Origin: Bdellovibrionales bacterium RIFOXYD12_FULL_39_22
GTDB taxonomy: Bacteria; Bdellovibrionota; Bacteriovoracia; Bacteriovoracales; Bacteriovoracaceae
DNA length: 58,452 bases
Direction: 5' to 3'
Assembly: GCA_001770205.1 (NCBI GenBank)
Contig: MEQL01000025.1
Location: 62,001-120,452, forward strand
The translations under genes and the position numbers were made by a program. Of the stretch, positions 1 to 58,452 are shown one piece after another. The notes beneath the pieces were generated by a model. The model did not search any database. It was not told where the DNA came from and worked only from the letters and a program-made list of their open reading frames with translations. Position 1 is the stretch's first letter; each line of letters begins with the position of its first letter.

Positions 1-534
1 ATGAATCAGTTAACTCACATTTTTATTCGCGATATTGATAACAGTGTTCTTTTTAAGGAATCCATTACTTTCGATGAAGGCCATCAACTAACTTTTGCTA
101 TTCCAAAAAATCTTCGCATAATTGAAAAAAGATCCACCTCTCGTTATATTTTTAGCTCCCATGATCTCAAGGAAGTAAAGATTTCAAAAATTTCAGACTC
201 CTCTTATCATCGAGTCATAGATTTTCAACTCTCTGACTTATCCAACCTGGGAATGTCTTTAATGGTATTGCCTGATGAAATTGATAAATTTGCCACCGGA
301 GATACTTTTTTGATTCACAAAATGGCCTGTGAAACATTCACTCCACCACTACAGGCCTCGGTAATTTATATTGCTAAGAGCGAATACAAAAAGAAAAAGC
401 GCTATTTTCGTGCCTTTAAAGTTGGTCTAAAATTTACTGACGTTTTAGACAATCGCATCGTCAACAGAGTTAATCTTGATGATACTACCCAAAAAGATGA
501 TGATGACGATGATGATGAAAAAATCAGTGCATAG
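1..534 (+). CDS. PilZ-like domain protein (possibly 5'-truncated at window edge)
   Basis: C-terminal 'LSDLSNLGMSL ... ASVIYI ... KVGLKF' matches the PilZ beta-barrel D-x-S-x-x-G pattern; poly-Asp tail. Confidence 0.55.
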   Translation: MNQLTHIFIRDIDNSVLFKESITFDEGHQLTFAIPKNLRIIEKRSTSRYIFSSHDLKEVKISKISDSSYHRVIDFQLSDLSNLGMSLMVLPDEIDKFATGDTFLIHKMACETFTPPLQASVIYIAKSEYKKKKRYFRAFKVGLKFTDVLDNRIVNRVNLDDTTQKDDDDDDDEKISA

Positions 535-536
535 AA

Positions 537-2471
537 TTATTGCTTTATCATACTCAACGCATCACATGAGCTTGCAGAGAACGATTTGTTGAGCTGAGTT
601 CCTATTATTGCTCCGCTTGCAAAAACTTTAATATGTGATATTTCTTCCGCAACTTCCGGAAAAATTTTATCCACTAACTCCACATACTTTGAACGGGCAG
701 CTAACGTTATGAATCTATCTATTAGTCGCTCCCCATTCTGATCATAGGCGTTCAATTCAATCTCCACGCTAGTATCTTCGATATTGGTAAGCGCTAATGT
801 TACACTATCTTCTCTGGATAAATTGGTAAAAACGCCAGCATATATCCCCTCGCTAGCTGCCTCAACGCCGGCCGCACATCGTCCATCTGTTCGCCCATAG
901 ACGACAATACCACTAATCGGAGTGGATGATATTATTTCTTGCCAATCACCATTGACGGCCTTGGAAAACTTTTTACGCTCCCCCAATGTAAGCTCCTGTT
1001 GTTGGATAATCTCCCCAGCTTTTGAAACCGATTTAATTGCTATTTTGCTGTTAACTGCTTCAAAATTAGTTAGTACTAATCCACTCCAAATTTCATTATC
1101 AGTTCGTGTTTCTGCAACATAAATTTTTCTTGCAATCTCATCTCCCAGTTGTGATCCTGAAAGATACCTGTTTTTTGACTCAGGCCTTGTTCCATTTAAG
1201 TTTAAGGCCACCACCCCTTCACTCCCACGAATAATAGCAGAAGATAGTGCGGGAACAACTTCTCCTTGAAACAGAGTATCCATAGTGAAAGCACGATGCT
1301 CCCCGGCCGCCAACGTGATATCTTTGTATATTTCACTGCCAAACGATAATTTTAAATTTTTAATTTGCGAAGTCGTATTTAAAAGCGCGAGTCCAGTCCA
1401 CCAAGTTTTATCAGACGCGATATGTGGCATATATATAGTTCCATTTGAAGGAATGGTAATAGCGCTGGCCACCACCGAATCTCCATCTTTTTGAGAAAAC
1501 TTTAAATGCCCACGAACGTTGGCCCCTCGATCTTTAACATAAATCATACTTTTAATTTTGGCCGGATCACTAAAAACTTCCTCTACCTGAACTGTAATCT
1601 TGCGGTTAGGGGCCAGCAAAATATTTTTCTGTTCTATAACATTCCCTGCCTCATCAAAAGCGTAAAGCCACCCATTAACTTCCTTCATGTCATTAATATT
1701 TACCAAAACGACTTCACTATCCCAACCGCTGTTTGCGGCAATATGAGGGAAGTATAGTCTGTCATCAAAATATGCCCAGTTAATTATTGCTCCAAGATCT
1801 GCATGAAAATGACTATGATGATTGTAGGCCACCACTTCGTCTCCACCAATGAATTTATTAAATAACGCGTCTACCACTTCTTTCCCGTAACGCGCACTGG
1901 CCTTTTCTTTCGTATAAATCACCAATTTCTCATTTGCCGAAATCCTTACTTCCGGAAAGGCCTGTGATAGCATCTTCCATATTTTATAAGTGCGATCCCA
2001 ATCATAAGTTTTAACATCCACTATTTTTTTTCCATTAAGATCTTTTACCACACTAACCATTTGAATGTTCACCACCCCACGAATTTTCTGCGTGTAGTTG
2101 GTCGGGCCATTGGTAAAATAGGTAAGATCAATATCTTCCCCGCTCGTATGCGTTGGATGCCCCTGACATTTTACACGATTATTCATATCTGCCACATACA
2201 TAATATCTTCGCCACCAGCGGGCACAGGAAATTCAAGCCTGGCCTGTTTAAAAAGATATGCTAGCGCACGCTTATGTCCACTCTTAATTCCAATGCAGTT
2301 ATTGGAAAAATACACATGTGAAAGTTCCGTCCAAGTTGTCCAGGAATTATCACTTTCTATGGGCCCAATGGGTACAAGTGTACGATCGAAGCTCGCACTG
2401 GCCGCCAGAAGCATTTGGCCAAATATTAACGTAGAAAATAAAAAGAAATAGACAGTTGCTTTTTTTTTCAT
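537..2471 (-). CDS. Secreted protein: MepA/LAS-type Zn murein endopeptidase-like domain plus repeated beta-sandwich domains
   Basis: Probable start ATG 2471 (GAGGG/GAGG RBS; MKKK+hydrophobic signal). H-x6-D motif (HTSGEDID) and HxH (HHSHFH). Repeated 'Y[FM]PHIA..W.[ST]...L.N' units in the C-terminal two thirds. Confidence 0.6.
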   Translation of the reverse strand: MKKKATVYFFLFSTLIFGQMLLAASASFDRTLVPIGPIESDNSWTTWTELSHVYFSNNCIGIKSGHKRALAYLFKQARLEFPVPAGGEDIMYVADMNNRVKCQGHPTHTSGEDIDLTYFTNGPTNYTQKIRGVVNIQMVSVVKDLNGKKIVDVKTYDWDRTYKIWKMLSQAFPEVRISANEKLVIYTKEKASARYGKEVVDALFNKFIGGDEVVAYNHHSHFHADLGAIINWAYFDDRLYFPHIAANSGWDSEVVLVNINDMKEVNGWLYAFDEAGNVIEQKNILLAPNRKITVQVEEVFSDPAKIKSMIYVKDRGANVRGHLKFSQKDGDSVVASAITIPSNGTIYMPHIASDKTWWTGLALLNTTSQIKNLKLSFGSEIYKDITLAAGEHRAFTMDTLFQGEVVPALSSAIIRGSEGVVALNLNGTRPESKNRYLSGSQLGDEIARKIYVAETRTDNEIWSGLVLTNFEAVNSKIAIKSVSKAGEIIQQQELTLGERKKFSKAVNGDWQEIISSTPISGIVVYGRTDGRCAAGVEAASEGIYAGVFTNLSREDSVTLALTNIEDTSVEIELNAYDQNGERLIDRFITLAARSKYVELVDKIFPEVAEEISHIKVFASGAIIGTQLNKSFSASSCDALSMIKQ

Positions 2472-2667
2472 TGCCTCACCCTCTTCTAAATACCCAAAGC
2501 ATAGGCGCTTTCTCACCTAATCATGATCCTGCTATATTCTTGTCGGTTAATTTGGTTGAAAAATAAGCACCACTACAGCAGCAGAAGTGCCCGAAGAGAA
2601 TCTTGTGGGACAGAAAACTGTGCTACACTGGAGAAAAACAATCAACATTGTTTCTGTTCAGTAATAA

Positions 2668-4338
2668 CTAATTAGCAAAATAATCTGCATTGTTTTGTAC
2701 TAACGCCATTTTCAGTGCCTGCATAAAATTGATATAGCGTAAGGAGTAGTAATCAACATCTTTAATATTTTTTAACTTGGCCACATCTACAATTCGCATA
2801 GTCGTGGTAAGCAGTAAATTTCTCAATGTTTCATCGCTATTATCCAAAGCATATTTACCTAGATCAAAAAAATAGTGATAGACATAATCTTCAAACTCAC
2901 TTTTTTTATCTGGCGGAATCTGGTTTTGTAGATAAAAATCTATTACTGAAAAAGGGCCTAGCGCGCCATTATCTGTGGGGTAAGCAAAAATATCTTTATA
3001 GTCAAAGTACCAACTAATATTGCCGAAAAATGTTTGCTTAAAATCATCTAATGAACTTTGAGCGTTCTTATCAAGAGAGGTTGTAAACTCTAAAATTTGA
3101 ATATTATTTGTTTCAACAGAAATCAAACGCTCTACCCACTGCGTCTCCAAAGGCCGATGAGTCAACGTTTGACGAAACTGTAAAAATTGTTGGCCACCAA
3201 TTTGAACAACCTCCATCTGCGGCATTCCCTCGCCTCCCGACTCTGCCACTGATAACAGCACATTGCGAATTAAAACATCTCCCTTGATAAATGGCCCGGC
3301 CTTCATCACGTGCGGCCATAAGTTTTTTAGACTAAGCTCCAATGCTTGTTGAATGCAAGTACGAATTTCTTTTAACACTTCCGAAGAGAGGGCCAATTCC
3401 GATTGATAACTTTTTTCGTAGGCCCTGGGCAAATAGAGCTCGCGCGGGCCTTTTAGAATTTTTGCAATCCGTGGAAATTGTCTAGCAAAAAAGAAATTGG
3501 CCTTCTCCCCTTCTGCTAAAATATTTAACAAAGACAAATCGCCAACTATTTTCATCTCTAAAGTGGCCTTAAGTTGCTTATCATAAATTGTCACATAGGG
3601 GGTAACTCTATTGCGATTTTTAGTTTTCTCAATGATAAAATTGGGAATAAGTAAAAAACGATTATCTTTGAGGCCAGTAAAAGATGAAAGTTTATAGTAA
3701 TTACTAGAATATTGCGCAAAAGCACTAAAATTTGATTCATTAGTTAGTGCATCTTTTTTTTCCAGCATGCGATCTAATAAAATGCCATCCAACACTGTCA
3801 AATTTATTAGCATCGGCGAAAATAATGATCCCACTGCCATCAAGGGAATGATCACAAAAGAGACCAGCCAAATAAAAACATTATCCTTGACGTACAACTC
3901 GGTAAAAGAGAGCCACTCTTTAATCGTCTTTTTTTTAAACCAGCAGGGTAAATCAAAAAATAAAAAAGGTGCAAGGGGCAACTCCAAAATAACTCGCACC
4001 ATCCCACCAATGCGATTCCATAGGCGATTGCTCGTTCCTCTGATCCCGATAATCCATTGAGAAAAAGAGACCCCAAAAATTAAAGTGCTATAAAGGCGAA
4101 AACCGATATAGATAAAATAAAGCAACACCAAAAAGGCACCCCAATCCAAAAGGGCCAGTGAACTCTCTGCCACTTTTAGTTGGGTTATCATCCATAGCTG
4201 AATGTTCTTATTTAAAATCCCAAGTTGCTCATAAGAAGATAGCAAGGAATGAAGTGTGTAGGCACATGCTAAGTCTCCAATCACCGCCATTAATCTAAAA
4301 ATAGGGCCTCGCACTCTTTGCATTCTAAAATACTCCAA
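2668..4338 (-). CDS. Membrane protein with N-terminal RDD-like transmembrane region and large soluble domain
   Basis: 556-aa ORF; 3-4 hydrophobic segments with RDD-like 'RLMAVIGD ... GVSFSQWIIGIR'. Confidence 0.45.
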   Translation of the reverse strand: MEYFRMQRVRGPIFRLMAVIGDLACAYTLHSLLSSYEQLGILNKNIQLWMITQLKVAESSLALLDWGAFLVLLYFIYIGFRLYSTLIFGVSFSQWIIGIRGTSNRLWNRIGGMVRVILELPLAPFLFFDLPCWFKKKTIKEWLSFTELYVKDNVFIWLVSFVIIPLMAVGSLFSPMLINLTVLDGILLDRMLEKKDALTNESNFSAFAQYSSNYYKLSSFTGLKDNRFLLIPNFIIEKTKNRNRVTPYVTIYDKQLKATLEMKIVGDLSLLNILAEGEKANFFFARQFPRIAKILKGPRELYLPRAYEKSYQSELALSSEVLKEIRTCIQQALELSLKNLWPHVMKAGPFIKGDVLIRNVLLSVAESGGEGMPQMEVVQIGGQQFLQFRQTLTHRPLETQWVERLISVETNNIQILEFTTSLDKNAQSSLDDFKQTFFGNISWYFDYKDIFAYPTDNGALGPFSVIDFYLQNQIPPDKKSEFEDYVYHYFFDLGKYALDNSDETLRNLLLTTTMRIVDVAKLKNIKDVDYYSLRYINFMQALKMALVQNNADYFAN

Positions 4339-4549
4339 ATGTCGATTTGACAGAAAAAATTGGCATTTTTTTTACTATTTTAATTATATTCCATTAGTAA
4401 AAAATGTGTAGAAGTTACGAAAATTGCAGAATTTTCACATAAATATTTTTTGTTTTGCAGTATGCATTGTTATTTTCATGAGATCTTTTAACTCAACTAC
4501 TGCCTCAGAGCATATTTTTTATGCACAAATTGCTATGGGCAGATAAGTT

Positions 4550-4576
4550 TAAACATAGCTAATAAACTGCCGAGAA
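4550..4576 (+). promoter_or_regulatory. Putative sigma28 (FliA) promoter
   Basis: TAAA-N15-GCCGAGAA versus consensus TAAA-N15-GCCGATAA, 40 nt upstream of ATG 4616. Confidence 0.6.
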
Positions 4577-4615
4577 GACTAATAGCTTGGCATGTTAATA
4601 AAAAAGGAAGTTTAT

Positions 4616-7603
4616 ATGAATCAACTGCTAAAAAAACTGGCCGTTTATACATCGGTGATTTCGCTAATAAATCTAAACCCTATCATCATCTCCGATGCCT
4701 TCGCAGCAAAGAGTGAAAGGTTAAGCGAAGTAGAAAATCAATCAAACAGTAGCATAAACAATCTACTGGGAATTTTTGATCAAACCATGGCCACCTTTAC
4801 TCAGATGCAGCAACAGGCGATGGCCAACCAAAACGCAATGTCCATGATGCAGCAGATTCAAGCATACAAACCAACTGTGTATCCTTCAAAATATTTTCCC
4901 CAATGTAAAGTGCCGGCGGCCGTTCCTGCTACTCCACAAAATATGTGCGAAAATATAAAAAACGATATGAGCGCCACCGTGGCCACCCAGATTATTACCT
5001 TGGCACAACAATACAAAGACGCTTACGATAAAATGCTCTCGCGTGGGCAAACATCTCAGTACCCGATCGGAATGCAATGTATTGAAGAATATGCCAAGCA
5101 CCAAGACACCATCTTGCAAGATAAAATTAACCAACTAACTGCGGCCCAGGCAGAGGTCAACAAACAGATGCAGGCCATGCGAGATGTGAACAAAAAAATC
5201 ACCGAAGATATGGCACAAATTGATTCCGAGCTAAACGGCAAAAAAAATGGAGAGGCCAGCATCGAAGAAAAAGGCCGAGATCTATCTAAGTACTTTGCCG
5301 GAACTCCCTGCACCCAGGTACTTAATGCCTCCATGCAAAAAAGTGAAAATGGCCTTCGAGAAATAAAAAAATCGATGTCCGAAGCTAAAAACGGAGAAAA
5401 AAGTTTAGTTGATCTGGCCAATCAGTTGGTTGCTAACGAAGGAAAAATTCGCGATCAAATTAGTCGACAGTTGGGCCGCTTGGGAAGTTTTATCCAAGCA
5501 AATGGAATTACCAATCCCAATCAAGTACCCCGCCTTTTTGAAGGAAGCGGATATGATCAAAGTAAATTTGAAGGAATCATCAACACCCACCTCTCTGCAC
5601 TAGTTGCCAAACAACAAAATTTAAATTCAAAAATGGCCGGACTTGATCTGGGCCAAGTGATTCCGGAAGTTAACTCTATAAACTTTCGACAAAGTTTAAC
5701 CGACTTTAGTCCAGACGATCTAAAAGACGGAATTATTGCCAAATGTATCTCCGGTGATAGTAGCAACAGTCTAGGAATGAAATTTAGTGCGCTAATCAAA
5801 GGAGTTAAATTAGGCGGCAGTGGCCGTGGCACCATGGTAGAAAATTATCGCAAAGAATTAAAGCTAATTTTAAATCGCGGCAGTTCGCTCGAAGATACGT
5901 TGGCAGACCTTCAAAAGCTGGATCGATCTTATAACTACAAAATGCAAATTCAACTAGACACCATAACAGAGGGAATACACAACATCTCCGTATCGGATTA
6001 CTACACAGAAACAGCTAAACGTTGCAGCAACCAGTACAATCGCTCTTATGCCGATAAAGTGAGCAAGGCCCGTGAGTACATTCACGATATTGCCAACGAG
6101 TACGATTCCTTAATGAACAATATTACTGCCGACGTTAGCGCCGAGTTACTCGATTGTTCTAAAAGTACCAGCAACATGTCAGGAAGTTGCAACGAGAAGT
6201 TACTAGACACCTCCAGTTCCAGTTTTTGTCTGGCATCTGCCAAAACTTGTGCTGTGAATATAAATCAGTGTATGGCCAAGGTAGAGTCAGTTATCAAAGA
6301 TCGAGAAAATCTTATCAAAGTAAAGGCCCTGGCCTTTAATCGCAATGTCGAATCTTTACTGGCCGCTCAAGAACAATACTTGAAAGTTTTAAAAGCACAG
6401 GTTGGAGTAGATATGGATTGGTTTAAACAATACTTCCCCGGTGCCAACTATAACCTTCTTAGTGATCTCTTCGTAGCAATGCCGGCCATGGAAAAAAAAT
6501 ATGGAGCAGAGCTGCGCGGGGGTGGCGATATGGAGGAACTGCTAAATGGAGAAAACTCTCTGCCTCGGCAAATCGACAAGCTCAAGGAGATGTTAGCTGA
6601 ACAAAAAGGTAAAATCCAAACAGAGATTAACGATTATATGCAGGCCAAAGAAGAGAGTATAAGAACAAATCAAGCAACATACCAGGCCATACTTACTGAA
6701 TGCAAAGGTAAATACGACACATACGTTGCAGGCAAAGAAAGAATGATGCAACAAATGCAACAACAACAACAAGAGATGCTCGGCAAGGCCACTAAGTTTT
6801 GTCAAAAATATGATCTGCTTACTAGAGGAAATGACCCCGGCCCACTGTGCGATGGAAGTTTTAGTCCTACTGATTTGCTTTCAGATTCTACCGAAGTAGT
6901 AAGCTATATTAATCCCGATGCACTAGATATGTTAGTGGAGATAAAAGGTATTTGTAATCAACGAGAAAAAGATGATGGCGAGTTAGCAGATATGAAGGAG
7001 GAGGATTCATCCTATGTGGCACAACTTTGTGATAAATATGAAGCCTGGGAAACCGTAAAAGAAAAAATGGAAGCTAGAATTAAAAAAATAAAAGATGAAG
7101 AATCTAAAGATGAAATTAAAAAAATAATGGAAGATATTTCTGAAAAAGAGGAAGATGTTAATAACGACGTTAAAAAAATAGACGTCAAAGAAGGCGTTTA
7201 TGCGACCGATCCAAAAAATATAATTGAAGAGGCCAAAGAACAAGAAAATGAAAACGACGTATGTAAACAATACCAGGCCTTGCAAATTGCAACGAATGAA
7301 ATCGACAATAGTTGCTCTGCCGCCTCCGATAAAACCGAATGCCAAATGAAGAACCTTGATCGAAAAAAACCGTCCAATGAACATATCAAAGAGATCAATA
7401 ATGGCCTTTATAAAATATTGCTAGAAACCGATTCTTCCCAATTAGGTATCTCCAGCATTGGAGAAAAAGATGAAGAGATCAACGTCCCCTACTGCTGGGC
7501 CTTTAATGCCAATGGACGACAATATAGCGATTCTTCTGATCCATGGGGACTACGAAATTCTAAATTGGATGCAATAATAGACAGTACTCTTAACAGGAAG
7601 TAG
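4616..7603 (+). CDS. Large secreted Cys-rich coiled-coil hypothetical protein
   Basis: RBS AAGGAAG before ATG 4616; signal peptide ending 'AFA'; Gln/Met-rich stretches, paired Cys, heptad-rich helices. Confidence 0.7.
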   Translation: MNQLLKKLAVYTSVISLINLNPIIISDAFAAKSERLSEVENQSNSSINNLLGIFDQTMATFTQMQQQAMANQNAMSMMQQIQAYKPTVYPSKYFPQCKVPAAVPATPQNMCENIKNDMSATVATQIITLAQQYKDAYDKMLSRGQTSQYPIGMQCIEEYAKHQDTILQDKINQLTAAQAEVNKQMQAMRDVNKKITEDMAQIDSELNGKKNGEASIEEKGRDLSKYFAGTPCTQVLNASMQKSENGLREIKKSMSEAKNGEKSLVDLANQLVANEGKIRDQISRQLGRLGSFIQANGITNPNQVPRLFEGSGYDQSKFEGIINTHLSALVAKQQNLNSKMAGLDLGQVIPEVNSINFRQSLTDFSPDDLKDGIIAKCISGDSSNSLGMKFSALIKGVKLGGSGRGTMVENYRKELKLILNRGSSLEDTLADLQKLDRSYNYKMQIQLDTITEGIHNISVSDYYTETAKRCSNQYNRSYADKVSKAREYIHDIANEYDSLMNNITADVSAELLDCSKSTSNMSGSCNEKLLDTSSSSFCLASAKTCAVNINQCMAKVESVIKDRENLIKVKALAFNRNVESLLAAQEQYLKVLKAQVGVDMDWFKQYFPGANYNLLSDLFVAMPAMEKKYGAELRGGGDMEELLNGENSLPRQIDKLKEMLAEQKGKIQTEINDYMQAKEESIRTNQATYQAILTECKGKYDTYVAGKERMMQQMQQQQQEMLGKATKFCQKYDLLTRGNDPGPLCDGSFSPTDLLSDSTEVVSYINPDALDMLVEIKGICNQREKDDGELADMKEEDSSYVAQLCDKYEAWETVKEKMEARIKKIKDEESKDEIKKIMEDISEKEEDVNNDVKKIDVKEGVYATDPKNIIEEAKEQENENDVCKQYQALQIATNEIDNSCSAASDKTECQMKNLDRKKPSNEHIKEINNGLYKILLETDSSQLGISSIGEKDEEINVPYCWAFNANGRQYSDSSDPWGLRNSKLDAIIDSTLNRK

Positions 7604-7657
7604 CGTATTAAAAAAAACATCTTAAAACCACTCTACTTTACTCTGATTCACTACCAA

Positions 7658-10003
7658 ATGACGTTAGCTCTTACTCTCGTCTTCTTAGTCAGCAGTTGTA
7701 TTGGGCCAGTATCTGATGATACGGCCTTAGGCAAGAGACAGTCCACTCCCAAAAGTAATGATCCTGCCAATGTAGGATTATACGAGAGTCGAGTGTTAGA
7801 GGACAATCCGATAATTCTCTCCGGTAATTATAATCTAGATCATGATTACAACTTAAATCTGCTACTTAGTAGTCGGGGGAAATTTATCACCAACAGCAGT
7901 ACATTAACTGCCGATTGCTCAATGGGAGATGAAGTCGTTGATAGTTGTTTTCAGGTTAGGAAAGATAGCAATGCTGTCTCCTCGATCTATTATAAAAATC
8001 AAAAATGGGCATTCCCCGTAGGCAGTGATGAGTTTCATCAAGTGTTGGCCTATTATCACACTTATAAAATTGTTAATAAATTTAACAGTGCTCTCTATTC
8101 GGCGATGCAAACCGCCTACGGCCCTGATTTGATCTCCCCACAATATACCCTTTCCGCTCTTCCACAAGATCTTATCTCTATGCATGCCTTCTGGCCCTCT
8201 GAACGCAGTTTGCGCATCTATGCCGTCTCTGGGGAACTGGATAACTCTGTTTATCAACCGGCCGATTTTTCTATTTCCTATGGGGAAGATCGCTATTACA
8301 ACACGCTCAAATGGGTACAAGATCCAACAATTATTTATCACGAAACTGCACATGCCCTAATTCATTTAATGCTAAATCTACGCAACAATGCCTCCGCTGG
8401 TATCAGTACGCGCGCCGATTTAGGCCATCTCTACTACGATGAGGCGGGCTCCATAGGCGAAGGCATTTCAGACTACTTCAGTTATTTTATAAATGGACGC
8501 AATCATTTAGGAGAATGGGCGGTTGGAAGATATTTGAATCTCTCTCGTCCTATCGATGAGGATGATCCCATTCATGCACTAGGCATTGCCAAAACTCCGG
8601 AAGGAAGACTCTCCTATCCTAATTATTTAAACTATGACCCCAATAATAGTTCCATCAAAATTGAAGATGTACACAATAGCGGGATGATTGTTTCACACTA
8701 CCTAATTGCTCTTACCGAAAGTTTAGCGGAACAATGTTCACTAACCACGACAACCGCCCAATATGCTGTTGTACATATTATGGCCGAAGCATTAGCAGAG
8801 TTGGGAGACTTTACTTCACAGGGAAATGATAGCAATATTGCTGAAAACTACTACATCAACCACTCTCCGGCCCACGCTCCAGAGTGGCAGCGAGTAGCAA
8901 ATCCAATAAACTTCCGCAGCTTCTTTCAGCGCATGGCCAAAGCGACGTATATGATTTTTAACGACTATGGACAAAGCGTTGCTTGCAATGGATCAACATA
9001 TCCAAAAGATAAAATTGAAACGCTTCTAGATCAGTATGGCCTGCTACTGTTTAAAACTTACAATGAAAACGGCAATGATAAAGATGATGGCCATGATGGA
9101 ACTTCCACTGCGGTTAATGTGGCCAATCGCCTTCATACGACATTAGTAGCAAAAGATTTTGTAAAACTAGATCCGACTCAAAATGCCACACCTGCTTTTA
9201 TTTTTGATAAACGCTCAGATATGCTGGGTGCCGTCAGTGACCTGCGGGCCAGTGGACAAATAACAGAAGTTTCGCCCCTAATCCCAGATGATCTCGCTTA
9301 CAACAATGGCAATGGGAAAATCAGTCCAGGAGAAATCGTCGGAGTTATGCTCAATCTCTATAACGATTCCAACTCTCCCATCGCCGGAGTGCAAGTAATT
9401 GCCAACAAATGGGATCATGTAAAAAGCACCGCACCATGTAACAACTTGGGTGATAACTGGCCCACCATAGCAGAAGGAGGGGCCGCGGCAGGAAATAGTG
9501 GCACCCCGGGAGATTGTGAATATATTAGCAGAGAAAATGGCGATGAAGACGAAGAAGATTTAGGAGAGGCCTGTTTTGTACAACTCAATGAAGATAATGC
9601 CACTAAGTGGGTAACACAGAGTGAGTTTGTGGCCAATAGTGCTTCTATCTCGCCAGAGCAATGTTTAGGGGGGGCCAATAACACTCAAAGCTGTCTAGTT
9701 AGAGTAATTCCTAATATGGATCAGGCCTTCTATTCTAAAATGGATGCTAAATCTACTTGGACAAAAACAGTATTCCCCAACGGGCAAGAGCAAGATATTC
9801 GCACTTCTCACATAATCATGATGGAAACCAGTCCTTGGATTGCCCCTGGTACTACTTTTAACTGTCGCTTTCGCCTACGTTTTTCTAATTGTGAAGATTG
9901 TTACTCTGATGCAAGTTATAGTGGAGATGACTATCTAGATTACGAATACAGTGGCGGAAAACCATTTAAAATTGTTCACTTCCAATTTATCGTTATTAAT
10001 TAG
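7658..10003 (+). CDS. Lipoprotein with gluzincin (M4/M36-like) Zn metallopeptidase domain
   Basis: Lipobox VSSC; HETAH motif, downstream 'GEGISDYF' third ligand and 'VHNSG' His. True start may be ATT 7607. Confidence 0.7.
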   Translation: MTLALTLVFLVSSCIGPVSDDTALGKRQSTPKSNDPANVGLYESRVLEDNPIILSGNYNLDHDYNLNLLLSSRGKFITNSSTLTADCSMGDEVVDSCFQVRKDSNAVSSIYYKNQKWAFPVGSDEFHQVLAYYHTYKIVNKFNSALYSAMQTAYGPDLISPQYTLSALPQDLISMHAFWPSERSLRIYAVSGELDNSVYQPADFSISYGEDRYYNTLKWVQDPTIIYHETAHALIHLMLNLRNNASAGISTRADLGHLYYDEAGSIGEGISDYFSYFINGRNHLGEWAVGRYLNLSRPIDEDDPIHALGIAKTPEGRLSYPNYLNYDPNNSSIKIEDVHNSGMIVSHYLIALTESLAEQCSLTTTTAQYAVVHIMAEALAELGDFTSQGNDSNIAENYYINHSPAHAPEWQRVANPINFRSFFQRMAKATYMIFNDYGQSVACNGSTYPKDKIETLLDQYGLLLFKTYNENGNDKDDGHDGTSTAVNVANRLHTTLVAKDFVKLDPTQNATPAFIFDKRSDMLGAVSDLRASGQITEVSPLIPDDLAYNNGNGKISPGEIVGVMLNLYNDSNSPIAGVQVIANKWDHVKSTAPCNNLGDNWPTIAEGGAAAGNSGTPGDCEYISRENGDEDEEDLGEACFVQLNEDNATKWVTQSEFVANSASISPEQCLGGANNTQSCLVRVIPNMDQAFYSKMDAKSTWTKTVFPNGQEQDIRTSHIIMMETSPWIAPGTTFNCRFRLRFSNCEDCYSDASYSGDDYLDYEYSGGKPFKIVHFQFIVIN

Positions 10004-10006
10004 TCA

Positions 10007-11749
10007 TCAGCGCCTAGGCATATCCCAGGAATGTCCCGCGGGGATAAGGCCATCATTGGCCAATACTTTTTTAATTTTTTCTTCTATGGCATTATCAACC
10101 TTTCCTCCTAGATTAATATGGAAGGTGCCCTTTCCCTCTTTTATGGGAATATAATCAATACATATCATTAGCTCTTTGGCCTGCTCTTTGCTTATTTTAT
10201 CCACCCCCAATCCCACAACTGCTTTGCGCAGTTCCTTCTCTAAATTTTCGGATTTTACAATTAACTCGGAACGAACCTTGGCCGGGATGACGCTACCATC
10301 AACATAGTTAGTATCTACAAAAACCAGTCGATATTTGCTGGGATTTTTTTTTGACATAATTGATATTAATTTTTTTTTCTCCTCACTACTCCATTTTCTA
10401 TCAGGAAGAAAAATTCCATCATCCCCCGAAAAACGAACTGGATTGGCCCCCTCACTGGTAGTGGCGCCAAAATTTTGTAAAGACTGGTTTAATTCTCTTT
10501 TTTGCAGGTTAAAATTATCCGTAACTTTCTGAACCTCTCTCCAAATTGCTCCTAATGATCTATCCACCACAACATTGGGGGAAACATTGGCCTCTGTTTC
10601 TAACATACCCTTCATTATCGCCTGAATATTTTCCACTCCCATTCCCGAGAAATCTATTGAAACAATTCCATGCTGGGCCTTTTCTAAGTCAATGCGAATA
10701 CGATCTCGAATAAATAGTGGTGGATTGATAGCATCGCATTTTTCAAAATAGTCAGTCATCGCATCAATCACCTTATCATCAGCAAGTTCTGCCCCTGCAT
10801 AGATTGATTTGATCTTGGCCCTAATGGCCGCCCGATATTCTGCCGTGGATGGAAAAGATCCACGTTTATTTTTGCGGAGAATTTCTACAACATCATAATC
10901 TAAAATATACTTGCCATCTTCAACAAAAGTCATTATCCCAGTCCGCAATAGTTCCCTATTATTTTGCAAAGACTCATGAACTTTTTTTATTGCCAATATA
11001 TCTTGATGCATTTGTGGCAAATGATCTGCAAAATCTAAAATCAAACCATCGTTGGTATCTTTTAAATGTTGGCGGGCACCTCTTGCTCCCATATTGGCCT
11101 TAATAGCATCACTTCCAATCCCACCTAAAAACCATTGCGCAGGTTTGCCCAATTGGCCTTCCATTCCCAAGGCCAATTGTAAAAGCCCGGTTGATTCAAG
11201 CGTATTTAAAAGTTTTTGATTGGCCTGCTGATACGTTGCTTTTAGAAGCTGATTTAAATCATACTCCTTTCCGTTCGAGGCAAGTTGCTGTTTGAGCTCA
11301 TTATAAAAAGCATCGTAGTACATGTTATTAACAGCATCCCCAAATTTTTTGTCTTTGAATAATTTATCATTCAAATCTTTGAGTACAGCATTCTCGATAT
11401 CAACATAAACTAATCTTTCCACACCATCTTTTTTTTCAATTACGCGAAACCGCAATGATTTATAATCACCATATTCAGCATCCGCAATCGGCCCACCCAT
11501 TTCAACCATGTCAACGCCCACTGTCTGGCCACTTTCCATCTTGCGCATAAATTCTCTATTATCCAAATCCAAAGAACGTCCCTGCCAGGCATCTTTAAAC
11601 TCTTGTGCCTTTGCAGAATTTTTAATTTGATGCTCAAAAACTTCTCGCTCTGCTTTTAGCGCAACTAAAACGCAGTCGTTGGCACTGCTTGCCGGCATGG
11701 CATGCGAAAAAATAAACAGAAATAAAAAAATCAAAAGATAATTTTGCAC
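10007..11749 (-). CDS. Secreted hypothetical protein with GGDEF/palm-like motifs
   Basis: Signal peptide; 'VYVDIENAVLKDLNDKLF...FGD', 'VSIDFSGMG' and 'RFSGDDGIFL'. Confidence 0.5.
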   Translation of the reverse strand: MQNYLLIFLFLFIFSHAMPASSANDCVLVALKAEREVFEHQIKNSAKAQEFKDAWQGRSLDLDNREFMRKMESGQTVGVDMVEMGGPIADAEYGDYKSLRFRVIEKKDGVERLVYVDIENAVLKDLNDKLFKDKKFGDAVNNMYYDAFYNELKQQLASNGKEYDLNQLLKATYQQANQKLLNTLESTGLLQLALGMEGQLGKPAQWFLGGIGSDAIKANMGARGARQHLKDTNDGLILDFADHLPQMHQDILAIKKVHESLQNNRELLRTGIMTFVEDGKYILDYDVVEILRKNKRGSFPSTAEYRAAIRAKIKSIYAGAELADDKVIDAMTDYFEKCDAINPPLFIRDRIRIDLEKAQHGIVSIDFSGMGVENIQAIMKGMLETEANVSPNVVVDRSLGAIWREVQKVTDNFNLQKRELNQSLQNFGATTSEGANPVRFSGDDGIFLPDRKWSSEEKKKLISIMSKKNPSKYRLVFVDTNYVDGSVIPAKVRSELIVKSENLEKELRKAVVGLGVDKISKEQAKELMICIDYIPIKEGKGTFHINLGGKVDNAIEEKIKKVLANDGLIPAGHSWDMPRR

Positions 11750-11822
11750 AATAAATTATTCACAAAAATGAGCACAAAACAAAGCATAAAACCCACCACA
11801 CATAAAACTCTGTGGCCAATGC

Positions 11823-13241
11823 TTAATCAAAAATATTTTTAAACTTATACTTAGCGGCCGCCTCTTCACAGCTATTATTAATAAACTTTTTTCGATAAAT
11901 TTCTGCTTGAAGTAGTCTAAAAATAAGAGGAGGTGTTCGCCCATCAACTCCTGGTTTTTTAAAATAGTTGCTATCATAATCATCTTTGCTATTATTACTT
12001 CGCCCCTGCCTACAAATAGGGTTGTCCTTTAGAGGCATTCCCCCTCTCAAGAAGATCGCATCGGCCCAAATCTCTTCGCTATATTTATGCTCTAAACTTT
12101 CAACTTGTTTACTCTGGCCATTTTCCTGACAATAATATTTTTCTTTTTTTGTCTCAGTCCGAGTAATAATTTGACTAGTGCTCTTCTCACGCCAAGAAAG
12201 AAAAATGGCCAGAGACTGACAACTAGTCCCCACCTCCTTGTTCCTAAATAGTCTGGAAACCAAATGGCCCATCTCATGTTTTATTCTCTCTTGAACAACC
12301 TCCGGATCTGATTTTAAAGATGCCCAAGACACCTTGATTGCACCATTGTTCCCACTTCCTAAATGATCATCTAAGGGCGGCACCTCGCCGTAATTGGCAC
12401 AAAACAGCGCCATTTCTTTATATCTTTTTTGTTGTAAATCCAAAGATACTGCCCCCAAGGCCTCTTTAATTATCTGTTCACTTTCCATACTAGCTTTTAA
12501 TAAATTATCTCTCCACTGTTTTATATCTTTTATTTTTTTTTGCTCTAATGCCAATAGTTCTTGCATAAATTTTTCTTCAAACTCTTGGGGAGATAGCGGC
12601 ACTTGTAGTTCAATGGCCTGCAATTTTTCCTTAATAACCTGAAGACTTTGGACAGACAATTTGCTGAGTGGCCCAATTAAAATTTGCTCTACTGCACTAT
12701 CTTTAATTTTCTGTAAATAACTAGGCTCATAATCACTCAAAGATAATTTAGTTGTAAAATACGATAGAGAGCAAAACTCTCCAACCTTATTTGCCTCCTG
12801 CTGTAGCATCGTATCTGACCTGTTTCCCACACCTGGAGATAGTGACAAGCGTTCCAAATATTGCAACTTGATATTGTGTTCTTCATCCAATCGCGCAACT
12901 ATATTGCCAAACAACTCCCTCAGTTTATCCCCGACGCCTTCGTTTGCCTTTCTTTGAACCTGCGCTTTGAGTTTATTGAGTTGATTTTCATAACTATTTT
13001 CCATGTCACGCTGCTCATATGGGACACAGACACTTACGATACATCGGCCAATGGGATCATCTGCACTTTTTATACCATACGGCAACGGCAAAAAAGATTC
13101 TGCTGCACAAGATGAAGATGCCAAATTAGGGTCACCTACTGCCACCCCATCATTGTTGGCCTTTATCAGTAAAGTAGCGGCCCTAATCAACTCTGCATTT
13201 GATGAATCGATAGCATCCAGCTTTATAGTAAAAAAAAGCAA
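11823..13241 (-). CDS. Putative secreted Zn metallopeptidase
   Basis: HEMGH motif and downstream 'EEIWAD' Glu; Cys pairs; start uncertain. Confidence 0.55.
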   Translation of the reverse strand: MLFFTIKLDAIDSSNAELIRAATLLIKANNDGVAVGDPNLASSSCAAESFLPLPYGIKSADDPIGRCIVSVCVPYEQRDMENSYENQLNKLKAQVQRKANEGVGDKLRELFGNIVARLDEEHNIKLQYLERLSLSPGVGNRSDTMLQQEANKVGEFCSLSYFTTKLSLSDYEPSYLQKIKDSAVEQILIGPLSKLSVQSLQVIKEKLQAIELQVPLSPQEFEEKFMQELLALEQKKIKDIKQWRDNLLKASMESEQIIKEALGAVSLDLQQKRYKEMALFCANYGEVPPLDDHLGSGNNGAIKVSWASLKSDPEVVQERIKHEMGHLVSRLFRNKEVGTSCQSLAIFLSWREKSTSQIITRTETKKEKYYCQENGQSKQVESLEHKYSEEIWADAIFLRGGMPLKDNPICRQGRSNNSKDDYDSNYFKKPGVDGRTPPLIFRLLQAEIYRKKFINNSCEEAAAKYKFKNIFD

Positions 13242-13251
13242 TAGTGCTATT

Positions 13252-15444
13252 TTACCTATGTTGAATTGGCCGTAATTTTTTATATCTTGCTCCCGGTGAC
13301 TCTTTTTTCGGCGGTTTAGTAATATTTTCTACTTCTTCTTGGAACTCTTCTTCACTAGATTGCGGCACTTTGATGGAATGTTTTTTTCGAGCTACACTAT
13401 GGGCCAAATCACGCGCCTGTTTGCTGGCAAGCTTTGGCAAAATGGTAAGAGGATCTAGTTCTTTATTGGCCACAACGTCCCATAATTTTCCACTTGGAAG
13501 AAGTCTTAGGTTATGTGCGGACACAAATCTGATATCTGGTGATGGTGGCGATGATGATTTATTTATATCGAAATATCGAATACCCACTCGATCTAGAAAA
13601 TCAGTGTTAATAATTATTTTTCCCTCCTTATCTTTTGGAGCGCTCTTCATAAAATCAATATAATCGTCCATGAAATCATATAATCCTGTATTTGCCAGTC
13701 CATCTGACTGTGTACAGGGTTTTACTAAAGCAGAAGAAGCGGCCGTGGCATCAAAATATTGTAACACTAACTGTTCGGCCTCTGGAATGTCGATCTCCAT
13801 TTGGGCAATACTTAGTCCTCCCTCTTGATCTCTGATAATGGCCTTGACCGGAACTGTTTTTCCTCGAAAAAAATCATCAAAGGTGTGAGTTAGTGGATAA
13901 TCTTCAGAAACAACTCTTCTATCTGGAAAAATCCAATTAATACTTTTTACCACCTTCCCTTCTGGCATATTTAAATCAAAAGTTTTAGTTAAATTGTTTT
14001 TCTCCCGCACCGATCCATCCTCTTCCACGATGTATTCTATTTCTGACATCTCAGTGAGATAACTTTTGTCAGAAAATCCTAAAGTGGCAATCGGAAACTC
14101 GCTACTTCCTCCCTTTATATCCTGTAACTCTACTTTCACTTCGAAGGCCTTTCCTTCTACACAAATTTCCGCTGGAACTACTAGCGCAGCATTAGTGGTG
14201 GGAATATTTTTATTTCCAAATTTAAAAACATACTCCACAGGAGGCTGGGCCGTCTCCGGATCTATAGCGCCATTCACTCTCACCACCACTTTTGCATTAG
14301 GGGCCAAAATCAACGGATCAGCTCCAATTACATTAATCAATTTTCCAGTAGCATCATAATTAATTCGCCGAACTTCTTTGCCGTTAGCAGTAATTATTAG
14401 GGCGCGAGCAATTGGCGTTTTATTGGCCGGGAAAAATGAACCGGAAGATCGCGTGGCATCAGTAAAAAGTAGTTCTCCAGTATTAATTCGATCATTTGGA
14501 GCTTTGGCGGCAAAAACATATTTTGTCTTAGTTTCTTTCAGCAGAGGAGTTCTTCCATAATGATATAACCCTATTCCCCCATCAGACTTATCAAAAGGCA
14601 TTACACTGTAGGGAGTCGGCAAGGCCAATCGCATATCCGTCGGAATATTAGTTTTTGCCTTCCACTCTAAAAATTTTTCACCATTCTCATCTGTTACCAC
14701 TTGTATGTCTGATTCTAAAAACCTAGGAACGGCCTCCTTCTTTAAGGTTGTAAAGGTATTAAAATTTGACTCATAAGAAATTGCCGAGTCCATCTCGGCG
14801 GTAACATTGCTAACGCAAAAATAATATGGCGTCTCTGGTAACAAATTAGGAAGTAATACAACGTGATGATTAAGATAGTCTCCATGACTGACACTCTCAA
14901 TATTTTCTTCACAGCTAGCGATTCCATAACTAACCGTAGCATTATCTACCGCGGGATCACTATTCCAAACTATAGTCGCACTAATTGCACTGACATTTTT
15001 TTTATAAATCCCTGAAAGAAACGGAGGATTGGCCCCTCTAGATAAAATTCTATCTTCGTAAGGAGTGGTGGGTGGTGGAACAAAGGGCAGAGGATAAACA
15101 GCTGGCGGGGGAGGGGGATCTTCAGGGGAAGGAGGAGGGAGAGTGGCCAGCGCCGTATAACTAACCGTTTTAGAATATTCGCTTTCTATATTATGTGCAC
15201 TACTGATGGCGGTAATAACAAAGGTATATTTATGTCCTGGAGTAAGACGACTGCTGTCAAAACTATAGCGATCTACGTCTCCCAAATCTGCAAATACCTG
15301 GTAAAATTCTCCATCAGTTTCATCTTTATAATAGATTCGATATTTATCTACTTGTTCGAGAGGATCATTTTTTGTCCAAGTAAAAGTTGTCGTCTCTGCC
15401 AACAACAAAAAAGTAATGAACGGTAAAACAATAAGTGACTTCAC
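13252..15444 (-). CDS. Secreted protein with fibronectin type III and PKD/Ig-like domains, Pro-rich linker
   Basis: GTG start with AAGGAG RBS; FN3 signatures (FTW...YRIYY...LTPGHKYTFVITA; ATIVW...LLPETPYYFCV); PKD-like 'INWIFPD...THTF'. Confidence 0.7.
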   Translation of the reverse strand: MKSLIVLPFITFLLLAETTTFTWTKNDPLEQVDKYRIYYKDETDGEFYQVFADLGDVDRYSFDSSRLTPGHKYTFVITAISSAHNIESEYSKTVSYTALATLPPPSPEDPPPPPAVYPLPFVPPPTTPYEDRILSRGANPPFLSGIYKKNVSAISATIVWNSDPAVDNATVSYGIASCEENIESVSHGDYLNHHVVLLPNLLPETPYYFCVSNVTAEMDSAISYESNFNTFTTLKKEAVPRFLESDIQVVTDENGEKFLEWKAKTNIPTDMRLALPTPYSVMPFDKSDGGIGLYHYGRTPLLKETKTKYVFAAKAPNDRINTGELLFTDATRSSGSFFPANKTPIARALIITANGKEVRRINYDATGKLINVIGADPLILAPNAKVVVRVNGAIDPETAQPPVEYVFKFGNKNIPTTNAALVVPAEICVEGKAFEVKVELQDIKGGSSEFPIATLGFSDKSYLTEMSEIEYIVEEDGSVREKNNLTKTFDLNMPEGKVVKSINWIFPDRRVVSEDYPLTHTFDDFFRGKTVPVKAIIRDQEGGLSIAQMEIDIPEAEQLVLQYFDATAASSALVKPCTQSDGLANTGLYDFMDDYIDFMKSAPKDKEGKIIINTDFLDRVGIRYFDINKSSSPPSPDIRFVSAHNLRLLPSGKLWDVVANKELDPLTILPKLASKQARDLAHSVARKKHSIKVPQSSEEEFQEEVENITKPPKKESPGARYKKLRPIQHR

Positions 15445-15459
15445 AAAAATCTCCTTTGC

Positions 15460-16875
15460 CTAATAGATGTAGGCCACTCCCACATCTTCTCCTCCGTCTA
15501 CATTTTCATTTCCCGCCCCAACAATCATTTGATAGGGGGAAAGGCCTACGCTTACTCCAAAATTTCCATAGGACTCAGGGGAAGGTGAATATATTTTTCT
15601 AAGCTGCGTGCCAATGCCACTTTCTAATTTAAAAACATAGGCCGAACCACCACGCGAGGCCCTATCAGAGTCTCCAGGTGCCCCTACTGCCAAGTAATCA
15701 CCACTTAGTGCTAGTGATTGGCCAAACAGATCATAAATACCATTGTCGCTTGGCACCACTTTATAACTCAGGGCCCATTCACTATTAAGATAACGATATA
15801 GATAAACACTCCCTCCCATAATTGCCTTAGTATCGTCGCCAGGAACTCCAATAATCAACTGCTCTCCAGAAAGGGAGAGGGCCTGGCCAAAAATATATCC
15901 ATCAGAGGTTGTGCTTGGAGCAAGCTTCTTTTTTAAAGACCAGTCAGCCGCATTGTAAATGTAAACAGCACCACTGTTAGTTCCATTGGTATCATCACCT
16001 ATGGCCCCCACTGCTAAAAAAGACGACGACAAACTGACAGCTCCCCCGAAGTAATCTTTCTCTCTACCGGCCGGGATAATTTTTGTCTGTTCTAAAATAG
16101 CAGTTCCATCAATTTTATAAACATAAACAGCTCCCATCGATGAGCGATACCCTCGTGCACCAATTGCAATTTTGTTTTCAAATATCGCAACAGCATAACC
16201 AAAAGAATCTAATTCTTGCAAATCATTGGGCACTAACTTCGCATAAAAGCGCCACTCAGATCCGTTGAACTTATAAATGTAAACGGCCCCTGCACTGCTG
16301 CCTTTTTCCACATCTCCACAAGCGCCTGCAACTATAAACTCTCCGGAGATTGCCACTGAACAACCAAAAAAATGTGCAGTTACCGGATCCGGTGGTGCAA
16401 TTTTTTGAAAGAAACTCCAACTACTATTAACTTTCCGATAAATTACCACCGCTCCTGCATATAAATCTACCGAAGAATCCATTGAGGCTCCCACCACTGC
16501 AAAATCCCTATCGATGGCCACCACAGAACCAAATGATTGATACTCTTCCGTGTTAGGATTTTGCATTTTGGCGGCAGTAGTAGTGGTTAAAAAAGTTGTC
16601 GTATTAACATAGTTTGTAGCGGAGGATACGGTGGCCGTCGGGAAAGGCGATGCAGAAGCTGAAGCAGTGGCCGTAGCAGTAGCAGCGGGAGTTGCCGTTC
16701 TACTTACCTCGGCAGTGGCACTAGTCGTTGGAGTCATTCCCACCGTGGCCGAAATTTCTGCCTGTGAACTATCACTGCCCAGATCTTCACCTACTGGATT
16801 TATTACCACATGTGGCCGACAAGCAAGTATTGCAATAAGTAAATAAATATAAAAAATTAGCTTGGTAACACTCAT
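15460..16875 (-). CDS. FG-GAP repeat (7-bladed beta-propeller) lipoprotein
   Basis: ATG 16875 with GAGG RBS; lipobox-like ILAC; Thr/Ala-rich linker; seven 'FG-x-x-[VL]-[ASG]...GA...G..Y' repeats. Confidence 0.85.
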   Translation of the reverse strand: MSVTKLIFYIYLLIAILACRPHVVINPVGEDLGSDSSQAEISATVGMTPTTSATAEVSRTATPAATATATASASASPFPTATVSSATNYVNTTTFLTTTTAAKMQNPNTEEYQSFGSVVAIDRDFAVVGASMDSSVDLYAGAVVIYRKVNSSWSFFQKIAPPDPVTAHFFGCSVAISGEFIVAGACGDVEKGSSAGAVYIYKFNGSEWRFYAKLVPNDLQELDSFGYAVAIFENKIAIGARGYRSSMGAVYVYKIDGTAILEQTKIIPAGREKDYFGGAVSLSSSFLAVGAIGDDTNGTNSGAVYIYNAADWSLKKKLAPSTTSDGYIFGQALSLSGEQLIIGVPGDDTKAIMGGSVYLYRYLNSEWALSYKVVPSDNGIYDLFGQSLALSGDYLAVGAPGDSDRASRGGSAYVFKLESGIGTQLRKIYSPSPESYGNFGVSVGLSPYQMIVGAGNENVDGGEDVGVAYIY

Positions 16876-17225
16876 ATAAAATCCTCTCCCTATAAACATA
16901 TCGCCTACCGCTACATATCGTCTTTTGGTTACCAAGTATTAAATAAAAACATCAAAAAATGGCAAAATAGCAAAAAACATATCAAAGGAATATACTCTGC
17001 TATTGCTGCAAGATTAATAAAGCGAAAACTCTCCAATCTTGAAGCAAACGCAATTGCAATGGCCAACAGACTCGATTACAAAATTGATGGCCGTCCTATT
17101 AACACTACAGATATTTTAGAATTACAAAAAAACGTGAACAGATTTTAATACTGGCCGGGTTCAGTGCTGATGAACACCAAGTACTAGTCCAAAATGGAGT
17201 CATCTCTTCACACGTTGACACAATT

Positions 17226-18170
17226 ATGGAGAATCTAATGGAGTATGATATTCTCCATTCCAACAAAAAATCTATCGCTATCTCCAATAATAAATTGCTC
17301 GACGAACTAGATCAATTTACTCCACTGGTTTCTAATTATAGCACAATTGGCGTAACCAAAGCACAAGCAAGAGAAATATATGAGGCCGTATACAACAATC
17401 CAGTGGCAAGTATCTGGTCGACTAGTAAATATGATCCTGATGATCTGGGAATTGGTTTCTGTTTTGGTCGGGCGATGGCAGTACATATTGAAGCACTTCA
17501 CCGCCGAGTTAACCCATCTTCCATCAAAAAAGTTTTTGCTGTTGGAAATTTGGTTGCCGGTAATACCAACTGGGGATTTCACGTAACCACCATCATTCGC
17601 GCACAAGATGGTGGTTGGTATGCTATTGATCCAATTATGGGAAAACCAATAACAGTTCGCGATTGGTATAAAACTATGCGCACCGAATATGACCCAAACA
17701 AAACGATGAAAATGTATGTAACCTCGGCGAATCGTTTCTCGCCTGATGAGTCGACTCATTATCTTCCACAAAATCTCTTTCTTTCCGCGTATCATGGATA
17801 CTTCGAAGATCTCATGAGTTTTTTTCGTCAACGCAGCGGAACACCTCATTACAAACCAATTAGCATATCAAATCTTCCAAATTTTTTTAAATCCACTCAA
17901 ACAAAGGCCAACACGGTAGAAATACTTACCGGCCTATTTTTAGTTGGTGCTATTACTCTAAAGAGTGAGGAGACCCTGGCAAATACCGTTTTAATTATTA
18001 CCTCAGAAGAAGGAGAATACCTCATCAATCAAGACGATTTACAAAAAATGCAAACAGGTGGGCAACTCTCGGAGATGGCAATTCAATCAGTGAATGCTAT
18101 TGGCCAAGAGTTACTGATTTCTCCGCAAGAGGCCATGAAAAAAATCATGATAAAAACTTCTTCGAACTAG
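17226..18170 (+). CDS. Protein-glutamine glutaminase-like (papain-fold) protein
   Basis: Catalytic triad motifs 'GFCFGRA', 'WGFHVTT', 'WYAIDP'; no signal peptide, so the 5' end may lie upstream across a frameshift. Confidence 0.7.
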   Translation: MENLMEYDILHSNKKSIAISNNKLLDELDQFTPLVSNYSTIGVTKAQAREIYEAVYNNPVASIWSTSKYDPDDLGIGFCFGRAMAVHIEALHRRVNPSSIKKVFAVGNLVAGNTNWGFHVTTIIRAQDGGWYAIDPIMGKPITVRDWYKTMRTEYDPNKTMKMYVTSANRFSPDESTHYLPQNLFLSAYHGYFEDLMSFFRQRSGTPHYKPISISNLPNFFKSTQTKANTVEILTGLFLVGAITLKSEETLANTVLIITSEEGEYLINQDDLQKMQTGGQLSEMAIQSVNAIGQELLISPQEAMKKIMIKTSSN

Positions 18171-19303
18171 TATAACTTATTGCTACCTTTCCCTGACAAA
18201 TCGGATATAGACAACTGTCGCTTATCCATCTGACGCCAAACGTAAGCAATGTAGGCCACTACAAATGGTATGGCCAATGCCACATAACTCATGGCCGTTA
18301 AGGTGTAGTGACTGCTTGAAGCATTGTAAATGGTTAGGCCACTTTGTAAATCATAAGTGGAAGGATAAAAAACAGTATCATTTAATCCGGCCAAACCAAA
18401 TAAGGTAAGGCCCACTAATACAGTCCCTGGGCCTGAAAACCAGATACCACTATTTTTTCCTTTAAAGCGCGTAACAAAAATTCCATAAATAACCAGTCCC
18501 AGTCCGGTCAGCAAAAACAACAACAAAAGAGGATTACCAATCAGATTCTGCAAATACTTCCATTTTTGTAAAAAAATCTCTCCATTTTCTGGCCGAATGG
18601 CATGGCCTTCCATTAAAAGAAGTTTTGCTAAAACAAAAAGCAAAAAAGGTAGTGACCACATAAAATTGATCCACGCCAAACGTCGACAACCAACATTTAT
18701 TTCCGCATGTTCAATATTATTTAGAAGATACATTGCGCCCAATACTCGAGCATTCAAAACTAGAAAAATTCCCAGCGATAGATTAAAAAAATTAAGCGCG
18801 GCCTCCAATCCATAATAAGGTGTTTGCCAAGTTACCTGATTCATCTCATTAATGCTGAAGCTAGAACCAGTAAAAAAGGTTCCGATCGCTGCTCCAATTA
18901 ACAAAATCCCCACGCTTCCGTTGATAAAAAGAAACACCTCATAAGTCTTTGCGCCTAAAAAATTTTGTGGTTTTTTTCTATACTCATAGCTCACGGCCTG
19001 AATAATGAAAGTAAAAAGAATAAGCATCCAAACCCAATAAGCGCCCCCAAAACTCGTAGCATAAAACTTCGGGAATGCCGCAAATAAAGCTCCGCCAAAA
19101 AGAACTAGCGTGGTAAAAGTTAACTCCCACTTACGGCCCAATGAGTTGATAATCAAACTTTTTTCTTTATCGTTTTTTGGAAGGGTAAAAAGTAATGTCT
19201 GCCCTCCCTGCACAAAATTTAGAAATAAAAAAAGCGAACCCACTAGCGAAGCAATGATCCACCAGAGTTGTTGCAATGTTGTATAATCAAGTTGTCCAAT
19301 CAT
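18167..19303 (-). CDS. cydB: Cytochrome bd ubiquinol oxidase subunit II
   Basis: Multi-TM protein; 'VQGGQTL', 'GRKWELTFTTLVLFGGALFAAFPKFYA', 'LTIYNASSSHYTL'; GAGGAG RBS before ATG 19303. Confidence 0.95.
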   Translation of the reverse strand: MIGQLDYTTLQQLWWIIASLVGSLFLFLNFVQGGQTLLFTLPKNDKEKSLIINSLGRKWELTFTTLVLFGGALFAAFPKFYATSFGGAYWVWMLILFTFIIQAVSYEYRKKPQNFLGAKTYEVFLFINGSVGILLIGAAIGTFFTGSSFSINEMNQVTWQTPYYGLEAALNFFNLSLGIFLVLNARVLGAMYLLNNIEHAEINVGCRRLAWINFMWSLPFLLFVLAKLLLMEGHAIRPENGEIFLQKWKYLQNLIGNPLLLLFLLTGLGLVIYGIFVTRFKGKNSGIWFSGPGTVLVGLTLFGLAGLNDTVFYPSTYDLQSGLTIYNASSSHYTLTAMSYVALAIPFVVAYIAYVWRQMDKRQLSISDLSGKGSNKLY

Positions 19304-19304
19304 C

Positions 19305-20849
19305 TTACTTCTCCTCTGGCCCATTGTTAATTTGAGTGGCCATAATCTTAATCTCTGCCACTAAAAGCAGAGTAAACAAAAATAGAAAAATAAAAAAAGT
19401 AGTCTGCACGGCCGTCGTTGAGACATTGGAAGTGGCCACACTCACCGGCAACAATCCTTGTATGGCCCAGGGTTGCCGGCCTACTTCTGCTAACACCCAA
19501 CCGGCCTGCGAAGCAACATATCCCAGTGGCACCGATAACACCGCCAACTTAAGCAACCAAGAAGGATAGTGCTTATTTTTTTTCACATCAAAAAAAAGTA
19601 TCAGCGCAAAAAAAAGAGGAAAGAAAGAACCAAGAACCACCATCAGATGAAAAGAATAAAATGTAATCGCGATGGGCGGAACTGCCTCTGCCGGATTTTT
19701 TAAATATCCATATCCCAAACTATCTTGTACCTCATAAAACGCATCTTTCGAAGAATTGGCCACACTTTCATTACCTGTTTTTTTTGCTTCTTTGTAGTTA
19801 CGCAATAATTCTATGGCCATCTTTCCTTTTTCCATTCTCTCTTGCACTCCTACAATATTTTGCACAGAATTCCCAAATACCAAATCATTAATACCTGGAA
19901 CAAAGGAGTTAATATCGCGATTAGAAAGCAGTGATAGAGCACCAGGAATCTTCACCTCAAACCAAAAAGGATCTTGGCCATCGCCTGGTTGTTTATCCCC
20001 ATTTATTATTCCGGCTGCCACTAACGGCGCACGTGTTTGTCCATCAAATAATCCTTCCATTACCGCTAATTTCATTGGCTGTTTTTGTGCCACTAGATAG
20101 GCCGACTCATCGCCAGTAAAAGCAACATAAAGTGAAGCTAGAAGGCCAAAAATGGCGGCCACCATGATACTTCTTTGGGCCAGTAGCACATGACGAGATT
20201 TTAACAAATACCACGCAGAAATTCCTATTACAAAAAGAGAGGCCAATACGAAACTAGAGCTAGTGGTATGGGTAAATTTGCTTATGGCCATCGGTGAAAA
20301 AAGTACTTCCCAAAAATTTTCCATCTCAAAGCGAGCACTATCCGGATTAAATTTCATTCCAATAGGGAATTGCATCCAGCCATTGGCCACTAATATCCAC
20401 AGGGCCGATAAGTTAGAACCAATCGCTACCATCCAGGTAGAAAAAAGATGAAATCTTTTAGAGACCCGATCCCACCCAAAAAACATTACCGCAAAAAAAG
20501 TTGCTTCAATAAAAAAAGCAAAAATGCCTTCGGCGGCCAGTGGCGCTCCAAAAATATCTCCCACCATCCATGAATAATTCGACCAATTAGTTCCAAACTC
20601 AAACTCTAAAATAATACCGGTGGCAATTCCTATGGCGAAATTAACTCCAAAAAGGGCCATCCAAAATTTGGTAATGTTCTTCCACTCTTCATTGCCTGTA
20701 CGCAGATAAATACTTTCAAAAAAAGCAATCAAGAAAGAGAGACCCAAGGTAAGAGGAACAAAAATCCAATGATACATGGCCGTGAGTGCAAATTGCGCTC
20801 TAGACCAATTGACCTGTGATAAATCTACATCAACCATTGAGACCTCCAT
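19305..20849 (-). CDS. cydA: Cytochrome bd ubiquinol oxidase subunit I
   Basis: 'SRAQFALTAMYHWIFVP', 'EFEFGTNWSNYS', 'QPMKLA.MEG', 'EVGRQPW'. Confidence 0.97.
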   Translation of the reverse strand: MEVSMVDVDLSQVNWSRAQFALTAMYHWIFVPLTLGLSFLIAFFESIYLRTGNEEWKNITKFWMALFGVNFAIGIATGIILEFEFGTNWSNYSWMVGDIFGAPLAAEGIFAFFIEATFFAVMFFGWDRVSKRFHLFSTWMVAIGSNLSALWILVANGWMQFPIGMKFNPDSARFEMENFWEVLFSPMAISKFTHTTSSSFVLASLFVIGISAWYLLKSRHVLLAQRSIMVAAIFGLLASLYVAFTGDESAYLVAQKQPMKLAVMEGLFDGQTRAPLVAAGIINGDKQPGDGQDPFWFEVKIPGALSLLSNRDINSFVPGINDLVFGNSVQNIVGVQERMEKGKMAIELLRNYKEAKKTGNESVANSSKDAFYEVQDSLGYGYLKNPAEAVPPIAITFYSFHLMVVLGSFFPLFFALILFFDVKKNKHYPSWLLKLAVLSVPLGYVASQAGWVLAEVGRQPWAIQGLLPVSVATSNVSTTAVQTTFFIFLFLFTLLLVAEIKIMATQINNGPEEK

Positions 20850-21076
20850 TAATAATTAGATAGAGAATCGGCCCGCGTAAGATTATCCATTACGTGAAGC
20901 GCTCGTTCCTGATCGTTTGAAAAATTGGACGTTAAATAATTAGGAAAAAAGAAAAATTTTAAAATGGCAAACATCACAAAAAGTTTTAATAAAATAATCA
21001 CCCACAGCTTTCGCCCCACCTTCATTGTACGAAAACCGTCGATATAAAAAGTAATTACTTTTAAAACTATGGCCAT
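20849..21076 (-). CDS. DUF4492-family small membrane protein of the cyd operon
   Basis: 'FYIDGFRTMKVGRKLWVIILLKLFVMFAILKFFFFP', position directly upstream of cydA. Confidence 0.85.
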   Translation of the reverse strand: MAIVLKVITFYIDGFRTMKVGRKLWVIILLKLFVMFAILKFFFFPNYLTSNFSNDQERALHVMDNLTRADSLSNY

Positions 21077-21092
21077 GTAACAATCACTATCT

Positions 21093-21122
21093 TTATTGTT
21101 ATTGTTATTGTTATTGTTATTG
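21093..21122. repeat. Hexamer microsatellite (TTATTG)5
   Basis: Five perfect tandem copies, starting 16 nt upstream of the DUF4492/cyd operon start. Confidence 0.9.
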
Positions 21123-21150
21123 TTACTAAATTGCTAGTGATAGTAACAAT
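21119..21150. promoter_or_regulatory. Perfect inverted repeat, possible operator of the cyd operon
   Basis: ATTGTTACTA-N12-TAGTAACAAT. Confidence 0.4.
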
Positions 21151-21220
21151 CGGTAATAGTTAGAAGGATCACCAAGTTTTAAATTGTTGTCAACTGTAAA
21201 TAGTTTTAGTCAAAGAACAC

Positions 21221-21931
21221 TCACCATTCAAGTGTCGTAGAAGTTGTATAGTTACTATACTGGGCAACTTTGTTACGTAGACAAATTTCAATATTCGACA
21301 ATCCACGATGTCGCTCTATATCTGCCGGCGCAATCGAACGATGTGGATTTTCTGGCCGCGGGTGAATATTTCGCCAAAAGGGTTGAGTGTAATCAATTTC
21401 TTCAAACTTGAAGATCTCTTCCATCGTGCGATTAATTTCTTGATGGGCCCGATTAAAAGAAAAGCCGATTAGTCCACTACAGTAGTGGCCCACCTCATTT
21501 CCACAAAAAGATCCATCAAATGGCAAGTTTAATTTTATCTGTTCTTCTGCTATCTCTGCGGCTCGGGCGGCCACTTCTTCATATGGATAACGTTTAATTT
21601 CAAAAAGATCGTACAAATAAGATAATTTGCCTAACGAGGTTTTAACTACACCATCAGATCTGGAAGCTTCAATAATGTACGCTGTTCCATTTTCAATTTT
21701 TATGATTCCTGAGTGATAAAACTTAGACCCAGTGGCCGTTCCAATCTCACTACCTACAACATTTTGATTGCCCAGTAAGATTATATCGCCAGTCTGTAAA
21801 TTGCTTGGATCTATAGTATATTTTCGAGGATTAACGACGGTTGCACCATTTAATAGTGTTACAAAAAAGAAAACTATTAGAATCCAAATCAACGCAAAAC
21901 TAAAAAATCTCCGCAAAATCTTACCTGCCAT
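21221..21931 (-). CDS. Permuted papain-like amidase (YiiX/YaeF, C92 family), exported
   Basis: 'LQTGDIIL', 'FYHSGII...IIEA', 'HYCSGLI', 'IAPADI'; N-terminal hydrophobic segment; probable start ATG 21931. Confidence 0.8.
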   Translation of the reverse strand: MAGKILRRFFSFALIWILIVFFFVTLLNGATVVNPRKYTIDPSNLQTGDIILLGNQNVVGSEIGTATGSKFYHSGIIKIENGTAYIIEASRSDGVVKTSLGKLSYLYDLFEIKRYPYEEVAARAAEIAEEQIKLNLPFDGSFCGNEVGHYCSGLIGFSFNRAHQEINRTMEEIFKFEEIDYTQPFWRNIHPRPENPHRSIAPADIERHRGLSNIEICLRNKVAQYSNYTTSTTLEW

Positions 21932-22201
21932 ATATGCTCTACATATCGAGCTACGCTCAAAATTACTTAACAAAAATTATATCAATTCCTAATTTGTTCG
22001 ATGAAAAACATTTACCGTCATAATAGATAAATATTCTCAAATTATCTTTAAATTTTATTTGATTGATCCCTAAAATAGGGGTACACTTCCTCAACAAACA
22101 AATTTAGTAAGAATAGTTTTACGCTCTCAATGTTTTTTGATGGCCCAAGTTACTGGACACATTAGGCTGCAAGTAAAGCATAGCAAAATGGAGGTCTTCT
22201 C

Positions 22202-23083
22202 ATGAGCACGAGTCGTAGGGATTTTATCAAAATTTTGGCCACTCTTCCTTTGGCATCTTCCTCGTTTGCCAGCGATGGCCATTCAGAGAAAAATGGCGAT
22301 CTAGCTTCCAATGGCACCAGCTATAGCGTTCTTATGGATTCCACTTTGTGTGTGGGATGTCGAAAATGCGAGTGGGCCTGCAACGATAAAAATCACCTAC
22401 CCAATAAAGATATTAGTACCTTTGAAGACACTAGCGTTTTTGCATTCCGTCGCCGGCCAGAGGTAGATAAATTTACTGTTGTTAATAAAATTCAATCTCT
22501 AAAAGAACAACAGACTATCAAGATTCAATGTATGCACTGTCTACACCCGGCCTGTGCTTCCGCCTGTATTGTCGGAGCGCTCAAAAAGCAAGAGTGTGGG
22601 GCCGTTACATATGATGCCGACAAATGCATTGGCTGTCGTTATTGTATGGTGGCATGCCCTTTTCAAATCCCGGCGTATGAATATAAAAACGTTCTTACCC
22701 CCAAAGTGCAAAAATGCAGTTTTTGTGTGGATAAATTGGAAAAAGGAGAAAAGCCGGCCTGTGTTGAAATGTGCCCCAACGAGGCCATGACTTTTGGTAC
22801 CAGGGCCGAGCTAATTGAAGTGGCCAATTCGCGCATGCATCAACACCCTGAAAAATATTTCCACCACATCTACGGAGAATATGAGGCGGGAGGAACCTCC
22901 TGGCTTTATTTATCGCAAATTGATTTGCGTGGTAGCGAATTCCCGCAACTTTCTAGCGATCCAATCCCTAAACTCACGGAGACCATTCAGCATGGTATTT
23001 TTAAAAATTTTGTTCCACCACTGGCACTTTTTACTCTGTTAGGAGTCGCTATGCACTCTCTTAAGGACAAGGATAGGGATTAA
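22202..23083 (+). CDS. Tat-exported 4x[4Fe-4S] ferredoxin subunit (HybA/HmcB/NrfC family)
   Basis: GGAGG RBS; Tat motif SRRDFIK; CVGCRKCEWAC, CMHCLHPACASAC, CIGCRYCMVACP, KCSFC...PACVEMCP; C-terminal TM anchor. Confidence 0.9.
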   Translation: MSTSRRDFIKILATLPLASSSFASDGHSEKNGDLASNGTSYSVLMDSTLCVGCRKCEWACNDKNHLPNKDISTFEDTSVFAFRRRPEVDKFTVVNKIQSLKEQQTIKIQCMHCLHPACASACIVGALKKQECGAVTYDADKCIGCRYCMVACPFQIPAYEYKNVLTPKVQKCSFCVDKLEKGEKPACVEMCPNEAMTFGTRAELIEVANSRMHQHPEKYFHHIYGEYEAGGTSWLYLSQIDLRGSEFPQLSSDPIPKLTETIQHGIFKNFVPPLALFTLLGVAMHSLKDKDRD

Positions 23084-23085
23084 AT

Positions 23086-24273
23086 ATGAAAGCAAGGCCA
23101 CTTAATATACCTTTTTTTACACCTGGAGTTTGGATAGTATTCTCACTAGCATTAATTGGTGCTAGTGCCTACCTGTATAGAATGTTTTTTGGCCTAGCGG
23201 AAGCTACAAACCTGACGAATAGCTACCCATGGGGTATTTGGATCGCCATTGATGTTGCTTCTGGAGTGGCGTTGGCCGCTGGCGGCTTCACTTCTGCAGC
23301 ACTGGCCGAAATTTTTCATCGCGAAAAATACCATGTTATTCTTAGGCCAGCACTACTAACGGCCATGCTCGGTTACACCTTTGTTGTTATTGGATTACTT
23401 GCTGATTTAGGGAGATACTACAACGTGTGGCATCCGATGATCCCGACAATGTGGCAGGGAAATTCTGTTTTATTTGAAGTCGGTTTGTGCGTAATGGCAT
23501 ATTTAAATGTCCTATATAGCGAGTTTGCCCCTATAGTAGTTGACAGATTTAAAGGGAAAGTAACTTTTAAAAACGAGTACCTCCGACAAAAAACTGAAGG
23601 CCTTCTCACCTTTCTAGATAAATTTTTTCGCAAGATTCTCTGGGTGTTGATTATTGCTGGTGTGGTTCTTTCCTGTTTACATCAATCATCGCTTGGAACC
23701 CTGATGTTAATTGCTCCAACCAAAATTCATCCTCTTTGGTACACTCCTATTTCTCCACTGCTTTTTTGGCTATCGGCGGTTGCTGTTGGTTACCCCATGG
23801 TTATCTTTGAATCTTTATTGGCATCAAAATCATTTGGCATAAAACCGGAGACCCATGTTCTCTCTTCCCTGGCAAAAATTATCCCTTTTACGGTGGGTTT
23901 TTATTTTGCCGCCAAAGTGATTGATATAACCATTCGAGAGGCCTGGCCATTTGTCGGAGAAGGAAGTCTTCAGTCCTATATGTTTATTTTCGAAATGGCC
24001 CTTTTTGCAATCCCTCTAATCCTTCTTACTCAAGAAAAAATACGACAGTCAGTTCGCGGGCTTTTTATTTCCAGCGCACTAGTAGTTAGTGGTGTCGTTA
24101 TAAATCGTATCAATGTTTTTTTAATCGCCTACCATCCGCCATATACTGAAGAAATTTATCTCCCCTCCATTTATGAGATTGCCGTCACAGTTGGACTCAT
24201 CTGTGCATTAGTTTTGGTATATCGTTTTCTAACTATTAATTTACCTATCGTTACAATCGAGGATGGTGAATGA
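23086..24273 (+). CDS. NrfD/HybB/HmcC-family integral membrane quinone-interacting subunit
   Basis: 'YPWGIWIAIDVASGVALAAGGF', 'DLGRY', 'SVLFEVGLC', 'LHQSSLG', 'HPLWY'. Confidence 0.92.
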   Translation: MKARPLNIPFFTPGVWIVFSLALIGASAYLYRMFFGLAEATNLTNSYPWGIWIAIDVASGVALAAGGFTSAALAEIFHREKYHVILRPALLTAMLGYTFVVIGLLADLGRYYNVWHPMIPTMWQGNSVLFEVGLCVMAYLNVLYSEFAPIVVDRFKGKVTFKNEYLRQKTEGLLTFLDKFFRKILWVLIIAGVVLSCLHQSSLGTLMLIAPTKIHPLWYTPISPLLFWLSAVAVGYPMVIFESLLASKSFGIKPETHVLSSLAKIIPFTVGFYFAAKVIDITIREAWPFVGEGSLQSYMFIFEMALFAIPLILLTQEKIRQSVRGLFISSALVVSGVVINRINVFLIAYHPPYTEEIYLPSIYEIAVTVGLICALVLVYRFLTINLPIVTIEDGE

Positions 24274-25364
24274 AAAAAATTATTTTTGCACTAAGCTTCA
24301 TATCCATACAAGCATATATCTATGCTTTCGTTGACAACAGCAATCCAACAAATTGTAAAGAGTGCCACACTTGCGATAAACCCTCAACTCAAGCACTCTG
24401 TCTGCATCCGTGCCCCAGACATGAAACAACTAATAGTAACAAGCATAATCTTTCGGAAGGGCCGGGAATTGTTTTCTTTAAAGACATCGCCGAACACTTT
24501 ACTCCTGTTAAATTTGACCATCGCGCTCACGCTGATATGTCCTCTTTAGGGGTGGAAAAATGTAATTTTTGCCACCACTTCACGCCACCAGGAAAAATCC
24601 AACCCTGTCGCGATTGTCATACCAAAAACAGCGAAGACCTAAAGCGGCCTGGCCTCAAGGGAGCTTACCATCGTCAATGCTTGGGATGTCATCGAGAATG
24701 GAGTCATGATAATAAGTGTTTTTCCTGTCACGAAAATACCGACAAAAAAACTCCCGTTGATCCTTCTGATAAATCAGATATTATTGCTAATGCTCACCCA
24801 AAAATCCAATCACCACAGACGTTGGTATATAAGACCCCTTATCGCAAAGCACCGATTGTAACTTTTCACCATGGCCAGCATATAAAAAGCTTTGGACTGC
24901 AATGTGTTAATTGCCACGAAAAATTTACCTGTGGTAATTGTCATGATTCTGATCCAAATAAAAAGAAGAAACGCACCATGCAGCAAGTTCATCAAAGTTG
25001 CGACAAATGCCATCGCGCCGATAACTGCAGTAAATGTCATTCGCTTAAAGAAATGGCGCCTTTTAACCATGCAGATAAGGGATGGAAACTAAATTATCCG
25101 CACAGTAAACTCGCCTGCAAAGAGTGTCACAAAACACCTGAAGAGAAGCCGAAAAAAGAGTGTAAATTTTGTCATAAAACAGAATGGACTCGTCAAAATT
25201 TCAACCACAATTCCACTGGCCTTAAAATAGATGCCGCTCATAGTATGTTTGAATGCAGCTACTGTCATAGCGAGAACAATACCTTTAAAGTATTTTGCAA
25301 CAAATGTCACTTTGATGGCCGAGACCCTAAGAAAAAACCGGTCGGTGAATATTTAACCCTTTAA
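24270..25364 (+). CDS. Periplasmic multiheme cytochrome c (cytochrome c3/HmcA-like), 13 CxxCH
   Basis: Signal peptide; 13 CxxCH motifs counted; c3-type 'VKFDHRAH' and 'VTFHHGQH' distal His motifs. Confidence 0.9.
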   Translation: MKKIIFALSFISIQAYIYAFVDNSNPTNCKECHTCDKPSTQALCLHPCPRHETTNSNKHNLSEGPGIVFFKDIAEHFTPVKFDHRAHADMSSLGVEKCNFCHHFTPPGKIQPCRDCHTKNSEDLKRPGLKGAYHRQCLGCHREWSHDNKCFSCHENTDKKTPVDPSDKSDIIANAHPKIQSPQTLVYKTPYRKAPIVTFHHGQHIKSFGLQCVNCHEKFTCGNCHDSDPNKKKKRTMQQVHQSCDKCHRADNCSKCHSLKEMAPFNHADKGWKLNYPHSKLACKECHKTPEEKPKKECKFCHKTEWTRQNFNHNSTGLKIDAAHSMFECSYCHSENNTFKVFCNKCHFDGRDPKKKPVGEYLTL

Positions 25365-25379
25365 CCCCATTGAGCACTT

Positions 25380-26048
25380 ATGATTATCCACCTATTGTTT
25401 TTTAAACTTTTATTGATTTGTGTTACCTCTGAAATATCCGCTAAAAACGGCCTTGCAAATGATATTAAAACCCATCACCCTATAAATATCATTATTCAAA
25501 GCAAAAGCGATCTCCCACTAGAAAATGGAAAAATGACATGCAAAACCTGCCATTCTCATTTTGTAGATTCTAAATTACCTGGAAAAAAAGGTCTTGGGGC
25601 AGGAGAACACCTGCAAAAAGAATACTCCGCACTATGCCAATGTTGTCACCCCGAAAAAACCGTTCGGGCCTTTAGTCACATTAGTGATTTAAATAAATTT
25701 AACAAAAATTCCAAAGAACCTGTTACCTGTAACAATTGCCACTCCATGCATTTTTCCGACAAGAAGTTAATCGTGCTTCATGGGGCCAATCTCTGTTTGA
25801 GTTGTCATGAGAAACAAAAAAAGCTTCCACACAAGGCCCCTATTATCATTCAAGGAAGCAAAGAAATTTATCTCAACGGTGACCATTTAACCTGCCAAAC
25901 CTGCCATCGAACTCATGGTAGGAGTTTGTCCAAACATTTCTTGGCCGATGAAACTAATCCCATTGTAGATTTTTGCGCTTCCTGCCATGGCAAATCAGCA
26001 CTAGAACTTTATAAATCTTATCACTCCATCTTGCTCAAAAAAAAATAA
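25380..26048 (+). CDS. Multiheme cytochrome c, 6 CxxCH (paired-CXXCH type)
   Basis: CKTCH, CQCCH, CNNCH, CLSCH, CQTCH, CASCH; signal peptide. Confidence 0.85.
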   Translation: MIIHLLFFKLLLICVTSEISAKNGLANDIKTHHPINIIIQSKSDLPLENGKMTCKTCHSHFVDSKLPGKKGLGAGEHLQKEYSALCQCCHPEKTVRAFSHISDLNKFNKNSKEPVTCNNCHSMHFSDKKLIVLHGANLCLSCHEKQKKLPHKAPIIIQGSKEIYLNGDHLTCQTCHRTHGRSLSKHFLADETNPIVDFCASCHGKSALELYKSYHSILLKKK

Positions 26049-26052
26049 TAGT

Positions 26053-26087
26053 TAAGAAGTAAAGGAATGGCGTACCTTTACTTCTTA
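26053..26087. terminator. Stem-loop between convergent genes
   Basis: TAAGAAGTAAAGG-N9-CCTTTACTTCTTA, perfect 13-bp stem. Confidence 0.7.
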
Positions 26088-26098
26088 CTATTGACTCG

Positions 26099-27208
26099 TT
26101 ACTTTAATTCGACTAATACTTCCTGCAGTCGAACATCGCTGACAAAAGACCGATTGTTTGATGATATAGTCTCATTGTGCATAATAATTCTCTGAATGTT
26201 TTGCCTTCTCCAACACCAATCAGGGTGTGAAATATCGTCTGAAAGCGAAACATCTCTCAATGACATACCAATTTTATAACTCTTACAATTTATGTTAAAA
26301 AACATCTTCTCAAATATTCCATTATTAAACGTAAAAACAAAATATTTTTTAGGATTAAAACCCGCGTTACTGGCCAGAAAAAGGCCTTGCTCATCGGCCT
26401 GAATCTCTGTAAATGCTAAAAATCGATTCTGTCCATGTCTCTGATCGTAGCTCTTTATTATTCTGCGCTCAAGCTTGTACATATTATCTCTACCAAGAAG
26501 GAAGTGCTCCCCATTAGTTTCATAATCGGAAAAATCTATTTGTGAGAGATCATCCAAAATGACCTCTTTCTCCTCATTCGTCAAAATCGAAGTTTTAGAT
26601 AGCGCATCAGAATCTATTCTTGGATAAAGCCACCTAGAAAAAAAATCATCTTCCTTTAGCTTTTTAAACACCCAAAATGACTCCAGCTGTTTATTTGTGG
26701 ACAATATGTCAATAAAACTATCTAACTTTAGTCGATACGCGGCAGTTATTTTTCGATTTTGTTCATACTCATCTATTAACACTTTTTCACTTTCATTAAC
26801 GCCCTCTATACTATACATCGAATTGCCATGATCATGTGCGATATGAACCATCTCATGCGCTAAAGTTCCTGCGACAGTAGAAATATCTCGGATATCTTCT
26901 CTGAGTAACTCAGGCCCATAATAAATAATCCCTTTTGTTTCAGGATTATTAATAACATATGCTGTTTTAATTTTATCGTCGGAGATTTTGATGCATAGAT
27001 CATTTTTCTCAATTTCACGATCTTTAAAGAAAAATTCATTTTCATCGTAAATATGATCAACGATTTTTTTCAGCAGTGCCGCGGTTAAAACATAGTTCTT
27101 ATTATCGATCATTTTGCATGGGTATATTTTCTCAACTGGTATCTGTCCTATTGCATTCAATCTTACTGCGCTAAAAATAAAAAAAATCATTAAAAATCTG
27201 AAGAACAC
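26099..27208 (-). CDS. Secreted M48-like Zn metallopeptidase
   Basis: GTG with GGAGGG RBS; 'GTLAHEMVH', 'EIQADEQG...AGFNP', 'SHP...R'. Confidence 0.75.
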   Translation of the reverse strand: MFFRFLMIFFIFSAVRLNAIGQIPVEKIYPCKMIDNKNYVLTAALLKKIVDHIYDENEFFFKDREIEKNDLCIKISDDKIKTAYVINNPETKGIIYYGPELLREDIRDISTVAGTLAHEMVHIAHDHGNSMYSIEGVNESEKVLIDEYEQNRKITAAYRLKLDSFIDILSTNKQLESFWVFKKLKEDDFFSRWLYPRIDSDALSKTSILTNEEKEVILDDLSQIDFSDYETNGEHFLLGRDNMYKLERRIIKSYDQRHGQNRFLAFTEIQADEQGLFLASNAGFNPKKYFVFTFNNGIFEKMFFNINCKSYKIGMSLRDVSLSDDISHPDWCWRRQNIQRIIMHNETISSNNRSFVSDVRLQEVLVELK

Positions 27209-27650
27209 TGCTTTGTTCCCTCCCCTAATAACTATATTTAAATTGTCTCATAAAAATACACTAGCAAAAAACTGCTTCCAATCATACATTCGGCGTCAAA
27301 ATTACACATAATTTCATACCTCTGTAAAAAAATTTAACAACAGTTTTGGACTTTCTAAAAGATGTGGGTAATTGAAAGGAGTTTAACAAGAAGTGCCCTA
27401 TAAAATGGGCAAACGCATTAAAAATTTAATAATCACGCCTATAAACATAACCTATTGTTTCTATTCCCGCTAATAGGAATACATAATTTTGCTAACTAAT
27501 TTCCAAGACATATCTGACAATCATAGCGCTATAGAAGTTATTTACTTTTTATAGGCAAACTAGGCATTGTAAACAATGTTATATGATATAATATTTTCTA
27601 CATCGAAAATCGTACGCCGGCCCTTCTTAGCGATGGCCGAAGGTGATTTT

Positions 27651-29915
27651 ATGAGAAACAAATTCAAACAAGCAGTTCTAATTATACTTTCTTTTGCACT
27701 CTCTATAATAATCTCCAGTTGTAACTCAGAAATAAGCCGTGTAACATGGAAAACGACCCCTACTAGCAAAGTTTTACGAACTACTCCTACTCCTACAAAT
27801 AGTCCGCCCTTGGCCAACTCAATTTCACCAGATAATTTTGAAGAGGAAACACAAACGACAATAACTTTGAGCTATTTTGATTTAGAAGGAGACCTGGCCA
27901 CCGCTTGTAACATAAGCGGAGAGAATGGAATTATCATAAATGCGCCATGCACCTGCAACATTGTGGGAGTTTGCTCTGTCGAAATTATCGGCGCGATAAA
28001 TTACACTGGCCCTGGAAGCTTTAGTTACACCGTTTCCACAGGCACTGTAGTATCAAATACTGCTTTAGCGACATTTGAAATAGAGTCCGAGTACATTTCT
28101 ATTCCACAAAATCTGACTAGCTATACTTCATTAGCAAACAACGAATTATATGGCGCCTCTGTGGATAACATCGGGAACATATATGTAGGAACTTATTCAG
28201 GACTCTCTATTTCCAATAATGGAGGGATTAGCTTCTCTAACAAAACAACGGCCCAAGGACTCGGCGACAACAATATATTAAAAGTACATACTGATCCTTC
28301 TGGCCGCAATGTTTATGTTGCAACCGCTAACGGACTTTCCATTTCATGCGACGGAGGAATTAGTTTCTCCAATAAAACGACGGCCCAAGGACTTGGAAGC
28401 AATTCCGTCAAAAATGTTTTTGTAAATTCTTTAAACACCACCATCTATGTGGCCACAACTGGTGGCCTGGCCATTTCCGGCGATAGTGGAACTAGTTTTT
28501 CTAATAAAACTACCGTTCAGGGCCTTGGTAATAACAATACTACCGGCGTCTATCTTAATGCTGACGGCAGCATTATATATGCTGCAACATCCGGAGGACT
28601 TTCCATTTCAACAGATGGTGGAGGTAGTTTTACTAACAAAACTACCGCTCAGGGCCTTGGGAGTAATTCTGTACTTGGAGTTTTTATTGATCCAACTGGT
28701 GTCATATATGCGGCAACAATAGGAGGATTATCCATTTCTACAAATGGAGGCACCAGTTTTATTAACAGAACTACCGCTCAAGGGTTGGGGAACAATATGG
28801 TCAATAACGTATACGTTGATATCTCCGGTATTATATATGCTTCAACTCGCGCAGGACTGTCTATTTCGACGAATGGTGGCCTTAGTTTTTTAAACAAAAC
28901 AACGGCCAATGGATTAGGCCATAATACGGTCATGGAAACTTTTGTTGATTCCTCTGGAAATATTTATGCCGCAACACAATGGGGCCTTTCAATTTCAAAC
29001 GACGGGGGAACAACTTTCTCCAATATAGTAACAAATCAAGGGATCGGCCCCTATTACGTAACAGACATAGCTCTTGACGCCTCTAATAACATCTACGCCG
29101 CAACATCCGGTGGATTGGCCATTTCGGTAGATGGTGGAAACAATTTCTCTAACAGGACTACGGCCCAAGGACTTGGAAGTAATACCGTATCGGGAGTCCA
29201 TCTCGGATCTAGCGGAAGTATTTATGTTGCAACAGGTGGGGGCCTTTCTATCTCTACCGATAACGGCGTTAGTTTCTCAAATAAAACGACTGCTCAGGGC
29301 CTTGGAAGTAATTCTGTCCGCAATGTTTATACTTCGATCTCTTCCGAATACATCTACGCCGCAACATCTGGTGGCCTTTCTATTTCAACAAACAGTGGTG
29401 CAACTTTCTCCAACAAGACAACGGCACAAGGACTTGGGCACAACGATACGTATGATGTCTGCCTTGACTCTTTTGGAAATATCTATGTCGCTAATTATGG
29501 CGGACTCTCAATTTCAACAGACGGGGGAACTAGCTTTACAAATAAAACTACGGCGCAGGGCCTTGGAAACAATTGGGTATTCGCGGTATTCATTGATCTT
29601 GAAGATAATATTTATGCTGCCACTTTGGGTGGACTCTCTATTTCAACTGACAACGGCATTAGTTTCTCAAATAAAACTACTTCCCAAGGACTCGGAAACG
29701 ATAACGTGCGAGGAGTATATGTAGATTCCTCCGGGACCATTTACGCGGCCACTGCCGCAGGGCTGTCTATTTCATACGATGGTGGATCTAATTTTATTAA
29801 TAAATCAACAGATCAAGGAATTGGAACCATTTCGGCAAATAGCGTTTTTATTATGGAATCTTCCAATACCATTTATGTTCCAACAAATTATGGCATCTCT
29901 GTACATGCTTATTAG
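27651..29915 (+). CDS. Surface lipoprotein: Ig-like domain plus ~14-bladed Asp-box/Reg_prop-like beta-propeller repeats
   Basis: Lipobox ISSC; 'DLEGD...NYTGPGSFSYTV' Ig-like segment; 13 complete plus 1 partial 43-44-aa repeats 'IYAAT.GGLSIS.DGG.SF.NKTTAQGLG.N'. Confidence 0.85.
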   Translation: MRNKFKQAVLIILSFALSIIISSCNSEISRVTWKTTPTSKVLRTTPTPTNSPPLANSISPDNFEEETQTTITLSYFDLEGDLATACNISGENGIIINAPCTCNIVGVCSVEIIGAINYTGPGSFSYTVSTGTVVSNTALATFEIESEYISIPQNLTSYTSLANNELYGASVDNIGNIYVGTYSGLSISNNGGISFSNKTTAQGLGDNNILKVHTDPSGRNVYVATANGLSISCDGGISFSNKTTAQGLGSNSVKNVFVNSLNTTIYVATTGGLAISGDSGTSFSNKTTVQGLGNNNTTGVYLNADGSIIYAATSGGLSISTDGGGSFTNKTTAQGLGSNSVLGVFIDPTGVIYAATIGGLSISTNGGTSFINRTTAQGLGNNMVNNVYVDISGIIYASTRAGLSISTNGGLSFLNKTTANGLGHNTVMETFVDSSGNIYAATQWGLSISNDGGTTFSNIVTNQGIGPYYVTDIALDASNNIYAATSGGLAISVDGGNNFSNRTTAQGLGSNTVSGVHLGSSGSIYVATGGGLSISTDNGVSFSNKTTAQGLGSNSVRNVYTSISSEYIYAATSGGLSISTNSGATFSNKTTAQGLGHNDTYDVCLDSFGNIYVANYGGLSISTDGGTSFTNKTTAQGLGNNWVFAVFIDLEDNIYAATLGGLSISTDNGISFSNKTTSQGLGNDNVRGVYVDSSGTIYAATAAGLSISYDGGSNFINKSTDQGIGTISANSVFIMESSNTIYVPTNYGISVHAY

Positions 29916-29982
29916 CTTTGAGATACTTTAAGGTACCATTACTTCCTTGGCCTTATCCTCTTAATAATCTGGCTACACACTC

Positions 29983-32721
29983 TTAGTTCAACATTTCATT
30001 AAGGCCTCTAGCTCGCATTCGGGCTTGTTTTTTTATATACTCTTCGACCTGTCTTAATTTTTTAATAAACGAAGCATCGTTGTTGGTCGTTCCATTTATT
30101 TTATAAGCAGTGAACATATCTCCAGCAAAATTTGACTCGCCAAGAAGAGTTTTTTCAGTTCCACCGTCTTGATAGACAATTAAGAAGGGATATCCAGGAG
30201 CAATGATGTCACTATCCAAAATTGCTAACGGATTAAACTCTCCTTCTGAATTGACAAGATTAAAATCCACTGTCATTTTAGGAAGACCATCGTCATATTT
30301 TTTATAATTTAACAAAGCTTTTTTTGCCACCTCTTTAGTTACAGGAGGACCGGCGAAGATCTCTTTTTTTCGCCCCACTCTTTCAGGCAACTTTCTAGCT
30401 TCATCAGTATAATTTTCTTGTCTGACATTTAAGCTGCTACTGCTTCCACCTGAGCTCTGCCCTGGCTGTGCATAAGTGGGTGTATTACCAACGTTCCCGT
30501 TACTTTTAGGAGAACTGCTTGCGCCACGTTTTACAATTGAATCATTCTTATAATTTGTTGGTGGATTCCGATCCCAATCATCGACGTCATAATATCGGTC
30601 TTGACGTGCAACGAAGGGTTTACCAGAATCTCCTCCCCATAAAGGCCGTCGTTTGGCCTCGGCAATTTCCGCATCAAGCTCAGCTTGTTTTGCCTTCATA
30701 CTAGCAAGATCAGCTTCTAACTCTTTAACCTTGGCACTATTTTGTTTTTCTTTTTGAGAGGCAATTTGCCCTTCGAGATCTTTGATTTTTGCTTGATTAT
30801 TTCCATTAGCAATATCCAACATCTTGTCATAAATACTATCACCGATCCTCTCGGCGGCCTCCCTTTTGGCAAATCCTTGGCGCTCTTCGGTGGAATTATC
30901 TGTACTGGCAACATTTGAACCACTCTGTCCAACACTTGATCCAATTATACTACTACCGCCGCCAATTGATGAAAAATTACTTGCAGATGGTTGCGCTCGC
31001 GCTGGTGCATATTGTTTATAATGTTCTTCCACTTGCGAATCGGAGGTAATTTTAGGCCCACGACTACTTTCGCCAGAAGAAGTGCTTTTGCCTTCTACTG
31101 CTTCAAGTCTTCCCGCCAGTGAGTCTGCCACCGGGGCAGCTGCTGCTGGTGCACCATCTGGTTGCTTAGTGATAAATGGAACTAGCCAATAATCATTGTG
31201 ATCATTTTTATCACTCTGTCCGACGCTACTGGAAGTGTTAGAGTTCGAAGCAAGCGAGTCCCCACGACTTAACTTGTTTTCGCGAACATCTTCAATACCA
31301 CTTTCTACTAAGCCCTTTTTATACTCATACAAAGATACTAGTCCCACCTCTTTATTGCACAAAGGATTGTTTTTTCCTTCAGCTCCAGTAGACACCGTCT
31401 GCTCCCAACGTTTCTTCCGCGTTTGTCCTTTGCAGTTTGTCTCCCACCAAGAAATAATTGACTCTCGTGAAGAACAAGCCTGCCCACTACCTTGCTTGGA
31501 ACAGAGTTCTTTGCATACCTGCTCATTAAAATCCAGGAATCTATCCAACTCGCTTGAAAAGTTTCTTATCATTGCGCTGGCATCAGGAGTCTGCAAAACA
31601 ATCTTTCTAACTATACCACGAGAAGGTTCCTCAATATTTTTTGATACATTTTGACAGACAAATTTATTATATAATGAAAGATCATTAAATTCCTCAAATG
31701 GTTGCGCGATAGGATCAACAACAAAGTCTGCAGATGCTTGACAAATCAAGGCCGCCATCTTTTCAATATTTTTCTCACAAACATCCTGGAGATTTCCCAA
31801 CTTAGAAGCCGCGACATCAATATATTTACCAATGGCAACATCATCAGAGAATGTTGGTCCCGAGCTCAAAAAGTCTTGAAAATTTTCCCCATCTGATACC
31901 ACAATATTGAATTTGGGATATTTTCGGGAGACTTCCACTAATGACATCAAATTATCCATAATCTCATTAGACCCTTTTTCCGTTTTCTTCAAACGGTCTA
32001 TCATATCAAAAAGATTCTCCCCACTCCTAGTTGCACTTTTTATTAGATTTTGGTTATCTTTCATCCAATCCAATGCGCTTTGAATTTCTACAAAAACTAC
32101 CCTTGGTGGCACCATTTTAGCTCGATGAAAATCTACAAAACTGATGCATGTTTTTCCGTCGCTTCCTGGTTTACTTTTGGCTATGCTAAATAAATCTGCA
32201 TTTAGCCCGCTTATAAAACTTGCCAGAGCGCTTTCGGCGGACATGGGTTTTAAATATTCAAAGAAAGATTTGATTTCTGTATCACGATTTTGACAAACAG
32301 CTCTTTTTTTAAGCTCTGAAAGCGATAGTTTGTAAGTTTGGCAACTTGCAATTTTCCCCGAATTTTCTCCTTTCCCTAAGCTTCTTCCAACGTGCAGATC
32401 CAAAATCCCCCTCATGAAAAAGTCGCTAATAAATGCCTTCATCGATTCAAAGGCAATCTTCTTATTTTTTTTAAGATACTCTTCTTTATTGATCACTCCA
32501 CCAACCTCAATTTTCTTATGACATTCACACACCGAATTTGGATCTTTACTCATGCTCTCTTTTGAACACTCTTTAGTTCCTAGCCCCATTTTGCCCATAA
32601 CTGACATTTGGTCAGTTAATGATTTTTCAGCTTCTTGAGTACAAATTCCCGTCATACAATTTTCTTCTGCGCGAGCAAAAGAAAACAACAAAACTAATAT
32701 TGCCACTAATTTTATCTTCAT
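29983..32721 (-). CDS. Large secreted Cys-rich hypothetical protein with Ser/Gly-rich linkers and coiled coil
   Basis: Signal peptide 'MKIKLVAILVLLFSFARA'; 912-aa ORF. Confidence 0.7.
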   Translation of the reverse strand: MKIKLVAILVLLFSFARAEENCMTGICTQEAEKSLTDQMSVMGKMGLGTKECSKESMSKDPNSVCECHKKIEVGGVINKEEYLKKNKKIAFESMKAFISDFFMRGILDLHVGRSLGKGENSGKIASCQTYKLSLSELKKRAVCQNRDTEIKSFFEYLKPMSAESALASFISGLNADLFSIAKSKPGSDGKTCISFVDFHRAKMVPPRVVFVEIQSALDWMKDNQNLIKSATRSGENLFDMIDRLKKTEKGSNEIMDNLMSLVEVSRKYPKFNIVVSDGENFQDFLSSGPTFSDDVAIGKYIDVAASKLGNLQDVCEKNIEKMAALICQASADFVVDPIAQPFEEFNDLSLYNKFVCQNVSKNIEEPSRGIVRKIVLQTPDASAMIRNFSSELDRFLDFNEQVCKELCSKQGSGQACSSRESIISWWETNCKGQTRKKRWEQTVSTGAEGKNNPLCNKEVGLVSLYEYKKGLVESGIEDVRENKLSRGDSLASNSNTSSSVGQSDKNDHNDYWLVPFITKQPDGAPAAAAPVADSLAGRLEAVEGKSTSSGESSRGPKITSDSQVEEHYKQYAPARAQPSASNFSSIGGGSSIIGSSVGQSGSNVASTDNSTEERQGFAKREAAERIGDSIYDKMLDIANGNNQAKIKDLEGQIASQKEKQNSAKVKELEADLASMKAKQAELDAEIAEAKRRPLWGGDSGKPFVARQDRYYDVDDWDRNPPTNYKNDSIVKRGASSSPKSNGNVGNTPTYAQPGQSSGGSSSSLNVRQENYTDEARKLPERVGRKKEIFAGPPVTKEVAKKALLNYKKYDDGLPKMTVDFNLVNSEGEFNPLAILDSDIIAPGYPFLIVYQDGGTEKTLLGESNFAGDMFTAYKINGTTNNDASFIKKLRQVEEYIKKQARMRARGLNEMLN

Positions 32722-33443
32722 TTTTTACCTTCTTGTAGTGATGCTACCTGCAATAGATCAGCGCTACTCATAGCTCCCATATTGGCGATAAATACAATAT
32801 ATTCTTTCCACATTTGAACTTGAGTTTCTAAACGAGCATTTTGTGGATCTCTCTTTAGCCGCGCTTCTGCTGCTTTTAACTCTTTGTCTACATAATCATA
32901 AATCGTATTTCCACCGGGGTCTTTGTCATTGATGTTACATTTATTATTTTTATAAAACTCCACCATCATCCGCTTTCTTCTATTTATTGCTGCGAAAGAA
33001 AAAATTGTATCCTCGGCTCCATCCCCTCCAACACAATAGATGGAATTATATATGGCAGGATCGTGAATCTTGTAACAATAAGTGGTATCCCTCTCAATCT
33101 TATCCAAGACCCTTGTCATAATTCCGCTATAAACAGCAAGGTCATCTCTCCCAATACAATCACAAATTTTGATCATGGTTACTTCGTTAAAATATTTTGT
33201 TAGCGGTGTTACTCTCTTTGCCTTCGGAGGTCGACACGATTCTTCATAATCAGCTTTTGCCAGAGGAACTATGAATTTCTCAATATCACCGGTCGATATT
33301 TTTTGCGGATCTCGATAAGAACAATTATCTAAGCACTCAGAATATCCGCCTCCAGGATTTTTGTCGGAAGCCACAAGAATGGGAAGCAGACTAAAAAATA
33401 AGAGAAAAAACAAACCAAAAAATGAAACGCTAAACTGTTTCAT
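32718..33443 (-). CDS. Secreted hypothetical protein with ankyrin-like C-terminal segment
   Basis: GGGGAG RBS before ATG 33443; 'NINDKDPGGNTIYDYV' ankyrin-like motif; 4-nt overlap with the next gene. Confidence 0.55.
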   Translation of the reverse strand: MKQFSVSFFGLFFLLFFSLLPILVASDKNPGGGYSECLDNCSYRDPQKISTGDIEKFIVPLAKADYEESCRPPKAKRVTPLTKYFNEVTMIKICDCIGRDDLAVYSGIMTRVLDKIERDTTYCYKIHDPAIYNSIYCVGGDGAEDTIFSFAAINRRKRMMVEFYKNNKCNINDKDPGGNTIYDYVDKELKAAEARLKRDPQNARLETQVQMWKEYIVFIANMGAMSSADLLQVASLQEGKK

Positions 33444-33609
33444 ACAAAACACTCCCCCTGTCGTTTAACCATATAACGCAGCAGCACGACTATGGTATTG
33501 ACACTTAAATTTTTTCACAGATCATGAGTAAGTCAACTATTTTAAGTTATGCAAAAATTGCCGTTGGATTGATATGGTAGCTTTGGCAGTATTAAATTAT
33601 AAGTAGTCA

Positions 33610-33635
33610 TACATCCCTCAAGATACGAGGATGTA
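33610..33635 (-). terminator. Possible terminator hairpin downstream of ABC exporter
   Basis: TACATCC...GGATGTA stem with inner CTC/GAG pairing; weak U-tract. Confidence 0.3.
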
Positions 33636-33659
33636 GTGATGCTTGTTGATGGGGGCCAG

Positions 33660-35354
33660 CTATGCTGCCGAGCAAATATCCTTAAACTCAGCAGTTTTTT
33701 GCACGAATTCTGGTGGGCCATCATGAATAATTTTGCCATTATCAATCAAAATTACTCTGGTAAAGCGATTTAGTTCTTCGTAGTCATGAGTAGTGCAAAT
33801 TACTAAATCAGAAGATAATTTAGAAAAGAGCAAATCCCAAACAACTTGTTTTATTTTTCCATTCAACGCTGTAGTCGGTTCATCAAAAATATTAATGGCC
33901 CCGATGCGATTAATCACGCGAGCAAGAGATAGTCGTTTGGCCTCTCCTCCCGAAATGTTTGAAGCTTTTTCAGCAATTCTTTTTTTCTCATCTTGAAAAG
34001 AGTGGTTGAGATCAAGTATATCAAATATTTTCTTTTGCGATTCTTCTAATTTGTCCTGATAAAAGACACTCTCTGCTAAATTACCAGAGATCAAATATGG
34101 TGATTGTGGACAATATCTAAGCAAATCAAAATGTGAGCTAGAAGATAGTTTATTAAGGGAGACACCATCCACCAGAACATTGTCACGTGACTCTGCTCGC
34201 ATTCCTGCAGCAATTTCAATAAAGCTACTCTTTCCTTTTCCAGTTGCTCCTACTACGGCAACTTTCTCTCCTCGGCCAAACGTTAATTCTTTTTCAATGG
34301 TAAAGCTAGATAGGCCCTTAGTAATAATTTGTGGTAGTAGTTTTAATTCCTCGGCAGTTGTCAACTTTATTCCATCTCTATCAAATGCAGACATAGATAA
34401 AGTTGCATTTAGTCCTTTTATATCCACACTAAATTGATCAAAGTGTCTTATAGATTGTAATAATTGATTGAAGGCAGCGGATAATCTGGCCGTTATGGCC
34501 AGAAGTGTGAATAGGTGTCCAATGCTCATCAAATTGTTTTTGATGGAATAAATTCCCCAAAACAGTGTTAGTAATAATACCGCATTGGAGGAATTATAAA
34601 ATAAATTATCAATGAAAGAACCAGATACTGATAATTTAACAGATTTTTCAGCATAACTTTTAAAGGGGAAGCTAATACGCGACAGCGCGTATTCGGTGGC
34701 CTTTTCGATTTTAAAAATTATTCCATTTGTTAATACTTCTACCATTTCTCCTGTCACCTCATCTTCCGCATCATTTACCTCATTTAGTTGCTCGCGTCGT
34801 TTTTTTATTAACGCTACAACTATTAACTGATGGGCCATTAATACCAATAAGATCACAACTAAAAGAGTGGATGCTTTTAAATAGGCCAATATTATTGCCG
34901 ATATCAAAAGTTCTAATAAAATTGGAATAACCGAAGTGGTTATATGGCCAAGTAGTTTTTCATGAGCGGTTATTCCTCGTTCAATAGAGTGGACAACCCT
35001 GCCAACTTGCTTGTCATCAAAATTATGCATATCCTTTTTTAGAATAATTTCAATCCATTTCATGGAATGGGCATAAATATTTTCTTGGACAAATTTTGTT
35101 AACGCATATGTTTGCAGTGGAGTGAGAAGTAAAGTTGCAAACCAGATGGTGATAAAAATTATAATATTGCCATCTAAATAGCTAAGAGTCTGCCAATTAT
35201 TATTGAGCTGATCAAAAATTTTACCAGTATAGAGCGGCATTAGCAGAGCAAAAACCTTTAGGCCCGCGATCAAGCTAAGGGCAGAAACAAATAACCCTCT
35301 TTTTTCTTTTATGCAGTCATATAAAAAGGCCAATATTGACTTAATTGTTCTCAT
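33660..35354 (-). CDS. ABC exporter (fused TMD + ATPase), no C39 peptidase domain
   Basis: About 6 TM helices; Walker A GATGKGKS, signature ISGGEAKR, Walker B INIFDEP, H-loop TTHD; 14-nt overlap with YcaO gene, AGGAG RBS. Confidence 0.92.
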   Translation of the reverse strand: MRTIKSILAFLYDCIKEKRGLFVSALSLIAGLKVFALLMPLYTGKIFDQLNNNWQTLSYLDGNIIIFITIWFATLLLTPLQTYALTKFVQENIYAHSMKWIEIILKKDMHNFDDKQVGRVVHSIERGITAHEKLLGHITTSVIPILLELLISAIILAYLKASTLLVVILLVLMAHQLIVVALIKKRREQLNEVNDAEDEVTGEMVEVLTNGIIFKIEKATEYALSRISFPFKSYAEKSVKLSVSGSFIDNLFYNSSNAVLLLTLFWGIYSIKNNLMSIGHLFTLLAITARLSAAFNQLLQSIRHFDQFSVDIKGLNATLSMSAFDRDGIKLTTAEELKLLPQIITKGLSSFTIEKELTFGRGEKVAVVGATGKGKSSFIEIAAGMRAESRDNVLVDGVSLNKLSSSSHFDLLRYCPQSPYLISGNLAESVFYQDKLEESQKKIFDILDLNHSFQDEKKRIAEKASNISGGEAKRLSLARVINRIGAINIFDEPTTALNGKIKQVVWDLLFSKLSSDLVICTTHDYEELNRFTRVILIDNGKIIHDGPPEFVQKTAEFKDICSAA

Positions 35355-36603
35355 AGTCTCTCCTCGTGAAATAATAATTTTGTGGAACTACCGGCAAACC
35401 ACTTCGTATCAGGTGAAACCTATCCATACCAGGAATAAAGACTTGAACAATAGACACTCCTTCATGGTTTAGAATTTCTCGAAACAGTGGTGAAAATCCG
35501 GCGGCAAAAAGTTTTTGATTTAAATAGATAACTTGATCTTTTGTACTGGCCGCGGCCATCCGTTTTGAAAAATGTAATGGCGGCGATAATGGTGAAGATA
35601 TTTTTTTTAAATCACTAAATTCGATATAAATTAATTTTCTCAAAAGGCCATTTGCTGACAAGAAAGCAATTGCTTGTTCATCTTCCGCATTTTCTTTTTC
35701 GGAGTTAAGTGCAACCAACTGCAAAAGTTCATCCATACTTCGCAATATTGCTAAATCAAAAGAAAGCGAACTCCCACCTCCGGCCATTGATAATTTAAAC
35801 TTATATCTGCATCTACTACTATCTTTCAAAAAAGAAAATGCGACAAAAGAGTTAAATGGAGTCTGTGTAAACACAGTCATGACTTCGCTATTGGTATCAC
35901 CAACAATTTTTTTTCTTGTAGTTAAAATTTCTGGAGTTGCAAATTCCATCTCTGAACATATTAAATGCCACTTGATGCCAGTAGAACGGCCAATAAGATC
36001 AAGACAAAGTTGAGAGTAGTAATGCCGTTCAATAGTTTCATTTATTCCATGAAGATACGCATCCTCAAAAGTTATCCCCAAACTTGTACCTGAATTGGAA
36101 GAGTATTTTCCCAAGGTCTGCTCTTGCAGCGAGGCCATCTTGGCATAAAATGGATTGACTAAAACATACGGCACCAGACAATTTCTTTGCGTTATAGCAT
36201 TCGTAAAATTTACACTTTGAAGTCTATTATTTTTATTATTATCGTTTTCGTAACCATGATCGTTATCATTCCTGCTTGCTCTCAAAATTCCATCCAATTT
36301 GAATTCATTTTGATCGATAATTTTCGAAAAGGTTGTCGGTTGCAACAATACCTTTAACGTATCTTGCATAAGAAGATAATGTTCAATTGCCTCGGCCTGT
36401 GCCCCGATAGAATGATTTTTTCCTTTACCACTTCCTGCGGCCAATTCATTCCCGGCCTCATCAAATATGGCCACATGCGAGACTTGTCGACTAGCATCTT
36501 TGACTATAGTTTTAGTTTTTAGATGGTATGTATTTAATAAATTTCCAATGGCCTTGCGCGCCACTTTCGTTGTTGTTGATCGTTCTAGGTTGTACAAATT
36601 CAT
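35341..36603 (-). CDS. Stand-alone YcaO-family protein (ATP-dependent peptide backbone activation)
   Basis: 'GSGKG...AQAEAIEH', 'SSNSGTSLG...HGINETIERH', 'GGGSSL...AILRSMDELLQ', 'VQVFIPGMD'; lacks a C-terminal PxPxP motif. Confidence 0.9.
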   Translation of the reverse strand: MNLYNLERSTTTKVARKAIGNLLNTYHLKTKTIVKDASRQVSHVAIFDEAGNELAAGSGKGKNHSIGAQAEAIEHYLLMQDTLKVLLQPTTFSKIIDQNEFKLDGILRASRNDNDHGYENDNNKNNRLQSVNFTNAITQRNCLVPYVLVNPFYAKMASLQEQTLGKYSSNSGTSLGITFEDAYLHGINETIERHYYSQLCLDLIGRSTGIKWHLICSEMEFATPEILTTRKKIVGDTNSEVMTVFTQTPFNSFVAFSFLKDSSRCRYKFKLSMAGGGSSLSFDLAILRSMDELLQLVALNSEKENAEDEQAIAFLSANGLLRKLIYIEFSDLKKISSPLSPPLHFSKRMAAASTKDQVIYLNQKLFAAGFSPLFREILNHEGVSIVQVFIPGMDRFHLIRSGLPVVPQNYYFTRRDYENN

Positions 36604-36615
36604 TGGCCCCTACTT

Positions 36616-36645
36616 AATGGCCCGAGGTAATTACCTTGGGCCATT
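36616..36645 (-). promoter_or_regulatory. Intercistronic hairpin between precursor peptide gene and ycaO
   Basis: AATGGCCCGAGGTAA/TTACCTTGGGCCATT, 15-nt arms with one mismatch, no U-tract. Confidence 0.7.
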
Positions 36646-36657
36646 GATTGAAAATGA

Positions 36658-36744
36658 CTATTTTAAAGTCTGAAAAAAAGTTGACTCGATAATGGTAATA
36701 GGCGGTAATATTGCGCCAATATTTATTTCTGTTCTTCTTCCCAT
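36658..36744 (-). CDS. Putative RiPP precursor peptide, 28 aa (MGRRTEINIGAILPPITIIESTFFQTLK); not in the supplied ORF track
   Basis: AAGGAG RBS (36751-36756) 6 nt before ATG 36744; TAG at 36658-36660; first gene upstream of ycaO on the same strand. Confidence 0.75.
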   Translation of the reverse strand: MGRRTEINIGAILPPITIIESTFFQTLK

Positions 36745-36796
36745 AGACTACTCCTTGTTTGATAATGCGTTATTGCACTTCGTGATGATGCACTTG

Positions 36797-36812
36797 TGCA
36801 CAACCTATGCCA
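36797..36812 (-). promoter_or_regulatory. Putative sigma54 (-24/-12) promoter of the peptide-ycaO-ABC operon
   Basis: Minus strand TGGCATAGGTTGTGCA: GG-N10-GC with TGGCA and TGCA blocks. Confidence 0.6.
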
Positions 36813-37142
36813 TTCTCGTTTAGTGAGTAATTAGTGAGTTAGCAAAAAGTAAGCGTTAACTGTTCTCAAATTGAGTACGTTGAAATTCAATAATTCAATA
36901 ATTCGTTATGCAATATTTTATCTTCTAAGCAGAATTTTTTAAGCCGGAGTGTCCAGAATTTGGACGGCCATGAATAATTTACCTTACAGCAGAGTCCTCG
37001 ACTATATTTTTTTAAAATTATCGCTACAATCAAATTCAACACAAAACGATTTCGACAGTAGAGTGCTTGTTGACTGTATATGATGAATAAGAAAAACAAC
37101 TGTTCAATGTCACCTTGACTGTCCAATATAAGGAGATAATTT

Positions 37143-37475
37143 ATGAAAAAACTTTTGTTAGTCATTTTAGTAATTGCAATATCCGCGGCAAATATTTTTG
37201 CCAAAGATATTTTTGCTGCCAAAAATACTCCAGCGGCGGTTATAGAGTCTGCCAAAACTTTAAAGTTTGATGACACCAGAATCACCGTAAAAAAAGTTCG
37301 CAACCTCGACGGAAACCCTTGTATGCCGGCCGGAGAATCTTACGACGCATCATTACAAGTAAGAGAGGCGCAGTATTACCATCCAGAAAAAAACAAAACT
37401 ATATATAAATGGAAGGTAGTTAAAACAGTCAATATTGATAAAGAAGGCCGCGTTATGGAAGTGTGCGGCGAATAA
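37143..37475 (+). CDS. Small secreted hypothetical protein (2 Cys)
   Basis: AAGGAG RBS; signal peptide ending 'IFA'. Confidence 0.75.
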   Translation: MKKLLLVILVIAISAANIFAKDIFAAKNTPAAVIESAKTLKFDDTRITVKKVRNLDGNPCMPAGESYDASLQVREAQYYHPEKNKTIYKWKVVKTVNIDKEGRVMEVCGE

Positions 37476-37521
37476 TAACAACTAAATAACAAGGCCAATG
37501 AAAAACAAATGGTAGGTGAAT

Positions 37522-38748
37522 ATGAAAAAACTAATCCTTTTAATCCTTCTTCTCTCAATATCAACTCTCTTCGCACAAAGTATTAGCGAAGTGCCCTATT
37601 ACTTCGCATTGCCGGTAAGCGCTCATGCAGAGATCAGCGATAGCGACTGGGTTAAAATTCCGGTGAGGGGAGTAAAAACAGAGCAAGCATATTTACGCGG
37701 CTACAGCTTTCAGGAGCGTGGGGCCAATGGTTCCGAAGCACAGAAAGCTGGCCGCCGCGAGGCCTTTCAAGAACTCTATAGTAAAGGCCTACTGCAAACT
37801 GGCGACGTAGTATTAAGTATGCGCCCGGCGTGGGAAGGGACTATTCCTTATTCCCATATTCAAATGGGCGTCTCTCATGCCAGCCTAGTAATTGTAGAAG
37901 ATGGAGTAGTAAAAAATTTGGATATGCCTCTCGATGATAACTACAATGGAAATGGACTCAATGGCCGCTTTGACGGCAGTCACTTTCAAGAGACTAATCA
38001 CTACCAAATTCTCCGCAATCGCGTTTTTACCGCCGAACAGCGAGAGAACCTAATTGCCTGGGTAAAAGAATTACGCAAAAATTACACAAGCATCCGCGGA
38101 AAAAATCTTTTGAAATTTAACTCCAATTATATGGCCCCACGGATTGATAACTATGGCCCTGGATACTCTTTCGTTACTACTATGGCCCGCATCATGCTAG
38201 GATACGATAAAACCTCCTCCGACTTAATAATGTTTTGCTCTGAATACGTCTGGGCCATCTTATCACTGGCCAATTGCTCACCTGCTGACTCTGAATTTAA
38301 AACGGCCACTCGGGGAGATAGCGCTAGCTGCGTAAAACCCATTTTCAACGCCATGTATCTTCTGGAAAGTGAAAATGCTCCAGGACTAACCGAAGGCCCT
38401 CTCACTCTTTTAAAATCTATGAGTGACGTTAATGACCTCGAAAAAAATCCACTATTATTCACCCTTTTTGCACAGGGAGAAATTGCCGCCCTCTCTAGTG
38501 GCCATAAGGCCATCGCCACCAATCCGGCAATTAACATGCTCATTGAAATGCTAAAGCAAATTTACCCAGCAAAACTTGCCGGAATGGATAAACTTCCGGA
38601 AGTAAGTGCTAAAACCTCTGCCATCAATGCCAAGGGCGGCCGCAACTACTCTCCGACCGCCTTTTTGATAAATACAACCATTGATAGTGCCAACGCTGAT
38701 CGTAGTTTTGATTACACAGCGACCGTAAGCTTTACTCCGTACTACTAG
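37522..38748 (+). CDS. Secreted permuted papain-like (C92/NlpC-P60-related) protein
   Basis: Signal peptide; 'LQTGDVVLS', 'SHASLV', 'MFCSEYVW', 'YSPTAF'. Confidence 0.65.
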   Translation: MKKLILLILLLSISTLFAQSISEVPYYFALPVSAHAEISDSDWVKIPVRGVKTEQAYLRGYSFQERGANGSEAQKAGRREAFQELYSKGLLQTGDVVLSMRPAWEGTIPYSHIQMGVSHASLVIVEDGVVKNLDMPLDDNYNGNGLNGRFDGSHFQETNHYQILRNRVFTAEQRENLIAWVKELRKNYTSIRGKNLLKFNSNYMAPRIDNYGPGYSFVTTMARIMLGYDKTSSDLIMFCSEYVWAILSLANCSPADSEFKTATRGDSASCVKPIFNAMYLLESENAPGLTEGPLTLLKSMSDVNDLEKNPLLFTLFAQGEIAALSSGHKAIATNPAINMLIEMLKQIYPAKLAGMDKLPEVSAKTSAINAKGGRNYSPTAFLINTTIDSANADRSFDYTATVSFTPYY

Positions 38749-38780
38749 TCTTAATACTAACCCAACCTCCGACCTTAATA

Positions 38781-38808
38781 TCAAGGGCCAACTCTGCTTG
38801 GCCCTTGA
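38781..38808 (+). terminator. Stem-loop after the secreted papain-like gene
   Basis: TCAAGGGCCAA-N6-TTGGCCCTTGA. Confidence 0.55.
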
Positions 38809-38845
38809 CTTACGCACAAGTTACGCTTACGATATAAAGCATCCT

Positions 38846-39961
38846 ATGCCACCACCGACACGTAAAATTATTCATGTAGATATGGATTGCTTCTTTGCCG
38901 CAGTCGAAATGCGAGATAGTCCACATCTTAAAAATTTGCCGCTTGCCATTGGATCTCCTCCTGGCAGTCGTGGCGTAATTTCCACTGCCAACTACCTGGC
39001 CCGTCAATATGGCGTTCACTCTGGAATGCCTAGCTCGACTGCTTATGCCAAGTGTAAGAAACTAATTTTTATTCCCCCTAATTTTGATAAATACAGTGCG
39101 GTCACTGAACAGATCCATAAAGTTTTTTACCAATATAGCGATAAAATTGAGCCCCTATCTTTAGATGAGGCATTTATTGATGTAACTGGAATAGATCGCT
39201 GCCTAGGCTCCGCTACCTGGATGGCGCAAGAGATTACCCGCAAAATAGTAAAAGAGACTGGCCTAACCGCCTCTGCTGGAATTGCTCCAAATAAATTTTT
39301 GGCAAAGGTGGGCAGTGATTGGAACAAGCCAAACGGCATCTTCACTATTGCCCCTTCGGATATATTATCTTTTATGCCTAAATTGACTGTAGACAAAATC
39401 CCTGGGGTAGGAAAAGTGACTAGTGAAAAACTAAATGCTCTAGGCATTAAAGATTGTGCAGATCTCCAAAAACAAGATCCTAACTATCTTTCGGCACATT
39501 TTGGAAGCTTCGGCAAAACCCTTTTTGATTTTGCTTTTGGCCTCGATGAACGAGAAGTTGTCACTGATTTTGTTCGCAAATCACTTAGCGTCGAAGAGAC
39601 CTATCCACAAGATATTCGGCCAGTTAGCGAGCTTTTATCAAAAATGGATCAATTAAAAAGCGAGCTCTGCCGTCGTCTGCGCTCTTTTAAAGAAAACGAT
39701 CAACCAACTAGCGTGCCATATAAACTTTTTGTGAAACTAAAAACTTTTGATTTTCAAACTCACACCGTTGAAACCTCTTTCAATTCCAACGACGGTAATA
39801 ACCTTTGGCATAACTTCCACTTCTCTCCAGCGCTATCCGATTTGGCCAGAAATCTTTTAGAAACGGCATATCAGCGTGGCCAAAAGGCCGTTCGTCTGCT
39901 GGGAATAGGCGTTCGCCTAAAAGAGATTCCCACGGGCCCAATCCAATTGCGTTTTTTATAA
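38846..39961 (+). CDS. dinB: DNA polymerase IV
   Basis: 'RKIIHVDMDCFFAAVE', 'SLDEAFID', 'APNKFLAK', C-terminal clamp-binding motif QLRFL. Confidence 0.96.
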   Translation: MPPPTRKIIHVDMDCFFAAVEMRDSPHLKNLPLAIGSPPGSRGVISTANYLARQYGVHSGMPSSTAYAKCKKLIFIPPNFDKYSAVTEQIHKVFYQYSDKIEPLSLDEAFIDVTGIDRCLGSATWMAQEITRKIVKETGLTASAGIAPNKFLAKVGSDWNKPNGIFTIAPSDILSFMPKLTVDKIPGVGKVTSEKLNALGIKDCADLQKQDPNYLSAHFGSFGKTLFDFAFGLDEREVVTDFVRKSLSVEETYPQDIRPVSELLSKMDQLKSELCRRLRSFKENDQPTSVPYKLFVKLKTFDFQTHTVETSFNSNDGNNLWHNFHFSPALSDLARNLLETAYQRGQKAVRLLGIGVRLKEIPTGPIQLRFL

Positions 39962-40056
39962 AATTTCTAATTTTTTTCCTGACTTTATGCAATCGCTGAG
40001 TTAGACTACCAGCTTTCTTAAAAGGCAAATTTATTCACCTGACACGGAGATTCTGA

Positions 40057-42489
40057 ATGAGAGTTTTAAAGCATTTTTTGAGTCTGTATGCGTTTTCTTT
40101 CACTTCCATCTTTGCTAGCGAAGCGGAGTTGGTTCTACCTGATTTGGCCGGCCAAACATTTTTAGGAGTAACTGGACACAATCTACTACTTGCAGGACTA
40201 GTGATCTGCTTTTTAGGGATTGGCCTTGGCATCTGGCAATCCACAATACTAAAAAATCTACCTGTACATAAATCGATGAGAGAAATCTCCGAATTGATTT
40301 ATGAAACCTGCAAAACTTATCTTTTAACCCAAGGTAAATTTTTGGCCATTTTATGGGCCTTCATTGCCGCTGTAATGATTGTCTACTTTGGATATCTCCG
40401 CGACTTCACATTTGTGCAAGTTTCCATCATAACATTTTTTTCCATTGTTGGAATTTTGGGAAGCTACGCTGTTGCTTGGTTTGGTATTCGCATCAACACT
40501 TATGCCAACTCTCGCACGGCATTTGCTGCGCTGAAAGGCAAGCCATTCCCCGCCTATTCCATTCCTCTCGCGGCCGGAATGAGCATCGGAATGCTACTTA
40601 TCTCGGTTGAGTTGGCCATCATGTTGGCCATTTTGCTTTTTGTTCCTAGTAACTACGCTGGCCCCTGTTTTATTGGTTTCGCAATAGGTGAATCACTAGG
40701 CGCTGCTGCCCTACGTATTGCAGGCGGTATCTTTACAAAAATTGCTGACATCGGTTCTGATTTAATGAAAATTGTTTTTAAAATTAAAGAAGATGATGCC
40801 AGAAACCCTGGAGTTATTGCCGACTGTACTGGCGACAATGCTGGAGACTCTGTTGGCCCAACTGCCGATGGTTTTGAAACTTATGGCGTAACTGGAGTAG
40901 CACTCATAACCTTCATTCTGCTGGCAGTTCATGATCCGGCGGTACAAGTTCAACTGCTGGTTTGGATTTTTGTGATGAGAATCGGCATGGTACTAACATC
41001 TGCCATCTCTTATGCCGTCAATGATTTTTTTGCTAGAGCAAAATATGAAACTGCAACTAAGATGGATTTTGAGCAACCGCTAACTTCACTAGTCTGGATT
41101 ACTTCTCTTATTTCTGTGGCCGCTACCTATGTTCTTTCTTATCTTCTTATCCCCGAGTTGGGTGGTGACTCAACCTTATGGTGGAAGCTATCGACTATCA
41201 TAACCTGCGGAACTATTGCTGGGGCATTAATTCCTGAACTAGTAAAAGTCTTTACCTCTACAAACAGCAAACATGTTCGAGAAGTTATCACCTCTTCTCG
41301 TGAAGGTGGGCCCTCATTAAACATTCTATCTGGCCTTGTAGCTGGATACTTCAGCGCTTACTGGATGGGAATTGCCATCGTAATTTTAATGGCAGTGGCC
41401 TACTTGGTTGGATTGGCCGGACTAGGCCCACTCATGTTGGCACCTGCCATTTTTGCCTTTGGATTGGTTGCGTTCGGCTTTCTAGGAATGGGCCCGGTTA
41501 CTATCGCTGTAGACTCCTATGGCCCTGTGACCGATAACGCTCAATCTGTTTACGAATTATCTACCATTGAAAATATCCCTAACATCTCCAGCGAAATTCA
41601 AAGAGATTTTGGCTTTAAACCAGAATTTGAAAAAGCAAAAATGTTCCTGGAAGAAAACGATGGCGCCGGCAATACTTTCAAAGCAACTGCCAAGCCAGTA
41701 CTTATTGGTACGGCCGTAGTTGGCTCTACCACTTTAATTTTCTCTATCATCGTACTACTAACCAACGGACTAACAACTGGCGTGGAAAAACTTTCACTTC
41801 TAAATCCTCCCTTTATGCTGGGATTGGTAACTGGTGGCGCGATCATCTTCTGGTTCTCTGGAGCGGCCATTCAGGCGGTAGTTACTGGTGCCTATAGTGC
41901 GGTAGAATTTATCAAACGCAATATTAAACTAGAAAATAGCGAAAAGGCCTCCGTGGCAGATAGCAAACGCGTAGTAGAAATTTGCACTCAATATGCCCAA
42001 AAAGGTATGTTTAATATCTTCTTGGCCGTATTTTTCTCTACTTTGGCCTTTGCCTGTCTTGATCCTTTCTTCTTTATCGGATACCTGATCTCCATTGCTA
42101 TCTTTGGCCTATATCAAGCAATCTTTATGGCCAATGCTGGTGGTGCCTGGGATAACGCTAAGAAAATTGTGGAAACAGAGCTTCACGCTAAGGGAACAGC
42201 TTTGCATGATGCTTCTATTGTTGGTGACACTGTAGGTGATCCGTTCAAAGATACCTCTTCTGTTGCCATGAACCCAATTATCAAATTTACTACTCTCTTT
42301 GGACTATTGGCAGTAGAGTTGGCGGTTCAGATTGAGGCCAGCAACCCAGTAGCAAATAAAATTGCGGCCGCCATTTTCTTCTTGATCTCTGTTGTATTCA
42401 TCTGGAGATCTTTCTATAAAATGAGAATTGTAGAAGATAATACTGCAGCAGACGCAGATATGAAGGCCGTGGAAACAGCAGCTAAATAG
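40057..42489 (+). CDS. hppA: Membrane-bound H+-translocating pyrophosphatase (K+-independent type)
   Basis: 'GGIFTKIADIGSDL...EDDARNPGVIADCTGDNAGD', 'DSYGPVTDNA', 'GNTFKA', 'GGAWDNAKK', 'GDTVGDPFKDT'. Confidence 0.95.
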   Translation: MRVLKHFLSLYAFSFTSIFASEAELVLPDLAGQTFLGVTGHNLLLAGLVICFLGIGLGIWQSTILKNLPVHKSMREISELIYETCKTYLLTQGKFLAILWAFIAAVMIVYFGYLRDFTFVQVSIITFFSIVGILGSYAVAWFGIRINTYANSRTAFAALKGKPFPAYSIPLAAGMSIGMLLISVELAIMLAILLFVPSNYAGPCFIGFAIGESLGAAALRIAGGIFTKIADIGSDLMKIVFKIKEDDARNPGVIADCTGDNAGDSVGPTADGFETYGVTGVALITFILLAVHDPAVQVQLLVWIFVMRIGMVLTSAISYAVNDFFARAKYETATKMDFEQPLTSLVWITSLISVAATYVLSYLLIPELGGDSTLWWKLSTIITCGTIAGALIPELVKVFTSTNSKHVREVITSSREGGPSLNILSGLVAGYFSAYWMGIAIVILMAVAYLVGLAGLGPLMLAPAIFAFGLVAFGFLGMGPVTIAVDSYGPVTDNAQSVYELSTIENIPNISSEIQRDFGFKPEFEKAKMFLEENDGAGNTFKATAKPVLIGTAVVGSTTLIFSIIVLLTNGLTTGVEKLSLLNPPFMLGLVTGGAIIFWFSGAAIQAVVTGAYSAVEFIKRNIKLENSEKASVADSKRVVEICTQYAQKGMFNIFLAVFFSTLAFACLDPFFFIGYLISIAIFGLYQAIFMANAGGAWDNAKKIVETELHAKGTALHDASIVGDTVGDPFKDTSSVAMNPIIKFTTLFGLLAVELAVQIEASNPVANKIAAAIFFLISVVFIWRSFYKMRIVEDNTAADADMKAVETAAK

Positions 42490-42510
42490 ATAAAAAAGGA
42501 TATATTGTAC

Positions 42511-42543
42511 AAAAAAAAGGCCCAGAGATACTGGGCCTTTTTT
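42511..42543. terminator. Rho-independent terminator (bidirectional form)
   Basis: A8-GGCCCAG-agata-CTGGGCC-T6. Confidence 0.85.
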
Positions 42544-42610
42544 GTATGTAAAATTTATGGCCCCTAAGAATCTTTCTTCGGGCAATGGCCATTAAATGCT
42601 ATAGGTAGTT

Positions 42611-43312
42611 ATGAAAACAAATTTATCGCCTAATAAAACTTTAATTCTTCTGGCCTTTTTTCTATCAATTTTTCTTGTTCAAAATCCTCAGGCCTTTGAA
42701 TCATCATGGCAAACTGCTAATATCAACGCTAATCCAGATTCCAACGCAATCCCAGCTGAAGAAATCGCAGCATTAAAGAAAGTCCCTCGCCTACAACTTC
42801 CACTTCTAAAACAGTGGCCGGCAAATGCTGGAACTATGCCCATGGCAGATTTTATTTTTGTTTCCAAATCAAAAAAACTACTCTTTCTTATGAAAGATGG
42901 CATTGCCTTCAAAAGCTATCGCATAGCTTTAGGACGAAACCAATTTGGTTCAAAGCTATACGAAGGAGATATGCGAACACCTGAAGGCCTATACACTATT
43001 GATTATGAAGAACTTCCCAGCAACTACCATCTATCACTACACATTGACTATCCTCACTCTGATGATATTGAACGAGCACAAAAATTTGGCCGTCCGCCAG
43101 GTGGAGATATTATGATCCACGGCGAGCCAGATCACTTAGGCCTAATTTCTTATTTTTTTGAACTTATTGGATGGGAAAACTATCGCAATTTCACAAACAA
43201 TATTCTCTATACTTTCAACTGGACACGAGGCTGTATTGCTGTTCGCAACCACGAAATAGAAGAAATTTTTCGCCATGTCCCTAACGGTACCAAAATTTGG
43301 ATTCAGCGATAA
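42611..43312 (+). CDS. L,D-transpeptidase (YkuD)-family protein, paralogue 1
   Basis: Signal peptide; 'K..EGD.RTPEG.Y', 'YP...D', 'GGDIMIHG ... WTRGCIAV'. Confidence 0.9.
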   Translation: MKTNLSPNKTLILLAFFLSIFLVQNPQAFESSWQTANINANPDSNAIPAEEIAALKKVPRLQLPLLKQWPANAGTMPMADFIFVSKSKKLLFLMKDGIAFKSYRIALGRNQFGSKLYEGDMRTPEGLYTIDYEELPSNYHLSLHIDYPHSDDIERAQKFGRPPGGDIMIHGEPDHLGLISYFFELIGWENYRNFTNNILYTFNWTRGCIAVRNHEIEEIFRHVPNGTKIWIQR

Positions 43313-43322
43313 TTTATAACTT

Positions 43323-44681
43323 TCAAGATGTAAGTTTAAATTTTTTTTGGCCACTAAGTAGTTTATCCAAAAGTGCCAACAAGCGATCTATATCTGACAC
43401 CGTAACATCCAAAACTGGCCGCAAACGTATCGAATCACTACCAGCTCCTAGCAGCAGTAAATTTTCCTCTTGCAATGCTCTCTCTATAAATGGCCCTTTT
43501 GCTTTGCCGTTTTTAAAAGAAAATCCAAGATAAAGGCCCAGTCCCCTTACATTAGTAATTTGTGAAGGGAATTTATCTTGTAATTTCTTTAATCCATTAA
43601 TCAAATGATTGCTCTTGAAGTCCACGGCCGTTAGTAGGCCTTCCTCCGTCACAATCTTCCACTCCTGACAAAAGCGCACCATGTCGGAAAGAGTTCCTCC
43701 CCAGGTGGAATCCAAAACTCCAAGATCGTCCATCGAACGGCGCATATAGATAACTCCGTTACCAAATTTTTTAGCAGTTGCCACCGCATCAGGAGGATGA
43801 GGAAGATCATAATGATCGATACAAAAAATTTCCCCGGTCTGGCCGCCAGCGGTTTGCACTTCATCTACGCCCCAAAGAATTTTATGCCGGTGGCACAGTA
43901 TAGATAGTTCACGATAAAAGTCTGGCAAGGCCAAACGATGGCCTCCCGCCCCCTGAATAGGTTCTAGAATCACTCCAACAATTTCATCTTTGTGCAAGTC
44001 CATCATAGTATCAATTACACTCAAGGATTGTTGCATGTTTTTCAAGTTAACACTTTTACTTTTACTATTATCAAACGCCGGAAAAGGGACTCTAATGTTG
44101 CCTGGAATAATTCCCTTAAAATCCTTAGTGATCATTGGATCATTTTCGACGTTGGTAACATTTAAAGCGAACACTGTTCTTCCATGAAAGGCACCATCAA
44201 AATAGATAAACCGATTGGCCTTGGCCGCAAGTTTTTGTTTTTTTATTTTATGCCGATGCAAATTGATGAAATACTTCATCATGTTTTCCACTGCCTCAGC
44301 ACCAGAGTTTACCGTATAAACTTCTAGCTTTTTATTACGCATACACTTGGGCGCCAGTGAATAGATTAATTCGTAGTACGCCAAACACTCCGGAGTCAAA
44401 AAATCTGGATTGGCCAATTTGTTATTTGCCGCTACTTGCAAATGTGTTAGATAATCTTTCTCATAAAGGCGAGGATGATTGTAACCTAAAAGTTTAGAAC
44501 CATATAATCCGGCCCAATCAAAAATCCGATCGCCATCAACCGTGGCCAGATACATTCCTTGTGAATTGGCCAGATCGATAACAAATGGATATGGCCCGAC
44601 AATAACACAGCGATTAAGACGCTCGATAAATTGTTTACTTTTTGTTTTCGGATAACCTATCTCCTTCTTATTTTTCTTCAT
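43323..44681 (-). CDS. Class III PLP aminotransferase, L-lysine 6-transaminase-like
   Basis: 'SGAEAVEN', 'GAFHGRT', 'EPIQGAGG', 'DEVQT', 'AKK', 'DSTWGG', 'NVRGLGL'. Confidence 0.8.
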   Translation of the reverse strand: MKKNKKEIGYPKTKSKQFIERLNRCVIVGPYPFVIDLANSQGMYLATVDGDRIFDWAGLYGSKLLGYNHPRLYEKDYLTHLQVAANNKLANPDFLTPECLAYYELIYSLAPKCMRNKKLEVYTVNSGAEAVENMMKYFINLHRHKIKKQKLAAKANRFIYFDGAFHGRTVFALNVTNVENDPMITKDFKGIIPGNIRVPFPAFDNSKSKSVNLKNMQQSLSVIDTMMDLHKDEIVGVILEPIQGAGGHRLALPDFYRELSILCHRHKILWGVDEVQTAGGQTGEIFCIDHYDLPHPPDAVATAKKFGNGVIYMRRSMDDLGVLDSTWGGTLSDMVRFCQEWKIVTEEGLLTAVDFKSNHLINGLKKLQDKFPSQITNVRGLGLYLGFSFKNGKAKGPFIERALQEENLLLLGAGSDSIRLRPVLDVTVSDIDRLLALLDKLLSGQKKFKLTS

Positions 44682-44762
44682 AAAATAAAATCACTCCTCG
44701 CAAAAACTGGAAATATTATAACTATATTGTCACAATTTCGATCATACCACTCTTTTACTTAC

Positions 44763-45851
44763 TTACTTACTTAAACGACTACTATCATAAGCATCTCTAA
44801 CCGTTTTATCGGCCTTATTTCTTGCTTCATCTCTTACTGCACCATGACGTCGCGAGGCCTCCAAAATAGGTTCAATCTTACAAACTTTAATGTGTGGTTG
44901 TCCCTGCAGTAAATCTTTTACTAATGCTACTTTATCTGCCGGCACAAAAACGGCAGTAATCTCTTGAGGAGATGCGCCTTTTTGTAAAAAATATTCGGCA
45001 TGTTCTAGTTGTCGATTATAAAAATAACTTAACTTCGGAAATTTGGATAATAGATCACCAGACTCAAAATCATACTCTTCTGGCAATCGCATATCCGCAG
45101 GCCTTATGGCAAAAAACACCGGAAAGCCTTCTTCGACCAGTTCCTTTTCTTCCGCATTAAGTTTTTCCCATAAGGCCAATCTCTTTTCTCCATTGGCGAT
45201 TGCCTTTTTAGCGATGTTGTAATCACTGCGACGCTTGTCCCAATCACCGGCCATAGCATCTTTTAACTTCTCAATATGTTCAAGCTCCGCCTCCGGATTC
45301 CATTTAGATGAAACAGCATATTCTACTGCATAATCAACTTGATCTAGTGTTGCCACAGAAAGAGAATACTTGTTAATCCCAGAAAGGCCCTGCAACTGCT
45401 CTCCACCAAACATTACGCTCTTACTTTGTATTATTTTACCCGCAGGAACGAGTCCCTGCGGAAAATATTTTGAACCAGTAAGACCTAAAAGAGAACTGGA
45501 ACTTGCGCCATGGAAAACAATTCCACCATTTGCCTCCTCAAGCAAATAATTATGCCTTCTAATGATATCCTTTGTACGCTCCCAAGTTTGTTCTGCAGAA
45601 TAATCGACACTCTTACCATCATAAGATACATTGTTAATTAAAAAGTCATCATGTAGTCGCAATCGCAAAGATGCCTCATCTTCATCAGTAATAGATAGAA
45701 CTTCTTTGGTTGAAATAATTGAGTTAACTGCTGAGTTACAACTGTAAGCATCTGGAAGTGTACTAGCAATTGACCTGCTATGAAATATGCTAGAACAGCT
45801 ATTTGACAATAAAATAAAAGAGTACATAACTACTAATTTTAACAAACTCAT
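44763..45851 (-). CDS. Lipoprotein/secreted protein with possible ADP-ribosyltransferase-like domain
   Basis: Signal + 'SNSC' then 'RSIAS'; 'VFHGASS...GLVPAG', 'SLSVA...YAVEYA', 'HAEYFL...SPQEITAVFVP'. Confidence 0.5.
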   Translation of the reverse strand: MSLLKLVVMYSFILLSNSCSSIFHSRSIASTLPDAYSCNSAVNSIISTKEVLSITDEDEASLRLRLHDDFLINNVSYDGKSVDYSAEQTWERTKDIIRRHNYLLEEANGGIVFHGASSSSLLGLTGSKYFPQGLVPAGKIIQSKSVMFGGEQLQGLSGINKYSLSVATLDQVDYAVEYAVSSKWNPEAELEHIEKLKDAMAGDWDKRRSDYNIAKKAIANGEKRLALWEKLNAEEKELVEEGFPVFFAIRPADMRLPEEYDFESGDLLSKFPKLSYFYNRQLEHAEYFLQKGASPQEITAVFVPADKVALVKDLLQGQPHIKVCKIEPILEASRRHGAVRDEARNKADKTVRDAYDSSRLSK

Positions 45852-45858
45852 AACGATC

Positions 45859-45885
45859 TTCTCGGGATTTTAGAGAATTAATTTA
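45859..45885 (-). promoter_or_regulatory. Putative sigma28 promoter giving a leaderless mRNA
   Basis: TAAA-N15-CCCGAGAA, ending 7 nt before ATG 45851; no RBS. Confidence 0.5.
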
Positions 45886-46017
45886 ACTCCATGAAAAATG
45901 AAGCAAATGTGATTTTGCTCGGTTGAACTGTCAATTTATTCGACAGTGTATGTAACTTTGTTGCATGTATAGGGCCACGACTAGAATACTTACATCCTTT
46001 TGTGCTATGATTTTTCT

Positions 46018-46698
46018 ATGAAAAAAATAATCCCCACAATACCCCATTTTGTAAAAACTATCTCCCTAGCTGCGATTACCTGGGCCTTGGCCACAGGAAG
46101 TGTGGCCTACGCTAAATTTGAAATACCTCCCAATTGGACTGGAAAGGCCCGCGGCGAAATGCAGTATCTAAAAAAAGTTACTCCCAGAGAGTTGCCAGAA
46201 TTAGTAGAAGAGCGCTCTCCTAATCAGAAGGCCGATTTGATTTTTATTTCTAAATCAACTCGACAACTATTTCTAATGAAAAATGGCGAAGCATTTAAAG
46301 AGTATCGCATTTCCTTGGGACTAAATCCCACCGGATCAAAATTATATAAGGGAGACTTTCGTACTCCTGAAGGTTTATACACCATCTCGGCACATGAACC
46401 CAATAGTGACTATCACAAGGCGTTGCGCATAAGTTATCCAGATAAGAATGACATCAAACGCGCCAACGATCTTAGTAAATCTCCCGGCGGTGATATTATG
46501 ATTCACGGAGAGACAAATGATCCGGGAATTCTGGCCAAGATTCTTGAGGCCTTGGGTTTTGAAAACTACGAAGATATATCCAATGATTTTATCTATCGTT
46601 TCAACTGGACACGCGGTTGCATTGCTGTTCGCAACAATGAGGTTGAAGAGATATATAACGCTGTAAAAGATGGGACAAAAATCTGGATTCAACCATAG
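46018..46698 (+). CDS. L,D-transpeptidase (YkuD)-family protein, paralogue 2
   Basis: Signal peptide; 'GDFRTPEGLY', 'GGDIMIHG ... WTRGCIAVRN'. Confidence 0.9.
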   Translation: MKKIIPTIPHFVKTISLAAITWALATGSVAYAKFEIPPNWTGKARGEMQYLKKVTPRELPELVEERSPNQKADLIFISKSTRQLFLMKNGEAFKEYRISLGLNPTGSKLYKGDFRTPEGLYTISAHEPNSDYHKALRISYPDKNDIKRANDLSKSPGGDIMIHGETNDPGILAKILEALGFENYEDISNDFIYRFNWTRGCIAVRNNEVEEIYNAVKDGTKIWIQP

Positions 46699-46745
46699 CA
46701 CCTAATATTTACTTAAAAAGAAAAATTGCTCTCTGGATTTGGCGC

Positions 46746-49019
46746 ATGCTAATAGTGCTTTTGGCCTACAACGCTTACGCTGATAGTTGTAAAAATGATT
46801 GGCAGAAACTATTTGTCAAATTTAATAAAAACAATTTGCGCTGCACCCAAGACAGAGAGAATCTTCAACAAGATTATGCAACGTATGAATCAGTATCAAA
46901 TAATTTTTCCTCTCTTCTAACAAGATGTTCATCCTTTTTATTAAATGATCTATCCGATAACAATCAAACAAATGCGCTCTGGCATTTTCTTCACAACCAA
47001 AATCATCCGGATCATTCGGCCACTACCGAAACGTTAGAAAAAAACATTAGATCTCTTCTACAACTGATATCCATTGGCACAATATATTCAAACAATGAAA
47101 TACTCTTCAGTCCACTAGATATCGAAAGCGTTAACGAAAAAAACAATGATGCTGTCATTGATTTGATGAAGCTAGACGCCGTCTTGGCCCCTTTTAACTC
47201 TGGGCCAATAGTTCCTCTGCTGCGCCAAAAACTGGCCATTTATATTGCCATCAAATATGCAGATCATCCTAAAATGCAGAAAGATTCTCATGATATAATC
47301 GCCACCATTTTAGAAGGAAATCAATCCGAACTCTACTCTTCTATTTTGGCCTACCTAGATTATCCTTCTAATGAAGAACAAAACCTTCTGGCCAAATATG
47401 GAACAAGTAACCTCGCCTTTTATGACTTGGCCATCAGTGAATCGGACTACGAAACGGAAAATCTTTTTTGTTCGTCAAAACTCAAAAGTGAACTGACAAT
47501 GCAAGAACTCTATCGGATATGCAAAGATCGCCATAATCCGTTAGGTGAGACGACTCTATTTAATCGAGGCATATTAGAATGTCTGACAAAAAAAAATGAA
47601 CGCTATTTCCAAGGATTACCTTTTAATGCAGAATCACTAGAAGAAATATTTGCCATACCAGCGCTTAAAAACAACTCCATCCAAAAATTAGCAGGTAGTA
47701 ATTACCAAGACCAATTAGTCGGCAATCAACATGACTTTATTCGGACAAAACTTAAGGACTTTTTGCGCAAACATGAAGTTCCTATAAGTAATTACGAAGA
47801 CAACAATCAGAATAGTTCTTTGGCCGCTCAAACTCTGATCACTCAGCTGCCTAACTCTAACGGAAACTACAACATTCTTATTGCCAATAGTGATCTAGAT
47901 TTCGTTTCTGCCAATTACGCCTTAAAAAAAGATGGCAGCAATTCCTGGCATCTTGGGCCTGTTCTAGACGATACCTCTTGGTCTTCACATCGTAATGGCA
48001 ATGGACTCTATCATCCATTGTCTGTTTCAATTGATAGTTCAAGCATTTTAAAAATTCTCTTCCGTATTCCCAACAAAGATCTAATAAAAGAGGAAGAAAA
48101 AAACTTTATATTAGTTTTTAAAAATATAAAAAATGGCCAACATGAACTTCTGCGACTTCATTTCCCTTTAGAAGTTAAAAATCAAAATAGCGTTAACAAC
48201 TTTTCATCGGCCTTACTCCCTGCAACGGCCCCGCCATACAACTTTTTTTTGCTTGACGGGATTATCAAAGGGGCCCTAGTCGGAGGCCATAAGTTAGGAG
48301 AAAGCGACGAACGTGACTGCAACTACTACGTGGAGGCATTGGCCGAGCTTGGTTATACTCCAATCTCTATAAAAAATGATATTGGAGTTGAAGAAAAATT
48401 AATGAATCTGATAGAAAAAAAAGATATAGATTTTTTAATCAAATCAGCACATGGTAACGGCAGTGATTTTGAGGATGGATTATATCAAAGCTGTCCTCTC
48501 GTTCATTACTACACATTTACAAAAGAAAACAACAAAGAAATGCATGTCCTCTGTCAACCGGTCAAATGTTCAGAAAAACCGATCTATCTATCTTACAAAA
48601 AATTTTTTGAGGCCCTTGCCAAAAGAACACACCCTCTCTTTTATGGTAATATCGCTTGTTCCTCGGAGGCAAAATCGGCCTTTGAAATGGCCAGTATCTC
48701 TGACTTAAATAAACTTCAGGAGATTTCCACATATAAAACAGTAACTTTCTCTGGCACTTATTTTGATGTTTCAGATTTTGATACCTATCTTGATATGGCA
48801 CTTTTGCGCATGATTGATAATCAATGGAATTACGCTAAATTCCGGACTCATGCCGCCCAGATAAATCCCGACACTCAAAAACCATATTTTACAAACTATG
48901 TAGTTAATCTTCCAGATGATCCTCAGGCCATAGAACGCCTACGTATCCATATTCAAGGCCAATTGGCCGATGGAAAGATTTTACGTCAACCGAAAATATT
49001 TGATATCCCTTCTCGTTAG
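46746..49019 (+). CDS. Large secreted protein with possible C-terminal caspase/gingipain-like His-Cys domain
   Basis: 'AYA' signal cleavage site; 'DFLIKSAHGNG' and 'LFYGNIACSS'. Confidence 0.5.
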   Translation: MLIVLLAYNAYADSCKNDWQKLFVKFNKNNLRCTQDRENLQQDYATYESVSNNFSSLLTRCSSFLLNDLSDNNQTNALWHFLHNQNHPDHSATTETLEKNIRSLLQLISIGTIYSNNEILFSPLDIESVNEKNNDAVIDLMKLDAVLAPFNSGPIVPLLRQKLAIYIAIKYADHPKMQKDSHDIIATILEGNQSELYSSILAYLDYPSNEEQNLLAKYGTSNLAFYDLAISESDYETENLFCSSKLKSELTMQELYRICKDRHNPLGETTLFNRGILECLTKKNERYFQGLPFNAESLEEIFAIPALKNNSIQKLAGSNYQDQLVGNQHDFIRTKLKDFLRKHEVPISNYEDNNQNSSLAAQTLITQLPNSNGNYNILIANSDLDFVSANYALKKDGSNSWHLGPVLDDTSWSSHRNGNGLYHPLSVSIDSSSILKILFRIPNKDLIKEEEKNFILVFKNIKNGQHELLRLHFPLEVKNQNSVNNFSSALLPATAPPYNFFLLDGIIKGALVGGHKLGESDERDCNYYVEALAELGYTPISIKNDIGVEEKLMNLIEKKDIDFLIKSAHGNGSDFEDGLYQSCPLVHYYTFTKENNKEMHVLCQPVKCSEKPIYLSYKKFFEALAKRTHPLFYGNIACSSEAKSAFEMASISDLNKLQEISTYKTVTFSGTYFDVSDFDTYLDMALLRMIDNQWNYAKFRTHAAQINPDTQKPYFTNYVVNLPDDPQAIERLRIHIQGQLADGKILRQPKIFDIPSR

Positions 49020-49151
49020 TATTTAGCAATGGCGTAATTTATAACTGACTCCATGAAAAATTTACCGACTAATATAATGCACATATCTTTTTATTTCAAA
49101 GCGCATTATATTCATGCCAGTTTTAAATACTCAAAAATCAGGAATTTTTTT

Positions 49152-49727
49152 ATGAAACATCTAATGCAATTATTTTTAGCACTTTCAGCTTTTCTAATTT
49201 CTACGCAAATCTCTATTGCCGCCAACCTACAAGTAGTAAAAACTTTAGACGGAAGGGCCGTTTACTGCCAAGATGATCGAGATGAACAAATGATGAAAGG
49301 TAATAAGGCCGTCTCCGTTAACGTTGCCTCTTTTCAAAATTTAACGCAAGATTTGGCAGACATCGAACTACAAATACGCTTTGTTAAATGTAGTGATGCC
49401 AGCTGGCATTTAGACAGTAATCCTACTTCTGAAACATACACCACTATCTCTTTAGATGATGGAAATGAAGTGGAAGTAACAACCACCTATGAGCAATTTA
49501 AATTAATTATCACTGATGATGAAAACCAAGTACTAATTCAAAAGGCCCTAACTGGCGCAGAATCTTCCGGCCAAGAATTGATTAACTTTCAAGTTCCACA
49601 ATCTATTTTGGCCCTTGGCGTAAACGTAACTATCTTGGCCGTAACTGAATTTTTTAGCAGCGATAGAACTCCATCCGAAGGGAAACACTTGGTAAACTTT
49701 GGATCTTTCCGATTACACAGCAAATAG
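49152..49727 (+). CDS. Secreted beta-rich hypothetical protein
   Basis: AGGA RBS before ATG 49152; signal peptide ending 'SIA'; C-terminal 'FGSFRL'. Confidence 0.65.
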   Translation: MKHLMQLFLALSAFLISTQISIAANLQVVKTLDGRAVYCQDDRDEQMMKGNKAVSVNVASFQNLTQDLADIELQIRFVKCSDASWHLDSNPTSETYTTISLDDGNEVEVTTTYEQFKLIITDDENQVLIQKALTGAESSGQELINFQVPQSILALGVNVTILAVTEFFSSDRTPSEGKHLVNFGSFRLHSK

Positions 49728-51695
49728 TATTGCTACTTTAAAAACGAAGTGGCCCACCATAGGTGCTATTAGGCTTTTACTCTTTTGATACACATACCCA
49801 AGAAGAAAACCCAAAAATAGTATTGGTATGAATTGAATAAATGAAAATCCCAAAATAGCGAAGAAAAATGAACTTAAAGCAAGAGATATGCGCTCTCCAT
49901 ACTGTTTGCTCAATCCGGCCAAAATAATTCCGCGAAACGCGATTTCATAAACAACAACGTGGCAAATTGTGGCCAAAATAGTTATCCAACCCATCTGTTG
50001 GCCTATAGAAGGAAATCCCATTTTCTTTTCTAATGCATGTGCCCAAGTCGCGTAAAAATAAAAGAGAGCTGCTACCGCTAGAAAATTACGCAGGTCCTTC
50101 CATCCAATCGAAAAAAGATCGTCTATGTTTAAATTATACTTTCTACTCATCAAATAGATAATTATGGCCATTCCTATTATCGTCACCCAAAAACTATTAA
50201 CGTTATAAAAATAAAATTTAGAAAAAAAGCTAAAAATAAATAGCACCAAAAAAAACAAAATCGCCACTCCGGCAGTTGGGCCCTGCCCATTTTGCGACAT
50301 AACATTCATCGCATTTGCAAAAATGTCCTCTGACTTTTTGGCCTTAAACTCTTTCAATATAGATCCGCGCGTCAGACCTAAAATTATGCCTGCAGGAAGC
50401 CAATTGCTCATCACAACAAAAAATAGATGGTACCAAGCAATCTCTTGCACAAAAAGATATTTGGTCAACAAGATAGCATTAACATAAGGCACGACAAGCA
50501 CTATGCCCTGAAGTGAAATATTTGTAGATATGGCCAAAAGGCCAATCGGCAACAAAAACATAATTGAATAAGAAGCAATTATTTGCGCCTGATGAGCACT
50601 ACTGGCAAAGGACACTAAAAAAACAAGTGCGGCAGTAATCAACACTACTAGTGAAAAAATACAAAAAATCAGCAAAAAAACTTTTGCCATAGGTATCGCA
50701 AAAATAGAGCTACTACCCGATTCTATTTTGGAAAAATAGACAACTACAGTGAAAGAACTAATTCCATAGGCAAAAAAACTGGCCATGGCCTGAACAACCA
50801 CTGCAACAAATTTACCAACAGAAATATCTCCTTCACTGATGGCCGTTAAATAAAGCGAGTAAATCGTATTATGTTCACGTTCTCGAACAAAAGATAAAAT
50901 AAGTGGAGGTAAAATTGTTGTGATTAACATATATATCACCATAACAGAAACAATCTTGGCAACCTCCCAGCTACTTTTTTTATCTACTCCACTTAAATCA
51001 TATTCGCGAAAAACAAGATCACGCCAATCACGCGTTGAGATTTTTGCCTTCACCATTTTTTCTTCCATCTGAAGTTCTCTAAATTGTCGCAATTTATTTT
51101 TTAGCTTATCAACTTTGTTTAAACTCTCTTGATCAATTTCATCTAAATACAGTTCAAAGTGTAAAAGGGCACTCCCTTCACTTCCACGCATTACTAATAA
51201 ATTGCTGAATTGATTTTGCTTTAGTCCCATGCGTAATTGGTTTTTAACAAAATTTAATTCTTGCACAAGCAGATCTCTCAACATTGTGTTCTGTAAATAT
51301 GCACGAAGATCTGTACTACATTCTAAATCAGCTTGATTCCTATTCCGCTGAACAATTAATTCGCCATCTAATCTATTTAATTTTTCTATCTGTGCTGACA
51401 GTTCTTTATTAATAACTGGTACGACTTGATAGTTTTTCGATAACTCACTTATAAAATCGACACTCTCTGCTTGTCCGGCACCAGCTGTCAGAAGATATAT
51501 TTTTTCTACATCTACCGCCGATGGTATAAATGCCTTTTTAAATATGCTTGCTAAAAAAACTCGATCAGATAATAAGGCCAATATCACCGAAGCAAGAACA
51601 AAAGGTAAAATATAATTAGCAAAGATTAAATATTTATCACGGATCGCATATTTAATCTCTTTTTGAATAACTAAGTTGAGATGAGAAATATTCAT
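49713..51695 (-). CDS. NatB-like ABC-2 permease fused to a degenerate CPBP (CAAX/Abi) domain
   Basis: 'KEIKYAIRDK', 'REREHNTI..L', 'GKF'; C-terminal 'YEIAFRG...FFAILG...GHFVFK'. Confidence 0.8.
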   Translation of the reverse strand: MNISHLNLVIQKEIKYAIRDKYLIFANYILPFVLASVILALLSDRVFLASIFKKAFIPSAVDVEKIYLLTAGAGQAESVDFISELSKNYQVVPVINKELSAQIEKLNRLDGELIVQRNRNQADLECSTDLRAYLQNTMLRDLLVQELNFVKNQLRMGLKQNQFSNLLVMRGSEGSALLHFELYLDEIDQESLNKVDKLKNKLRQFRELQMEEKMVKAKISTRDWRDLVFREYDLSGVDKKSSWEVAKIVSVMVIYMLITTILPPLILSFVREREHNTIYSLYLTAISEGDISVGKFVAVVVQAMASFFAYGISSFTVVVYFSKIESGSSSIFAIPMAKVFLLIFCIFSLVVLITAALVFLVSFASSAHQAQIIASYSIMFLLPIGLLAISTNISLQGIVLVVPYVNAILLTKYLFVQEIAWYHLFFVVMSNWLPAGIILGLTRGSILKEFKAKKSEDIFANAMNVMSQNGQGPTAGVAILFFLVLFIFSFFSKFYFYNVNSFWVTIIGMAIIIYLMSRKYNLNIDDLFSIGWKDLRNFLAVAALFYFYATWAHALEKKMGFPSIGQQMGWITILATICHVVVYEIAFRGIILAGLSKQYGERISLALSSFFFAILGFSFIQFIPILFLGFLLGYVYQKSKSLIAPMVGHFVFKVAILFAV

Positions 51696-51700
51696 ATGAA

Positions 51701-52435
51701 CTATGCGGCCTCTCGATAATTTCTTACGAGATTAATAAATCCGGCGGTAAGATTGAGCGCATTCATTTCTTTTTTTAAGCTATCTGCACTATCAAACGCA
51801 ATTAAACTTCCCTTATCTAAAATGGCCAAGCGATCTCCACAATATTCTGCTTCACTAACAATATGAGTTGAAAAAATGATTGTCTTACCTCGTCCTCGCT
51901 CCCTGCGTAAAAGTTCCATAATGTAGTTACTACTAATAACATCTAGTTCTGCTGTTACTTCATCTAAAATTATTATCTCCGGATCATGAAGTAGTGTAGA
52001 AGCAATCAAAGATCGCTGTTTTTGGCCAGAAGACAGCTTGGAATAACTTCTGAATAAAAAGCTTTCCATTTCTAATTCATAGGCCATTTTCTCAATTTTT
52101 ATCTTTAGTATTGGCCGAGGGATATCACGCAACCGACCTAAAATTTCTAAATTTTCGTAAACTGAAAATCTATCATACAAAGACATACCTCTCGTTAAAA
52201 ATCCCATATTCCTTACAATCTGCAAACGGCCGGAGTTAAAATCTAATCCATTGATAACTATTTTACCCATCGTGGGAGCAACAATTCCTGAGAGCATCTT
52301 AAGCAAAGTCGTCTTGCCAGCTCCGTTACCACCCAATAAGGCCACAATCTCTCCAGATCTAACGCTAAGAGATAACTCATTAACCACAGCTCTCTCTTCA
52401 TAAATTTTACTAATACTGTGAATATCGATTGTCAT
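51701..52435 (-). CDS. NatA-like ABC transporter ATP-binding protein
   Basis: GGNGAGKTT, LSSGQKQR, IIILDE, STH. Confidence 0.9.
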   Translation of the reverse strand: MTIDIHSISKIYEERAVVNELSLSVRSGEIVALLGGNGAGKTTLLKMLSGIVAPTMGKIVINGLDFNSGRLQIVRNMGFLTRGMSLYDRFSVYENLEILGRLRDIPRPILKIKIEKMAYELEMESFLFRSYSKLSSGQKQRSLIASTLLHDPEIIILDEVTAELDVISSNYIMELLRRERGRGKTIIFSTHIVSEAEYCGDRLAILDKGSLIAFDSADSLKKEMNALNLTAGFINLVRNYREAA

Positions 52436-52453
52436 GGCCACCACCTATCCACT

Positions 52454-52480
52454 CTATCGGTGAAAGGAAGTAGTGATTTA
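52454..52480 (-). promoter_or_regulatory. Putative sigma28 promoter of the NatAB-like operon
   Basis: TAAA-N15-ACCGATAG. Confidence 0.55.
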
Positions 52481-52538
52481 ATAAGCAAATTAGTCGGATT
52501 TTATTAGGGAAATTTCCACCTGTTTTTTGGAATTTTAA

Positions 52539-52898
52539 CTATATCCTTGAATGAATTCCTTCAACTAATAAAGTTTTGGAGGAAACAAAAGGTACAAAGG
52601 AGAACAAGACATCCCACCATCTATTTTTAATGGTAACTTTTAGTGCAGACAGCTTATCACAATTAATTCCATCTTCTCGCAAAAATGATTTCAAACGCAC
52701 TTCCTGTGAAACAATATGGCCAATTGGCATCAAAATGGATCTCTCATATCTAAAGTAATTTTCATCTTTAGCATTGATCTGATCACTCCAATCTGCGGTA
52801 GTAGTACAGCCTCGCGGGGTTAAACGAATCCCAGAAGCACACGATGCAAAAAACAAAGAGAATAAAAACAGAAAATATATTAAAACTATCTTATGGAT
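52539..52898 (-). CDS. Small Bor/Iss-like lipoprotein (probable ATC start)
   Basis: Lipobox FASC; AAGGAG RBS 7 nt before in-frame ATC 52898 gives a complete signal peptide; the ORF track begins it at TTG 52856. Confidence 0.55.
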   Translation of the reverse strand: MHKIVLIYFLFLFSLFFASCASGIRLTPRGCTTTADWSDQINAKDENYFRYERSILMPIGHIVSQEVRLKSFLREDGINCDKLSALKVTIKNRWWDVLFSFVPFVSSKTLLVEGIHSRI

Positions 52899-53245
52899 AT
52901 CTTCTCTCCTTGCCCAATAATTTTATAGTTAACTGGAAAATACATTCCAAAAGAAATAAGAGTCAAAAACAAACTATACATTGTTTGATATTCTTCAATA
53001 ACCAGATGTGCTCCGGCCGTCATCGCATTTTCTCTTATCTCATGGTCAAGCCACACTGTCCGCTCTGCTGGCACAACTCCCCAAAGATAAAAGTTTGTAA
53101 CCCCTTCCACCACGAAATTATCCTTACAACAGGAACGTTTTGAAATTGCCACTGGAATTTCACTAGAAGATTTATAAACAACGGTGCTACACGAAGTTAA
53201 ATTAACTACCAAAATAATATATCCAAAGGCCAAGCACTTTCTCAT
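52886..53245 (-). CDS. Bor/Iss-family lipoprotein
   Basis: Lipobox LTSC; 'NFYLWGVVP', 'LTLISFGMYFP'. Confidence 0.7.
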   Translation of the reverse strand: MRKCLAFGYIILVVNLTSCSTVVYKSSSEIPVAISKRSCCKDNFVVEGVTNFYLWGVVPAERTVWLDHEIRENAMTAGAHLVIEEYQTMYSLFLTLISFGMYFPVNYKIIGQGEKISIR

Positions 53246-54291
53246 GAAAAAAATTCCAGACTAATTCCCGATCGCTGATGCATCTTTTCCATTATACTGG
53301 GGACTAGGCCACTTTCCACTAAAATACCATTCTCTTCTACCCCAATATCTTGTAAAAGTAGATTATCACCTTCCATCCCGGTTAATTCCGAAATAGAAGA
53401 GACTATTCGATGGCCATTACGGTCGCGGCCCAATTGAATAATAATATCTACTGCCGCAGCAATTTGTCTTTTTATCACCGCCGCGGCCATATCCATTCCG
53501 GCCAAGGAGTATAACGTTTCCATTCTTAACAAGGCCTCACTGGTAGAGTTAGCATGGATAGAACTCATACTCCCTTCATGTCCAGTATTCATTGCTTGCA
53601 ACAAATCAAAGATCTCTCCACCTCGCACTTCTCCAATAATTATTCTATCTGGCCGCATTCTCAGCGCATTTTTTATAAGATCCCTCATTTGTAGATGAAT
53701 TTGTTGCTTATCACTTCCTACAAAATTCCTACACTCTAGTCGCACACAATTTGGCACCGCAATAGATAATTCAATCGTATCTTCAATAGTAACAATTCGA
53801 TCAGTGATTGGAAGTTCATGCAACAACAAATTCATAAAAGTTGTCTTCCCCACCCCTGTTCCTCCGGCCACAATACAATTAATTCGAGATGAAACTAATG
53901 CTCGCAAAAACTCCACCCATTTACTATTGAGGCCAAACACATTATGGCCTTCTTCAAAGGAGGAAAAATGAGGAAGATATTTGCGAATCGTAATTGCGTC
54001 ATGGCCAACGACGTATGGCGGACGAATAATATTTATTCTACTACCATCTGGAAGTTTACCATCCATAATTGGAGAGATTTTATGATCATCTCGCCGATTA
54101 AAATCATAAACATCGTTAATAAAATCCTGAATATCAGCAAAGTGCAGATGAATATTTAGCTGAATAAATTGTCCAGCTCGTTCCACAAAAACCATATCAG
54201 GAGAATTAATAACTATTTCAGTTATTCCTTGCTTGCGTGACAGATCATTTAACATCTTCCAGACTGAGTTATTACTACTTTCATGATTCAT
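53242..54291 (-). CDS. cpaF: TadA/CpaF-family (T2SS/T4SS-like) secretion ATPase
   Basis: 'DGKLPDGSRIN', 'ITIRKY', Walker A GGTGVGKTT, 'TIEDTIEL', 'LRMRPDRIIIGEVRG', 'MNTGHEGS.SSIHANS'. Confidence 0.92.
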   Translation of the reverse strand: MNHESSNNSVWKMLNDLSRKQGITEIVINSPDMVFVERAGQFIQLNIHLHFADIQDFINDVYDFNRRDDHKISPIMDGKLPDGSRINIIRPPYVVGHDAITIRKYLPHFSSFEEGHNVFGLNSKWVEFLRALVSSRINCIVAGGTGVGKTTFMNLLLHELPITDRIVTIEDTIELSIAVPNCVRLECRNFVGSDKQQIHLQMRDLIKNALRMRPDRIIIGEVRGGEIFDLLQAMNTGHEGSMSSIHANSTSEALLRMETLYSLAGMDMAAAVIKRQIAAAVDIIIQLGRDRNGHRIVSSISELTGMEGDNLLLQDIGVEENGILVESGLVPSIMEKMHQRSGISLEFFS

Positions 54292-54305
54292 AAAAAAGCT
54301 CTGAG

Positions 54306-55004
54306 CTATTCGACCATATCATTAATAAAGTTATCTTCTTCATTGATTGAATATGCATAATTCAACATATTCTTCATATAAATGTTTTTCTGTCCAATAT
54401 TCAATTTTGCATAAATTTGAGCAAAGCTAAGCTTACCCTGCAAACTCTTCTTTAGTTCGGCCAGTCCTAAAAAAAAGTTGAAATGGGCCATGGCCAGTAG
54501 TATCCAATCAATTTTAATTATCTTACTGCTTGCCAACGGTAAAAGATCAATAACGTAATCTGGTATAGAAGCAATGCAATGTTCGCTATGCAAGTGGCCA
54601 TTATCAATCAACTCAATATCTACAAACTTCAAATAAATTGCTAACAACAATCCACGGGAATACCCTTCTACAGAATATTTTTTTAACTTCCCTTCGAAAA
54701 TCAAAAGATCTTTAATCAAAGAATAATCATCTATCTCGGAGAAAAAATTATTAATCTTGTAATATACATATGCCGCAGACATACGATTCCGGATCCCCGT
54801 CCAACCTAAATTTTTTATCAACACTTCTGCAGTAAGTGGGCCACTACCATTACTTTTAAAAACAAGATTAGAGACTGCCTGGAAGGATTCACTTTGTGCC
54901 CATTGAGTATTTATATTTTTTGAAACAAAGTCTGCAGAATTCATATTTACTTTTAATAGATGAGTAAAATAGTCCGGCATCTCTAGCGCTAAACACTCTA
55001 TCAT
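54306..55004 (-). CDS. Hypothetical protein, HDOD-like N-terminus
   Basis: AGGAG RBS before ATG 55004; 'IKNLGWTGIRN' resembles the HDOD 'AI..LG...VR' motif. Confidence 0.45.
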   Translation of the reverse strand: MIECLALEMPDYFTHLLKVNMNSADFVSKNINTQWAQSESFQAVSNLVFKSNGSGPLTAEVLIKNLGWTGIRNRMSAAYVYYKINNFFSEIDDYSLIKDLLIFEGKLKKYSVEGYSRGLLLAIYLKFVDIELIDNGHLHSEHCIASIPDYVIDLLPLASSKIIKIDWILLAMAHFNFFLGLAELKKSLQGKLSFAQIYAKLNIGQKNIYMKNMLNYAYSINEEDNFINDMVE

Positions 55005-55127
55005 TTTGTCTCCTATCCACTTATCTCTAAATTCTAGCACCTCATTTTTTTACATTCAACCTACATATTTGCATACGGCCACTTTTTATCTACCAAAGTA
55101 GTTAATCATTGATATAAAATAGAAGAA

Positions 55128-55619
55128 GTGAAAGCACCTATCATGCAAAAGATTGATTTAATCAAATGGCCAGAGCAAACATTGGCCTGCATCCTAAAGG
55201 AATATCCGCTGGGAGAAATTCCCCACTATTTAGATACCACTGACTTAATTCCGGAGAATTTTGAAATGTTTTTTCAACAACTCCTAGACGCCATCAACGA
55301 ATTAAAAATTGATACTAGACTATCATATCCCACCTACCTGATCAGAAAAGACTTTAAATCTGATGCTATTCCAGTGCTTAATAGTGTTGATGGCCTCCCT
55401 AGTTTTTTTATGAAGCGCGCGAGAACATTGAAAGGTGCTGAACTATCATTACTTGGAAAAATAAAAATATTATTTCTTAAGGCCAACGATCGAGATTTAA
55501 AAGAAAAAGTTAAAGCTATTGGAAACATAAAATCACATCATAAAAACTTATACTCTGTTTGCAAAAAAACTCTCTTTTACGATAAGCTTTATCAAAATCT
55601 AAAAAAATCGGGCAAATAA
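55128..55619 (+). CDS. Hypothetical protein
   Basis: 163-aa ORF, operonic with the next gene. Confidence 0.6.
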   Translation: MKAPIMQKIDLIKWPEQTLACILKEYPLGEIPHYLDTTDLIPENFEMFFQQLLDAINELKIDTRLSYPTYLIRKDFKSDAIPVLNSVDGLPSFFMKRARTLKGAELSLLGKIKILFLKANDRDLKEKVKAIGNIKSHHKNLYSVCKKTLFYDKLYQNLKKSGK

Positions 55620-55622
55620 TTT

Positions 55623-56021
55623 ATGGCCAAACTTAAAATACATTCTTCCAAACTTAAAGATGTTGTCACCGAAGAAGACCGCAAATTCATAGAAGAAGTT
55701 GCCGACGAATTTACTACTGAAGAAATTGAAAATGCCAGCGGAAAAAACCTAGTCTCCAAAGATAATCGTGGCGGTTTTGAAATCTACGGAATGCTGGAAA
55801 CAGAGGCAAATCGTTTGGCAAAGCTAATTTCTTTTTGCAGCTTTAAAATTGAAAATGTCACCAACAAAAAAATGCTAACAAATTTAACCAAAGAACAAGA
55901 AGGCGTTTTTAGTGATTTAGAAACCAGACTAATCAAAGGACACTCCAAAGACGACTCTACCTTCAATCGTAAAATGGGATATATTTGGGATCGTGGATTT
56001 TCTGGAAAAGACGGCAATTAA
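55623..56021 (+). CDS. Hypothetical protein
   Basis: 132-aa ORF 3 nt after the previous stop. Confidence 0.6.
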   Translation: MAKLKIHSSKLKDVVTEEDRKFIEEVADEFTTEEIENASGKNLVSKDNRGGFEIYGMLETEANRLAKLISFCSFKIENVTNKKMLTNLTKEQEGVFSDLETRLIKGHSKDDSTFNRKMGYIWDRGFSGKDGN

Positions 56022-56025
56022 AATA

Positions 56026-57234
56026 CTAGAGCAGCTCGCTTAAATAAGTTCTAAGATTTGTGCTTGAATTACTTATTTTTAGTTTTCGCCGAATATTCTT
56101 TTTATGCGTAGTCACTGTTGCATAAGAAATATTCATAATTTCTGCTATTTTTTTACTCAAATTTCCAACTTTTACTAACCGACAAATTTCTATTTCAGTA
56201 GGCGTTAGATTGTATTTTAAATTAACAATTTTCCTATAGAAATCACTTGTTATATTGTTTAAGTTAGATTTTAAAAGTTCCACATCCGAGGCAACCGGCC
56301 CATCAATTAATGGAATAATATTTTTTTCAATATTCAAAGCAATATTCTCTTTAATGGCGGCCTTTTCTTCTTCTAGTCTAGACAAAACGTTTTTCAAAGT
56401 GACATTGGCATCCTGTAATTTTTGGCGTTCATCAATAATCTCTTGAGCATTAATTAAACGCTCAACTGTTTTGCTAATATTATCGCTGATTGCATCAAGT
56501 AAATGAACCTCTTCTTTAAAAAAAGGTCCCTGATCTGCTTGGGGGAAATTGCGCTCGTAATAAACTTCAATCCGCCCAACCACGGCCCCATTTACTATTA
56601 AATTTCGTGAAAGGCCCCAGCGACTTTCCACAAAATTGTCAGTATTGTAGCTATGATCTTGAAATGTAATTTTACAAGAAGCAAATTCCTTAAAGTTAAG
56701 GCCATTTATAACTATTTGCGGAGTATCTTTTAAAATATCCGAGGCCGTAACCTGCGGGCGTTGTACTAACTTAGAAAAAGCATACAAACAATCAAGTTCA
56801 CTATTTCGCTTTTTGAGTTTGTAAATCAATTGATCTTTTTCTATCTCTGCCATTTTTCGCTCAGTAATATCGCGGCCAGTAAGCACTTCCCCTATAATTA
56901 GTCCATCATCGTTACGAATTTTTTTACGCCACCAGGACATTAATCTAGGGACTCCATCTTTTCGTTCCTGCCAATTAATTACACAAAAAACTTGCTCACT
57001 ATCTTTTAAAACTGGCTGAATGTTTTTGTAATCTTCGGTTGGATTATGTAAAAAATAGGAAATCTCCTTACCAATAGCATTCTCTCCAAAGAAATTTATA
57101 CCAGCACGATTCATCCAGGTATAAACTCGATTGTTATCTACTGTGCAAATTATTTCCGCCACTGAATTTAATAGAATTTTTGTATCAAATGGGAACATAC
57201 AAAACAAAATAGTCTGCTTGTACAATTTAGTCAA
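56026..57234 (-). CDS. PAS/PAC sensor + LuxR-type HTH transcriptional regulator
   Basis: PAC 'RKDG...W...GRDITERK'; GAF-like 'GPFFKEE..LL'; HTH 'LTPTEIEIC...SKKIAEIMNISYATVTTHKKNIRRKL'. Confidence 0.9.
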   Translation of the reverse strand: MTKLYKQTILFCMFPFDTKILLNSVAEIICTVDNNRVYTWMNRAGINFFGENAIGKEISYFLHNPTEDYKNIQPVLKDSEQVFCVINWQERKDGVPRLMSWWRKKIRNDDGLIIGEVLTGRDITERKMAEIEKDQLIYKLKKRNSELDCLYAFSKLVQRPQVTASDILKDTPQIVINGLNFKEFASCKITFQDHSYNTDNFVESRWGLSRNLIVNGAVVGRIEVYYERNFPQADQGPFFKEEVHLLDAISDNISKTVERLINAQEIIDERQKLQDANVTLKNVLSRLEEEKAAIKENIALNIEKNIIPLIDGPVASDVELLKSNLNNITSDFYRKIVNLKYNLTPTEIEICRLVKVGNLSKKIAEIMNISYATVTTHKKNIRRKLKISNSSTNLRTYLSELL

Positions 57235-57328
57235 TTACCATAAAAAAATTGCCCCTAATTTGCCTCCTCCCCCCATATTTAATTATACATACCCTGGACT
57301 GATCTCTACAATCACCCTCGGAGAAATT

Positions 57329-57997
57329 ATGAAACAAACTCATTTAGAAGCATTGGCCAAAGAATACTCCTTCGGAGAAGAGTTAGTTAACAGTATAACC
57401 CATGGATTCGGCACTATCTTTGGAATCATTGCACTCGTTTTAATGTTACTCCGAGCAATAGATATGCAGCAAGGAGCAGTACTTGCTAGTGCTATCATCT
57501 ACGGAACTTCGATAATCCTTCTCTTTCTAGCATCGACCCTTTACCACGCAATACCATATCAAACAGCAAAACAGTTTTTTAAAAAAGTTGATCACGCAGC
57601 AATCTACCTGATGATAGCCGGATCATATACTCCATATCTTCTTATTACACTTAAAGGAGTGTTAAGTCCGGTCTGGCCACTTTCAGTTTGGGGTCTGGCC
57701 GTAATAGGTGTTTTTTACAAACTTTTCTTTATTCACAAATTTCGTCGCCTTGGACTTATCAGCTATCTCGGCATGGGATGGATCTCCATCATGATTATTC
57801 GCCCTCTCTATTCGCACTTAGAGCTTTGGGGGTTCTTACTGCTCTTTATTGGTGGACTAATATACAGCCTTGGTGTTTTTTTCTATGTGGCAGATAATAA
57901 AATTCCCTACAACCACTCTATATGGCATTTCTTTGTCCTCGGCGGATCAGTTACACAGTTTTTTTCAATCTACAAATTTGTGATGTCTGGCCGATAA
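57329..57997 (+). CDS. Hemolysin III / PAQR family membrane protein (TrhA/YqfA-like)
   Basis: 'EELVNSITHG', 'STLYH', 'DHAAIYLMIAGSYTP', 'HSIWHFFVLGG'; GGAG RBS before ATG 57329. Confidence 0.93.
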   Translation: MKQTHLEALAKEYSFGEELVNSITHGFGTIFGIIALVLMLLRAIDMQQGAVLASAIIYGTSIILLFLASTLYHAIPYQTAKQFFKKVDHAAIYLMIAGSYTPYLLITLKGVLSPVWPLSVWGLAVIGVFYKLFFIHKFRRLGLISYLGMGWISIMIIRPLYSHLELWGFLLLFIGGLIYSLGVFFYVADNKIPYNHSIWHFFVLGGSVTQFFSIYKFVMSGR

Positions 57998-58139
57998 AAG
58001 ATCACCTTCCTTGACTGCCTTGCTGTATTCCCTATCGTTTGCACCAATGAACTAAAGTTCCTTGGCAGAATTTTCCTCCTAATTCAACTTTAAGCATATT
58101 CATTTATACTTTTATTGTACTCTTTTTACTGGAGATAAT

Positions 58140-58424
58140 TTGCTTTTAAAAATTTTTCATCTCCTTATGGTGGCCACTCTTTGGATTACGCTTACGACGG
58201 CACATGCCCAGAGCATCCTCGATAGTGCCCAATATCTTTTTTTTGAACCAGGAGATAACACCCGTCTAAGCGTTGATATAGGGTTTAAAAACATTTCTGT
58301 AGATAAATCAGCAGAAATAGTTGCTCAAACGTTAGGTGGAAAAATAGAAAAAAGAAACACTGTTGATTATATTTTGCAAGAGATAAAATGTAAGGCTTTC
58401 ACAGCAGTCAGTGATTTAGTCTGA
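58140..58424 (+). CDS. Short secreted protein, possibly a truncated amidoligase-like N-terminus
   Basis: GGAG RBS, signal peptide 'AHA'; 'RLSVDIGFKNISVDKSAEIVAQTLGG'. Confidence 0.4.
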   Translation: MLLKIFHLLMVATLWITLTTAHAQSILDSAQYLFFEPGDNTRLSVDIGFKNISVDKSAEIVAQTLGGKIEKRNTVDYILQEIKCKAFTAVSDLV

Positions 58425-58452
58425 TTTATCTGCCATCCTTGAAAAATAGTTA

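Follow-up and report, generated by a model that had tools for sequence, protein, structure and literature searches.

A conserved three-gene cassette of a short Met-Gly peptide, a stand-alone YcaO enzyme and an ABC exporter in a Bdellovibrionales bacterium

The window (the whole 58,452-nucleotide stretch of DNA from Bdellovibrionales bacterium RIFOXYD12_FULL_39_22 that was analysed) carries a compact cassette on its minus strand. The features, in the direction of transcription, are:

36751..36756, minus strand: Shine-Dalgarno sequence AAGGAG, read from the sequence, 6 nt before the ATG of the peptide gene
36658..36744, minus strand: putative precursor peptide gene, 28 aa, MGRRTEINIGAILPPITIIESTFFQTLK, from the ORF and the family alignment
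36616..36645, minus strand: stem-loop of 12 bp, lying past the peptide stop codon and ahead of the YcaO ribosome-binding site, from folding
35341..36603, minus strand: stand-alone YcaO, 420 aa, from Pfam PF02624 and an AF2 model
33660..35354, minus strand: ABC exporter half-transporter, 564 aa, from Pfam PF00664 and PF00005

A first-pass annotation had described a hidden 28-aa ORF with an ideal ribosome-binding site, a hairpin, a YcaO gene and an overlapping ABC exporter. Each was found where it had been placed, and the exporter and YcaO genes overlap by 14 nt. The same annotation held that the operon lacks an E1/ThiF-like partner, TfuA, a flavin dehydrogenase, an RRE protein and a protease. 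In agreement with this, a Pfam search of the flanking ORFs gave no domain of the E1/ThiF, TfuA, dehydrogenase, RRE or protease kind: those of 912, 110 and 410 aa have no match above threshold and that of 244 aa has only a sub-threshold match to Ank. TfuA (PF07812) was likewise not found across the organism's own genome, which is 94.6% complete. The PxPxP motif, said to be missing from the C-terminus of the YcaO, is absent from the window protein and from the last 45 residues of its aligned relatives (0/60), and the peptide indeed contains no Cys.

The GGCC count, put at about 27 by eye and called host-like, is exactly 27 in 33660..36875. This corresponds to 8.4 per kb, compared with 8.0 per kb in the whole window and a mean of 26.0 (sd 6.6) per 3.2-kb tile of it. 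The GC content of the cassette is host-like as well. The compositional part of the claim that the cluster is long-resident thus stands, but this YcaO was found in 0 of 60 related genomes searched, so that long residence in this lineage is no more than a possibility.

The YcaO sequence matches PF02624 with an E value of 3.7e-22 and 79.5 bits (cut-off 25.7). Its AF2 model (pLDDT 91.9) is a single domain having the YcaO fold and matches LynD, MJ1094, E. coli YcaO, MusD and McbD, all with a probability of 1.00; the fold similarity is equal for all YcaO classes (TM about 0.6). Sixty relatives all share residues G57, G59, E71, E74, E189, E192, E292 and Q295. The two ExxE pairs and the later E..Q align with the motifs of ATP-bound MJ1094, so that the catalytic motifs are intact, and from structural work on E. 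coli YcaO we take E71, E74, E189, E192, E292 and Q295 to be the ATP/Mg ligands. The protein is far under every curated YcaO subfamily cut-off, scoring 35.7 bits against the SagD-type model TIGR03604 (cut-off 219.25) and 29.6 bits against TIGR03266 (methan_mark_1, McrA type; cut-off 365). It does not fall into the protein-modifying subfamilies (McrA or E. coli type), an assignment that the first-pass annotation had regarded as contrary to its reading. Its sequence points to an ATP-dependent enzyme that activates backbone amides and belongs to a small, distinct clade, for which 158 cluster representatives out of 1.84 billion reach E<=1e-10.

The exporter is composed of ABC_membrane and ABC_tran domains only, with no C39 peptidase domain by Pfam, and is below all NCBIfam cut-offs. 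It scores 112.9 bits against TIGR01193, the model for C39-type peptide cleavage and export (cut-off 523.85). This match begins at model position 168, showing that the peptidase part is missing. The half-transporter would presumably export the product of the cassette.

The 71-nt segment bearing the hairpin has a minimum free energy of -19.9 kcal/mol and a z score of -2.55, with 5 of 200 shuffles folding equally well. The hairpin has no U-run and leaves the YcaO ribosome-binding site uncovered. In relatives a stem-loop of different sequence is situated in the same place, with z<=-2 in 33 of 40 distinct segments. It is likely to act as a partial terminator or to stabilise the mRNA, lifting the precursor over the enzyme.

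The small ORF lies directly upstream of YcaO in 41 related loci, as would be expected from the proposal that it is conserved among YcaO homologues, and is followed there by an ABC gene in 40. These 40 comprise 34 whole ORFs, locus L025 and five genes cut by contig ends; in the remaining locus, L037, the sequence stops 48 nt past YcaO. Beyond YcaO and ABC, no gene is common across lineages. The cassette is found in Pseudomonas (including P. putida QH1, P. taiwanensis DSM 21245 and P. caspiana), Vibrio, Bdellovibrio-like and other bacteria, and the same trio is present on a Vibrio plasmid. Of the 84 loci examined, 40 carry a single copy of the head motif MG[RKSN][RK]R[ST]E[IV], in every case on the same strand as YcaO and immediately before it; the head of the L026 peptide reads MGRRRSEK. 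The small ORF is far beyond chance occurrence, and peptide gene, YcaO and ABC gene are a real, conserved three-gene unit. The window peptide is the only true copy in its own genome.

In a quick YcaO tree the window's YcaO has that of a Bdellovibrionales MAG as its sister (SH-aLRT 99), both situated in a clade of 37 rows (support 96), 36 of which have a family peptide. The peptide type evidently follows the YcaO phylogeny, the two co-diverging. In the wider clade an adjacent small ORF preceded by a Shine-Dalgarno site is found at 52 of 84 YcaO genes, and 45 of these 52 ORFs begin with MG, against a background of 38 in 654. The peptides concerned are otherwise unrelated (MGY.., MGK.., MGM.., MGRT.., MGRHH..), that of a Streptomyces plasmid copy beginning MGTGDL.

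The peptide MGRRTEINIGAILPPITIIESTFFQTLK can be divided into the head MGRRTEI, a variable middle and the tail ESTFFQTLK. It conforms to the family pattern, which has a near-invariant head MG[RKSN][RK]R[ST]EI, a variable middle and a tail [STA]ExxF[FYL], its head being one basic residue short (G-R-R-T against the consensus G-x-R-R-S/T). In an alignment of 30 family peptides (A2), M1, G2, R4, E6 and E20 are invariant. All 30 start with Met-Gly, and all 30 keep a Ser or Thr in the head (Thr5 in the window), which is the only side-chain nucleophile, and the only Ser/Thr position, conserved in the family. Arg5 is encoded across the family by AGA, CGT, CGC or CGA and Ser/Thr6 by TCN, AGY or ACN, while a GGAG-type site lies at the same distance from the ATG in all 41 related loci. 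These codon changes, together with the site at every copy, indicate selection on the protein, both ends of which are conserved at the protein level across phyla. Taken with the position-conserved hairpin, the synonymous changes and Shine-Dalgarno sites support a translated, putative precursor. None of the 30 peptides matched the RiPP precursor models of NCBIfam at E<=1, the bottromycin precursor NF033414 included. Very probably, the small ORF is a precursor and the substrate of the YcaO, with the exporter supplying the export logic. The description of the locus as a minimal, uncharacterised three-gene RiPP system is borne out: the unit is conserved, its peptide gene is a genuine precursor-type gene, and we found no description of the peptide or the cassette, which represents an undescribed family.

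Upon co-folding the YcaO with the peptide, a score of 0.84 was obtained, compared with 0.02 for the best of three controls, although this may partly reflect likeness to YcaO-peptide complexes already solved (6PEU, 4V1T, 6GOS). Of the solved complexes, 116 of 157 attain the mark used, as do 2 of 215 mismatched pairs; this calibration is only rough here because the partner has fewer than 30 residues and our own alignments were used. Across runs at least 65% of the contacts agreed, and the pLDDT of the partner was at least 74. In the model, peptide residues 2-10 contact the invariant catalytic positions of the YcaO (57-59, 71, 75, 189, 193, 275, 292 and 295), whereas peptide residues 16-28 contact 108-113, 318-321 and 403-418, with E20, F23, F24 and L27 predicted to sit on 403-411 and 318-321. 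The conserved C-terminal segment of the enzyme, P-G-x-[DE]-R-F-x-L-I-R-x-G-x-x-V-x-P, would thus be the surface to which the tail binds.

The first-pass annotation had placed the modification in GAILPPITII or ESTFFQTLK. This is not sustained, as GAILPPITII is the hypervariable segment of the family and ESTFFQTLK, whose ESTFF lies within the conserved tail, co-folds on the C-terminal segment, at a distance from the catalytic residues. The conserved candidate modification site is the N-terminal head G-R-R-T-E-I, not the hydrophobic middle. The head is probably the reaction site and the tail a binding handle; conservation and the co-fold are what single out the head as the candidate core. Family member L025, which has no FF tail yet retains YcaO and the ABC gene, counts against this reading.

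We put at about 0.55 the probability that this is a self-contained cassette making and exporting a small modified peptide, leaderless and follower-directed, with the chemistry named only as most likely. Methionine aminopeptidase clips Met1 when Gly is at position 2, and the housekeeping enzyme would strip Met1 from the leaderless peptide, leaving a free N-terminal glycine. The YcaO would grip the conserved tail (E20, F23, F24, L27) as a follower-type recognition sequence, and docking of the tail on its C-terminal segment would position the cationic head in the ATP site, where a backbone amide of the head may be phosphorylated. The free amine of Gly1 might then attack, forming an N-terminal (macro)amidine as in bottromycin; this is our tentative first guess, an oxazoline at Ser/Thr being the second. 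Uncut by any dedicated protease, the product would be carried over the inner membrane by the ABC half-transporter, which may additionally protect the producer. A single inner-membrane ABC protein leaves passage of the outer membrane unexplained.

Two features of the head sit uneasily with an amidine. Since the window head is one basic residue shorter, a ring closed before the Ser/Thr would vary in size among members, which is awkward for a fixed macroamidine. The Ser/Thr kept in 30/30 peptides would favour an oxazoline, be it as product or as intermediate. We nevertheless regard as unlikely that, with the same architecture, a partner-independent cyclodehydratase joins this residue (Thr5) to the preceding Arg carbonyl as a (methyl)oxazoline. 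No YcaO chemistry is commoner than oxazoline formation, the residue persists over TCN, AGY and ACN codons with no other side-chain nucleophile conserved, and the modelled placement of residues 2-10 at the catalytic site would suit it. However, the cassette has no E1-like or ThiF-like partner gene, none of the 60 relatives has PxPxP, and the SagD-type score is 35.7 against 219. Moreover, several MG peptides of the wider clade (MGYGQGGVLIG.., MGMGGGDEMRK.., MGRHHGKFDR..) contain neither Ser, Thr nor Cys close to the N-terminus, so that a reaction common to the clade cannot rely on such a residue.

It is rather improbable that the nucleophile comes from outside the peptide, with the YcaO activating an amide of the head to give either a thioamide from sulfide without TfuA or MusD-like ATP-dependent backbone cleavage. 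The closest solved sequence is MJ1094 (E 6e-13), which we take to be a McrA-thioamidating YcaO from a TfuA-less organism, and 7U58 (MusD, "YcaO-mediated ATP-dependent peptidase activity") is among the fold matches; the failure to find TfuA in the 94.6% complete genome agrees with this. The McrA-type score of 29.6 against 365 does not, the fold similarity is equal across YcaO classes, and the invariant Met-Gly start is explained by neither variant. Finally, although a short ORF, a stem-loop of conserved position and a following gene would also make an attenuator, it is highly improbable that the ORF is a regulatory uORF whose translation, with the hairpin, controls expression of a YcaO with another substrate and of the ABC gene, because the YcaO ribosome-binding site lies outside the hairpin, the peptide is conserved at both ends and co-diverges with YcaO, and the co-fold suggests direct binding.

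To our knowledge, no branch of the family is less well understood than the partner-free YcaOs, and their substrate recognition is known from very few cases. The cassette offers enzymology a system of one enzyme, one peptide and one pump with clear recognition motifs, and its carriers include culturable, genetically tractable Pseudomonas species. The usual mining rules seek partner proteins, and three-gene YcaO cassettes with unannotated precursors therefore slip through. A wider proposal, which we consider somewhat doubtful, is that YcaO peptides of the leaderless, follower-directed type form a widespread class that has gone unnoticed, with the cassette as its type example; in it, one partner-free YcaO would use the Gly1 amine freed by ordinary Met removal to close an N-terminal amidine ring on an arginine-rich head. 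If so, bottromycin logic would be cut to one enzyme, and the product, small and cationic, might act as an antibiotic or a signal, perhaps on the ribosome like the other amidine peptides. An N-terminal amidine made in this way would be the simplest known route to a rare pharmacophore, on a peptide whose naturally hypervariable middle would make it a compact engineering scaffold. Such a class would belong to Gram-negative bacteria and have more distant relatives in Firmicutes and Actinobacteria.

Among known systems, the TOMM/LAP clusters (McbBCD, LynD/TruD, SagBCD) share the YcaO fold and likewise place a small precursor gene together with an ABC exporter in one operon. However, the cassette has no C-protein, RRE, dehydrogenase or PxPxP, and its peptide has no core rich in Cys, Ser and Thr. 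MJ1094 (PDB 6PE3, 6PEU) is the best solved sequence match and ranks with the top fold matches (TM 0.62-0.69), being also a single-domain YcaO of about 380-420 aa with aligned catalytic motifs. Unlike the enzyme studied here, the MJ1094 type modifies a protein and not a dedicated small peptide, and no adjacent precursor or exporter is expected.

Klebsazolicin and streptamidine are RiPPs with an N-terminal six-membered amidine (streptamidine: PMC8442711). Their precursors have leaders removed by a protease, whereas the cassette has neither leader nor protease, the conserved head beginning at residue 2 of the peptide; their YcaOs work with E1-like and dehydrogenase partners, whereas that of the cassette has none. 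AmiD has a proline-rich C-terminus, in contrast to the YcaO without PxPxP, and the Ser/Thr lies at mature position 4-5 here, compared with position 3 in klebsazolicin and streptamidine.

Bottromycin (PMC7136475) has its core at the N-terminus and a follower peptide; its YcaOs act independently of a partner, Met is removed, and the N-terminus carries a macroamidine. The cassette differs in having one YcaO instead of two, and in lacking the Met-aminopeptidase (M17), follower hydrolase (amidohydrolase), radical-SAM methyltransferases and P450. These absences, and the failure of the peptide to match the bottromycin precursor model, count against a bottromycin-like reading. The hosts are Gram-negative, and the head is a cationic GRRR-S/T compared with GPVVV. 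The bottromycin pathway, with its precursor BotA/BtmD and the stand-alone YcaOs BotC and BotCD (PMC7136475), shares with the cassette a leaderless Met-Gly precursor, a YcaO without E1-like, ThiF-like or TfuA partner, and a transporter in the cluster; the C-terminal part of the precursor, a handle in bottromycin, is predicted by the co-fold to serve as one here.

The cassette lies on the minus strand of the window and consists of a small peptide ORF, a stand-alone YcaO gene and an ABC exporter gene, arranged as follows.

Elements of the cassette in the window
36756..36751, minus strand: Shine-Dalgarno sequence AAGGAG, 6 nt 5' of the peptide ATG (read from the sequence)
36744..36658, minus strand: precursor-type small ORF, 28 aa, MGRRTEINIGAILPPITIIESTFFQTLK (ORF read from the sequence)
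36645..36616, minus strand: 12-bp stem-loop, beginning 17 nt after the peptide stop codon (folding)
36603..35341, minus strand: YcaO, 420 aa (Pfam PF02624, 79.5 bits; cut-off 25.7)
35354..33660, minus strand: ABC gene, 564 aa, overlapping the YcaO gene by 14 nt (transmembrane domain and ATPase, peptidase domain absent)

The 71-nt segment around the stem-loop has an MFE of -19.9 kcal/mol (z -2.55). The stem-loop lacks a U-run and leaves the ribosome-binding site of the YcaO gene uncovered. Scanning of window positions 33300-37300 gave 16 promoter-like sites against 14.8 expected, nothing usable among them, and one terminator-like site, within the YcaO gene, against 2.5 expected. For window positions 33660-36900 the sequencing runs on record number 10, all of them DNA runs; 8 may be sources of this DNA.

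The YcaO had been described in the first-pass annotation as having no E1/ThiF, TfuA, dehydrogenase, RRE or protease partner, and Pfam searches likewise found none in the neighbouring 244-, 912-, 110- and 410-aa ORFs. No counterpart of these four ORFs was found beside related cassettes. TfuA was not found in the genome from which the window comes, which is 94.6% complete. A SagB-type dehydrogenase model matches elsewhere in that genome (contig C39); since it also matches 9 of 14 control genomes, the match is uninformative on the cassette. The 244- and 912-aa proteins are encoded immediately 3' of the cassette by two overlapping genes (window 29983-33452, minus strand). Both bear signal peptides, and neither passes the threshold for any Pfam family; the larger contains long low-complexity Ser/Gly/Asn stretches.

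The small ORF belongs to a family. DNA was fetched around YcaO relatives from 28 genome loci and at least 55 metagenome loci, and 84 loci (773 kb) were searched in six frames for the head pattern M-G-[RKSNQ]-[RK]-[RK]-[STA]-[ED]-[IVLM]. Exactly one match was found in each of 40 loci, always on the YcaO strand and directly 5' of the YcaO gene, as expected if the upstream ORF is conserved among YcaO homologues. The alignment of 30 peptides gives a pattern made up of MG-x-[RK]-R-[ST]-E-I, a variable stretch of 12-20 residues, and [STA]-E-x-x-F-[FYL] followed by 2-5 further residues, with M1, G2, R4, E6 and E20 invariant (window numbering). The window head has one basic residue fewer than this pattern, and one relative (locus L026) has the variant MGRRRSEK.

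A GGAG-type site stands 6-9 nt 5' of every peptide copy. The codons for Arg5 (AGA, CGT, CGC, CGA) and Ser/Thr6 (TCN, AGY, ACN) vary among copies. A stem-loop 3' of the stop codon is present in relatives too, with unrelated sequences and z<=-2 in 33 of 40 distinct segments; one locus, L002, has only a 20-nt spacer without a hairpin. Within its own genome the window peptide is the only true copy, two further pattern matches being situated inside ORFs of 101 and 120 residues. RefSeq labels the peptide of a Vibrio plasmid "hypothetical protein", beside a "YcaO-like family protein" and an "ATP-binding cassette domain-containing protein". Judged from these sequences, the synonymous codon variation, the GGAG-type sites, the stem-loop, the single copy and the RefSeq annotation support a real coding gene. 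The window peptide matches nothing in Pfam or NCBIfam, and the 30 family peptides gave a single chance-level match in NCBIfam (E 0.059).

When the ORFs of at least 80 aa in the window and in 41 loci with the peptide were clustered, only the YcaO and ABC genes proved common across lineages, the remaining clusters being local Pseudomonas synteny. An ABC gene follows the YcaO gene in 40 of the 41 loci. It is a whole ORF in 34 (gaps of -55 to +61 nt, and +821 nt in L020), overlaps the YcaO with its start in L025, and is cut by contig ends in five; L037 ends 48 nt past the YcaO and is uninformative. The cassette is carried by numerous species of Pseudomonas, among them the culturable P. putida QH1 and P. 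taiwanensis DSM 21245, and also by a Vibrio plasmid, MAGs of Bdellovibrionales, Hyphomicrobiales and Rhodospirillales, and one Firmicute. Two distant forms, L020 and L046, have a split ABC-2 type pump, and three (L020, L063 and L066) have an extra UPF0489 protein beside the YcaO and ABC genes, which may be an additional tailoring enzyme for the Arg-rich head. In these three loci (L020:7051-7872, L063:3791-4801 and L066:4044-5054) the cassettes keep the head MG[RK][RK]R[ST]EI in longer peptides.

In Pseudomonas sp. 10-1B (L021:1212-2301) and P. vranovensis (L023:5992-7172) two ORFs take the place of a single YcaO frame, beside seemingly intact peptide and ABC genes; decay of the copies or errors in sequencing may account for this. 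The Vibrio sp. 16 plasmid pVDT1 (46 kb; L086, locus 1-8200) carries the trio with genes annotated as "TcfC E-set like domain-containing protein" on one flank; the opposite flank has a [quoted passage not shown]. In a Bdellovibrionales MAG (L024:34-5548) the cassette is preceded by a UvrA-like ABC protein, another ABC exporter and a sigma-54 activator whose sensory domain is of the PocR type, which may provide local regulation in that lineage.

The window YcaO is rare. Among 5.8 billion clusters, word-index searching picked up 10 relatives of 27-35% identity. When 1.84 billion representatives were searched exhaustively with HMMER, 430 proteins reached E<=1e-3, 158 reached E<=1e-10 and 25 reached E<=1e-30. 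A quick maximum-likelihood tree was built from 57 YcaOs; its long branches L025, L086, L044, L026 and L088 are uncertain. In this tree the window YcaO is sister to the YcaO of a Bdellovibrionales MAG (SH-aLRT 99). This pair is nested in a clade of 37 rows (SH-aLRT 96), 36 of which carry this type of peptide, and the peptide subtypes match the Pseudomonas YcaO subclades.

AF2 predicts the structure with confidence (pLDDT 91.9, pTM 0.93) as a plain single-domain YcaO fold, about equidistant (TM about 0.6) from LynD, MJ1094, E. coli YcaO, MusD and McbD; the nearest solved protein by sequence is MJ1094 (E 6e-13). The enzyme falls far below the cut-offs of all the curated subfamily models: TIGR03604 (35.7 vs 219), TIGR00702 (30.2 vs 75.65) and TIGR03266 (29.6 vs 365). 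Its catalytic acidic motifs are invariant in the alignment of relatives. The absence of a PxPxP motif, noted earlier, was confirmed; instead there is a conserved C-terminal segment, P391-G-x-[DE]-R-F-x-L-I-R-x-G402-x-x-V-x-P407.

The hydrophobic middle of the peptide had initially been proposed as the modified part. This is the hypervariable part of the 30-peptide alignment. In the wider clade, 52 of 84 YcaO genes have an adjacent small ORF with an ATG preceded by a Shine-Dalgarno sequence, and 45 of the 52 start with MG (exceptions: L087, L027, lowest-scoring YcaOs), compared with 38 MG starts among 654 ORFs of this kind at other positions in those loci. These peptides are otherwise unrelated (MGYMASLNAN.., MGYLNSGISN.., MGKISKIW.., MGKTTKFD.., MGMGGGDE.., MGRTRTEH.., MGRHHGKF..; a Streptomyces plasmid copy starts MGTGDL), and many have acidic C-termini.

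The YcaO and peptide were co-folded using alignments of 60 and 30 rows, respectively, made in this analysis. The resulting model scored 0.84 against 0.02 for the best control, with a partner of fewer than 30 residues and with YcaO-peptide complexes already among solved structures. Of the solved complexes, 116 of 157 attained this mark, as did 2 of 215 mismatched pairs; contact agreement between runs was at least 65% and partner pLDDT at least 74. In the model, peptide residues 2-10 contact YcaO residues 57-59, 71, 75, 189, 193, 275, 292 and 295, which are invariant catalytic positions, and residues 16-28 (E20, F23, F24, L27) contact 108-113, 318-321 and 403-418. The variability of the middle, the clade-wide Met-Gly start and the predicted complex point to modification at the N-terminal head.

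A sister YcaO group (the Pantoea eucrina plasmid locus L088, 3808-6024, and L045, L047, L052 and L057) has upstream peptides with an MGY start and very acidic tails, and looks like another undescribed leaderless family. In the Pantoea locus a class I SAM methyltransferase follows the YcaO, with no ABC pump in that place.

Glycine at position 2 permits removal of Met1 by methionine aminopeptidase. Met1 would be removed in this way, so that the mature peptide would begin with a free glycine amine. The YcaO would then phosphorylate a backbone amide, and attack by the glycine amine would give an N-terminal amidine. The principal rival is an oxazoline at the Ser/Thr that is conserved within the peptide family; the free glycine amine is the sole nucleophile common to the whole wider clade. 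An oxazoline could also be an intermediate en route to the amidine, a possibility considered for streptamidine in PMC8442711. For the amidine carbon of streptamidine and bottromycin, that paper quotes a 13C shift near 157 ppm. A fixed ring closed right before the Ser/Thr appears disfavoured, since the window head G-R-R-T is shorter than G-x-R-R-S/T. Thioamide formation and backbone cleavage are weaker candidates, as is a purely regulatory uORF. From the context we infer export by the ABC half-transporter, and likewise any bioactivity of the product.

The cassette had been thought long-resident in its host. Its GC content (0.362) is inside the variation seen across the window (0.389; sd of tiles 0.022), and its 27 GGCC sites, as many as first estimated, amount to 8.4 per kb against 7.9 per kb genome-wide; by composition it is therefore not a recent arrival. 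However, the YcaO has no match in any of the 60 related genomes searched (same family, 36; same order, 1; same phylum, 23), so that synteny does not date the arrival of the cassette. GGCC is strongly over-represented in this genome of 39% GC (Markov observed/expected 1.82); no other 4-base palindrome lies far above 1. The commonest GGCC contexts are TTGGCCAA, ATGGCCAA and TTGGCCAT.

No description of the peptide family, enzyme clade or leaderless three-gene layout was found in the literature covered (main texts, largely outside the subscription journals) or in curated family libraries, and full-text searches with the peptide motif and the RefSeq accessions found no papers. A Pseudomonas pan-genome paper (PMC8719888) lists a YcaO-TfuA cluster only, PMC4603692 gives only microcin B17-type clusters for Pseudomonas, the streptamidine paper (PMC8442711) limits its mining to Actinobacteria, a preprint on tiarin concerns TfxB/C-defined clusters, and a review (PMC7136475) leaves out stand-alone YcaOs by its own statement.

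The cassette falls outside the TfuA-type systems, the TOMM/LAP class and the klebsazolicin/streptamidine type by their membership criteria; klebsazolicin and streptamidine are precedents for small amidine rings (PMC8442711). It also falls outside the bottromycin type, whose layout is alike; bottromycin is the precedent for the amidine reading, with a core at the N-terminus, a follower peptide, YcaOs that act without partners, and loss of Met (PMC7136475). The YcaO-dependent RiPP is a known kind, of which the peptide family, the YcaO clade and the leaderless three-gene layout are, as far as found, undescribed members.
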